Made by a program: the position numbers and the translations under genes
Notes under the pieces: generated by a model
What the model was told of the DNA's origin: nothing
What the model saw: the letters and a program-made list of their open reading frames with translations, nothing else
The model's database searches: none
Part shown: piece by piece, positions 1-64,000 of the stretch
How the letters are laid out: each line of letters opens with the position of its first letter
How positions within the stretch are numbered: the first letter of the stretch is position 1
Origin: Klebsormidium nitens
Lineage: Eukaryota > Plantae > Klebsormidiophyceae
Direction of reading: 5' to 3'
NCBI GenBank assembly: GCA_000708835.1
Contig: DF237130.1
Location: 62,001-126,000, forward strand
DNA: 64,000 nucleotides

Positions 1-635
1 CCGGTATCCAAATTGAGCAGGGACGCGAGCTCGGGCGGCAGGTCCGGGTCTGCTTCGGGGCCGTTCGCGGTGCGGCTCTCGTACACCCGGATCTTACTCT
101 GCATCGTCTGCTCCAAGCGGGCCTGTGCCTGCATAACAAGAACGAGATGCCTGCTAAAAAAGAGACTGAGTGGACAACAAATATTCCCGGTGAAAAGAAA
201 GAGTGGATGACGTAGTTCCTGTTGAGACGGGACTGAGTGGATACTCTACTTGATCAATTGAGAACGCAACTGAGAGGTTGGACTGACACTGACAGGAGTC
301 CAAGCGACATGAGAAGCATGCAGTCTTGACAGAGTGTTCTCGAGGTGACGGGCTTGTGTCGCAGAGACTGGTTGAAGCACTTCTGCATCGTCTTTAACGC
401 GGAGGTCAGAGGAGAAAGACGAGAGGATCGACTTGCGAAGCACTGCGGTACTCGCAGCAGCAGACTGCATTGGGTAGAACATTGCTTCGAGAAGTGCCAA
501 TGAGTGCGAACTGGCATAACTGAGCAGACCGAAAATTCGATGCTTTATTAAACTTTAGGCTCTTTGGCGGGCCGCTTCAGAGAAACCTGATCCAGTAGCC
601 CTCATACCAGCCTTCTGAAAAGAGGGCGGTCTTAC

Positions 636-3228
636 CAGTTGCTGGCAGTAGGCATGCCAGGTCTGTTCGTTGAGTTCGAAGTTGAAATAGTCCGACACGT
701 CAGTGCCCGCAAACCGCCACGGCTTCATCTCCAGCTCCTCCAGGTTCAGATCAAACACGTGGCTGCAGGCAGAGCGATCATTTCTGTGAGCTTTCCACCA
801 GACACCCTCGCCTGGGACTGCAGACAGCGGCGAAGGCCTGTTTGCAGTTTTCAAGTGCACATCAGCATGGATCCCCGACATGATAGATCATATCTGTGGT
901 GGTGTCAGACAGGCAAGCTACCCGGAAGTGTGCACTGTTGCCTCCAGAAATGCAATGGTTTCCGTCCCTGAGATGCTACCAGCTCCGCTCTTGCTCTAGG
1001 CCAGCCTGCCAAGAGGCATGCCTTTCCTAAGCACGTGTATGGCTTCAAAAGTCAACGAGACGCAAGCACTCTTCTGTCGATTAACCTACTCCCTATTTTC
1101 TTGATCCGCTGATATCGCCAGAAGGAATGAACGGTTCCTCTTGAAGACACTTCAGAAGCCACTATGTCACTTTACTTGTTACCGGACAGGAATGGCAAAC
1201 AGCAAGAAGAAAACTAGAGAGCAGCACCGTCTCAGGCTCCATTCAATACTTGTCCCATTTGTGCTGTCCTTCTGATTCAGACTACATTTACGGACTTCCT
1301 ACCTTGCGTTTGGAAAGTACACATCATTCCCCCGCTGCTGCTGCCCCCACCGGCGGCCCCCCCTGCCGCCATACTGCATCCCATTTTGCATCTGAGAGAC
1401 ATCCTGAACTGGCCGCTCTTCCAGTGCCTGGTCAGCGGGTTTGGGTCCAGCCACACCAGAAGATGGTAGCGACTGCAAAATGAAGATCGAGAGATCGATA
1501 CTCCAAGTCATAATGCGGGCTCTTTTCAAAACCAAGCGCTTGCTGTCTGGAGCAAGTTTCAAAACTTGTCATTTGGAACGGGTCATAATATGGTGCAACA
1601 TGATGGGAAAAGGAGGAATAACTGGACAGAATGTTGCTTGCATTTCGTCGGACAATTCACAGATACAACTTTATGACGTGCAAACATACTGGCTGTACAA
1701 TTCAATAGTGATGCAGGCGTGTCCATCCTGTCTCGATATCGAGCCAAGCAACTTGAAAGTTGACCTCTCAATGAAAATTAGGAAGTTCCTAGCAGACAAA
1801 ATGATGACAAAGTTCGATAAGCAATGCTGATATTCAAATGCAAGGAGCATGGTCAAGATTGAGTTACTACTGAAGAAAGCACACGAGATCAGCACAAACT
1901 GACACAGCATGTTCCACCGAAAGCATCTGTTTCGGCTCACTTAAAAGAGCTTGACAGTGAGGAGAATCAGGTCTCTGTGCGGCATAACAAGTATCACACA
2001 ACTCAACAATTTTCACACAATTATGACCACTATCGTCTACTACTTTCTTACCACCCTCAAAGTATCTCCTTACTGATTACTATGAAGCCTCCGCACAACT
2101 CTTCTTTTGACAACAAGTTGAACAAGCCGCCAGCGCACCCGGGACACACGACAGTCCCGTATCTGTCTTACACTGATGGACAACCACTCAAGAGCCTGCC
2201 TGGCAGCACACAGCGCACAGCGCCTGCTGACGGCAGGGACTGCCAAGCGCTGCCGTGCTCCTCACCTTCAATGAGTACTCCCGCTGCAGCCCCGGCTCGT
2301 CCTCCAAACCCCGCTTCATTCCTGCTGCAGGCCCCGCTCCTTCGTCATCCAGAATGATGGTAAAACCATCGCTGTCTGAGTCGCTCTCCTCATCGCCATC
2401 CCGCTCCGCCCGGGCCGGCACGCGCGAAATTGGCGGCATTGCTGTGTGGCCAACGGCTGGACGCAAGTGGTCGTCATTGACCAGGATCTCAAAATCATCC
2501 TCACTGTCCGAGTCCTCGCTATCCGAATCCTCCTCCTCTTCCACCTCCGGCGCAGTCAGCCCCACCACTGCCGCCAGCTTTGCAACGTCTTCTTCCACCG
2601 GCAGGCTCCCAAACGCTCCTGGTTCCGCAACCTGGTTTACGGCCGGGTTTACCTGACCGGTTTCAGCTGTCAATTGTGGGGCTTCTTCTCCGCCCAGCAG
2701 TGGCTCACCGTCAACGTCACCATACAGTTCACCATACAGATCGTCCTCGTCCTCTGCGTCCGGTGCCGGCAGCTCCCCAACCCTAGTTGTGGCAACCGCC
2801 GCCTCAGTCTCCTGGGGTTTGTTTGCACCGTTCTGCTCGTCTATGCTTGCCCTTTCTTCCTCAGCAATCACTTCATCATCCGCGCCTGCCCCATACAAGG
2901 CCGTATGCAGATCATCCCCATCCCCCTGCTTGTCCATCTTCCCCGCTACCTCCGACCCGTCAATGATCCTCTCTGCTTGCAAGCCAATTTCTCTGGCCAA
3001 TATTGCTTTTGTCCGAAGCTCCTCTTCCGGCTTCAGTGGATATCCAAGCGACGAACCTGCCTTTCCTTCTTCTGTACCCCTTTCTAGACTACGCGCTCCA
3101 TCGCCTTCAGCAGGCGTGGGTGTGCTGAATTGCTGTCCAAATGGCAATGGCACTAAAGGAGCTGCAGCCTCTAGGATTGGTGTTTCTTCCCCAAACAGCG
3201 CGGCCTCAAGCTCAGCATCGTCCGCCAT
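636..3228 (-). CDS. FIP1: Pre-mRNA 3'-end processing factor FIP1 (5' three exons; 3' end unresolved)
   Basis: Exons 3228-2266, 1472-1303 and 762-636 join in frame at GT-AG junctions. Acidic N-terminus with EDSDSEDDFEILVNDD, then the Fip1 motif SHVFDLNLEELEMKPWRFAGTDVSDYFNFELNEQTWHAYCQQL. A donor (GTAAG) follows at 635, but I could not assign the next exon; it may lie in 246-520 or beyond the window edge. Confidence 0.88.
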
Positions 3229-4978
3229 AATTGGCCTATTTACATTATCTGCATCAGCGGCTGTCGCTAGGCCAGGATCCGGCGGACTCCGAGAAACGGA
3301 ATGCCGGAAAAGCGGAATGACGGCCTGCAGTCACGATGTCGGCCTTGGGCCGGCCTCATCATCATGCATCATGAGTCATGCGGAGCCTCATGGCCTCATG
3401 CACATAATGGCGGCCCGATCCTGCAGTACTGTGTCATCATTCATGATCGGCATTCCAAAAAGCACACCGATCGCAGTGTCGTAGCAGCCCCATGCCTTCA
3501 ATGCCTTTGATGCATGGGTATGGGCTTATGAAAAGAGAACATCGCAAAGAAGCGTCCGCGCTTCTGCAACCAAGGACAAATCTCACAGCATCCGTCGCAG
3601 AAGTCAATATCACAACAGCTTTAGGCGAGGAGGGGCAGAAACGTCTAGCAAATACGACTTGCATATGGAGTGTTGCGCGCGGCGCCAGTCCCATTTTCAG
3701 CGGCTGCTCTGAAGTTGCCTGAAAAGACTCCGACGCAGGTTGCTAAATCAGAGCTGACAAGGTAGTGAAGAAGAACTTTCGGAAACCATATACAGGCAAT
3801 CCACAATTCAAGGGAGATGGAGCGAAGAAGGGATGCCGTAGCACATGGAACGACAATCAATCCAAGTCTCCGAGTTCCAGCTACGATATGCAGCTAATTC
3901 TGTGCCAGATTCTGCATCAGTCGGCTAGTAGGGGCAAGTCACATGGACTCATCCTAACGACAGCTGCTAGGTTGAGTCTGAGACTTGTGGGACTCCGTTT
4001 AGCAGCTCCGATGATCGACCGGCATTCGAGCATTCCGCCCGCATTCCGGTGCTCACAGCTCTATCTGAGCACTGCATACTTTATTGAGGCGCACCAAAAC
4101 CTCTCTCACGAACGATGAAGGATTGATGCATATAGTAGGTTGTTGTGAACACAGTTGCGTTTGACATCATGGTGCACTGCTGTCTTGTTGAAAGGTTGCC
4201 ATGTTAAAAAGAAGTTGGTCGGCGGCTCGCCAAGCGGCTGCCGATATGGGCAACTAATTGAGCAAACTGGAGTGAAGGAGCTTTTCGCGATTGGGACTGC
4301 GGTGGACATCCGAGGGAATCTCGGTAACATTGCTTCCAACAGAGACGTACATCCGGGTCTGCAGCGCAGCGGTGAATCGTATTGTTCTCACTTAAAATAT
4401 CCGGATACAATATTCCATTATAAATTTCTTGATAGGCACGCAGGTCTCAACGTCGAGGTGGTCTCTTCCCCCTAGAACTTTCGAGACATCCACACTGATT
4501 CTGAGATTGTCAAGAACTCAACTTATGGTACGCGCGACTTGTTTATTGGGATCGAATGACGAGAGGACTGATCACGTCGGCAATACGTTTGAGCACCTGT
4601 CTGCTTGCAACCCTCTCCAGTATCAATCACTAGCAGAACGGTGATCGCAACCCTCTCGTTTGATCGTTTCTAGCAAAAATTGTCTACTACGGTCTACCAA
4701 TCATCTTGACCCGTGACTGACTCAAAGCCAAAAAGTATCGAGCCAGCATGATACATGGTGAAGCTGGACCTTCTTTCAGAAAGGTTGACTTCTCGCTTGG
4801 AATGACTCTCCTCTCGCGGGCGGATGATCTGACTCTCTATAGGCTTGCAAAATGTGGGGCCGGTGACCCTCTCGAAAGTAGCAGCCGTGGCAATTTGGAC
4901 CCCTTGTGGACTCTTGAAAAATGTGCCAACGCAGCGTTGTACCCAGGGTATGGTCCAGATAAATAAGGCCGAAGTCCC

Positions 4979-7900
4979 TTAAGCACACCGAGGAACTGCG
5001 CCCGGAGCCCCCGTGGGGCACGGGGTCGAGCAGCACACGTAAGTCTGCCCGTTGGCCGCGAAGCACTGCATATCACAAAGCCGAAAGATCCTTAGCTCGG
5101 TTTGAAGGTTTTGGTCACAGAAATGGGCTTTCTGAAAGAGACGGCGTCTTACAGCCAGGCCAAAAAGCAGCAGCTTGCGCATCTTGGCCGGACGACGGTG
5201 TCTGTACCTTGTGCCGCGCCAAGAAAATAAACGTCAGAAGCACGTCCTCCCATTCTAAACCGAAGAGCCGACAAGATATAACTTCCGGAAACGTAAGGAC
5301 TGGTAAAAGCAACAAGAACACATGGGACAATGGTCGGTTGCATTTGGGCTGACCAGAATCAAAACGGAGGGATGCATCACGGTTCGCCCAGCCATGAGAT
5401 TCTTTCACTCAGTTGGCAATTCCTCGTCGACTTTTTGCCTTTCCACCCTCGTCTCAGCCATTTGAGCAAATACACCAGTTGCGTGCTTCATCACTCAAGA
5501 ACGCCCACTTGCAGAATAGGCACCTCATTCACTCATAGTAGTACTCCCTCCAAGTTCGAAGCCGCACCTGATTGGGGGCCGACCCGTAGGGGTCGCAGGT
5601 ACCCCCCACGGGGAGGACCTGAGGGGTCGTGGTCGGGGCCGGCGTGGTGGCCGCCGGTGTGCCGCTGGGGGGGGTGGAAGCGGGGGTGCCGCTGGGGGGG
5701 GTAGAAGTGGGCGTGCTGCCCGGGGTGGTAGAGGCCGGGGTAGAAGTCGGCCCGGAGGTACCGGTGGTCGGGGCCGGGGTGGCCGTGGCGAAGCAGGCGG
5801 TCGGGACCGGGGCGGGGGTGCCGCTGCAGACGGGGTCGACGCCGGGCTGGGTGTTGGGGCACGCGGTCGCGCAGCAGATGTAGCGGTTGCCGGCGGAGTT
5901 GAAGCACTGGAAACAGAAAAGACGGGGGTGTCGGGTGTCAGGATAGACCAGTCAGAGGTGTTGAGAAGTTTCCAAATCAACTCAGCCGATGCGAAGTAGG
6001 GGATGCGATTTGGGAACACGGGCGCCAAGAGAAGGAATTATGGGTTCAACGGAATTAGAGGCTAGATACGATATCGGTCTCTCCTGGAGGAGAGGACTGT
6101 TGTAGCAGAATCTCGTTATCGGTTCCGCTTTCATTTCAGGAGCATTGGTAGCCGGGCTCAGGTATGGAAGGGAAGGTAAGAATACCGGTCGACGTTTCGC
6201 TGTGCTTTAGCTGCAGGTCGAGTGTTCTAAGGGGGCTATTAGCAATGGCTCACTTTTGGTATCGACACGTGTCCTTACTTCTGGTAAGGACACGTGGCGC
6301 AGAAGTGACAAGGTCAGAATCGCTGCTGCGAACGCTAGTCACTGATTGTCTCCTGATAGGGCACAGGGAAAGCTTGGACGGATTGGCAGGGATTTTGGCA
6401 ACTCGACTGGATGCGCTCGGCAAGATCCCCGCAGAGGAAGCCTTCAATCCTTTCTAAACGGCAGAACCTCCATTCGCTGTCTCAGGTGTTTATGTAAAAA
6501 AAGCTGCACTGGGGTCGGCCGTACCTGGTTGGGCGTCGGCCCGGCGTAGTCGCACACCCCGCCAACCGGGAAGGTTGGAGCCGGGGTTGCGGGGGGGCAG
6601 GGAACCGGGATGGTTGCTACCGGGGCATTGGCAGTGGCCGTAGGAGTGGGGGTGGGCGTGGCAGTGGCCGGGGCCGGGGCGGGAGCCGTAGCGGTGGGGG
6701 TGGGGGTAGGGGTGGCAGTGGCCGGGCCGTTGTCAGCCACGAGGTCGAGTCCGAAGATGAGGGGGTCGTGGTCGGAGGTGCGGTAGAATGAGTTGGGGTT
6801 GGCCAGGCCGGTGTCGCTCTGTAGAGGAGAAGAAGAGGGTTTGTGACGTGAGCAATTTTTGTTTGTTGAACCACAGGGCGGCTAGTCGAAAGAGGGCGCA
6901 GAACGGAGGGAAGAAAAAGGGGGGGCGATTCAGATGGATGCATGAGAAAGTGCTCTGCTTTTGAAGCCTGTCAAGCCTGTCAGAGAGGAATAATCTCAAC
7001 GAGGCGAAAAGGCAAGGCAAGCGGGATGCGTTCGGAAGGGGCTAACCGCTTTCAGACTTTTAACGGTGACGTCAATGCTCACGTGACAGAAGGGGGCCAC
7101 CGCTAGGGAGGTCGAGTATCTAGTGTGACGTCACGCTCACGAGCTAGAAGGGGACTTCTGCTCACAAAGTAACCCACACACAAACAAGCAAACAAATGCA
7201 CTTCTCTCTTTCGAAAGAAGGGAAGAGGGCAACAGCTAGGGAGTCGGGTATCTCGTGTGACGTCAGTGCTTACGGCATAGCCCAGCGCGATCTGCTCGTC
7301 GGCGTTGATGTGGAACTCGCCGACGCCCGTCACCTGGCTCACGAGCGACGGCGACGCGAGCGCGTGGTCCAGATAGCCCGACTCGCCGTTGAACACGTAT
7401 GAGTACGCGAAATCGCCGAGGAACTGGCGGATTAGGTTGGTGTAGCCCCCTGCCTCGAACGCCTTGATGGGGTCCTCCATAGCGTATGAGTTCATATCGC
7501 CCGCCAGAACGAAGTCGGGGTCGTTGCTGCCGGTGGGGTCGGTGGCCAGCCAGCGGACGAGCGCCTCGGCGGCGCGCTTACGGGTCAGGTTGCAGTTGCC
7601 CTGCCATAGCGTATGAGAAAGAGTTGTTGGAATCTGCCGCGACGTGAATAGAGCAGCAGCTCTACAAACCAGAAGATTTCGATGTTTCCTTGTGCCTAGG
7701 AGAAGGTACGTCAAGTCTGAAGGAACAGTCGACGTTTTTCGAGCAGCAGCTTTACAAACCAGAGAATTTCAGTGTTTCCTTGTGCCTGAGGAAGGTACGT
7801 CAGGTCTGAAGGAACAAGAGGTCGAGGTGACTGAGCTGATTACATTGAGAGCACGCACTGCCAACAACCTTGGGGAGTTGTTGACGAAAGAGGAGCAGAT

Positions 7901-10900
7901 GAACAATGTGCGAGAATGCGCAGACCAGTTCAGCTCCCACTCGCCTCAAACCACAGATTTCATATGCCACGTGATCGCAATGCTTGTCGTGACGTGGTTC
8001 AAAGAATCATGAACAGACCGTTATTACACAGTCAGTCGCAGGATTCGAAACGGATTCTACCCACCGCAACGGCGATACACCCACTCGTTGAGCCCGACTC
8101 AGCGCACTCTTAGCCAGGCCAAAGCACTTGTCTCAACTTCATGTCGAATAAGGGAAGTGCTTGAGGAACGGGTTTGGTTTGGGGGCTTAAAGTGGGTACG
8201 GGTGCGGAGCATGTTACTTCTAAGTTCCGATTTCTAAGTTGTTCTTTCCCAAGCACAGTCGACCTGCCCTTAGTTGATTTGAAATAAACGGAGGTCTCTT
8301 CTATTCCCTTTTGGAAGGGAAGGCTCTCCAAATGCAGATTGTTCCAGAAGACAACAACCGACGCGACACTTGCTACTCGCCGCACCTGGCCGTCGTTGTT
8401 GTCGGGGTCGCCCGCGCCGCACCCGCTGCCCTTGCTCTTGAGATGGTTTGCGACCACCGTAAACTTGGCCCCCGTGCTGATCTCCATATACGTCTGCGCG
8501 ACCGATGGGCGCTGGATGTCCGAGTTGAAGTCGGGGTCGATGTTCTTAGTGAGGGCCCGGGCCACGCCGACCGGGGTAACCGCGGAGACGCGGTACATCT
8601 GGCCGACCGTGATGGCGTCACTGCCCACGCACTGGCTGTTGCACTGCAAGGATAAGGGTTGACAATGACGTCGGCGCATGGGTGGAGGGTGACGTCGGCG
8701 CAGGGGTGGGAGGGACGGGTTGACTGGCTTTGGGGCAAGACAGAGACCTGACTTTCTTGCGGCGAAAAGAGAACCCGTTTGCTTCCGACATCTCGGGCAT
8801 TTCTTCGGGTTTTGGGGTTCCAGATCCGGGCATTGCCCCGGTAGAACAAATGCTAGCGCCCATAAGGCAATGCCAAGATGCGAAGGACTGCCGGATACAA
8901 GTCAGCACAAGCCTGCGTGTCGGTCCTGGTTAAAATGTGCTATTCAGCAAGCATGGTTGGGGCAGGCGCTTTGTCTCCAATCGTGTCCGTTTTCACTAAG
9001 CAAGCATCTTGTGTGCGTCTGCACCTTCTCTGGTCCAAAAGTGAGTCCTGTGCGTCCAACGCGGTATGATGCCAAGCCCCAGAAAGCTTTCACACGGATC
9101 TACAGCAGCAAACACATCTCACATACACGCGTCATGATGACGTCAGCGTCAGCTCACGTTGGGGTCGGTGCTGATGATGGAGGGGCTGCCGCCATCCCCG
9201 GTGTTGACCCTGATGAAGTCGAACGTGCCCGCGCCGACCTTTGCGTTCACGGCATTAACGAGCGCGACGATTGCGCTCCCGGCGTTGAACCCGTTGTTCT
9301 GCAGCTCTTGGAGGGTGTACACGTCAGCGTTCAGGGCTTCGATGGCGAGCACCGACTTGGACAGCTGCGTCTGGTATTCCTGCAGAAAGTGACATGAGCA
9401 GGTGGTCAATCTGCAGTCAAAAGCTAGCAGCAATTTTCAGGCTGGTAAAGCCGGTTTCATCCAGCTGGACATTGCAGGTTCAGAATATGAAAGCCAGCAC
9501 ACGTTTCAGGTATGCATAGGCTTCTCATGTGTTGAACTCAACTGCTGCAATATCATTCCTGCTTTTGGCGGAGCAACTCTACGCACTGAAAATGAGTTGC
9601 CTCCTATCCGCCGGGTTTTAATAGCCGGACGTTCGACTCGGCCACGCGACTCACGGCCTGATCGGAACACATCTTCCAAATACCGGCGCGAAAACGTTCG
9701 AAACGACATTCAGTGCTAAGCATCTGCGCTGAAAGCAGCCAAACCGGATTGTGAGCAAAGGTTTGGGGCCTGTTCTCACCTCAGGCGTGCTGGCGCCACG
9801 GCAGAGCGACGAGCTGCAGCCCGGGCCTTGCAGCGATGTGAAAAAGTTCTCCAGGTTGAACGCCACCACCTTGAGGCGCCCGCCCACCGCGGGGGGGGCG
9901 GTTGGGCGAGGGTTAGTGGCTGACGAGAAAGTGATGTTGGATGCGGGGGGGCTTGTGGGCTCCAGCAGGAACCCGTAGGAGTTCCCGAAAGACAGGTCCC
10001 CGACCAGGGGGCTGGTTAAGGTGTAACCCACGCGGATGGGGTTGCTGTCACTGAGGCCGGGGGCGGGGTAGGGAATCGGGTTAAGAGGCGAGCTGGAGCC
10101 GGTTCGGCTGGAGCCGTCGTCGATGAGGATGGTCTGGGCGGCGTTCGCGGCCGCGACAGCACGGGCGGGGTCGCCTGCAAAATCATGGGCGAAGGTCAGG
10201 TCACCAACTGACGACTCAAGAACATGTGGCTTTGAAAGCGCTGGATGGGGCAAATATGTCCGGCCTTTACATTTCCTTTTGAGGGGCTACGTTGGGAAGC
10301 TCGAGTGCTTTCAACAAATTGCTGCTGTGAGAAGAAGAGAGAGAGCGGCCATTCGCGTCAAACGAGCTTCTCTCAAGTGCCTTTCGATTAGAGATAGAGA
10401 CTCGCACACAAATCTTCACGAGGCTAAAAATCGAGGGAGAGACTACCTCAGAACAGAGCGGAGACACTTCCAAGCTTTGCAGGGCTTACGAAAACCCTGA
10501 TGAACAACGAGATACTCTGGGACTTCAAGGTGATAAGACGATGTTGATGCGTCAACAACTCTAACACGATGTTTATAAAGTGGGCCATATACGCAAAATA
10601 TAAGCCATCAAGTAGAGAGAAAAGGCGGCCCGACCTGGCGCGGCGATCTGGGTGGGGACGTAACGGCGGCCGTTGACGGACAGCTCAATCTCGCCGTAGA
10701 AGTCGTCTTGGAAGACGTCGGTCACCGTGAGTGGCTGCAAGTAGCAAGCTCATGGGAACGTTGGCAACCCGCAGAGGTAGAGAGTCGGAGCGCAAGCGGC
10801 CACATGTCTCCGCAAGTGGAGTGTGTTTTCTTACTGGGTGATTCATTCCAAGAAGCGAGATTGGACTGTTTTCTTCCTTGGCGAACCGCTGACCAGTACG

Positions 10901-13900
10901 GAGTAAGCAACTTTACTTGGCCAGACTTCGTTCGGTGTGCAATCAAAAGCTTGCTCGAGCATTATTTCGATAAGCGGTTCGCTTCGATCGCCTCTCTCGA
11001 GCATACTTGCTTCGAGTGTAACTAGGACGGGTTGGCAGCCTGAAGTCTAAAGTATTAGCTGTGGCTTACGCATGTGTTTAGAAGCATATACGGTCCCTTA
11101 AGGATTTGTTGGAAAGAAGGCAGATTCTTTGACATTGTCCTTGACGATCTCGCTGACAAAGCTTGTCATTGAAAGGATGACGACTTCAAAAGTTGCAAAA
11201 TAGGACGAAGGGAAGACAACAGCAGGTACACTCAGAGGGAGCCCAACAAAGAACGAGACCGAGCCACAAAAGGAGGGGGAGCCCATCACCTCCGGTCCGA
11301 AGCTGACGAGCATGCTGAGGTACTGGCGCAGGTTCTGCGCCATGGGGGACAGCATGATCGGCCGGACTGCGGGGAGGGCGTTCCCGATTGAACAGACGGC
11401 GACCGAAGTAATCATTGTGATCTCGGGGAGCCCATTGAAGTTGGCCACGGTGCCCGACACCTGGACCTCGTCACCAACGGCGGTCGCCATGAAATTGGCG
11501 CGAGAGCTGCCGAAGTAGACGAAGATGCCGTTAGAGGTCGTCGTGTCGTCGTCGGCTAGCATCTGTGAAGGAACGAGTCAGGAGTGTTTCGACGCGAAGG
11601 GGGGACCTGCTTGCAAATCAGTCCAGCAGCTTCGGAAGGAGCTGACACCAGCCGCCCTCCGCAACAAGGATAAAATGTTTGTAGAAAATGTAGTTGAGAT
11701 GGTCACCACAGCGGAACTGAGGGACTCCTTCTGAGGGAGGGGTCAGGATTGTTTTGACGCAAAGGTGGACAGGGGTGACTCTCAGAGGAGCGGGTGAGGA
11801 GCGGGGCGAAGGTGCGGCTTCTTTCCTGTGGCGATTGTCCCGGAACTTCGTGAGTACCAGACATTCGTCGAGCACGTTAACCCCAAGCACGATCATTCAC
11901 GGGGAGAAAAGCAGAGGCTGAAAGACAAGGTCGAGCACGTTCATTCACGGGAAAGAAAGGAGAGGCAGAAAGAGGATTTGAGCAGCTCGACATCGGCAGA
12001 TGGAAGTGTGTTGCGGTAGAGCGACCGAGAACGGGTCGCCTCGTTACTTGGGAACAGCTTCTGACAGTCACCAAATAATGCATGTGATTAGAATAACTAA
12101 CAGAACATTTACTCGCAAGAGTAGCTTTAGAACCGTTGTAATTGAAGAGCCATGCTTCCCCAGGAGTGCAGAATCGAATTACGTTCTCACGATGATGGCA
12201 GCAGTTGACCCTGAGGTGACAGACGTTTTAATTCAGGATTGCAAGCGAGCTCAAGGAAGATCTCGTATTGCAGCCCTCGGACCCAACTTTGCGTCAAATT
12301 TTGACTGCAGAAGTCAGGGCTCATTATCCGAAGACAAGAGACAAGCGGCACAGTTCGACGCATCGAGAGCTCGTAGCCGAACAAGAAGTGCCTGCACGCT
12401 GCGGGTCGCACTTACGTCAGGCGTCTGGATGAAGAAGCCGGAGAGTTGGCCGGGTGCGTCGAACGCGCCCGTCAAAAACCCCCGCACAACCACCGTGGTG
12501 TTGACCAGGTTGGGTGCGGCTCCGTTCCCATTGATCGTGGAGATCGGCGTCTCCCCAGCCGTGCTAGTGCAAGAAGGGGCAGTGCCGGTGGGGGCGGGAG
12601 TCCCGGTCCCAGAAGTGGTTGGCGCTGGAGATAAGGATAAAGTTCAATACCTATAAGGACCTAAGACACGCCCAGGGAACGGGTGGGGTTGGTATGGTGG
12701 TTAGGGTGGGTGCCGGTGCGGAGCGCGCCATGTTCGTTGGTTAGGGGTGTTAGTTAGTTTTCTGTCCCAGGTACTTTCTTATAGGTATTAGATCCTTCTA
12801 GATTCTAAACTTGATGGGTATCGTTGGATTCGTCGGGACAGAAAGAATTGTTGCTGTGCTTTCTGAGAGGCCAAAAATATAAGGCCCGGAAGATCGTCCC
12901 TCTCGATCTCAAGGAACCCACTGCAAACGCTGTCCACTCGCAGCGGCTACAGTTGTGGAATGGTCCTTCCGAGAGATTGAAAACAGCTTTTGTGAAAGTT
13001 TTCGGCTAAGGACATTGTGAGTTCCTATATCTACTGTCGAGTCTGTGTAAGCTTAAACACTTCGAGGGGCGAGATGACTGTCGTGGATGTCACGACGAGA
13101 CGGATTCCAAGCGGGTAGTCCTCCGTAAAGCGGAGGCGTGACAACAGAGACGGCTTACTGGTGGGAGGTCGAAGTTGTTAACAGCAAACAACAAGGAATA
13201 GCGTCATGTTTAGAAACGTCGATGATGAATCTTGTGGGCTCTTAACTTACTCCTTCCGCTGGGTGAACACAAACTAGCCAAGTTCAAAAGCTCCGCTGAT
13301 CTCCCTGCTATATTACAAAAGATGACACTTCTCGAGTTTGCAACGACAAAAACGGACCCGAAGGTTGCTTTCAAACAAGGATGGCCCTGATTGCCCATCA
13401 AAGAGGGCGTGTCACCGGGGCGCAACATGAGCAGCATTCATGATACCAAGCAAAAGACCCCTTTTCCCGGCGACCCAAGAGCAGAGGAGCACGCTGCACG
13501 GTCGCCCTGTGACGTCATTTGATGCGATGCTAGACTCACAAGGAGTGGCTGAGCCTGAGCAGGCGTTGGCAGTTCCCGGGGTAGTGCTGACCAGGACGAA
13601 GTCAACACCGTTATCGTCCGTGTCAGTGCCGTCAGGACACCTAGACAAGGAGGGACAGTATTAGGAATCGGAATTGGACCAGATTCAGCCGATAAACGGA
13701 TCAAAGGCAGCCCACAGATCCATCCAAAGAACCTGGCATCACCAAATGCAATAAGATCCGGAGAGATCATAGTCCACGAAGTAAGACGTTGACTGTGCTT
13801 CTTAGTCGAAGAAGTAGGGTGCAGGGGCTTGCTTGAAGCTAGCAGCACGGCTGTTTTCAAGCTCCCAGTCGACTGTTGGAGAGGGAAGAGAGGACGTACT

Positions 13901-16342
13901 TTTCCAAAGACCTTCTTAGCCTTTACGAAAACTTCAACGCAGTAAAAGTCGTCGGAGGCTACAAGCTTGTACACGAGAAGCACTCCCCCTTCTCAAAATT
14001 GCTAGAAATCCTGACCCACAAGCTTTAAGCACACACCTTTGGCAGGCATACAATTTGATGAGATCACATAAGTCCAGACCTGGACGACCTTAGCCATCAA
14101 ACCCTTTTGACAATCGCTTTCCAGCAGGCCTCATGATACTCATTCTCACCATAATAAACCACATATGATTCGAGAACAGACTAAGTTGCCTGTGGCCGGA
14201 AATACTGAAAATGAGCCTCAAACGTGAGCCCCAAGCGGAAGCCTCAAAAGTTTGAAAGGAATGCATGCACCTTGCAGAGGAGTCATCCAGAGTCTTAGAA
14301 CTGGGCTATCCACTTCCTTCCAGTCAGAGTACTTAACCCCGCTAAGCCAGCACCCGTTTGCAAACATTGACTCAAGCAACAGCTGCAAGCACCTGAGCTG
14401 CTAAAACCTGACGCAACTCGCGGATACTCACCTGGAGATGGATGTGGTGCCAGCGTCGGTGTCGGTTACCGCACTGGTGCCCTCCGAGTAGCCGGGAATC
14501 AATCCCTCATACGAGACCCTGTCGATGATGTTTCCAGAAGGGTCTGTAAGGCCCATGGCGTCCGGGGCTCCATTCTGGATTAGGTTGTTGTCGGGGCCGT
14601 TTGTCTGCAAGAGGGGGTTTTCAAACAGTGGTGAATGAAGCTGGGACCAGAGAGGGTTGGGCAGGAAAGAGGGGTTAATGAGTGGTTAGGCAGTGGGAAA
14701 GGGGGTAGAGCTGATAACTAGGAATGCGAAAAAGGTGCAAGAAAGTATCAAGGCAACAGACCATCAATATCATTGATCAGGCAGGCATTCTGACAGAGGG
14801 GTTAAGTACACAGGGTCAGGAGAATGTAGACCACGCAAACGCGGGATATAAAAGCAATCAGGCAACGAGACAGTGGTGTTGAGGGTACTAGTCTGTGTGC
14901 ACGAGTCTAGTTGGTTGAAAGGATGGGAATGTCATGCCGTATAATCAGAAACTGATACTGTAGCCAGGTGACCATACTACAAGCATACTATGTTGCGATA
15001 AGGTTTCAGGGCTACTTGAGGGTGGGGTCCATGCAAGAGCCAACTTGAGGTTAAGGAAAGGGTTAAGAGAGTCTACAATACAGCGGTAAAGCTACCCAGA
15101 TGGCAGTACTCTTTTGCTGACAAGAACATTGTATCCCAAACTGGAAGAGATATGCTGTTACCCTGCATTGAACAAGCCTCTACGAAACAAGTTGGCAAGA
15201 TTGGCAGGACCAGGCTTGCCATTCTGCTGAGATGACAAATATAATGAAAAGGGCAAAACCAGGAGTGATTCTCTGCCCCTGCCAAGCTGCTAATGCTGTT
15301 TAATCCATGCACGCACTGTGCTTTACCTTGCCTTTGAAGATGTGGAAATCAACATTGAGGTTCCTGATTGTCCAGACGTACATACCCAATTATTAGACTC
15401 ATTTAGATCAGACTTAATTCGCAGGTTGCTGCAACTTTTAGCAGCAGAACTGAGGGGGATTGTCTATTTCAAATTCCAAGTTCACTGAGACATCTGACCT
15501 CTGAAGCCAACAACTTCAGCTCAGACCAAATGGCCAGGCCACCTCATGCTGAGCCTGTAGAACCAACTGGGAGCTTTAATTGCAACGGACAATTGCGAGA
15601 GTCGATCTGGCTTCTTGCCGATATTAACCGCCTGGTTAGCACAAATGCAGCCTAAGATGGAAAATGGAAATTTGGATGCCAATGAGAACTCAGATAGGCC
15701 ATTGCGTGCAGTGGAAAGCTTTTCAATGAATGCGGCCATTCTACAGCCGAAAGGAATGACTGGCGCAATATGTCAGTTCTCAACTGACCCACCCGAGTTT
15801 CAACTCTAGCCCAATCAGTCTTCCGCAGCACATAATCATCAGAACCCCCATTCACTGACACTCGGACTAAGTTTGGAAGATATGTCATCATTAACCCCTG
15901 ATCGAGACAGGCCAGAGAACAAGCCCAGTCTCCCCTTGACTTGACCACATTTCACCCTGCAGTAGAAGGCTCTCCTATTAGCTCCTTGGCTGATCGCACC
16001 TGGTGAAAATGCATTGCATTTGCCACTCACCTGATTGCAGTTTGGCACGGTCCCCGCCGTTGAGCAGATCACAAAGTAACCCCCTGGGGCCAGCGTCACT
16101 GGGGCAAGTGGAATCGTCAAGTATATGGCATTGTTGGCCCCATTCACAAGCTGGAGGTTCCAATTCGTGAGGTTGATGTTGGACGCTCCAACATTTTTGA
16201 GCTCAATGAATTCCGTAGTGTCAGTGCCAGGCTGATCATAGTCGATTTCGTTGATGACCAGAGAGGTGGACACGGCGGCGGAGAGGGCGGCGGAGGAGAA
16301 GAGAACCAGGAGGGCGAGCAGGAGCTGGCGGGAGGCGACCAT
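4979..16342 (-). CDS. Secreted ExeM/NucH-like extracellular nuclease: signal peptide + LTD + OB-fold-like region + EEP domain + T/P stalk + 2 Cys-rich modules (gene A, 1029 aa)
   Basis: 13 exons, all GT-AG and frame-consistent: 16342-16031, 14604-14432, 13640-13540, 12624-12416, 11562-11290, 10734-10635, 10174-9780, 9379-9158, 8643-8386, 7600-7274, 6818-6525, 5906-5568, 5065-4979 (total 3090 nt). Signal peptide MVASRQLLLALLVLFSSAALSA. LTD motifs VINEIDYDQPGTDTTEFIELKN and LIQNGAPDAMGL. OB-like motifs GFFIQ..D...TSNGIFVY and VGDEVQVSGTV. EEP motifs AFNLENF, LQEL, VANHLKSKG, LAGDMNSY, YLDHAL and SDHDP. Confidence 0.9.
7651..7816. repeat. Imperfect tandem duplication, 90-bp period, in intron of gene A
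   Basis: GAGCAGCAGCT(C/T)TACAAACCAGA...TGTTTCCTTGTGCCT...AAGGTACGTCA(A/G)GTCTGAAGGAACA begins at 7651 and again at 7741. Confidence 0.9.
12646..12789. repeat. Short inverted-repeat-bounded segment (possible degenerate MITE) in intron 3 of gene A
   Basis: AATACCTATAAG (12646-12657) and its exact reverse complement CTTATAGGTATT (12778-12789). It can be read as TA-flanked TIRs. No second copy seen in the window. Confidence 0.4.
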
Positions 16343-18327
16343 TGTTCGTCAGCTGCAGCTGCCTGCAAATCACCGTGTGGGGAAAGGCTGAATCTGGGCG
16401 TTGTGGGAGCTGCCTGTGCACGAAAGCTATCTCTGCCACCGACTATTTCATATCCGGACCAATTCAAGCACGTACGTATTCCCTGCGAGATCAGAAAGAA
16501 AGCAAGTTGAAAGCTCTGATCATGCACACTAGTAGGTACCGCATTTCGAGATTCAACAGGGTCCCTCTTCGCTTTGAGTTTCAGACAGAGGAACCCTCTT
16601 GGCACTTCTTGAACACTACCGTACCTATTCCAGAGCCAACAAAGGACAGGAAGAGTTGACCAGAATCATGGTCTCAAGATTGAAAGCTGACCGTGGCCAT
16701 GACATCACGGCTCCACCAGCCCTTGGCCCCATGCCAGTTGTCCGCGCAGGGAGGTGTGGACCGCCAGCTGGCATCATTTCTTGTTACCTACTTTATTATG
16801 CTCAGCCGCCCCACTCTACCTGGGTAGGATATGGAACGGACCTATGGTATCTTTGTGAGACGAGTCCCTGATCAGGAGGGAGAAAAGATGCGCCTTTCTT
16901 GTCGGCGACTGCAGCCAACATGCAAGGCTTGGATTGGCGGTGACGACAGGGGCCAGGGCCTAAAAGCCTAGGATCCGGATTCCGTCTGCCAATCACAGTC
17001 CAATGCGGGAAGATTCCAATCCGCAAATGCCCCGCCAACGTCACAGCCTTTTCACCCCTTTGACACATTGGTTGCCGTGTGTACCTGGCGCTCTGGAGTG
17101 AATAGGTTCTTGCTGACATATGCATCAACAAAGATTCGAAAGATTCCGGCTTTTGCCGGCAACGCACGGCCGGTGTTGACACTGTGAGTGCCGTAGCTGA
17201 AAGTTGGCTGAAACACATCAGTGGAAACTGGTGTGTGGCTCGGGCGTCCCAAAAGGCTGCACAAGGCACACGTTGCATACCATTATGAATGCACAGTGCA
17301 GACTGCGTCCCGCAATGTTTAGGTCGGTACAACTGGACCGGGTGTTACCTGAGCGCTGTCGAGCACTCCCCCGATCATCGATGGCATCGCGGCCATACGA
17401 AAGTCGGTATAAACGGCATTCAGCGTGCTGCTCACTGCACCGCACTCATGATGTTTCAAGCTGCGCGGTAACGGTCAGGGCTCATACGTAGTGTGTGGTA
17501 ATGTTCTAGATTCCTAAGCTCAGCCGCAAACTAGGATGGTGACCCTATCAATAGCAAATTGCATTGATCAGGGTTCAAGTACACAAATTTGTGGGAAGGA
17601 GCATCGCATTGAATGGGTGCGGCTTTATTACGCTTCTTAAGAGTCCCCTGGGCTCTGACCAGGCTAACACGCCTGCTGCCCGGGAGTTGACTGTTGAGCC
17701 GTGGCGGCAATTTGAAGGTGGAAGAGGGTGAGTAACTTTTCAACTTCATTATGCTTTTTGGAGAGGCCAACGACAGTCTGCATCCGATGGATCGTGTCTC
17801 TGTCTCAACTGAATGTGTCAGCACATGGCATTGCGGTGCGGTGACTTTCGCAATTTCTGTTCACTGGTGGCACCGTCAGAGTCTCTGTAGTTTTGCAATG
17901 CAGTACAAATGGAACTGTGTTGGCTGAAGTGACGCTTAAAGGTTCCAAACATGCTGGAGCTTTTTGTTTGCTCATGCTGCAGGTTTTGGTGAATAAGATT
18001 CTGAGGGTGGTAAGGTCAATTTCTTGTAACATGTGTTCGTTCCTGTCACGTGGCTGCTGTTCAACCAGAAATGGGAGATGCAAGGAGTACGCCGGCATGT
18101 TGACTTTTGAAAAATGGTCGATCTTAAGGTACATCACCACCTTGAACAAAAAGCCACGCCACCTTGCATTGCAGGTCCCATCATAAGAGCCTCTGCACCA
18201 CTTTCTTCAACGGCCTTCCTGTCCTTTCTACCGAACACCGGCAGAAAATCCTTCTTTCAGCAGTTGCGCTGGTTGGGACAGAACAACAGCTGTAGAGCCG
18301 GGGTTCGCAAGTTGGGCCCTCAGGGGC

Positions 18328-20022
18328 ATGGCCGCTGGCGCCGTCCTCGAGTGCCACTTGACCGCCGCCCCTTCTCTCATGGCGGGGCGCCTTGCGTGTT
18401 CTAGGCTGAAAGGCACCGTCTGGCACTCACTGAACCCAGGCCTGGGGGCTCTTTTGCAAAGTGTGCCCAGTCTGACTCGCTCAGAGTTTCCTGTCTCCCA
18501 GCGGGCCAGCTTTCAACCGTCCCTTTGCCTCAACCACTTCGAAACCCCTTCTGCGCCAATAGGCTGCACAGAGTCTCCCACCCGCACGCGCAGCAGCCCC
18601 TTGCTCTCAAGCTTCGAATGCGCCCCCTCACGCCCTCTTAGCAGTTCGCCGCGCGCTCGATTCTGGTCCTCGTTCCGCAGCTTTAGCGTCGCACAAGAAG
18701 CTGCGCCTTCCGTCTCCGCTGCTGGGGCAGAAACGCCGGCAGCCGGAAACATAGTCGACGTGCTTCGGGAGCGCGATCTGGTGGATGCCATCACGAACGA
18801 AACAGCGCTACGGGAGGCCGCCGCCAGTTCGTCTCTGAAAGTTTACCTTGGCTTCGACCCCACCGCCGAAAGCCTGCACATCGGGCACCTTCTAGGGATC
18901 GTCATTCTGGCCTGGTTCCAAAAGTGCGGGCACACCCCGGTGGCCGTTCTGGGGGGCGCGACGGCGCGGGTGGGGGATCCCTCCGGGAAGAGCATCGAGC
19001 GGCCGGTGATGAGCAACGAGACGATCGAACGGAACCTGGCAGGGCTTGAGGGGACGCTGCGCAAGTTGCTGCGGTTTGAAGAGGGCCCGCAGCCTCTGGT
19101 CGTGAACAACTACGACTGGCATTCGCAGTTCAGTTTCTTAGACTTCTTGCGCGACGTGGGGCGGCACGCGCGGGTCGGCGTGATGATCAAGAAGGACAGC
19201 GTGCAGACGCGGCTGGCGAGCGAGGAGGGCATGAGCTTCACGGAGTTTTGCTACCAGCTGTTGCAGGGGTACGACTTTGTGCACCTGTTCAAGGAGCATG
19301 GGGTAACGCTGCAGCTCGGGGGCAGCGACCAGTGGGGAAACATCACGGCGGGGACGGACCTGGTCAGAAAGATGCTCAAGAAGGAGGGCGCGATGGGGCT
19401 CACGTTCCCGCTGCTCCTGCAGAGCGACGGGCGCAAGTTCGGCAAGTCGGAGGGGGGCGCCGTGTGGCTCTCGGAGAAGCTGCTGTCGCCGTACAAGTTC
19501 TACCAGTACCTCTTTGCGGTGCCTGACGCTGACGTCGTCACGTTCCTGAAGCGGCTGACGTTTCTCGACGTGCGGGAGATCGCGGAGATCGAGGCCGGGA
19601 TGCGGCGGCCGGGATATCAGCCAAACACGGCGCAGCGGCGGTTGGCGGAAGAGGTGACGCGATTCGTCCACGGGGACGAGGGGCTCGCGCAGGCGCTGGC
19701 GGCGACGCAAGGGCTGGCCCCCGGCGCGGCAACAAAGCTCGACATTTCGGCGCTAGAGGCGATCGCGGCGGACATCCCGTCGGTGTCGTTGCCGATCGAC
19801 AAAGTGGAGGGGCAGGTAATTGTGGACGTGTTCGTGGCGGCGGGGCTGTTTCCGAGCAAGGGCGCGGTGCGGCGGCAGATCAAGAACGGTGGGGCGTATC
19901 TGAACAACGAGAAAGTGGAGGACGAAGGGCTGAGCGTGACGGCGAAGGACGTGCTGGATGGCCGGATGTTGCTCCTGGCGTCGGGGAAGAAGAACAAGTT
20001 GCTGGTCAAGATTGAGAGTTGA
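18328..20022 (+). CDS. tyrS: Tyrosyl-tRNA synthetase, bacterial-type organellar (plastid/mitochondrial), intronless, 564 aa
   Basis: YLGFDPTAESLHIGHL (HIGH motif), YQLLQGYDF, QLGGSDQWGNI, KFGKS (KMSKS motif) and a C-terminal S4-like domain (SKGAVRRQIKNGGAYLNNEKV...GKKNKLLV). The ~130-aa Ser/Arg/Pro-rich N-terminal extension resembles a transit peptide. Confidence 0.97.
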   Translation: MAAGAVLECHLTAAPSLMAGRLACSRLKGTVWHSLNPGLGALLQSVPSLTRSEFPVSQRASFQPSLCLNHFETPSAPIGCTESPTRTRSSPLLSSFECAPSRPLSSSPRARFWSSFRSFSVAQEAAPSVSAAGAETPAAGNIVDVLRERDLVDAITNETALREAAASSSLKVYLGFDPTAESLHIGHLLGIVILAWFQKCGHTPVAVLGGATARVGDPSGKSIERPVMSNETIERNLAGLEGTLRKLLRFEEGPQPLVVNNYDWHSQFSFLDFLRDVGRHARVGVMIKKDSVQTRLASEEGMSFTEFCYQLLQGYDFVHLFKEHGVTLQLGGSDQWGNITAGTDLVRKMLKKEGAMGLTFPLLLQSDGRKFGKSEGGAVWLSEKLLSPYKFYQYLFAVPDADVVTFLKRLTFLDVREIAEIEAGMRRPGYQPNTAQRRLAEEVTRFVHGDEGLAQALAATQGLAPGAATKLDISALEAIAADIPSVSLPIDKVEGQVIVDVFVAAGLFPSKGAVRRQIKNGGAYLNNEKVEDEGLSVTAKDVLDGRMLLLASGKKNKLLVKIES

Positions 20023-22212
20023 CAAGAGGTGGATACGTAAGCCTATGCTTTGTGGCACGAGCGTCTGGCTCTGTTTTCAAAGAACTCAAGTCAATAGGCA
20101 GTATCTGATGGTCATTCGAGATTGGACAAAAATACGGGTGAAGTAACGTTGACTTGCAAAAGGTCAAAGTTGGCCATCTAACTAAGGCGAAATACTCCGG
20201 CCGCCCAATTGATATCGCATTTCTGCGCATCAAACTTGGTGGTACTGGGACGAAATGCCTAAATTGCATCTGAGGTTTAGGGGTCTAAACCAAAGCACGA
20301 GCCTGACAGCCACAGAACCATTGCAATGGCTACCGCGCGGGACCCAATATTCTCGACTCAGGACCCCTGCAGGAAATTGTTATGTGGCATGCCAGGATGC
20401 CTATACGATTTGAGTCTAAAAGATCATATGTGGGCGCAGAATTGTGGGCGCACCTGCATGAGATTGAAGGATTCATTGCTCACGCAGTCAGCGGCTTCAA
20501 ATCTAGCTGGCAATCTTTGCGACATTTGCTCGTATTTGCAAAGAGTTCATGGAATCCTGTGTATGCCGCCACGCGGGGGTAGCACGTAACTTCGTATTTT
20601 GTCATGCAAGGCTTGGCGCGATCATTGGGACAACGATCGCTGTCACTATTATCAGATTCCCTCCCAGACTCATGGGTTCTCTCACCCTCCGAACAAACTG
20701 ATGCAATTTGAGTCTTCAAGACCCCGAGTGTATGTACGTTCATACGTTGCACTCTTGCACAATGGGTCAGCATTTGCAATTTCGTTGTGGTCGAAGTGCC
20801 CTGCTTTGAGCTGGGTCCCCATCAGTCAATATGTCCGTTTCCGTGGACCAGGAGCCCAAAACACGATCGGCTCCTTTATACTTCGGGCCCGCTTCGCTTG
20901 AGACTGCCCTTCTTAATTTCGTACTTGCAAGATGGTTCTAGCCCATGTAGTGAGATCGTGATCCAGCAGAACCAAAGTAGTACACCGAGCCAGTGCCCTA
21001 GGTGCTTACATGACTAGCGTCGATCCCGCACAGGATTGTTACATAAGTACTATGTTGGAAGACGGGCCTCATCAGCACGATGCCTGGCCCAACTTGCGTG
21101 GCTGATCCACTCGTGTGCCGTGCCATCCGACCAGCCTCTGTGATGAGCATACGTCATTCAAGTCGTCATTCACTCAACGAGTCATCTACGAGTCCCCATG
21201 CATCTTACTGAAAGATCAAGACAAGCGCCGTTATTAGTGCGGGGAGTGCGAACGACTTTGGACCGACTTTGTCTTAGGACGACGTGCTATATTGAGGTCG
21301 ACAACATCTTTGGAGTCTGTGCACACATATGATCAAGGCTGTACGATCAAAGCGCTCAAGTCGCCCTGACGTACCGGAAGCCCTGGCGCCCAGATGTTAC
21401 ACGGTGAGTCTCATGCAAGGATCGAGCCCTCTCTCTGGTGCAAGGAAGATACTCGTATCGGAATCCTCCGGCTGCAGCTTGCTGAATCGTTTCCGGATCT
21501 CCGGAGGTCGATGGGGCCCGCCTTAGGATATCTGTTGCATAAAGAGGTCAACGTAAGTTGAGGCGTGAATGCTGACTAACTGCAGTATTGTCAGAGCAGA
21601 GAATGAAGCCTGAGGCAGTCGGCGTATCCAACAGACCACCATCGGCTGTGAAATTGTGATTGAAAAGTTGTACTGGTCGTGTAGCAAAGGTGACAAGACC
21701 AAGTCAAAGTTGAATACAAATAAAAGGAAGCGGACGCTTTGTCTACCGTTCTATATTCGCTCCGTCTTTTCAGGCCTAATCATTCTGCTCTCGGTGACAC
21801 GCTCTCCGAAAAGAAAAAGTCGACAAGCTCTCCTCTGGAGGATGCGCAAAAGTTCAGCCGTTTTGAGATTACAACTGGTGACCAGCGTTGAACTAGTACA
21901 AGAAGAGCTTCTTATGATTAGATTTCGAATGTCAACATATAAGTAAACAACAGGTTATAGCGTACAATTTTCCGTAGATTTATCTTGGCTTGGTCCACTC
22001 CTGGACATTTTTGGCAGTTTCTTCCCCAGCTTATCAAAATTTCACCAGAACGAAACAGCGTGTCAGAGCTCTTGATTCTTCCGGATTCTCCTTACAGACG
22101 GGCGCTGTTAAAAGAAGCTTACATCTAGCTGCCCGCACATTAAAAAGTACAGAATCCTGAAAGTCGAACAGAGACTCGCACCTGCTTCCCCTTGCTGCCT
22201 CCACCCCCTCCG

Positions 22213-23590
22213 TCACCCCCCCCTTTTCCGTTGCTCTTCGCACCATCGGCCGAAAATGGGGACGCCCAAATAACCTGACAACCCCCCGACTCTAGTTCCC
22301 CACGCCAGCGCAGGTTTGACCCGGCGCTCCTGAGCCTCCGACCCATCTCTCAGCAAAACAGCGCTCGACTGGCCCATCACAAGGCAGCCAGTGCCAGACG
22401 GCCGGGTCACCGGAAGACCAGCGGAATTGCACCGGAATGATACCGGAACGACACCCGTCACCGAGTCCTGGAAATCAAATCTCCGGAGGCTCTGAGTCCG
22501 GCGGAAAGCTTTCTCTCCGGGAGGAGTCGAGGCTGGACGCTCGCGCGCGAGCCACTTGTCGCTCGCGTCAGCATCGGAAAGGAGAATCGCCGTCAACCCG
22601 TCTCGTTCGCGGAGTTGCAGGAAAGTCGGATCGAGTTGGGTGAGAACGGGAGAATGTCGTTGCTTGGCGCAAAGACTCTGAACCTCGTCCTTACAGTTCT
22701 CCTTCTTCCAACCGGCCTCGAAAGCATTGAGGGCAAAGGAATAGCAGCGGGGATTTTCTTTCATAATCCAACCCCAATCCCAAAGGTTCCAATCAAGATA
22801 GTGCGGGTCAATGTCACTGGTCAGGACACACGATTGAGCCTCCCTTCTGAGACGTAGCAGAAGCTGATCAGAGGCTCAGTATCGAACGTTGTGGAGATAA
22901 TAGTTTCCAATTGGGGGCAGCACTGACCACTGCTTGGTGTGCGGCTCGAATACCAAAACGCGCTTTTCTTGAGAAGCTCGAGAGCTGACGTCCTCTCCAA
23001 CGCAGAATATGCGATCCTCCACAGCGAAGCAGAAGCGTGTCCTGAGTTTGCCTAGGGGTAAGGCTCGGTCCCCCTCTTCGAAGTACTCGGTTTTCCACTC
23101 TCCCGATTGGAAGCTGTGCATCCTGACATACCCAGTGTTTTGGGCCTTTATACCTTCCTGTGGGAATGCGCGCGGACAGTCTTCATCCAGAATGTAGATT
23201 GTCCTGTTCAGCAAACTAATGTGAATCCCCCGGTCTTCCCCCGGCTTCAAGGACTTCCCGTCAAAGCTGATATTGTTGCTGCTCGGCACGGGACAGATGT
23301 ACACGTTCTTATGTACCGCTCATCTAGGAGGCCAACTGCAGGGCGTAAGCTGAACCTCTTCACACCGCAAGGGGCGCGCACTAGCAGCGCAAACCTGGTG
23401 CTTTTTCCACTGCACATCAGGCGGCCATGGGGGCCGAACACACCGGCTTCGATGGCGGCTTTCCAGGGTTGTTCAGCAGACGCAGGTTGCTGAGCTGCTC
23501 GACAGAAACGTCCTTGCGACAAGCGAGCACGATCCGGTGCGTGATCTCGTGGGGAAGGGGAAGCAGTTCGTACTCCAAAGGATCCTCCAT
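22213..23590 (-). pseudogene. Disrupted F-box/kelch-like gene
   Basis: ATG at 23590 opens MEDPLEYELLPLPHEITHRIVLACRKDVSVEQLSNLRLLN (F-box-like). The expected continuation WKAAIEAG is in a second frame (shift near 23466). Kelch-like segments (AVHKNVYIC, FCFAVEDRIFCVGE, VLVFEPHTKQWSVLPP) are in the third frame, with an in-frame TGA at 22876-22878 after which the same frame stays open to 22213. Family assignment is by eye. Confidence 0.6.
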
Positions 23591-25393
23591 CCTCTCTATC
23601 TGTTCCTAAGTTCTGAAGTTCTTGTAGCGGCTGATCAGAAATTGCTTCAGAAGATTCGCTGTCTTCTGCAGACCCCGACAAGCAAAGTCCTTGGGCTCTG
23701 TTACCCCTCTGTTATCAGCCCAGACTTTGTGATCCCAATATTCCGTTAACAAAATTTTGGTTCAAAAGTAAAGAAGGCTTAGAATTCCTTGAAGTCTCTT
23801 AGTCTTTTGTGCACTGCATTCTTACGGACTGGTTTGCCTGGTTTGAAGCCTCAGTGGAAGCCTGAAAGCCTGGAAGAAGCTGAGAAGCCTGGTTTGCGAG
23901 TCCTGTAGACAAGAGAGATCGACCGGGGCGCGGAACCCGCCATGCAGTGGCCGCGCCCGGCCGGCCTGGAGGAGCGGGCGCGCGGCTGCAAATCTGCACT
24001 GCATGCAAACCCCGAAACCCCGGCGCGTTAGTCGAACTAACGCAAAACTAAACCCGGACCACGTTAACCGTTTCCGGGTTCGGCCGGCTTGCCGAGCCAG
24101 ACTCAGCCAGTGGAGCTGCAACATCGAGACCGTCCAAGATGGGAGGCGCCGGATCGAACGGAGTATAAGTATAGAAGTCAGGATACCGTACTTGTTGTCA
24201 GATTCAAAACTTGATAGCCGGCTGACAGACTCAGACTCCCGAGTCCTGTTCCGATACTCCCGAGCAGGGGTGCGCGTTTCAGATTCTGCTCTGTGAACCG
24301 CTCGCGGGCTGTACCTACCAACGTACGGTAGTTCGGGTATTTGCAACCACGCGTACCGATCGCACAGATGTTTTCCAATTCTCTGGGTTTACACTGTACA
24401 GCCTCTGCAAGCAGCAAAGCGGTAGGTGCGTCTACCATGGGTACCGGTAGACCGAAAATCACCTCAAGTGCCAGGGCCCAGCACATATAATATACCGCTT
24501 TTCAATATCGGCACCTTCGACGCAAAATAGTTAATTATGAAACGTTTGAAACTTTCGGAAGACCCAGCGCTACCTGCTAAAAAGAATCGTTATCGACCAT
24601 TATCGCCCTTGAATAATTATTTAAAACTTTCAGTAATAAATATTTTTCAGTAATTATTAAATTTTCGCCGAAATAAAAAAGCAGTACGGTACTGTATCAC
24701 GTGCCTCAGAAAACAATAACTCCGAGAAACTTTCAATACAAAAACTCAATTCTCCACTGACGTCAGAGCCTTTTCACTCTTTGATCTGTCTACAAAGTGT
24801 AATCACTTGTTTCCTGTCGATCCCTGCTGAGGGGAATAAGTTCCTGCTGACATCTGCATCATAATATGTCGGCACACTTGATTGGCCGAATCGGAAAAGA
24901 AACATGACGTTTGTACACCTGAACTACTGGCATAAAGATTCAATACCACTTCAAGGTTTATCATGTATGATGTAGGTAGTAGGTACCATGTTGTTTGTAG
25001 CCGGCGCAGGTAGACTCCAGCTGCCAGGTTTGAAGTTTCATCGCCATGAGCGAACGCGATTGAACGAAGCTTTCGTGCACTGAAAGTGGGCCGGGCATTC
25101 ACTGGAGACACTGAATGCAGTCACCGGGAGTGCCAAGTAGGTAGAAAGGCGCACTGCCTTTTATTAGGTTAGACTGTATTAAACCTTCAAGTTATCCTTC
25201 AGAGTGCGGTAGGTACCTAGATTAATGATCCTCTAGGCAAGGGACTGAATTACCTAGGTAATAGAAACTGCAGACCTCGGTCACTGCACAGCTGCATTTT
25301 GGCACGTCCTCTAAACAGAGCAGTGAGCTCATTCTGAAGTCAACTGGAAAAGGGACGGTACAATCCGGCTTGAGTGTCAAGCACGGTGCGGCG

Positions 25394-28300
25394 ATGGCTG
25401 TGTGGGGGCTCCCTTTGCTGGTGGTGCTTTTGCTGGCGACAACTGGTGTGAATGCCAGGTAAGCATTGCGCCGCTTATGACAATGCAGTCCGTCTGTCTA
25501 GTGCAGAGCTTCACCTTGGATAGCCTAGACATGGATAGAGCGCTGGAAACTTCGATTGCAGATTCTAGATTGACCAGCACATTCTGCAAAACATAATGCT
25601 GCCTCATTGCAAACGGACCAACAATGCCAAGCCAGAGTGATAACCCCAGCTTGCTAGAGTTTTGCTGGGTTCGCATCAAGATGGGTTTTGGCAAACACCC
25701 TAAAAGCGAAAGAAAGATATATTGAAAGAAAAATATAAGATAATGGGAAGCTCGGATCAAGCCTGTTATAGTCGAATGTCTGCACGCACAAATTGCCTCA
25801 GTGCGCCCTTTGGCCCGCAACAGGTATGCTGCCACCTAGGTCTGTTGGCAGTCCCATCTTATGTTGATTCTTTCAACGATCTCTTAAGCTTGTAGACTGA
25901 ATTCGACCGCTAGGCTTTCACTAAATGTGGTCTGACAAGACCCACCTCTAGCACTGCTGCCACCGTCAATCTAAGTAGGCAGAGTCACCGCCCTGCGCCC
26001 TAATCTGACGTCACTATTTCATGAAGCAGAGCCCTGACCGAGCGGCGCCAGGTGGCACAGAGTGGGGCGACTGCGGTCTTCATTGATGAGATTCACTGGG
26101 AGAACGCGATTCTTGACTTTGGTGAGGCATGCATAGGGAACCACGTGTGTCATGGAGGCACCCCAAAGTCTACCCTTGCAACAAGGTCTCTGTTGAGACA
26201 ACCCTTTCTTCCCCTGTCGAAGCAGGTCCTGTCAGGGTTCAGAAGTTAAGGCGAACACTGCTTCGTTCTATATGTTGACCTGGGAACAGTCTCAAAAGGT
26301 CTCGAAGGACTTTGCTGTCTTTCTGCAGTGGCAATGGTCCTTCTTTCCTAACCGTCATGTGGTGGATACAACTTTCTGAGATGGGTATAGACAGAGACAG
26401 TGCAAGGACGTTGAAAGTGGCAGAGGGCTAGTGAGCTCTAGCACAATGAAGAAGTGGCCAGTCCTCAGGATCAGGTGTTCAACTCAGGGACTGCCGACCA
26501 CTTATTTGTCTAACTAATCTTTCAAAATGTGCATGGCCTTTCTGAAGCACGTTTTGCACGTTGTTCACATTAAGCCAAAGGACCTCTGCCTGTCAGTTAA
26601 GCGGCCCTCTGCCTCTGTCTCTCAGGGGAGGCTGTTGAGGTCTTTGGGCCTCTGGGGCTGGACATTGCCGGGTACGTCCTGACGCGCTACGCGGGTTTCC
26701 TCAACGATGTGGGCCAGGCGTGTAACACCCCTGACTGCATTGCGGCTGGGTATGAGTTCACCTTCCCTCCAAACACCATCCTCACCGACCCAGACAATAC
26801 CGGGGTGAGACAGCAAAAAGGCCCCAGCGACCAAGTGCTCTTTCGTCTGCAGGATTTGTACTATGGGGCTGCGCGCAGCCGGTTTTCCCTGGCCGTACGG
26901 TCTTTTGATACTTGTTCAGCAGTTTTTGCCCCTCTTACATGTGCTTGTATCGCGTGATGCACCCGCAGTAAAGTTGTCTGTGATTGCAGTGCAATGTCAA
27001 GGCAGAGTTTGAGGACGATCCTCTTCGGCTTTTGATTTGACAGTTCTTCTTGTCTAAGACAAGCTGCTCACTTTCATTTTGATATTCCTCTGCTTATTCC
27101 CCTCGGCACTATGATTCTCGGTGGCACGAAGTTCTGCCTCAGGATATGTAGGCAGCATGGGTGTGCGTATCCTGATTTGGACGTTCAATGCCATGCCTGA
27201 TTGAACATTGCTGTGCTACTTGCTGAAAGAGCAACCACTTGCCTCAGTCACAAAGCAGAGCTCCGTCTACTCATCTGACCCACTTGTATTTGCAACACCC
27301 CATCAGCTGCCTGTAACCATGGGCAGACAACTTTGGGCAGTGCAACTGCGCACCTGCACAAGAATTCCGATAGCTCTTCTTCTGGCCCAGGTTCGTCCAG
27401 CTTCGCAGCCCCGATTTGGTGTCTCGACGAGCAGATTGGACATAATTCCTCACGATTTTCGCAAAGAAGCCTACATTCAAGAAAGTTTTTCTGATTGACC
27501 CTAAAACCAGCTAACCCTAAAACCCCAACTACCTGCAGTCTGGGGCTGGCACCGTGGTGGTTGTCTTCCCCCCGGAGGGCCTCCCAAACGTCGGTGCCCA
27601 GATTTCGCTTTCGGACACCACCGGACAGGTCCTGGACTACCTGACGTATGCCTCGCTGGGAAGCCTTGCGCGCACAACTCCCGCGTCCGTGGGTGCCGCC
27701 CTTGGGCTCACTCCGTGAGTCCTTCCGATACTGCACTCCGAACAGGCAACCCCTGAGTTAAGGTTTTCGTGTCAATAACTCAGTTTCTGCGATTTTCAGA
27801 ATGGGACATACTGCCTTTCAAATTCGAAGCCGGCATCAGAACAGAACCAGAACATGACGTTAGGAATATTTGCAGTATGATACGCTTCAAAGCTTCTGCA
27901 CGTCGCTGCATCAAGCTCGGCTGTGAAGAGTATCTGGACTTTTCAGGTTCGCGTCTCCTTTGACTCACAGTGCGCTGTCAACGACCATGTGTTTAACACG
28001 AGCATTTGTTTGCTCTCACAGAAAGCTTTGCCCTTAAACCACGATTGGTTGAAGGCATCGAACCAGAAATGAACCACGTTTCCATGGTAGAAGGGCACCT
28101 AATCAACCACGGACCAAGCTTGGTTAACACTAACTATTTCCTGCAACAATCCTAAGGTGGCCCACTCATAGCAGGCTTTTCCATTTCTGCTTCCATCATG
28201 TTATCTCCACAGCGGCTCAGAGGCTTCCCTGATAGATCATACATTGGTCAGCCGGTCAACTTTCGTTGGCGTGACCTGGCCGGGGTGACGTCAGCTTAGA

Positions 28301-31300
28301 GACTGGCCCTCCTGCCAGCGATGCCTTCAGCCTTATGAAGGCTCGTGACAGGGCCGGAGCAAACAGCAAAGCGCTTGCACGAAATTTTGATGCGTTTGTC
28401 TCCACGGTTGGCAAAAGTCGATGATCTCTTCGCTGAGGTTTTTACTTCACAAGAGCGTCGGAAGCAAGTCCACATCTGTCTGCCTCCAAGCTGACGTCAC
28501 ACTCCTCCCCGCAGTGACGTCGTCACCACCCAAGAGAGCGGCTCCGCCCCTGCGGGCCTGTCGGTGCAGCGCACCGGGGCCACCACGTGGCGGGATCCCC
28601 CTGGCAACAACACGTTCGGCAAGGTCTACCCGGATTACATCACCGCCGACCAAATACCCTTGTGCCGCGTTCTCGCGGACGGGAGCATCGCATACGCCGC
28701 TAACGGGAATTTCTCCTGCGGAGCATTCCAGAGCACCGTCTACGTTTCGCCGGTGACCCAGCCCCCCAAGTGGGCGGATGGGCCCCGGATCATCGGGCCT
28801 GGAAAGCTGCCCGATGCCGCGGCGACAGCAGCTCTCCTCGCAGACACCGGTGAGAGCCACTTCCTCCTTTACTGGGTTAAGCTTGTCAATTAGTGGGTTA
28901 AGCTTGTCATTGAGTGGGTAAGCTTGTCATAGAAACAATTGTTCGTGTCTGCAGGACAAGAAGACTTTATTTTTTCACCACATACGGGTGAGGGTGTGCA
29001 ACCTGCTGTACACTTGCGCTCAAATATTTCAACGAGGCCATGGGTCGAAGCGGGTCGGCGGCCTCGCATTGAAGGCGTGTGCCCCGCAGCATCTAGCTGG
29101 CTTCAAACCTCGTTGAAAGGATCTAAAACTTCTCGGAGCACACCAATCTCGATTAACTTTCACTCTGCAACAGACTTACTGACTCACACAAGTTTCTCCA
29201 CTAAAAGTGGCAAGTTGCTTGAGAGAAGCTCAGTGTACTCAACAAAAAGGCACGGTCGCGGCTCTACTTCGCACTTCCTCTTGCGAAGGTGCTCAAAGTG
29301 AACAGGTGCACATTTCACTCCGTCTGAGAATCAAGATACTGTCCTGGTCCCTTGCAGGATTTCAAGGAACCCCCGCGGCCACTCCTGCCCCGACCACCCC
29401 GGCCCCCACCACCCCCGCCCCGACGTTCCGCGTTCCGTGCCCGACTTCCCCGGTCGGCGGAATCTGCGACTTCCAGGGACCAACACCCAATCAGGTACGC
29501 CGGTTCGAGAGGACTCCATCCCTAGTTTCTTGATGGACCTAACCAACGGATTCATAACCTCAGAATCGAAAGCCAAGGACTGAAAGACAAATGCATAAAC
29601 GGGCTTCCGGTCCGAGGGCTCAACCACAAGAATGAAGACTAGCGGCTTGCGCTCCAAGACGCCTTGTGCGTTCAGAGCCGTCTGCTCCTTCTCTTTTTCT
29701 TAATGGGGATGCTCGGCTTGTCTTGTCCATCCGGGCTTGAGCGACTCAGCGGGGTGCTGTTGGGCTTCACGCCCTTTCGAAGTTTTGAAATGGGTTGTCC
29801 TGTTACAACAAAAAGATGAACGGCGAGGTTCAGAGATCAATTGCAGCGGACATCGAAACGTTTCGTCGTCTTTCCTTGCGGTGCACCTGCCATTCCGCCT
29901 CTGCCATTTATGGGTCTCACTCCATATCGCGCGTGCATCATAAGACTGAGGGTCGTGCTTCTGTGTCTTCAGAAAGACTTAAGGAGCCCATGACGAAGAT
30001 TTCTAAACCTTTCCACTTCACCTTTCTGAGCAAATCAAAATCGTCGGTGAGCCTGTCTACTCCGCCACACAAGAGTTACTCTCCCACTTCGCCTGGCCAA
30101 TGCTATATTCCAAAAGTCTTACAGCCCCTTGACCGCGACCCAGAAATTTAGTGCAGTTTTGCACGCAACTCAACCATTTCTCCCCTTCCAGTGCTTCAAC
30201 GCCGCCGGCAACCGCTTCATCTGCTGCGCGACCGTGTGCTCGAACACCCCGGGCGGGGACCCCGTTTGCGGCCCTGCCGAGCCCGGCTGCTTCGCCACGG
30301 CCACCCCGGCCCCGACCACCGGTACCCCCGGGCCGACAACTTCCGCCCCGGCTCCTACCACCGAGCCCATTTCTACCCCCGGGCCGACAACTTCTGCCCC
30401 GGTTTCTACAACTGAGCCCACTTCGACCCCGGCTCCTACCACTGGTGGGCCGACCTCTACCCCGGTTCCTACAACCGTGCCGACTTCTACGCCGGGCCCT
30501 ACGGCCACCCCGAGCAGTACCCCCGCGCCCACCACGCCGGGCCCCACCGCCACCCCCCAGATCCAGCCCGTGGGGGGTACATGCGACCCGTACGGGCCGA
30601 CCCCCAATCAGGTGCGGCTTGAATCTGGGAACAAGATTGAAGCTGTCGGGACGCGTCTGTTCTCGTGGGCCCTCGTAGGTGGCAAGGTAATTGCGTGTGG
30701 GGCTAGACGATGTGGGAACAGCTGGAGAGTAAGTTAAGATTGTGAAGTTACGAATACAATACTCCATGGCTACGCAAAAGCTACGCGTCTCCTGCGCGTT
30801 TCTCGCGCTTATAGTAGTCTAATCTTCCCCCTAAGGCAGATGGATTCTTCTCGTCTCGTGGTTACTTTCACCACTGCTCGTGCGCCACGAAGATTGAACC
30901 TTGCAGAATTAGCAAGCATCCTAATCTGCAAGTTTATATTGATCCTCCTGGCTCGGCCTGGACAGGTGCTTCTTTGGAAGTTGCCCACTTCTTGGTGAGC
31001 CTTTTCAAGTGTCTCTTCTTCGTAGAAGTATTCATTTTGACTGAACTTTATCGTCGGTTCCGGAAAACGGTGAGAATCTGCCTGTGCATGGCAAGACGCA
31101 ACATTCGCAATCTGCTGCTTCCGGGACTGGCCAGACGACGCTGTGCGCTCTTTTCAAAACCCGTTCAGAAAGTGACTCAATGAACACATTTGATACAATA
31201 CACCATTGAAGCTGACAACTCTTCGCCCTGTGTTGTGCAGTGCTTTGCTTCCAACGGACAGACTTACGTCTGCTGCCAGACCGCCTGCAGCCCGGAGGCT

Positions 31301-31327
31301 CCCGGCCAATTTCCCAAATGCGTTTAA
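25394..31327 (+). CDS. Secreted LTD-containing protein with T/P stalk and 2 Cys-rich modules, no nuclease domain (gene B, 496 aa)
   Basis: 8 frame-consistent GT-AG exons: 25394-25458, 26030-26121, 26626-26804, 27539-27714, 28515-28849, 29358-29494, 30192-30611, 31241-31327 (1491 nt). Signal peptide MAVWGLPLLVVLLLATTGVNA. LTD-like motifs VFIDEIHWEN..DFGEAVEVFGPLGLDIAGYVL, GLPNVGAQISLSDTTGQVLDYLTY and QESGSAPAGLSVQRTG...NNTFG. The C-terminal three exons are homologous to those of gene A. Confidence 0.85.
28873..28932. repeat. 3 x 21-bp minisatellite in intron of gene B
   Basis: TGGGT(T)AAGCTTGTCA unit starts at 28873, 28894 and 28915. Confidence 0.9.
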
Positions 31328-32540
31328 GAGCCCTCCAGCTAGTTTTACGTGGCCGAGATCGTCGCTCTAAATATGCGTCACACAATTAAGAGCTTAATCT
31401 AGGGCTGCGCTCCTAACTTTCGGGTCTGCTTTAGCTCAGACGCTCGCACATTGATGAAATAGGCTATCCTTCTGCGAGGGAAGAGTCGTTGCAAGCAGCT
31501 TTTTGATGGAGAGGGTCTAGCTTCGTGTTGTATCGGTCCAGCACCTCTTTGGGGGTGCTTCGGTATTGAGCCAGTCGAGAGTTGAGATGAGCTTAGTCCA
31601 GGACATTGCAGTACTTGTCAAAGAATTGTTACATCAGGATAAAGCAAGCGAACACACTCTTCAGACGCAGTGCCGACCTGATTGATGCTTTCGATCAATG
31701 ATTTCAATAAACAGGTTCGGTTGCGCACAGCGAGAGTCGAAGTTTTGACATTTCAGAGTAGATTCACGAAATAAGAAGACATCTGATGTTGAGGTTAGCT
31801 GAGGAGAACAACAACAGGCGAGAGATCCGCGCGAACTTTTCAAACACTTTAAAACACTTCTGAACTCGATCTTTCGATGGATTATCAATGTTCAGCTTTG
31901 ATCCATGCGCACTGAATCGCGGCCCTGGTAGGCATTTGTATTCAAGTTTTAACCCTCATTGCATGCTGTCGCACATGCTGCCTACAGCACCATTCCGTGG
32001 TCGGCCCGCCGCGCCCGACCCATGTCATTGCCTAGTAGTATATCCGACGCGAGAACAAGGACGGTTGCAGGGGCGCTGTGCTGCGCCTGCAATACGTCAT
32101 TCAACGTCCGATGAGTCCAGGCTCGTTGTTCAATATACTCACTTAAAATTAGGTATACTAATTCCGACGGCACCACTCATTTGCATTAAGTAAAATCGAC
32201 ACGGATATCGAGTGATTCAAGTTGCGCCAGCGCTTAAGCTAGCCTAGATCGACAAGCGTGTCACTCGGAAGCAGCGCCAGCGGAAACACACAGGTTTGAT
32301 TACGGCCGCCGGCCATGCATGGCTGCGTAAACGTCATGTGCGGCGCCGGGCCTGCGTGTGCATGGGCGTTGGCATTCTCTGATGTACTCGATGCTCAACA
32401 TCACTGGAATACTCACTAATTAATCCGGAATGATCATAGTGGGAATCTGCATGCGTCAGTGTACGTCCATACCAAACACATTGACGGTTCCGGACCTGGT
32501 CCCCTATTATGTTTGACAGACCACAAATTTGACGACAATG

Positions 32541-35500
32541 TCAGACCCGAATCGGGCTCAACGCCCGCTCTTCGTGTTCGTGGTACTGTTTCGAACCTGA
32601 CCACGGTAAAGTCATCTGCTCCTGTCTCCTGCCGGGTAAGAACCTATGCACATTCTCCTGATCCAGCCACAGTGGCTTCCGTGCCGGAGTCCTCACGCGG
32701 ACTTCGCCGCTGCCCGGCACGACCCCCGTGTCGGCCGATCCCGGAGTCGGCGCCTGCATTGTCTGCAGCATATCGAGTCGCTCCGCCATTCTAGTTAGCT
32801 CGCGAGCCTCCATCCCGATTACCGCCGCGGCTGCCATGGCCGCCCTCGCCAGCTGTCCCTCGTCCGCCAGCTCAGCGTCCCTTTTGATCTCGGCCGTCGG
32901 ATGGTTTGCCGCCTGGAGGGCGGTGGTTAGCTGCTTTGCAGCGATCGCCATTTCGGCGATCCGACGGTCCAGCTCGCTACACGTGTCCTCGTTTGCGAGG
33001 TCGAGGCGCTGAAAGTCGGTCCGCAGCTGGGCGAGCCGCTCCTCGGAGTCCGCCAGCAGAGCCTGGGTGGTGGACAGGGCGGAACGGAGCGTCGCAAGCT
33101 CAACGTCCTGCAGGGAAAGAGGGCAATCTGTGTTTGTGTCTTCCTGGAAGACCGAAACCAGAAGGATTACTTTTTGGGGCCTTCTTCTACAAACAGTGTT
33201 CCTCATGAGCAACTGAAGAACAAAACTTGTCCAGACAAAAAAAGCTGACTTAATCCTCTAGGCCTAAAATTGGTCATTCTGATGCTGCCTCGGGTATAAG
33301 CCCCTGGCACAAGGCCGTGTGAGAAGAAGTACCACTTTCACCCCTGAGAGGGCATTCGTAGCACTTGCACGTGAGTAGTGTCAAACATGAGGGCTGGACT
33401 TTGTAGGCGACTTCTCGAAAGACGCAGTCTGCTTGCAATTGCTTCGAAAAGGTCGTGATAAGCGGCAGCCACAATCGTGGGTGCAGTGAACGCCTGTGCA
33501 AGCCGCTGGATCGACGAGCTTACTGCAACGCTGACGAGAAGCCAGTTTGTTACCTTTGACTGCTAAGGTATTCTGTTCCTGAGCACAACGGACAGCGACG
33601 GGATAGCACTCCGAAGAAAAATTTCGAGAACACTCGCATGGCCTGCCAAGGCTGAGCAGAATAACAAAGGCTTGGCAAGGTTGGAAGAGCCATCACTGCG
33701 GATTCTCGTCGACGTCCTTTCTGACGCCAGTCCTTTCTGACGTCCACATCTCTCTTACGCTTCCACCAGCGGCACTCGCTTTCAACGCTTCAGAGCGTAC
33801 CAGTGCTCTCGGTGACTCCGGTGCATACAAAACGACATACTTGGCGTGCGTCGGACCTGCAGACCACTCACCTTTTGCCGACACGCTGTGCGCCACATCT
33901 CAATGACCCCGTCCAACGCCGCCACTCGCTTCTCGATTCCTTCCCCTCCCTGCGCGCTCACCACTCCGCATTCCTCTTCCCCGGTCTCTTCTTCTTGAGT
34001 GCCCTCCATAGCAACTCCTCCCCTGGGAGCTCTAGACTCCTCTGCCGCCTGGACCCTTTGCTGCAGCACCTCTAGAACTTCCTGCTGGTCGCGCATCCGC
34101 CCGACGGCCCGCTCCAGCTCCGCACACACCTCCCGCCGGCTCGTCTCCGCTGCCACCGCTGCCTCGCGCATCTCCTCAGCCCGCCGCGCCACATCCCGAT
34201 ACTGGTCCCCGACACTTACCGCTTCCTTCTCCCGCTCTTTCAAGCGCTCCTTTACCGTTTCGCACTCTTCCCTCCACCGCTTCCCCTCCTCCATTTCCGT
34301 TCGTAGTCGGTTCCGCAACTCTTCCAAGCTCGCCTCTGCCTCCGCCTCGACTCGTTCTGCCCGCTCTTCGAAGTCGGCGCGGGCGCTCTCGTACTTCTCG
34401 GCGGCCGTCCGAAGCTCGTCCGCAAACGTGCGCTTCAGCTCCTGTTCCGCTGCCTCCCTCTCCCGCTCGGAAACCTCCAGACGTTCGCGCAACCGCGTGA
34501 CCTCCGCCTTCGCGCTTCCCAGCTGTTCTCGCAGCTCGCTCTCCCCGCTGACGTTTGCGCTGACTTCACCAGACTGTGCGCTGGCATCATCTACCGACAC
34601 ATCCCGCAGATGCTCGTCCTGGCCCACGTCAGCCGCCCCCGTTGTCACTGCCGGAAGCGCCACTGCTCCTTGCACGGCCTCGTCTAGTTTCTTTTGCAGC
34701 TCCTCCGCTTCCTCCTCTTTTTGCTCCACCAAAAGGAATAGCCGCCGGTTCTCCTTCTGTAGCCGCGCCACGTCCCGCTCCCGTGCTTCCAGCTCACCCT
34801 TCAGCGACATCACCACCGCATCTGACCCCAGCTCTTTCGCCGACTCCCCGTCTTCTTGTTGGTTCACTTTCTTTTCGCAGCAGGCCCCGCTGGGCACACC
34901 GCTCGAAGCAGTTTCTTTTGAGCACATTACCATCTCCCGCAGCAGAATGCGTTGCCCAAGTTCCTCTGAGACGGATTCGATCCCCGCACTTGTCCTCTCG
35001 ACGTTGGTCCTCGCCTCCTCTGCCAGCGCCCTGACATGGCCGCTCAGGCGGAAGACCTCCTCAAGAACAAGTGCTTCGGTTGACCGGGCGTTCGCAGCGC
35101 AAGTCTGACAGCTTACAGGCCGAGTGGCGATCTCAGCGAATGCCGCGCGACCTGCTCGCTCCTCCTGCCGAGCGCGTACTCGTCCGCTCAGACGGAAGAG
35201 CTCGAGCCTCTCCCATTCTGCAGACTCCGTTAGACCTTCCGAACGGAGCCTTTCTGACGTCAGCTTTCGGACTGCTGACGTCAGCTGCTCGTGCACCGTT
35301 TCTAGCTGCCATTGCAGTCCGGCGACCTCTGCTGAGTGGGCGGCATCGCTCTCGGTGGCCCGAAGTGTCCACGCCTCGCGAGCTTGCACGCTTTCGGCAG
35401 TTAGCACTTGCACCCGCGCAGCGTGGCCCCCAACTTCCACTTCCAGCTCTTGGTTTCGAAACTGAACTGACTCCAGAGCTTGCCGGCCGGCGATCAAATC

Positions 35501-38500
35501 CGCTTCGAGTAACGACACCCGTTCTGTGAAGGCTGCACGCACCGTTTCTAGTTCGTGCTCCGTCACTGCCAACTGCGACCGCAAAGTCTCCACCTGCCGG
35601 GATATGTTCGAGGCTGCGTCGAGAACCGCAGCTTCATTCCCCTTCGGTGCGGTTACATCGCCCAGCTTATTCTCAAATTCCGTTTGGATTCCAGCATCCG
35701 TTCCGGTGCCTCTGTCCGCCAGCGCCAGCCCGCCTCGGTCGACCACAATGCTGTCCGTGTTGGTGCCTCGATCCATCATCTCAGCCCTCTCCCCCTCGCC
35801 ATTTCGCAACTTCAAAAATCCTTCCGCTGGGGCAACCGGGCGCTTTCGTGGAACCCAGTCCGCGGTGTCAAATCCAGCCGCCTTCGTGCTTATGGTGAGG
35901 TCGGAGGAGAGGTACTGTTTCACGAGGAAGCCTTCGGGCCAAGGCTCGGGCAAAGGGAGGGCGGGAACCGGCGGCTCCAGTGGGGCTGAACGTCGCAGGC
36001 TGGCCTTCAGCTGCTGAACCTGAGAGGAGGAGAAACGAACTTGGAACGTATTGGGCGAACGTTGTTCGGAAGATAGATGCGGAGGCCGTCGAGAAGTGGC
36101 AAGCCTATGACGAGCCGCTGTGTTTCATCGATGTTTTTTGTTTCGTGTGAAGGATTCCTACGGGGAAAAGATGCGAGGCGGCAGCCAGGACAGTCTCGGA
36201 CATCAGATATAACTTGCTCGCCAGGTTGCTGAATTTTAACGACAGACGTGTCAAGGAACTGGACAGTTGACGTGCGAAAAAGGATCGGCACGGACTGGAA
36301 GACACGAGATAGATAGAAGAGGGTCCTGCAACGAAGGAGGAGACGGAAACTGCGGTCGTTGCGAAAAAAGATGGCCAAACTGTCTCCTCAACAAGAACTT
36401 GGCAAGCTACATCCAACTATTGGTAAAGATCTAGAAAAGAGAAGCAGCAAACAGTCCATTTGTGATGAGTCCTTGGCGAGGATCGAGCAGAAGCGCAAAC
36501 TGAGCAATGCATTCTTCTGACGTGGGGGTCGAGGAAAACATCGAGGGCTCACGTCAAATGAGAGCACCACAAAGACGATAACACACAGTGCGGCTTGACA
36601 ACGGTATGATCCGAGTATCCTCCAAAGTGCGCAAGTGTTGCCGCCCTCACCTTGTGCATTTCGTGCGCCAGTTCCGCCGCGGCTGCTCGCGCCATGGCCA
36701 ACAGGCGCGCCCGCTCCTGCTCCACGCTGCGCAGCACGCCCGCCATCGCCGCAGCCATGGCGTCCTGCAAAAATGAGGCGACACCGTCAGGCGCTGCTCG
36801 CGGTTCAAGGAAGCCAGAGGAAGACTGTGGCACGCGGGCCGTAAATTAGGCTATTGTTGCTATAAGTGGGACTGGGCATGGGGCCCTCAGTCTTCCGTGC
36901 GAGCCACAGTATCGTTTTGCTAATTTCGAACACTCAGCTGCGCCGTAGTGTCCTCTTAACTCGCAACTTTCGAAGTACAGCAGAACTTCAGCGACTCAAC
37001 AAAGGGCGCGCTGTAACAATCAATGACTTCGAATTCCCACATCTGCCGACCATTCCCGCTTCGGTAACTGCAGGCGGGCCATAATAATGTCGACATTGAG
37101 CGGATAGTTGCGCGCCCTTATGAGGCCCAATGATGCTCTTGCTTCTTTGATATGCAGGAGTTTCAAATGAAAAGGCAAACACTTGTCGCTTGTCGATGTA
37201 GTCCAATCCTGGCTCCTTACCTTCTCTTCCAGTACTGTTTGCTTGTCCTTTGCAGCCTGCTCCGCCGCCTCGACGGCCCCCTTCGCCGTCTCCCGCGCTT
37301 CCGCCCCTTCTCTAGTTGCTTCCGCCAAGTCACGCACCGCTTGTTCCTTCTGGGCCCTCACCGCCTCCACCACCCCCAGCGCCTCCTGGAGCCCATCTAA
37401 AGCTTCTGCCCGCTCCCTCTGCGCCGCAGACTGCGCCTCAAGAGCCTCTAAGCGACCCCGCTCGCACTCCGCCAAACTCGCCGCCAACGACTTTTCTTCC
37501 GCTTCCGCAGACATCATTACGCTCTGACACGTGGCGAGTTGTGCTTTCACATCGTCTACTTCAGCGTGCACTAGCGCCAGCGCAGCTTCTGCTTCTCGTA
37601 CGGCGACCGCCAAAGCATGCCGCTCCTTCTCGCTCCGCACCACTTCTTTCTCTAGCCGTTCCTTGCTCTTCTGCGCTCGCTCCAACTTTTTAGCAATCTC
37701 CGCCAGCCCCTTTTCGAACTCCGTCTTTTCCTGCGCGCTCTTTTCCGCCGCGGCCGCAGCCGCTTCCGCTTTCCGCGCCAGCTCTTTCTTCCCGCGCCGG
37801 TCCCGCTCGGCATCCTTCCCCACGGCTGTCGCCTGCTTCTCGCTCGCAACAAGCTCGACATTTACGCGCTTTAGATTCTCCTCCAAACTCGCAATTACTC
37901 GCTCTTTGGACTTTACCCCCTTCCGCAGCTTTCCCACCTCTTCCGCCTCCTCCCGCACCGCTTCCTTGTACCCCCGAACCTCCTCACGAAGCACCCCCAG
38001 CTCCGCCTCCAGCCCGTCCTCTTGCTGACGTAAGCGTGACGTCTCCTGCCCCGCCCTCGCCGCCTCGTCTCGCAACTGCGCGATCTCAGCCGTCTGCATA
38101 TGGAGAGTTTGCTCCGTTGCCCGCAGATCGAGCTCCAGGCCCTCGCAGCGGTCCTCGGCATCGTGCTGCAGTTGTTGCGCGTCACGAAGGGCCAAGCTGG
38201 CGGCCACACGCTCCTGAAAGAGAGCGCCTTAGGGATGAGCTGAGACGAGAGAGCAGCCTAGGAACCGAGCCTTCAAGTCTAGTGGAGAATTGAGAAAACC
38301 TTCTCAATTAAGCCGTCCATTAGGTGCCGTCCACAAACCTGACGTAGATGTCAGATTCAAAGGTGACGGCCCCCTTGCCTTGCGGACCAAAGCGAACCCG
38401 GCCCCGCAGCTGCATACTACCAATCCTTTGGATGACGGGTTTTGCAGAGCGTAACATCTCTGCTTCGAGGTTCCTAGAAGCACACAGGTAGGGAAGAAGA

Positions 38501-41500
38501 CTCCCAAAAGTTGCAAGCATCAATAGTTGTGCATCACTGATCAATAGAGGAGGGCATCTAAGGCGTCGCCCCACCTGCTCCATGACTTCGTTGACTTGGT
38601 CCAGCTCCGCCTTCACCGCAGCTTTCGCCCGCCTGTACTCATCCGCCGCTGCCTGCGATGCAAAACGGCTCCTCGTTCACTGACAAGTCAGGGCCTCAGG
38701 TCGGTCCTTTTAAAATAGAGATTCTGAAGGTCGAAAGGCTCGGTTTGATGAAGCAAGAAGCTTGAACGACGTCACACTTAAGGGAAGAGGCATTTTAAGC
38801 GGCAAGCAATGACTTTAGCAGCCACGTCAGCAGCACACGCAGCGAGTGCAGAGAGCATGCGTTCTTGCTGTCTCGCCAATATCCTTTAGAAACCCTTCGG
38901 AGACCCAATTTCCAATCACCATTCCTACTCACTCTCTGATAAAACTCTCAGGTACAGGATATGTTTCGGTCTCAGGAGAAAAGACGGCCCGTACCTGCAC
39001 GTGCCTCTTCATCTCCTCGCTTTGCTTCTCGCCCCTCGCCCGTTCCTCTGTCAGCTCCGCTGCCAATCGCAACGCCTCCGCCCGACTATCATCCCTGCCC
39101 CTCAAAGCTGCTCTCAACTCACCATCCCTCGTTTCCAGCTCTCGCCTCGCCTCCTCCGACTCTGACGTCACTTGTGCCAACTCGCCTCTCAACCGCTCCA
39201 CCAAAACCATGGAAGCGCGGTTCTGCACCGACTGCCCCTCTAGAGCTTCCAGCTCTACGCTCAGCTTCCTGAGCCCTTCGCTCTTTTCTTTAAGTTGCCC
39301 CTCGAGAGTCGCAACCCTTCCCTCAAACCCTTCCCTCTCTGCTTCGGCTTGGGTAAGCTGCGCTTGCATTTCAGCAACTTTTGCCTCCAGAGCTTGTACT
39401 GCAACTCGCGCCTCCACCTCTTTCTGCTCCAAGTCTCCCCGTAGCTTCGAGACCTCGCCTTCCAACCGCCCCTTCTCTTCAATCTTCCGCTCGAAACTCG
39501 CCACCAGCCTCAATATCTCCGCCCCGCTTTCCGCGTTCCGTTCCTCGGCCGCTCTCCTCAGCGCTTGTTCCGTTCTCAGCTCACCTTGACTCGCGCTCAG
39601 CGCTTTCTCCGTCCCCTGCAGGCACCGCAGCAGCTCCGCGATTTGCGCCGCATTTTCCGCTTCCGCTCTTTCCCGAGCCCCTTTCTCCGTACGTGCTTCC
39701 TCCAAAGCCTTGCCCACTTGTTCCGTGAGGCCCTGTTTCTCTGCTTCCGACGTCGCCTGCAGCTCTGCGAGCGCGTCCCGTGCCTTCGACAGGGCCTTCC
39801 GCAGCTCTTTCATTCGCTCGCTCTTCGCCGTCGCCTGTTCCTCCATCCCTTGTAGCGCCTCGACTTGCGAAAGCGCATCCGTTAGCGAACCCCTCAGCCC
39901 GTCAGCTTCCCTCCGTAGATCCCGGATAGCTGCCAACAGCTCTACAGGGCCTCCCGCGCCGCCCAGTGCCTCCCTCACACCGCCTAGCTCGCTTTCCAGG
40001 CCCTGTATCCGCAACCGCGCCTCTCGGTGCACAGTTTCGACCTCCCCCAAACGCTCCCGAAGCTCGGTTTCTTGACTCGTAAAGCGCATTCTCTCCGTCT
40101 CTAGTTGTTGCTGCGCCGCCAGGACCTGCTGGCCTAGCTCCACGTCTTCCAGCTGCTGATTGGTGTACTTATCCCGCAGGGCCTCGCATTCTAGCCTGCA
40201 GGACTCCAACTCCGATCGCAGCGCCGCCGCGACTTTTCCCGCCGTCTCCGCGCCCTCGACGCGCGCCCTCAACTCGTCGACCTCGCTCGCAACCTCCGCC
40301 ATGCGTGTCCCGTTCTTTTCTCTCTCTTCGACAAGCTCCACTCTCAGCCGTTCGAGTACGTCCGCCTGTTCCGCAAACTCGTTCTTTGCGGCGGCAAGCT
40401 CTAACTCAAAGTCTCGAATCTGCCCCTCCTTTTTCTGCAGCTCCGACCGATACAGCTCCTCAACTTCGTTCAACTCCGCCGCAAAGTCGCGCGCCTTCGC
40501 GGCCGCCGCCACCCGATGCTTCCGGTCCTCTTGCCGCAGGTTCTCTTCCGCCTCCACGAGAGCGTTCCGCGCCGTTTCCAGCGCCTCTCGCAGCGCGTTC
40601 ACCACTCCCTCCTTCTCCTCCAACGCTTGGCTCAGGTCCGACACGTCTTGGATGACGTCACGCTCAAACCCGGCCATTCTTTCCTTCATCCACTCGACGT
40701 CCGAAGCGCCCCCCTGCAGCTCCGACACTTCTTCCCGCAGTGCCGCAATCTCGTGCGCCTGCTCCTCCGCCACCTCTAAAAGTCTCTCGATCTCCAGGTC
40801 TTTTTCCCGAAGCTCCTCAACCCTCTTGGCATCCCACTTGGCAGATGAATCCCGCCACGTGCTCTCCGCTTCCTGAAGCGCGTCTCTGGCTTGTCGCTTC
40901 GCTCCCTCTAGCGCTTCCTCCGCCTCTGCCATTCTTGCCCGCCTGTCTGCTTCGTTCTTGGCTTCCCAACGAGCGGCATCCGCCCTGGCTTCCGCCAGCT
41001 CTTCTTCGAGCTGCTTCAAGCGCTCCTCCTCACCCAACTTCGCTGCCCCACTCCGATCCCGCTCGCTTTTGATCGTCTCCAGAGCGTTGCTGAGCGCCAC
41101 ATTCTCTGCTTCCAAACGTTTGACGTTGCCCGCTAACGCTTGGTTGGCGTCAATCGTTCTCTGCAAGATCGAGAAGAAGGGATTAAGCACCGCAGTAAAG
41201 AATATTGTCGAAATAACCAGAGCTGGCTTTGACAAATTGACCGTTTGACGGAGGTCGCTTCGATGGCTGTTGACGTTTGAGGCCCAGTTCATTTGCCCTC
41301 AGTCCTCCATGGAAGCCTTTTCCATGATGACACTGAACATCCTACTTGCAAACCAGTTCCCGCCTTGCAACGAAATTCGTCTTCCCTCCAGCAAAGTCCG
41401 AGATAAAGTTCAAGCGTCGAAATTCATATCTTAGAACAGAGAAGTAAGGGAAGGTCGAGATCTCTTCGCCATGAATGCGGAAAGACATTCCTCGCAACGA

Positions 41501-43637
41501 TAAGAGACAGCAAGGTGCAAGGTCGCAAAAAACTTCTGAGCCAGCAGAATCTGCCTGATCGATCTCTGTGCCCAAATGAACGCTCGAAAAATTCGTTATA
41601 AGGACGAAGAAATAGCCGAGTGCAAGGTGGCAAAGTTAACTTTGTCAGTAAAAATTTGCCTGCCCGAACCCCGAACTTTCAACGGCCATCTAAACTCCCA
41701 CGGTTGTATTTCAAAGACATGCTCCATCTGACTGCAGCAAAGGAGTTCTTCATCATCCACCAACGAGAGCAAGACACAAATAGCATGGAGACGAAAGAGC
41801 AACAACGTTGAGTGTCCTGTCAACATCTTTTGAAATACCGCTGTCCTGTCCTGATAACATAGCCATACCTGTTTAGCGGCAAGCTCCGCCTGCAGGCGTG
41901 CCAGCTGCGCCTCGTGCGTCTGGACCATTTCTGTCATGCGCGTTTCCATCTCGCGGATACGTTCCCAGGCGGCAGCAAACTCCCCTACGTGGCGGTTGTT
42001 CAAAGCCTGCAGCACGATGATTTGAAAATTGGGCGTTATTGGGGCTGCCTTTGCTGGGTCAACAAATTCGGAGAATGGATAGGGACTTCAGCAGCAGATA
42101 TATCAGGCTGTGTCCAAAGAAACACAACCAAAGCTCACTTGAGAAGTCTGATGAAGTCGAAGTCTGAAGTCTGATAAGAAAGAAGTGCAAACATTACGTG
42201 AGTTGTGTGCAACCCGACAACAAGGGCGGACTTCGTCAGGTTCGCAACGGAAGGAAGTGAGAAGCTACATTCATTGGGATGACTCAGGAACTGCATACGT
42301 CGAACAATACGATCTTAACATTATCGACTCACCCTATCAAAGTAAGACCTCAGGCCCAGGGCGCACACATCATGATGCTTTTGATCGACAGAACGTGCTT
42401 TCAACTGGAAGACTTCAAAAGATTCAAGAAGCGCTAGTCCCACCAAGAAAAGATCTTTATCAAACTCAAAGGCTTTCAAGAGGAAGCTTGGGCGCAGGCC
42501 TGCGTCCAAAAGACAGCAGCTTCTCGTTAACGAGCCGACTGTGCAGTGCGGGTTAAGGTTATTCACCTGCGTGGTCTGCTCAGTGGCCGCAAGGGCGACT
42601 TGGAAGCCCCTCGCCTGGGCGTCAGCCGCAGTGGCCGCAGCCTTCCACCTCCGTGCGCTGACTTCTGCTGCGCCCAACGCCTTCCTCAACTGTAGCAGCT
42701 CTCCCTCCGGCTCCCCCAGAACGACACCGCCGCTCGTTGTGCCCTTCCTAGTTAGTGTATTGGGACTAGCCCCCAGTTGCCACCACAAATTCTGCTTCTG
42801 CCTTGACGTGCTCTCCTCCCCAGAGCTGGCAGAAGGGGCTCCGCTCATCTCCTCCCGCAGTTCTAGTTGCTGGGAGTGTGCTGAGCTGGCGCTTGCCCTT
42901 CCCGGACTGGTGCCATGTGAGGCCTCGTCAGCGAGAAAGCTGTGTGTGCTGTCTGCTGACTCTGAGGCCTCGTCTAGCGGTTCCGGGATGTGCCTGGTCC
43001 GCCCAAGAGGCGACCGCGGCGACTCCTCTACGGGGGCGGATTCGCCAACACCTGGAAAGTACTTCATTTCCTCACCGCCTATGTAAGGACTCCCCCTACT
43101 TCTTACGCCTGGGGACTTGGATGGCTCCGAGTGAGCCCCAGCGTCTCTGCCAGACAGAGCTCTCTGATTTTCGAAGGCACCTCCGTTGTTCAGATTCTCC
43201 TGATCATATGATGCCAGTTCGGGCCAGCCATCCTCCCCCCCCCATAACTCCTCCATGCCTGCTTCGGGCCCCAATATTTGTTCCCCCTGCGCTTCCTGCA
43301 TCCCCTCAGACGTCACAGCCTCGGTAGCCTCCAGCCGGCTTGGGCGTTGAACCCCCCACACAGGGAAGCCTCGGGGGGCCGTTGGGGATCGGCCATACCT
43401 CAATCTGCCAGCTTTCTCATCGGTGCTGAATTGTTTCTGAAGGCTTGTTCCGCTTTCTACTGAGCCGTCACTAACGTCACCTTCCCGGCCGCTGCTGAGG
43501 CTTCCCCCACCTTGGCTCCTCCCCCTTGACTGAAAGGATTCCAGGTCAGACATCGTGGGGGGCACCCCCCTGGGCTCAGCTTCGAAGACTTGGCGGCTGC
43601 TGTGCAGGGGTCTCACGATTGTTTGTTCCCCCAACAT
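32541..43637 (-). CDS. Very large Glu/Ala/Arg-rich coiled-coil protein (~2,420 aa), no recognised globular domain
   Basis: Exons 43637-42567, 42006-41869, 41160-38995, 38652-38575, 38213-37221, 36764-36651, 36019-33872 and 33107-~32541 join in frame at GT-AG sites, with all introns in phase 0. Heptad-like E/A/L/R/K sequence throughout and a Ser/Gly/Pro-rich N-terminus. The start ATG lies 4 nt after an acceptor (likely a 5'UTR intron). The exact 3' end is uncertain. Confidence 0.8.
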
Positions 43638-44787
43638 TCACCTGCAAAAGTGTCTGAAACAGTTTACCTCACAAGGGGGGCACAGTGCATATTTTCTCAG
43701 TGAGTTCAGGAATAGCTTAAGAAAGCTTATGGGAGTTGTGAGCTGTACATTGCTTCCAGCTGGGCCAAGACTGTGTCTAAGAATGCTGACGGCCTGGCCG
43801 CACTGCTCTTCAGTGATTTTATACCCCTGTTTACGAATCAACCTCGCTGCATGTGACTCTCCAAGATACTGTGTCCACGCAAGATCATGAACGTTCAATG
43901 ACTCTGTGCAACTGTGTGGATAGAGTTTTTTCAGTAGGGTACTGTGTGATCACTGGCTACAGAATGTTCTATCCGACAATACAAGTTTGCACACTACCTG
44001 TAAAGAGACTTGGGCAGGTAAGACGGCAATCTGCAAAGCTTTTTTGCACCATGTGGTCACCAGGATCTTAGAAAGGACTGTATCTACCTGTCAGAAATTT
44101 GAAACCAGTGCTCACCTGCTTTGGCAACAGGGAAGCAGCTCCAAGCAGGATGGCCCTGGCCACATATCCCCTGCGCTTTTTCCTAACTTCCACTTCAGAC
44201 ATAGATGCTGCTCTCTGGGGACCCTGGCCAACATCCTAGTGATGGCCCACAAACCAGCTTCCACTTCTGAGAATGTTGAGACACATTCATCTGATACATA
44301 TCATGTATCTTGCTCATTGCTGCTTGCACCACCTGCTCACTGTGCACAGAATTGCAACATTCAACTGGACAAATTGGAACCTTGAATAAAGGAGTGCAAT
44401 GGGGGTAGCAGCGCGCACGCGCGCGCCCTGGTGGTCAAAGGCTGAACTAAAGTTTGAAGTTTGACTTCGAGCTTTGTGGTTGAGACGGCAAGCTATAACC
44501 GTCCGATGTAAATCTGGGTGCAATCTGGCGGCCCGAAGATCCGACGTGGCACATGTCCTGAATTTTGGCAACAACTCGGGAGCCACTTGAGGCTTCATTG
44601 AAGTCGCAGTACTAGTCATGAAGCAGATACATAAAGGATGAGTTGTCGTACTTGTGCCTTGCTTCTCTAGTGCATGATGTACGCGGTAGGGGCAGGTCCT
44701 GAACATGACTTGCAGCCGTAGCAAGCTGCATAGTCAACGGAGAGGCGGCCACTCGCTTCAAACCTGGATATAGGCGCGTCTGCCCTT

Positions 44788-44996
44788 GGCATCGTGTCAA
44801 AACATGTGTGCAAGGGCGTCCGGAACTCCGAAAATCGGCCCTCGTTGGGGGGGGGCTGGTGGCCGGTTGGGGCAACATCTAGGGGCCATTTTACCCCTAG
44901 GTAAAATGGTGCATTGAGAGGAGAGGGGGGGGCTGGTGGCCAGTTTTATTTTCGGAGTTCCGGGACGCCCGTGCACACATGTTTTGACACGATGCC
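44788..44996. mobile_element. Putative MITE/foldback element (~209 bp) with 48-49-bp terminal inverted repeats
   Basis: 44788-44835 and 44948-44996 are reverse complements with 1 mismatch and 1 indel. Internal direct repeat GGGGGGGCTGGTGGCC x2 and a central hairpin CCATTTTACC-CCTA-GGTAAAATGG (44886-44909). No ORF; the target-site duplication is not clear. Confidence 0.6.
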
Positions 44997-46433
44997 TCGA
45001 TGCCCTTGCAAAAAGAAGACGGGAAGAAGACCCTATGCTAAAACCGCTCTAGGCAGTTTCGGGACCCCTTCCATAAAACATTGAAGTCGACGAGGCCTTT
45101 CCTGGACCCCTATAGCAGTACGGAGGGTGCGCTTTTGAGTGTTTCAATAGCGAGCAACTACACCCGCGATGGTCAGAAATGGGCCGCACAAAGCAAGAGC
45201 AAAGTTACTCAAGCGTACCAATTCTCAAAGGGTCCATGTTCTGAAGCTCTAATGCAGGTGCTGGAGGAAATGAGGATGGAGGCATATCTCGGCCCTAATA
45301 TAAAACTTGATGCTGCCATTTTGCAACCCCTTTACGCAAAACCAGTGTTTTAGCTTAGCTCCATATCTTAGACCCTTCTGTCGACGCGGCTCTCCTCCCT
45401 ATAAGCTATGCCCCAAGTGAGAGTGACCGCCTCTCCTAGTCAACTCATTGTATATCCCAGTCTCACCGGAGTGTTGCCCGGTGGCTCAACGTGGCTCAGG
45501 GTTTATATTACAGCAAATGAACTATGATTCAGTAACTTAGATTCATGAATGAGGCACCAATGCCACATGACCATCGTCGCTTTGGAAAGGCCATGAAGCC
45601 AGTGCAATTGCCCAGGTGCCCCCAATGATGCATGAACTTATACCATATCGCAGAACAGCAATTCAAATGCGCCCGTGATCCATGGCGTGGACCAGGGTTT
45701 ATAACAACAAGTGACCATCCACATCCCATGTGCAAATCACGCGGAGCCACAACCTGCATGATCCGAGTGCAATGCACGAAACATGAGCCTCGAATCGATC
45801 TTTACATCCGCATGCAGCGTCATGTGCGCTTAGTAGACATGGACATGCGCACGCAGTCCATGATTCGATCAATGGGCTACTAGCTCCGGATCTAAGGCCG
45901 TCAAGGACCGGACGCACTATAAACGACTACGACACATTTACATCTTTTGACCATCGAAAGATTCCTGGCCAGATCTCAGCTAGATGACACATATACACGC
46001 AGCCAGTGCATGAGCCCCCGCTTCGAGCAGCATCTGGTGAACCATGACGGTCTAACTGTCCCGCGTGGGGTAAGCTACCGATCGGCCACTCCGCTGATTG
46101 TAACTAACATATCTGTTTGATAAGCTGTTCAAGCTGCCGGGGATCCGTCTGATCAAACGAAGATACTACTTTGCGCGCAAAATAAGCATTGAATCCTCAA
46201 TCTGGGAAGTGTGTTAGTGACCAGCGGATGCGGCCGGCCTAATAGATTGACGTCTGTACGATATAGAAGTTGCTCCGGATCAAACGAAGACCCAATCATG
46301 GAACATGGACGATCATTCAGGTCCAACTTGCAGACGCCGATAGCCTAAGGAAGATTGGTGAACAATTCAATCCTATGGTTTCACCTTTCAATGGAATAGG
46401 TAGGCGGGATGACATTTGCTCGGACCCCCTCAT

Positions 46434-47523
46434 TCATTGTTGCGCGCTGATGCCTTTCTTAGCAGTTTTCATCTCTGCCAGCAATTGGCGGATGCCTTGT
46501 TGTCCCTTTTGCGACAGAGCTGCCTCCCACTTGCTGCCCTGAAAAGCCGGGTGCACGGGCAGAAGTGCGTTGACAGGGTCTACATGAACGGTCTTCCTGC
46601 CTGTCATCTTGTCTTTGTGGTACCTAACCTTCCCCTCAAGAAGAGCAAAGAGGGTGTGGTCCTTGCCCATGCCCACAAAGTTGCCCTGATGAAACTGAGT
46701 GCCCCGCTGCCTCACAATGATGTTGCCAGGAATGACCTTCTGCATCACAGAAGACCATTCAGTGTCAGCCTGTTCCACCTGGCAGAAACAACTAGGTACC
46801 AAGATGAACAGCCTGGACTGGCCTCGTGGTCCCGTCGTCCTTCCGGTCGCCCTCACTTTCGAGCGCTTCAAAAGGCAACCCTTCATCAGCGCCAACGTAA
46901 ACACTACCACCAGCAAGTGGTTATAAAACATGTGAAATCTGCATAACACTGACAAGGCCCATCCAACCTAACTGCGTCATCCAAGGCACGCCACTTGGTC
47001 AGATTAAACCCCCTGACGCGCCTGTTGACAACGTCGATTGGAGTGCTGCCTTGCCCACACACTGATCGTCTTCAAATAGGACTTGAACATTGCACTTTCA
47101 AGTTTGTTGTTGGAAAGGGAAAGGTGTCGTGAAATACCTGTCCCCCATACTTCTTCAAACCCAGGTTCTTTGGATTGGAGTCTCGGCCATTTGAGGACGA
47201 GCCCCCCGCCTTTTTAGAAGCATGCCGCACAAAAGATTGTGTGATGCTATTAGAGGTTTGTGTGATGCTATCGGAGGCTTGCGTGAGACCTGCAGAATGA
47301 AATGTCCAGGTTGAGCACTTTTCTGAAGCAGCATTCCTGCCTGGAGGCAAACAGACAAATGCAAACCCCTGGAACCTCCACCACAGCATTCGCAAAGGCC
47401 AAAAGACAGGCATACCGTGGCAAGGTCCTCTTTACCTGCTAGACACGGAAATCCCAAACTTTGTGGAAGAAGTCTTGTGCAGCTGCTCCATCCCGATCCA
47501 AAGCGTAATAAGAGCCCGCTCAT
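46434..47523 (-). CDS. RPL27: Ribosomal protein bL27, probably mitochondrial (181 aa)
   Basis: Exons 47523-47436, 47289-47138 and 46739-46434 in frame: presequence-like N-terminus, then [68 protein letters not shown]...[10 protein letters not shown]. The SNPK and GRK..HVDP..HP features resemble plant mitochondrial L27. Confidence 0.93.
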
Positions 47524-48623
47524 ATCTGTAAGAGTCACAGGATTAGTAAAGCCACATGGCTCAAACCACTCAGTTTCAAGTTCCGCCCTGGTCAGAATGC
47601 CAGAACGCGCGACCGTCAGGTTTGAAGTGAAGGCACAAACGCTCCCAGAAACTCCGATCGTCTCCCCCAAATGAACCTGTCCTATATACTGGTGTTTCCT
47701 GAAAACAAAGCTTTGTCGCTTGAAGTCGACTCTAACGCTCACTAAATGATAATCGCCTCGTTCATGGATTTGTAGCGCCCTTCCTGCGTGCCTTTTCCCG
47801 CTTTCACTTGAGCAAGTTTGCAGAACAGGCTCTGTCTCGCTAGCTCGACAAGTTCGTGCGGCCCCCTATATGGTTTAACACAGTACCAGCTTATGTCGAT
47901 TAGTATATTAGGATATCTGCAAATTTTCAATATATTTACAATACGTCATGCAGTGGGGGACAACGAGTCGGATCGAAGGCTTCCTGGCCAGCGGAGGAGG
48001 GTATATCTTTTACCTTATCGGGCTTATAAGCGCGTCTACCCGTGCGCGCTAAAATGGACGATTATAACTTGCCTCCTGATGAGGCCCAGGGGTTTTCCCC
48101 CACATTCATCAGCAGAACGTCTGCATTCAATGTCAAGGCTTGAGCCTGAGGCGTGCGCTGGAACTTGAAAGGCAGGACGGAGACAGAGAAAGAGGAAGAT
48201 CATCACCAAAGAAGACCAGCCGCAGCTCTTGTCAGCAGTTCAGCTTTGGAGCTGAAAAAATCTTGGGTGGAATTGGTGATGCGCCCAAGCGGGGCTTTCA
48301 GTGGTCTGTATTTGAAGTTGCCGGGAGCCAGCACATGCTAGAAGAACTGCTGATTGAGGGTATGCAACAATTGACGGGCGCCAAGTCGAACTGAAGAAAG
48401 GGCGGAGGGGATCACCCGATTGAGGCATCCCAGGATACTCGAGCAATCTTCGAATCAAAACATATAATCAAAGCCCTTCGTAGAAGCTTGGCGTTGACAG
48501 GCCAGTTGTCTTTGCAGGACCCTTTGCCGGCAAGGCGACAAACTGATTGTAACGGCAATATGCGGAGGAGTTCTATCTAGACTTGCCATGTTTGCCTGAG
48601 GAATTTCTTGCCGCCTCGTCAGG

Positions 48624-49402
48624 ATGTCCGGCAAAGAGACCGGGCTCGAGCCTTTTGTCGATCAGCCCGTGTCTGTGATTACAAATGATGGTCGCAATAT
48701 TGTTGGAATCCTGAAGGGTTTTGATCAGGCGACGAACTTGATACTGGACGAATCGCATGAGAGGGTCTACTCAACAGCGGTGAGTCGTGCGGCAGAACTC
48801 TCTTGCCTAGTGTCCTACATAAATGCTACGATTGCTGCAGTGGTAGGATAAGATTGTTCAAGTAAGGAAGCCTTAGCAACTTATTAAGCTTACTGCAGTA
48901 ATTCATGTGGTATATTTGTTTTTGTATATCAGAGCAGGCAGTCTCTGGTAAAAAATGGTTCAGTGAGAGCATTCTATCCACTGTTTTGCCACTTCTCAAT
49001 GGTGGCGCTTTGTCTTGGTCCCAGCATTCTCCCTGAACTTAGTTCAGGAAGAAACAAGGTCTTGCCTTTGGACTTGCAGGAAGGCGTCGAGCAGCTGGTT
49101 CTGGGACTGTATATCATCCGGGGGGACAATGTGTGAGTGCAATCTTCCGCGATCCTTTTGTGTGAGTTGTAGCAATCTGTTTCGATGCTTTGCGTGTAGC
49201 AAATCTTGATGAACCAGCGTTGTTTCTTTGTCTAAAATTCTAGATTAGTATGTCTTGGCTGTGGCTTGTCCAATCATCAACTTTTAAGCACTTTGTCATC
49301 CTGTTTCACAGAGCTGTGGTTGGAGAACTTGACGAGGAACTGGATTCAAATCTGGACCTGGGTCAGATCAAGGCTGAGCCCTTGAAAGCGATCTCACACT
49401 AG
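48624..49402 (+). CDS. LSM8: U6 snRNA-associated Sm-like protein LSm8
   Basis: Exons 48624-48779, 49080-49132 and 49312-49402: MSGKETGLEPFVDQPVSVITNDGRNIVGILKGFDQATNLILDESHERVYSTAEGVEQLVLGLYIIRGDNVAVVGELDEELDSNLDLGQIKAEPLKAISH*. Confidence 0.96.
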
Positions 49403-50853
49403 GCCTGGAGCAAGGTGCGTTTTGTCCGAGTTGTGTCTGTAAGGTCGAAGTTGTGTTCTCCAAACTGTGATTCCTTGCAAGTCAGCTTGTAAAACCACTA
49501 CCAAAGCTGGAGGTAAAAGGGCGGCAGCGGATCAAAAGCGTTGCGCTACTGAAACCGCTGTCATGTCTTAATGCGAAAAGTCGCCTGTGAACAAGGAACT
49601 TGCGCTATTAAACGGGCTTCCCAATTCTGAATCAGTCAATGTGCAATTTGTCCACGGCAAAAACCTGTTAACATCTCTGCATCAAAGTCTTGACAAGGGG
49701 GGGCATGGATTGCCGGCTTGCATGTCTGGCGCAATTATGAAAAGGTCTGGCTCAATCAATCGTGATGCATATGCAATGGATATGGCGTCGTACCGCATGG
49801 TGGTACTAGGCTCACAATCAATCCGCGGTCTCAATGTTTTGTCGCAGAGTACATATCCAGGCTACGTATGATAAACATGGATACATTGGGTATATATCAT
49901 TGGACTTATGTTTGTTGTCATGCAGGAGAAGCCTTCAAGTTTCGAATTCCGACAGTATAGTTGCCAGAGTATTTCTGCTATTTTTGCACACGCATCTGGC
50001 ATGTATTTACGGAGGATTGTCGCACGATCTCTCAAGGTTCCACATGTATACGCATAAAACTAAAGTACACTCAGGCATGCATGTGAGGGGCGCATTGCAT
50101 AGTGACCCAGTGCTATAGCGCTATACTTGAATATATATAGCATACAATACATGCAGATCACATATATGTGGCACATGAGCCGGGCCAGCTCCGGATCGCG
50201 AGCCGTCCCGCCATGCATTCCATTCGACTGAGCCTCCGACTCAAGTACAAAATGGCGGGTCCTTTTTACCCAAAGATTCTGACGCCAGCTTATTTCGAAG
50301 ATGGCCACGCAGTTGAGGCCGGAATGGGCCATGCAGCTAGCCGGGCTGCCCGTAGCCGGCCCGCACAAAGAGTCACGTACGGCATATAGTCAACAGCTTC
50401 CCTCAGTGCGCAAAGCTACGCCGATGGCGCATGATGTGTCACTGACCATGCGTGACCCGCGGCGAGTTTATTGGAGCGAAGGTGGCAATTGAGATGTGAA
50501 AGGTGCAACTTTGTAATCGTCAAGGACAACTCGGAACATATCGATTAAATCAGAACTCTGATCGACGAGATCAGAAACTCAATTTTTCTAACTAGCTTAG
50601 CGCGTGGCAGGGGTCGGACTGCTTAAGGCTTTGGCCCGCCAAGCTTGCGCCAAGCTGAGCACCCTTACTGGTATCATTAATTGTCAAGTTATGAACGACA
50701 AACAGGTAGATTTCGACCAGGTGGGCGCTGGATGCTTCTCTCAGCTTGTCCGAACTGCCCATGAGTCGTCAGGTCATGTCCAGCGCCCCCCAGAAGGCGC
50801 TGCCTCGTAAATTGCCCCCACTCACAACTGAGTCCCGACAAATTGGCCCCAGC

Positions 50854-53800
50854 TCATACCACGGCCACGTCGGATCTCATGAGCTTCAGCGCCGCTTCTT
50901 CCGTTGGCAGCGCAGGAATGGCGCCCCTCTCTGTCGTGGTAATCGCCCCGCACGCGTTTGCAAACAAGAGCGTGTCCCGTAGCTTCTTCTCGTCTTTGTA
51001 CAACTCGGGGTCCGCAGCGAGCTTGGTCAGGAAGCCAGCCACAAACGCGTCCCCCGCGCCTGCAATCGAGAAAAGAAGATCGTGTTTTACCCCCTTGTTT
51101 CGGCTCGAAGAGCACAAACTGCTCTGAAGCATGGTTTTGTCTCGGAGATGGACAAATCGGAGGGAATGGTTCACCCCATTGCCGAGCGATCTAGCGCTCT
51201 TCTAATATGGTGAAACGGCCGACCACCAATTTGGAAATACACAGCGCCACAGTCGAGGGATGAATTCACTGGGGTGACCCGCCGAGCATCCCTTCGCCAA
51301 ACCGAAAACGCCTCGCAATACTGACACGACGACAGGTCCCTTCTAGACCGTTTCTCTCATAGACGATCTCATAGACGATCTCCTATAATCCCGAAAGCAT
51401 TAACACACTGGCCCACGCCGGCCAAAGGGGGCTTTAACGTTGAGCTTCCATCAAACAGATACATTGCCCTTTCAGATTCGACTTTCACCTGTGGTGTCGA
51501 CGGCGTCCACTTTGAGGCCGGGGACCCGCCCCTGGCAGCTGTGCGTGTAGTAGCGGCTGCCCCCCGACCCCTCCGTCACCAGCAGCAGCTTCGCGTTGCC
51601 CCGGAACAGCGACCGGGCCACCTCGTCGCTGTAGCCGTCGCCGGCCTCCGTCAGAAACGTCAGCTCCTCCTCGCTGATCTGGACGAGGCGAGGGACGAGT
51701 CGTAGAGTCAGCATCGGGCTTGCGCTCTATCTGCGAAAGTACTGCCATCTCTGCTCGTGCAGGAAGCAGTCAAGCAAGAGATGTTTTGCTTGATATCATT
51801 TCGACTCAGCATCAGGCTTTCCGGTCTGACCGCGAGAACTCCCGCCGTATCTGCTCGGGCAGAAAGCAATGATGCCGAGGGGTTCTTTGCTTGAGGTTCG
51901 TATTCGACCCGCGGGTGTTACCATGCCGCGCATATGTTCGGGAAGTCAAGCTCGGCCGTTGCACGAGAAAAGACGGAGCGAAAGAGAAAGCGGCGTGGTA
52001 GACATCGCCACCTATAACGGGAACAATGCATGTTTTGTGCTCGTTCGTTTTCCAGATCTTCAATCGAAGTCGTACGCGGTTGTTAGCTCCCCCAGTTGGC
52101 TACGGAGCGCAAGGGCTGCCATAGGTGCTTTGCGGAGAGGCCATGGTCGAAGAACTCCGTAGGAATTCTGTCCATGTGGTGGCAAACAGGCGGACGGGAT
52201 GAGATGGACAACGTGATGCGAAGTATGCGCGAACGAGATCCGGGGAGCATACGGAGCACGTATCCGACATGCGGTCCGCGTGGTAGCGAATGGCGCCCCG
52301 AGTCAATCGGCAAGGGCCGTTGAGATCCACTGTAGCCTGCTTATTCCCCCTCACCTTGATCATGTCTGCCTGGTCCCAGATGGAGAAGATGCCCTCCCGC
52401 GCGGTGGCCTCGTCGGGCCATAGCGGCTTGCGCAGGTTGGGGTCGTATGATAGCCACGCGCCGTTGTCCCGTGCGACCTGCATGGCCGCCAGGTGCGCCG
52501 ACTTGCACGGCTCCGAAATTAGCGAGATGGATCCGTAGTGGAAGATCGTCGCCTGGAGAACACAACCGACTGGTCAGTCATCGAGCGAGTTCCGTCTTTG
52601 TTTTTACTCGGGGTTATAGGGTCTAAAGCAAGAGAAACCAAAGTATGGCGGTTTTGTACTATCAAGATATATACAACAGACTCTGACGTCAATTGGGGCT
52701 ACTGATCTGCATGATGCGGCCGCCATGAAATAGAGCGGTAATGGATTGTGTTAAGAAGTGTGACAAGTTTCAAATGGAACACAAAGTACTATAATTCGCG
52801 CTGATGCACAATGATTGATACTGGCTGATGCTGCTTTTCGAAAATCGAAGAAGAGGGTTACGATCAAACCGAGAAGGATGCACAGCCGAAGCGATAGACG
52901 CCATTATATCGGAAACGGACATCAGCGACCTGGCACATAGACTGGAATTTCGAGATCCACGAGGATTTCCCGATTGCGGCTTTCAGGACATGTTACGAAC
53001 TTCACTAGCTTTCTCGCCGAGCCCTTGTCATGCCGAGGATCAGTGGGCTACATACGATAGAGACTTGCAATCAGCACTTAGAATCCAGAATCAGGGACAG
53101 TCTAGTTTACCTTTCTAAGGAGGTCTGTGTCCAACTCGTCTGGCGTCAGCAGCATGTCTGCACTCGGGTTCCGGTAGAACATGAACTCCCGCTCCCCGTC
53201 CGCCCGCAAGGTCACAAACGCGAGGGCCGTGCGTGCGCCTTGGTCGAAAATGATGCCGTCGGTGTTGACCCCGTTGTCCTATCCGAAACAGTAGGAAGAA
53301 TTAGTTATGACACGATTGAGGTAAAGCCTTCTAGCTCTCCAATGAGATTCCGTGTTCAAATGCTTATGCCTTGAAACACTTCACCAGAAGGAGACGATGT
53401 TTGCCGTGAGGATAGTTGGGCCTTCTGAAAAGATCTGGTATGGCAGAAAATCTCAATAGATTTGGTACAACTCGAGCCGAAGCCCAACAAAGTAGCTTTA
53501 TGAACGAAAACATACGTACTTTGTCTTGCCTCATAATGTTCTTTAGCAGTCACACAAACACAAGTGACTGCTCTCGGGTTCAGTTGCTCATGGCTAGGAA
53601 CCCTTCACCAGAACGAAGACCATGTTTGCTACGAGGATAGTTAGGCCTTCTTCTGAAAAGATCTGGGATTGCAGTCATGAATTCTTGTCTCGCTTCATAG
53701 TGACCTTTAAACAGCAATGACACAAACACGAGACCTCAGAACCAACAATTGCTTCATCCCACTATCATCAACCATCTGACCGTTTTGGAGATTTTGTCCT

Positions 53801-54240
53801 GAGTGGACTGTCCAATAGAATCGTGAAATACATGACTGCAGCTCACACCTTCAGGAGGTCCGCGAGCATATGCCCAAACTCGTCCTCCCCCGTCTTCCCC
53901 ACGAACGCAGCCTTGCCTCCCAGCCTGGAAATCCCGACCGCCACGTTGGCAGGGGCTCCCCCGGCCGCTTTCTTGAACGCGGGGGCCTCTGCCAAGGAGA
54001 CTCCACTCACGGTGGGCACAAAGTCGATCAGGACCTCCCCAAAGGAGATAATGAGAGAGTCTGACGTCTGTGGGACGTCTGCTGCCGCCGATGCATGCGT
54101 CTGGACCGTGCCTGGAGTGTGGGGGGAAGATGAAGTTACAACGGCGGTGCATTGCGTGAACTGGGGCCATGTAAGCATGTTTGCTTGTAGAAGACTGTGT
54201 GGATAGAAGTTGGCGATGCTGATGGTGGTGGTAAGTTCCA
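50854..54240 (-). CDS. FRK: Fructokinase (PfkB family); N-terminus/start codon unresolved
   Basis: Exons ~54100-53849, 53278-53111, 52552-52355, 51678-51489 and 51059-50854 in frame: [83 protein letters not shown], and the PfkB signature [13 protein letters not shown]. Confidence 0.95.
53379..53760. repeat. Degenerate tandem duplication, ~224-bp period, in fructokinase intron
   Basis: CTTCACCAGAA...ATGTTTGC..GAGGATAGTT.GGCCTTCT(TCT)GAAAAGATCTGG begins at 53379 and at 53603. The downstream TTGTCT.GC.TCATA.TG...GACACAAACAC-like segment is also repeated. Confidence 0.75.
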
Positions 54241-55941
54241 AATTGATTGTCCCAAAGTATGATCCGGAGTGGTTATGCTTCGTTAAATCATTGTTAAGGG
54301 TATCTTTTGATCATTCACTTATGAAAAAGATTTTGACTGATTCTGCGTTCAACCTGATGGTGCTATCTTGTACCACCAGAAAAGTTGGTCTCTCAGGGCA
54401 ACTTGTTTTGTAACAGTTTAAGGATTGAGCACCAGTTATTGACCACCACATAGCAAGTCAATTAAGGTCAGATCCAGAAACCAATACACGCTTGACTTTG
54501 TGCCACCTAGGGTGCTAGATCTGTAGATTTGAGGGAGCGGCCCGCCCACTAGATTCATTCAGGAGGCCAGTAGAAAGGGCATCAGTACGTTCGATGCAGT
54601 TGTTTGAATGCAGACACATTTGCAGTTCAGAAGTTCTCAGAGCTGTGAAACAAAAGGACTTCAATTGATCAATGACAGCTTACTAGAATCACAGCTAACA
54701 AAACTGTCATGAGAAAACCCCCTTTCAGCTACCCATCATGCGAATTTGAATTTGTCGCTTGATTGTTGATGGTGTGGTGGTTTGGCCCGATCTTGGGGCG
54801 TTAGGCTCAACACAGTTTTCAATTCACATGTCAATGCGGAATTGCAGAAATAAGCAGAAGATATAAAGATCGAGGTACACCTCTTTTGTTTGCGCCATCT
54901 CCACTGCCCACGAATTTATGAACCTGCAGCCTTTTCCCTCTGCTGAAGGAGCCTCTGGTTTGATCAGGAGGACTGCAGCGATTGGATGAAGAAGATACTT
55001 CTGTGCTTGACCGGATGCACAGTTGGGTGTTTCTGAAACATCTTAGAAAGTGCCTGTTGTTTACCAAGGGCAGTCCTGTTGCTGCCTCTGTCCTGCAGCC
55101 AAGTGCAGATTGGAGGCAGGAAGGACCTGCACCATGGATCCGAGCTGATATCTGGACCGCCATTTCTGTTGTCTCATGCAATGCCGCTTCTTCCTCACAC
55201 GTTACGCACGTTGTTCCGGAGCTGCAACAAGAGGAGGCTGTCCAAGGAGAGTTGGCGCTAGCTGATGGAATTTGGTTTGGACCGTTTGGCCTCTTGGCAA
55301 CTTGAAGTTGAACTTGAACTGTCTTGGCATCAGAACCAGGGCTCCATCACATTTCTTCACCCCTCTTCCTCAGGCTCTTCAGCGGCTCAGCCTTCAGATC
55401 ACCTGCCAAGTGACACTTGTCACCAAGACACGCGTCCTCACATCCAAGATTCTTAGTTGTAGCACTACGAAGAACTGCAGGCCGTGGTTTTTACCTGTCA
55501 AAGCATCCGACGGCTCACATGTTAAAGTTGGCTCGACAGTCAATGGCCTTCAAGTTTTTCCTTGCCACGGTGGAAGATCCTCATTTGCGGTTGGCATCCT
55601 CTAACCACCTCAGCACACGTGACATCGAAGCTCGCCTTCCATTGGCCGCAATCTAGCTCCTTCGAGGAGCGAGCAAGCTGCACTTTCCTTGCTAAAAGTT
55701 GCTGTCTCATGAGTCATGACAATGTTGCTCTGCAGAATGTGAAAGCGCGTTGAATGCCGCCATGTTGCAGTAGATTTCGTAGGATAGTCCTGTAGACACC
55801 TGTGTGTGGCACCTGGCGAGTTTCCAGGTCCCCACTTGCAATCCTAGACCTTCTCATTAATCCCTTGGCTTTTTTTGGACACCGGTTGAGCAAGCAACAT
55901 TTTAGAAGTCGGTGGTCACGCGTCGATTGAAAATCTCAGAA

Positions 55942-58900
55942 ATGGAGGGGAACGGGCAAGCAAAGCTGTGCCTGTTTTTGGTTTTGTTCGCATGTTGCAC
56001 TTTGTTCGTGGTTGATGCTCGGCCCTTTGGTCTTGCAAGCATTTTGAACTTACCAGGTTCTGCTGCTACCAGTGAGCAACCAGTGTTGAACAACCGGCCA
56101 CTCATTGGTATTTTGTCTCAGCCCGGAGATGGTGATGGGGGCGAGGTTGTACACAAGGATGAAGAAGCCAAGTACAACACATCATACATTGCAGCATCTT
56201 ATGTGAAGTTTGTGGAGACTGGAGGAGCGCGCGCTGTTCCAATCAAGTACGATGCTTCAGACGAGGAGCTAGAGCGGGTGAGCTCTTGTGCGACGCTCAG
56301 GCATTGACTTGCAGACAAGCGGAGGTTCCTGTCCTGACTGAGAATGTCGAAACCCTTTTGCATGCTCCAACTTCAGTTATCCATCGCTTCATAAGGAATC
56401 AATTCATCCTGCTCAAATGCAACGGTAAGAGTTTCCCAAACGCCAGGCTTTTAGCGGGCCACTCGCTTTGCGATATTTGAATCGGTTCTAGTCTGATGCG
56501 ATGACAATGAGCTTATTAAATCGGAACGCGTTCGTTTCTGAACCTGCTAGTATCAAGCATGTGCCTTGGACTACTTTGCGCCAGCCGTTGTTTTGTATGT
56601 TGCACTCGTCACATGCTTCTGACAGTTCTTTAATTGCCCGTCCCTTGTCGTGATTCCTTAGTATGGGGTCAGGCTGTTTCAACGTTTGCACTTTTTCTCC
56701 AAGCGCTTCTTTGTCCATGCGAAAAATGAAGACAGTATCCAGGATGCAATTGTGGTTCCCTGATATTTGTAATGATGTGGCATATGCAAAACCACCTTCA
56801 TTAAACAAGACCATTATGTCGCGAGGATCCAGCTGCAATATAACGTCAAGTCTTGCGTCGTGATACAGATTTTCAAGTCCATCAACGGCCTTGTGATCCC
56901 CGGGGGTGGGGCCGACCTGCACCTCAACACCACCATCATGCACGCAGTCAGCAAGCTTCTGCAGGTAAGTTGTCGCTATTGATGTTGCTGGATGGGGACC
57001 AGAGCTCTGTACCCAATGTGGTTCAGCCACCCGCCACCCTCCACAGAATCGTGGTGCCGCGTCTGAAACACGAAGCTGCTTGCGGTGCAAATCTGCTGAA
57101 CAATGACTTCAACACATCTGGACTCGTTCGCATTTGGCATGGCTGTGTGAAATGGCTTTCATCTCAAACTGGGCACGTTTTTCCCACTAACTGACCGCTT
57201 CTTTTGGGTCCTTGTTGCAGCTAGCTATTGATGCAAATGACCGAGGGGACTACTTTCCTGTGCATGGGACGTGCATGGGCTTTGAGGCCCTCAGCATCTG
57301 GGTGACGCAGGTAAGGATTGGGGAGTGCCGACCCTGTTTGACGGCAGCAAAGCAAGGAAATATTCCACAACGCACAGCTCCAGTTGCTTGTAGTGGACTT
57401 CTTTGTTTCCAGAGTATCTCGGTAAAAGCCAAGACCTTCAGCCGTCTCCTTCAAAGCAGTTGCATCATTCTTGAAGGTTGTGACGCTCATGCATAGGGGC
57501 GTTCTTTTCCGAGTCCCTGACGACGCCAAGCATTCTTGCAGGATGACGACGTTCTGGAGAAATTTGTAGCGGACGGCATCCCGGGGCCTCTCAACTTCGT
57601 TTCAAAGGAGGCGCGGCATGGGTCCATGTTCCGGGCCATGAGCAACAAGCTCAAGGACAAGCTGGAGGTCATGCCGCTCGGCATGGAGAACCATGACGTG
57701 AGCCTGGCGCGCCCACTTATGGTGGAATGAGACTGCAGTGCCATTGCACTCTCCAATCGGGTTGAAAGTGTTGGAATCAGCAGGTCTTTGCTCCTGCCTT
57801 CTGCACCTCTCTTCGCCACCAGGAGCTGCTCCCTCCAAACTGGTCTACGCCTGGGATGCCCGCTAACTTTCAGTTCAATGTTTCAATCCGAAGGTTTCTT
57901 TCTTGGAATTGCCTCTTGCATTCGCTTGCTCTTGTTCAGTACGACAAGCACCTGGCCTGTTGGGGCGTGTGCTCTTTGCTGGGCCCTTGCAGACCCTTCC
58001 GGCTGGGCGCGTACCGTATTGCTTATGTTCAGTTATCGTCCTTGGTCGCTCCCTTTCTAGTGAGGTGTCCAAGCCGACATCAATCTGATCACCTATGAGC
58101 TCTGATTGCTTCATTCTCGAGCGGGCCTTCTCCTGGCTTCCAATAACCACTGGCACTCCTGTCACGCTGCGAAACGCAAGGCTGCTTCGTCAAGCTAAAT
58201 CCGCCTCCACAATCAGCGCCTCTAGGAATCCTAGGCAAAGCCGCGAGTTGTGTTTTCTCCCCTGTTCACCCATCTTGTTGGCTGCAGTTCGGGCTGTCTC
58301 CCGCGAAGATGGTCAGCAACGGCGCCCTGTCCAACTTCTTCCGTATGCTGACCACCACCCCGGACCAGAACGGCAAGGTCTACGTTAGCTCCGTGGAGGC
58401 GCGACACTACCCCATCTACGGCACGCAATGGCACCCAGGTATGCACGTGCGCCAGAGCATGAGAGACGGGACCAAGTTTGCCCTCCCGGTATCTCGCCAG
58501 TTTCGGCTGGATGCTTGAAAAGCCAGAATTTGTTTTCGTTTGTTGCTCGACAAGTTCAGCATTTTGCCGTTTTTCGCCTACTTCCCTTACGAGGCGGGTT
58601 GTTTTGGAATCTCGACTTGATACACCGCGCTTCCAGCACACATTCTTCCTCTATAACGATCTGGAGACAACATCAAGGACCTTGTGACCGTTTTTTCGCC
58701 AGACCCCTGCTTCCAGATGCACAGAGCTGATTCACACTTTTGCAAAAGCTGAAGGCGTTCTGGCTGTCGTCGTTTGTTCCTCGTGACTGCTTCGATTGCT
58801 TTCCATGCACTTCTAAGCCTGCCTTTTATCAATACTTGGCAGAGAAGAACGTGTGGGAGTGGCACGCTCCCGCCATCCCTCACTCGGAAGATGCCGTTCT

Positions 58901-59756
58901 CCTTACTCAGGCGACGGCCAATTTCTTAGTCAGGTGGGTATTCTCTGTTGTTCGTATCCTGATGATCAATGAGCAGCATCCGAGATTGTGCTCGACGTAC
59001 GTTAGACGCGCACTCGTTTGCACATGCGGGCTCGGTCAAAGCGCGTCCCCCAAATCTGGCGGTATATGCTTGTCATTTTCGTCCGTGCCGCTGGCGCAAC
59101 CTCTGACCTTTGTGGGAAACGGATCTCTCTGGCACTATGGAAGCCAAATTTTGAAAAGCCACTTCCCCATCCTCTGATTCGCTTGCGGCGATTGTACAGC
59201 GAGGCCCGGAAGAGTGGGCACCGGCCTGCTAGCGTGCAAGAAGAGCACGAGCTGCTCATTTACAACTATCAGCCCTACTACTCGGGCAAGGACGAGTGAG
59301 TCCCCCCCCCCCAATATGCGTTTATTCCCTGGACGGTTGGGGTTTGCTTTGGCTGATTGACTCGGGGCAGCCCCTCCTGCCAACACACTATCTCTGCTAG
59401 CCTCTCATGTGGTTACTCAACATAGCGTAATGGGCCGTCACCGTTTCAGATTATATATCGGTCTGCTTGTTTTTGACACAGCAAGTGGGAAGTGGATCTG
59501 TAGCCCTCCTCGTGCTGTCTTTCAGAAGCTGGTTGCCAATTTTGAAGATTGAGAGCTGATTATATTTCGTCTGAATCGATTAGCAGCGGGCATAGTTGTC
59601 TGAAAAGCAGGATAGGAAGATGCCAACAAGTATACTCGGTTTCACGCGGCCCTCTCTTGTCATGAACGCAGGAAGGGGTATTTCGATCAGGTCTACATCT
59701 TTGACGCGCCCCCAGGTTCAATAGCCCAGGGAAAGGCTGATGCGAACAATGCTTAG
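55942..59756 (+). CDS. GGH: Gamma-glutamyl hydrolase (peptidase C26), with signal peptide
   Basis: Exons 55942-56277, 56869-56964, 57221-57310, 57542-57697, 58288-58438, 58843-58933, 59200-59295 and 59672-59756 in frame. Motifs RPLIGILSQP, YIAASYVKFVETGGARAVPI, NGLVIPGG, catalytic GTCMGFE and QWHPEKN, and C-terminal GYFDQVYIF. Confidence 0.95.
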
Positions 59757-60588
59757 GCGCAAGGCAGGTCTAGAGCAGGTCTAGAACGGTGTACTAGACA
59801 AAGGGTTTCTCGGCTCTGATTAGTGCTTCACGAATAGTTCAGTCGATGAGCAGACGGTATTGATTTCGAGGTGATTGTACATTCTGTGCTTCTATCTGTA
59901 GGCATGTGGGAAGTAAGCTAGCAGTAGCCTAGCTTAAGGACTCACAGGGGATACGAAGCTGCGTGCTTGGCAGGCAGGCTAGCAATCGCTTGCAGGTTCA
60001 ATTGGGGTTGATGGGATGGATCATAGCTCGCAGGATTATATAAAGTTTGTCAGTGTAGATTAGGCCCGTACATATATACACGTTAGAAGGAAGGAAGAAG
60101 CTTACTGCACCCATATATGTCTAGGGTGCAGTAGAATCATTATCGGAATTCAAACACTCTTAGTACCTCAGTGTATGGTACAGTACCGACATGGGCCAGT
60201 CACAACCCCTGTTCGGGCCACCAGGTTTCTTTTGGTAACATCTCCGTCTCTCTCTAGATAAACATCCAACCAAGCTTACGACACCGTTGGCTCTAGTACA
60301 GTAAGCAACATGGACATGCAACTCATGAGCGGCGCCCGCATTTCGACCTAGTTCGTTCTAGCTCCTATGACCGGCTAGGTCGGATGGAGAGTCGAGGTGT
60401 AATGTAGTCATCAACACATTGGATGCTAGTCATTTCATTTGCTCACACTATTCACTCAGCGTTCATCATTCATGACAATTTGCAAGCCCAGAAGAGAAGC
60501 ATAGACAAGCCTGCCTTTACTGAAGACGCGGGTTCCTGAGTGTCCAGATTTCGATCAACTTCGTTCATGATCATGAATCATTGTTGGA

Positions 60589-60627
60589 TGAGTAGACTCG
60601 ATGAATAGACTCGACGAATAGATTCGC
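60589..60627. repeat. 3 x 13-bp tandem repeat upstream of MET1
   Basis: TGAGTAGACTCGA / TGAATAGACTCGA / CGAATAGATTCGC. Confidence 0.8.
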
Positions 60628-60654
60628 TATATCGTGGTACATAGTATACGTGCG

Positions 60655-60780
60655 AACAGGCCCGGCGGGGGCCGCGCGGCTCCGACGGCTCGCCGCGCCG
60701 CGGCCTCCGCGCCCGGGCGGCCGGGCAGCGGCCGCGTGACTTACGCGCGCCGCTGGCGGATTCGCGAAAGCGAAGTTTTG
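60655..60780. promoter_or_regulatory. CpG-dense GC-rich patch, probable MET1 promoter/5' region
   Basis: About 23 CG dinucleotides counted by hand in 60661-60750, ~300 bp upstream of the inferred MET1 ATG. Function inferred from position only. Confidence 0.4.
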
Positions 60781-61059
60781 GCGCGAAAGATTCAAAACCA
60801 TTTGCACGAGCAATTTGTGCAACAATTGTCAAGCAGGCGGCTGCATTGATTCATGCATGGTTTCGAATCCAGTCTCAGAGTGGCGTCTTCTACGACTTGC
60901 GGCTGCACGGCCCGTTCGCAGCGCCTGCCCTGACAAGAAAATCAGTTGAACCCCTGATTTGCCATTGTTCTTAGCACTTCATCGCTGCAGGATTGCCAGG
61001 AAGCCGCTTGTGCTGCCCGCTAGAGGGCGGCCTACCAGGAGGGACTCAACGTGTCGAGG

Positions 61060-64000
61060 ATGGCCCCAGGAATGCCTGGCCCAGACAATTACAGTGAGTG
61101 ACTCCAGATACAAGTCTTCTTCGTATGAGTGTCCTCACTATTACATGGTTAGTCCGTGCTCTTGACATTGAGTTTCCTGGCAAGATGGGGTTGAAGTCTG
61201 CCCAGCAGCTCTGAAAGCCGAGAGTTCGAACTCATGCTGCCCTGACGAAGAACACAACTGTTGCATCTTGGCTGATCAAACGCCGACGTTGCCAGTGAAA
61301 GAGCCACAACAGTAGTGGTTCTTCTTTGGTGGTGCTCCTTTTCTACTCATAAGTCACATTCACATGCTGGCGGTTCTGTACTGCTCTGCATTTGTTTGCA
61401 TGGTCATGACATTCAGCTTTTCTTAAGCTGTAGTCATCCATATCAAATGTGATCTGGCAAGTCACTAGGCGACTGTTGCTTTTGCAGCTCAAACTGAAGC
61501 AGTGGTGACCAAGGCCATGGATGCTGCCCCTGCTGTGCCCCTCCGTCCTCGGCGGTCAGCCGCGCCTGCCAGCTTCAAGGAGGAGCGGGTAGACCTGGGG
61601 GAGCGCTACGCCAAGGTGCGTGTGGTCAAGGAGGAGAACGCCGCGGATGAGGACAAGGCTGTCCTTGCAACCAGCAAAGATCTCCCCGGGCCTGTTGGAG
61701 AGCTGCCTCAGCGTCGGCTCCTGGATTTCCAGTTCCAGACTCAGGAGGGCAAGCCGCAGAGTCTAAGTGCAATAGACCGGGAGCCGCTCTTCATCAGTGC
61801 GCTTGTGGTCCCTTTTACTGGCCCACTGGACAAGAAGCACGGAGTGCGCTGCGAGGGCTTCGGCGCTGTAATCGAGTGGAAGCTGGGGGGCGTCGGTGGC
61901 CCGTTGGCGGCCGGCGTGTGGGTGTTCACACAGACGGGAGCGTACCTGTGTGCCAAACCTGCGGGCACGTACAAGCGGCTGTTCACACCGTTTGAGGAGA
62001 TGGCGGAGCTGTGTGCGGAGCTGTACCGTGGGCTGGTCAAGGCGCAGGGGGGGGACCCAGAGGCGAGCCTCGACGAGCTGCTGGCCAAGATTGCCAGGGA
62101 GACCAGCGGCAAGGCAGGGCGCCGCCTGACGCGCGACGCTTTTCTGAAGCACGGGGTGGCCCTTGTGGAGCAGCTCGCCAAGTTGGATAAGAAGGACAAG
62201 AAGGGCAAGGGCACCGCGCTGCTGTGGGAAGCGATGCCCGCGCTAGTGAGCTTGAAGGAGCAGGCGGTGCGCAGGGAAGCAGAGGCGGGGCTGCCCAGCG
62301 TGAATGTGAACGGGGGCATCGTGATCAAGGAGAGGGAGGAGGGAGCGGCGCCGGCGGAGCTGACAGAGGATGAGAAGCTGGCGAGGAAGCTCCAGGCAGA
62401 GGCCAACAAGGTGCCGGGGCAGCGCAGACGGGCAGCGCAGCCCAAGCAGAAGGTGGGCACTCACGGGTGCTGGCGCAGTGTCTGGCCACTTGGGGTTTCT
62501 TGGTTTTCTTGGGTGGTTATATCTTGCAACTCAAACATTGTGCTTCTTTTTCTTTCCTTTTCACGCTTCGTTGGAGCGGAATCACCTGCTGCATTCGTCA
62601 TCGAGCCGGCAAAAAGAGGCGCCGCTTGGGCGAATTGTCCACCATGGTGCCCAGACAATCTAGAAAAGGTTGTGTCAACCTTTCCTGAAAATCTCCTGAC
62701 CTTGCCCGTGCATTTTGCAGGTGTACATCAAGATCAGTGAGGACGAGATTGCAGACGACTACCCCGAGCCCACCTTCTACAAGATGGAGGATGAGGAGAT
62801 GGACGAGTACCTGCTCAACGAGGATGACATCACCTTACCAGAGCACCTCCCACGCAGGTGGGGACCCCCTGATTGCAACTGTTTGCCCTATTCTCGAGTG
62901 TCTCGGTGGAAATCTAGAGTTCTGAACTTGGCAGCCCAAGCTAGAATACATGCAACGCTTCTAAACTCCTTCCATCCATTCTGTCAACGAGTGAAACGCC
63001 AACATAGGCTCTGCAGTTGGCCTGGGATGGTGTGCAGGGCTTAGAGAAGTCAGGACAAATCCGGGTGAAGGAGGATCTAAATTGACAAATTTCTGCACTT
63101 CCTTCTTATTCTCCTGATTTCAGCGGGGGTTCTCGATTTCTATTCGGCAACGACGCCTGAAAGACTGTGCCACGTCTTCATTGCCCTGACCAGGACGTTT
63201 GCGCCCCTTTCCCCAGGATCCTGTCCGACTTTGTGTTCTACAACTCGGACCACCGCCTGATCCCACTCGAGGTACTCCCCATGCTGGCCAACGTGGAGAC
63301 GGATGTTGAGATCTTTGGCTCCGGCCAAATGACCGAGGACGACGGGAACGCCGACTGGCAAGGGGAGGAGGCTGTCCTCGAAGTTGCTCCAGGCCCTGTC
63401 ACCACTGCGGATGCTTCCGGAAGTGGCGCCGGCAGCTCAGCAGCCGGTGCCTCCTCTTCTGGCGGGGCCTCTTCCTCTGCTGGGGCCGGCTCTTCCTCTG
63501 GCGCGGGGGGTTCTTCCGCCAGCGGAAGCGCCCCCTCAGAGAAGGAGGGCATCCGGCTGTACCTGGGCGCGGTGAAGGAGTGGATGATCGAGTTTGGCGC
63601 GGGCATGCTGTTCCTGTCCATTCGCACGGACGGTGCCTGGTATCGGCTCAGCCAGCCCTCACCGCAGTATGAGCGCTGGTACCAGCCCGTGCTCAAGACG
63701 GCACGCCTAGCGGTGAGGCAGCGCCACACAGTGGTCGTTGGTTGTTAACAAGGGTTCGTAGAGGATAAACGTGCTAGTTTAGCCTGGAACAATTCCATGC
63801 TTTCGGTTTTCAGGCATGGAGGTGCCCGATGTTGATCAAAGTTAGCACCTTTTCCGATACAAGCAGCACAGAGGACTGTCCGGGAGCAGGAACTTGGTTC
63901 CGAAGCAGGGGAAAACAACACCCACGCAGTAACCAGGATGGATATAAAACCCTTGACTTTTTTCACTGAATTCTGGAAAAGGGGGCAGAGACGTCACCAA
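61060..64000 (+). CDS. MET1: DNA (cytosine-5)-methyltransferase MET1/DNMT1, N-terminal part with two RFTS (DNMT1-RFD) domains; continues past window end
   Basis: Exons 61060-61093, 61488-62452, 62721-62857 and 63217-63712 in frame. First RFD: RRLLDFQF...GVRCEGFGAVIEW...KPAGTYKRLF. Linker: VYIKISEDEIADDYPEP. Second RFD: LPRRILSDFVFYN...LYLGAVKEWMIEFG...LSIRTDGAWYRLSQPSPQYERWYQPVLKTARLA. Two tandem RFDs are typical of plant MET1. Confidence 0.93.

Follow-up and report, generated by a model that had tools for sequence, protein, structure and literature searches.

The window analysed here, a stretch of 64,000 nucleotides from Klebsormidium nitens (contig DF237130.1), contains two genes, A on the minus strand and B on the plus strand, that both end in two copies of a six-cysteine module of about 42 residues. 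The module is spliced as modelled and is expressed, and no relative of its sequence was detected among known families. Every copy in the window is interrupted by an intron at the same site. The best reading, to which we give an even chance, is that the module is a non-catalytic tether to a polymer or polysaccharide of the cell wall or matrix.

Copies of the module in genes A and B

A six-frame regular-expression scan of the whole window detected the first half (P-V-G-G-x-C ... P-N-Q) and the second half (C-F ... C-C-x3-C ... C) four times each, and no more. They pair to two copies in gene A (6525-6569/5826-5906 and 5568-5612/4985-5065, minus strand) and two in gene B (29450-29494/30192-30269 and 30567-30611/31241-31321, plus strand), exactly the two copies per gene described in an earlier note on this DNA. 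The cysteine spacing given there, C-x9-C-x9-CC-x3-C-x9/10-C, was read in all four copies and also fits most of the whole modules in our alignment A5, which comprises 13 of them from five proteins. An additional flanking cysteine pair, reported for the first copy of each gene, was seen there only, the second copies being without it; each copy has an even number of cysteines (six or eight). The parts of both genes are as follows.

Gene A, minus strand:
6570-16342, minus: rest of gene A, with signal peptide, Lamin Tail Domain (LTD) and ExeM/NucH-type endonuclease/exonuclease/phosphatase nuclease (profile matches, contigs)
6597-6602, minus: upstream flanking Pro-Cys of A1, first cysteine of the extra pair (ORF 6444-6740 read directly)
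6525-6569, minus: first half of A1, P-V-G-G-V-C ... P-N-Q (regex scan; exon bounds from transcript contigs)
5907-6524, minus: phase-0 intron in A1 between Gln and Cys2, 618 nt, GT..AG (transcript contigs)
5826-5906, minus: second half of A1, Cys2 to Cys6 (regex scan, codon comparison)
5790-5795, minus: downstream flanking Cys-Phe of A1, second cysteine of the extra pair (direct reading, alignment)
5613-5789, minus: linker A1-A2, rich in Thr, Pro, Ser and Gly (sequence reading, alignment)
5568-5612, minus: first half of A2 (regex scan, transcript contigs)
5066-5567, minus: phase-0 intron in A2, 502 nt, GT..AG (transcript contigs)
4979-5065, minus: second half of A2, then terminal Ala and stop codon at 4979-4981 (ORF, regex scan, contigs)

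Gene B, plus strand:
25394-29357, plus: rest of gene B (KFL_001810160), with signal peptide and weak LTD-like region, without nuclease domain (P0001)
29435-29494, plus: flanking Pro-Cys and first half of B1 (regex scan; P0001)
29495-30191, plus: phase-0 intron in B1, 697 nt, GT..AG (exon translations abut in P0001)
30192-30293, plus: second half of B1 and flanking Cys-Phe (regex scan, alignment, P0001)
30294-30566, plus: linker B1-B2, rich in Thr and Pro (alignment, P0001)
30567-30611, plus: first half of B2 (regex scan, P0001)
30612-31240, plus: phase-0 intron in B2, 629 nt, GT..AG (splice ends, P0001)
31241-31327, plus: second half of B2, then terminal Val and stop codon (regex scan, P0001)

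The first exon of gene A shows a signal peptide and the LTD (PF00932, E = 3e-14). Exon pieces match the NCBIfam model NF033681 for ExeM/NucH (E = 4e-43, 5e-19 and 2e-11), and the nuclease region also matches PF03372 from Pfam. Exon 6525-6818 carries the last part of the nuclease domain plus a Thr/Pro/Ala linker and ends in the first half of A1; the linker A1-A2 shares one exon with both adjoining half-modules. The exons of gene B are identical residue for residue to the public K. nitens protein KFL_001810160 (here P0001), in which the LTD match reaches E = 0.24 only. Exon 29358-29494 opens with a Thr/Pro linker and carries the Pro-Cys and first half of B1.

Each copy in the window is cut after P-N-Q, between Gln and Cys2, by a phase-0 intron, GT directly following every first half and AG directly preceding every second half in the window sequence. 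Transcript contigs from the public runs X1, X2, X5 and X6 (three studies) confirmed six introns of gene A. On the minus strand, the GT..AG joint 5906|6525 was found in contigs of all four runs and the joint 5065|5568 in those of X2, X5 and X6. The two introns in the tail of gene B rest on the public annotation (P0001) and on paralogy with gene A: the translations of its three tail exons occur in P0001 unchanged and end to end (284-328, 329-468 and 469-496). An intron within every copy had been proposed before, and the gene A joints as well as the match of the gene B exons to P0001 agree with it. Run X1 also yielded a low-depth unspliced contig at 5054-5442 spanning into the A2 intron.

Compared between the two genes, the codons of the module exhibit a dN/dS of about 0.28 at a dS of about 0.52, indicating that purifying selection acts on the copies and that they are not a product of chance. 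In a comparison of P0001 with the first exon and the tail of gene A, the detected similarity was confined to the tail. By blastn, similarity between the two genes comprises exons and a few splice-site bases only, while global alignments of their introns and 3' UTR score above mononucleotide shuffles. A recent copying event between the genes was rejected, the blastn similarity being exon-bound and dS about 0.5. The idea that gene B arose by truncation of a gene A copy was dropped as well, since P0001 shows no similarity to the first exon of gene A (the LTD exon, the sole part compared).

Invariant in the 13 modules of A5 are the six cysteines, P-N before Cys2, Phe after Cys2 and one Gly. Five of the 13 have Ser in place of the aromatic residue before CC, and an aromatic in loop 1 is confined to genes A and B. 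Thereby the earlier claim of three mostly aromatic positions is weakened, Phe after Cys2 alone being invariant. The modules are near neutral and without strong cationic charge on direct reading of A5.

Other carriers and comparison with known families

A search of 1.84 billion proteins with a profile built on the exon, which is permuted and includes the linker, returned four representatives. The named matches are K. nitens proteins, the remainder environmental or read-archive contigs. Because the permuted profile has limited sensitivity, we treat the seeming confinement to Klebsormidium as provisional. In word-based protein searches, the middle exon of gene A had no match among proteins of 62-198 residues, and region 306-365 of P0001 retrieved P0001 itself only. 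Two scans of JGI metagenomes with the module alignments gave pattern matches, none of which was confirmed by tblastn. Among the papers searched, none describes the module.

The carriers comprise an ExeM/NucH nuclease, an LTD protein, a NAGPA-domain protein, whose gene has two modules at its end, a protein with a domain of unknown type and a protein consisting almost solely of modules. Signal peptides are visible in P0001 and P0006. In P0005 and P0006 the module sits on an unrecognised domain of about 290 residues, and P0007 is made up of about five near-identical modules with short spacers between them. P0004 carries a divergent variant that has a shorter first loop and is apparently placed N-terminally of the cargo.

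For the family searches, whole modules were taken from database proteins. The whole-module proteins P0001, P0002, P0005, P0006 and P0007 matched no Pfam-A family in the module at E ≤ 1, and the models for CBM1, hevein, granulin and antifungal peptides were likewise unmatched. Pfam searches with single exons were empty but carry no information, each exon holding half a module only. NCBIfam gave no significant match to the module, PDB sequence searches returned noise only, with best E values of 0.36 and 0.55, and no usable match came from feature searches of the ESM Atlas. The family search suggested in the earlier note thus gave no significant match in Pfam, NCBIfam or the PDB profile search, and its view that the module is unlike hevein and CBM1 is in line with the lack of Pfam-A matches to either.

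Fungal CBM1 (PF00734), of about 35-45 residues, is nevertheless the closest in layout: it is a small disulfide-stabilised module at the end of secreted enzymes, located behind glycosylated Ser/Thr/Pro-rich linkers, common to many unrelated catalytic domains and sometimes repeated. CBM1 has four cysteines in another spacing and a conserved aromatic triad. The module, having six cysteines, one invariant aromatic residue and no profile match, is not a CBM1. Hevein/CBM18 (PF00187) is also rich in Cys and Gly with a CC pair, occurs in repeats in lectins and is joined to enzymes by linkers. It contains eight cysteines, spaced differently, and a conserved aromatic sugar-binding motif; the module is not a hevein, as it has no Pfam match and no hevein chain was found at E ≤ 10 in the PDB profile search. 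Nor is it a granulin (PF00396), a family with a twelve-cysteine ladder of CC pairs, for which there was no Pfam match.

Chimeric arabinogalactan or hydroxyproline-rich glycoproteins (e.g. PAC-domain AGPs) are secreted proteins of streptophytes, too, in which Ala-Pro, Thr-Pro and Ser-Pro repeats are joined to a six-cysteine domain. In land plants, repeats of this kind carry Hyp-O-glycosylation. Unlike in these proteins, the glycomodule is here a linker between enzyme and cysteine module, and Pollen_Ole_e_1 and other Pfam models were unmatched.

The cysteine order C-C-CC-C-C, which had been likened to the cystine knot, was read directly. It is shared with the knottins (inhibitor cystine knot; among them PAFP-S and Mj-AMP of plants), as are the short CC-x3-C and a predicted small beta structure. 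In contrast, loops 1 and 2 of the module have nine residues each, it shows no sequence match to solved knottins, and it is a domain of large proteins and not a free peptide. Knottins are defined by the bonds I-IV, II-V and III-VI (PMC4695807). The six invariant cysteines of the module probably form three disulfides, and a fourth from the extra flanking pair is possible in the first copies of genes A and B.

Two AlphaFold models of the module are of low confidence (pLDDT 58.8 and 55.6); both contain a beta-hairpin formed by Q-C-F and the residues before C-C. At these values the models cannot be used to read off disulfide connectivity, knotting or a flat binding face. Fold searches with these models yielded nothing usable: a best E of 5.6 in Foldseek against the PDB, no Z ≥ 2 in VIA-align wide and TM ≤ 0.42 in the Atlas shape search. 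The row with TM 0.42 is progranulin, a weak shape resemblance that does not count as evidence.

A putative wall tether and its alternatives

The module would be a lineage-restricted extracellular unit, present in two to five copies per secreted K. nitens protein and attached to unrelated N-terminal domains mostly via Thr/Pro-rich linkers, which are probably O-glycosylated or hydroxyproline-rich. The module lies C-terminally behind Thr/Pro linkers of proteins with signal peptides. Its C-terminal place, the linkers, the signal peptides and the unrelated cargos together correspond to how a module for targeting or binding is laid out; repeat, terminal place and linkers resemble that of binding modules. 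By binding a wall or matrix polymer, the module may keep its cargo, the ExeM/NucH nuclease in gene A and the LTD protein in gene B, at the cell surface, several copies giving added avidity. Disulfides, linker glycosylation, binding and ligand are inferred.

Exon pieces of gene A also match, weakly, the bacterial NCBIfam model NF033680 'exonuc_ExeM-GG'. We take 'GG' to stand for the GlyGly-CTERM sorting signal at the C-terminus; in that case, the tail of the algal protein would occupy the place of the surface anchor in the bacterial relatives.

Some observations speak against a tether. The module is not homologous to any family of carbohydrate-binding modules, and the potential sugar-stacking aromatics are not conserved beyond genes A and B; with only one invariant aromatic residue, the argument from sugar stacking is weaker. 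Linkers between modules are short in P0002, P0005 and P0006, and the P0004 variant is apparently N-terminal. More specifically, the module may represent a carbohydrate-binding family of the Klebsormidium lineage, possibly knottin-like and with permuted exon architecture, for an unusual wall polymer such as callose or neutral rhamno- or galacto-xylans; we propose this only tentatively.

The poor conservation of these aromatics would also suit a protein-protein or cross-linking module, which binds a wall glycoprotein or forms intermolecular disulfides and so builds its cargo into a protein network. The extra cysteine pair outside the core of the first copies in genes A and B could bond between molecules, but the even number of cysteines per copy agrees with pairing inside the module, there is no known partner, and the arguments from layout suit a polysaccharide ligand equally. 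We consider such a role unlikely.

A role as defence peptide or as inhibitor, akin to the knottin-type antimicrobial peptides of plants or to protease/amylase inhibitors, is in our view quite improbable; the module would then act in place while attached to the cargo or be released by proteolysis from multi-module precursors. P0007 does resemble a polyprotein precursor, and the cysteine order is that of the knottin framework (PMC4695807). However, knottin, hevein and antifungal-peptide families were unmatched in Pfam and in PDB sequence searches, the modules are not strongly cationic, the copies lack flanking dibasic or other obvious processing sites, and attachment to enzymes via long linkers is atypical for such peptides.

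A tag for folding, secretion or stability without specific ligand, a disulfide knob that shields the linker C-terminus from proteases or aids quality control in the endoplasmic reticulum, would agree with the unrelated cargos and with surface residues poorly conserved except Cys, Pro, Gly and one Phe. It is decidedly improbable, as two to five copies and the module-only P0007 are hard to explain by a mere cap, and purifying selection also acts on non-cysteine positions, e.g. P-N-Q and F-N. Scarcely credible is a nucleic-acid-binding module serving the nuclease of gene A: apart from this ExeM/NucH cargo, the module is carried by the nuclease-free gene B, the NAGPA-domain protein and proteins of unknown type, and it is not basic.

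Klebsormidium, an early-branching relative of the land plants, inhabits soil and rock and has a wall chemistry distinct from theirs. A module attached to many of its secreted proteins could show how it keeps extracellular enzymes, including a nuclease of bacterial type, held at the surface through drying and re-wetting. Should a defined polymer prove to be its ligand, the module would represent a new binding-module family and a ready probe for that polymer. With a narrow family and a putative role, its practical value is moderate.

Permuted exon and module number

As the intron lies between Gln and Cys2 in every copy at the K. nitens loci read, the repeated exon is of the form 'second half - linker - first half', an unusual coding unit. 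Owing to this permuted layout, duplication of one exon together with its intron gives one more whole module. Gain or loss of exon plus intron, bounded by the same phase-0 intron, may alter the number of modules, and the tail could move between genes. The intron in every copy makes the module a clear natural case of domain-repeat growth by exon-plus-intron duplication. The intron between Gln and Cys2 is kept in all copies at the loci L005, L007 and L008 as well as in the four copies of the window; the exception is a divergent, uninterrupted variant in L002-L004. At L007, an exon-plus-intron unit of about 800 nt is tandemly duplicated with 80% identity.

Module copies in genes A and B and their splicing

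A six-frame regular-expression scan of the whole window (first half: P-V-G-G-x-C, nine residues ending P-N-Q; second half: C-F, x8, C-C, x3, C, x9-10, C) detected exactly four first and four second halves, which were paired in order within each gene:

6525-6569 and 5826-5906, minus strand: halves of copy A1, gene A
5568-5612 and 4985-5065, minus strand: halves of copy A2, gene A
29450-29494 and 30192-30269, plus strand: halves of copy B1, gene B
30567-30611 and 31241-31321, plus strand: halves of copy B2, gene B

The scan and a direct reading of 4500-7200 and 29200-31600 bore out the coordinates, the Cys spacing and the extra Cys pair proposed in the earlier note for the first copies: the core of A1 and B1 is flanked by one additional Cys on either side. 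GT directly follows every first half and AG directly precedes every second half. The intron claimed for every copy is present in all four, in phase 0 and between Gln and Cys2.

Contigs of four public sequencing runs (X1, X2, X5 and X6, three studies), the RNA nature of which was initially guessed, were compared over 4700-10600. The introns 5066-5567 and 5907-6524, with GT..AG ends on the minus strand, were spliced out in contigs of three and four runs, respectively, and the same contigs skip four further introns of gene A, indicating that they are spliced transcripts:

5065/5568, 5906/6525, 6818/7274, 7599/8385, 8643/9158, 9378/9779, minus strand: ends of six gene A introns in transcript contigs

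RNA spliced in another way had been named in the earlier note as an argument against the module; in gene A, where this was checked, the contigs matched the modelled introns. For gene B, translation of the three tail exons gives segments that occur exactly, and directly adjoining one another, in KFL_001810160 (P0001, 496 residues), the locus of which matches 24394-32327 base for base.

One low-depth X1 contig reads through 5054-5442 in the last gene A intron, representing either unspliced pre-mRNA or intron retention. Retention of this intron would terminate the protein ahead of the final half-module. Within the intron 7600-8384, contigs of X1, X5 and X6 match a 33-base piece (8179-8211) and nothing else, the sequence to either side being unrelated; the piece may represent a short repeat or belong to another transcript. 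An A>G change at 9992, observed in X1 only, may reflect variation between strains or alleles, or an error in the contig.

Conservation and comparison with known families

Among 13 whole modules, all taken from database proteins, no variation occurs in the six Cys, in P-N ahead of Cys2, in the Phe that follows Cys2 or in a Gly of the next turn; Gln, Asn and P-G of the last loop are nearly invariant. Three positions had been described as mostly aromatic. Of these, the Phe after Cys2 is invariant; the aromatic residue before C-C is replaced by Ser in 5 of the 13 modules, and that of loop 1 is confined to genes A and B. Module codons of gene A compared with gene B gave a dN/dS of about 0.28 at a dS of about 0.52 (counts added exon by exon). 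A1 corresponds to B1 and A2 to B2, indicating that the two-module tail predates its sharing by both genes. That the sharing is old follows from blastn of gene A versus gene B, with similarity limited to exons and splice-site bases.

Pfam searches with single exons gave no match and are uninformative, since each exon holds half a module only. Whole proteins with intact modules (P0001, P0002, P0005, P0006, P0007) matched no Pfam-A family at E <= 1, except for a sub-threshold and implausible Tc-toxin-repeat row. No NCBIfam model matches the module, and a search of all PDB sequences with a profile of 13 modules returned noise only (best E 0.55), in agreement with its earlier description as unrecognised. 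ESM Atlas feature searches gave no usable match, and no description of the module was found in the literature searched. Membership in the CBM1, hevein, granulin or antifungal-peptide families was not found at sequence level (Pfam-A and PDB profile searches). The kind of module is familiar: a small disulfide module that secreted enzymes have in common on linkers, CBM1 being an example.

AlphaFold models of 5 and 13 aligned modules reached a mean pLDDT of 58.8 and 55.6. Both low-confidence models contain a beta-hairpin at Q-C-F and the residues before C-C; the rest is not trustworthy. Foldseek against PDB, VIA-align wide and the Atlas shape search with these models gave no usable match. The Cys order agrees with the knottin definition (PMC4695807), and the module may have a knottin fold.

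Relatives and growth of module number

A profile built from exon pieces (alignment A2) detected four proteins at E <= 0.001 among 1.84 billion representative proteins:

P0001: gene B protein itself
P0002: protein with two modules from a JGI sample
P0003: protein of read-archive contig L005
P0004: divergent variant of read-archive contigs L002-L004

This profile was permuted and included the linker; owing to its limited sensitivity, the restriction to Klebsormidium is provisional. P0005 (387 residues), a cluster mate of P0002, is taken to be from a related Klebsormidium because of its 70% identity to K. nitens KFL_000460100 (P0006). Searching with a region of P0005 further yielded P0006 and KFL_001660180 (P0007), the latter with about five modules in tandem. 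JGI metagenome scans yielded nothing upheld by tblastn.

Contig L005 (151-1350, Logan SRR23617307) carries a tail of two modules, likewise split by Gln^Cys introns, known only as P0003, an ORF-style gene call running into the intron. The variant at L002:2165-2494 (Logan SRR14092358; also L003, L004) has P-N-P for P-N-Q, lacks P-V-G-G, is intron-free and seems to be placed on the N-terminal side of its cargo. The residues following it seem similar to those that open plant phosphorylase-superfamily (bark-storage-like) proteins.

Every copy at loci L005, L007 and L008 has the intron at the identical site; it is absent only from the L002 variant. As the intron lies inside each module, the repeated exon is 'second half - linker - first half'. 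Locus L007 is arranged as follows:

L007:1-5714 (DF237115.1): NAGPA-domain gene with two end modules, then KFL_001660180 with about five

Here an exon-plus-intron unit of ~800 nt forms tandem repeats with 80% identity, and introns contain decayed half-module remnants (2575-2604 and 3823-3909). The about five modules of KFL_001660180, the annotated start of which looks doubtful, arose by tandem duplication of these units. Unit and remnants show how module number grows, by duplication with intron break points adding one whole module per event. The window contributes two carriers, proof from RNA that an intron lies within the module, the eight-Cys variant and the permuted-exon view.

Cargos and putative role

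The first part of gene A, starting at 16342, encodes a signal peptide and a Lamin Tail Domain (LTD; PF00932, E 3e-14), after which comes an ExeM/NucH extracellular nuclease (NF033681, E 4e-43, 5e-19 and 2e-11 for exon pieces; PF03372). Gene A is thus a bacterial-type nuclease inside an intron-rich algal gene (4979-16342, minus strand). Gene B encodes a signal peptide and a weakly LTD-like region; no nuclease domain was found in it, nor any similarity to the LTD-bearing first exon of gene A. That the module binds nucleic acids is highly improbable. P0005 and P0006 carry an uncharacterised domain of about 290 residues, the NAGPA-domain gene has two modules at its end, and the adjoining P0007 consists almost only of modules. 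This variety indicates that the module is independent of its cargo's activity.

The best-supported reading, held with moderate confidence, is a putative non-catalytic tether, which would hold cargos in the wall or matrix after their secretion. It is suggested by the cargo independence, the terminal position behind flexible Thr/Pro linkers of a type that streptophytes O-glycosylate, copy numbers of two to five, and purifying selection. Protein cross-linking by the module is unlikely, a defence peptide or inhibitor improbable and a passive stability tag quite improbable. The C-terminal position, too, points to a tether. The name of the related NCBIfam model NF033680, 'exonuc_ExeM-GG', contains GG, which presumably denotes a C-terminal GlyGly-CTERM sorting signal. 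Bacterial relatives may thus end in a signal for surface anchoring, in the place where the algal protein has its six-Cys module tail. Callose is reportedly a component of Klebsormidium wall chemistry. The wall contains neutral rhamno- and galacto-xylans without uronic acids (PMC11688530). On the basis of this chemistry, callose and these xylans are candidate ligands.

An uninterrupted ORF of 723 residues (33782-35953, minus strand) with abundant Glu, Arg, Ala and Leu resembles a coiled coil; for the genes read in the window, so long a stretch free of introns is unusual.
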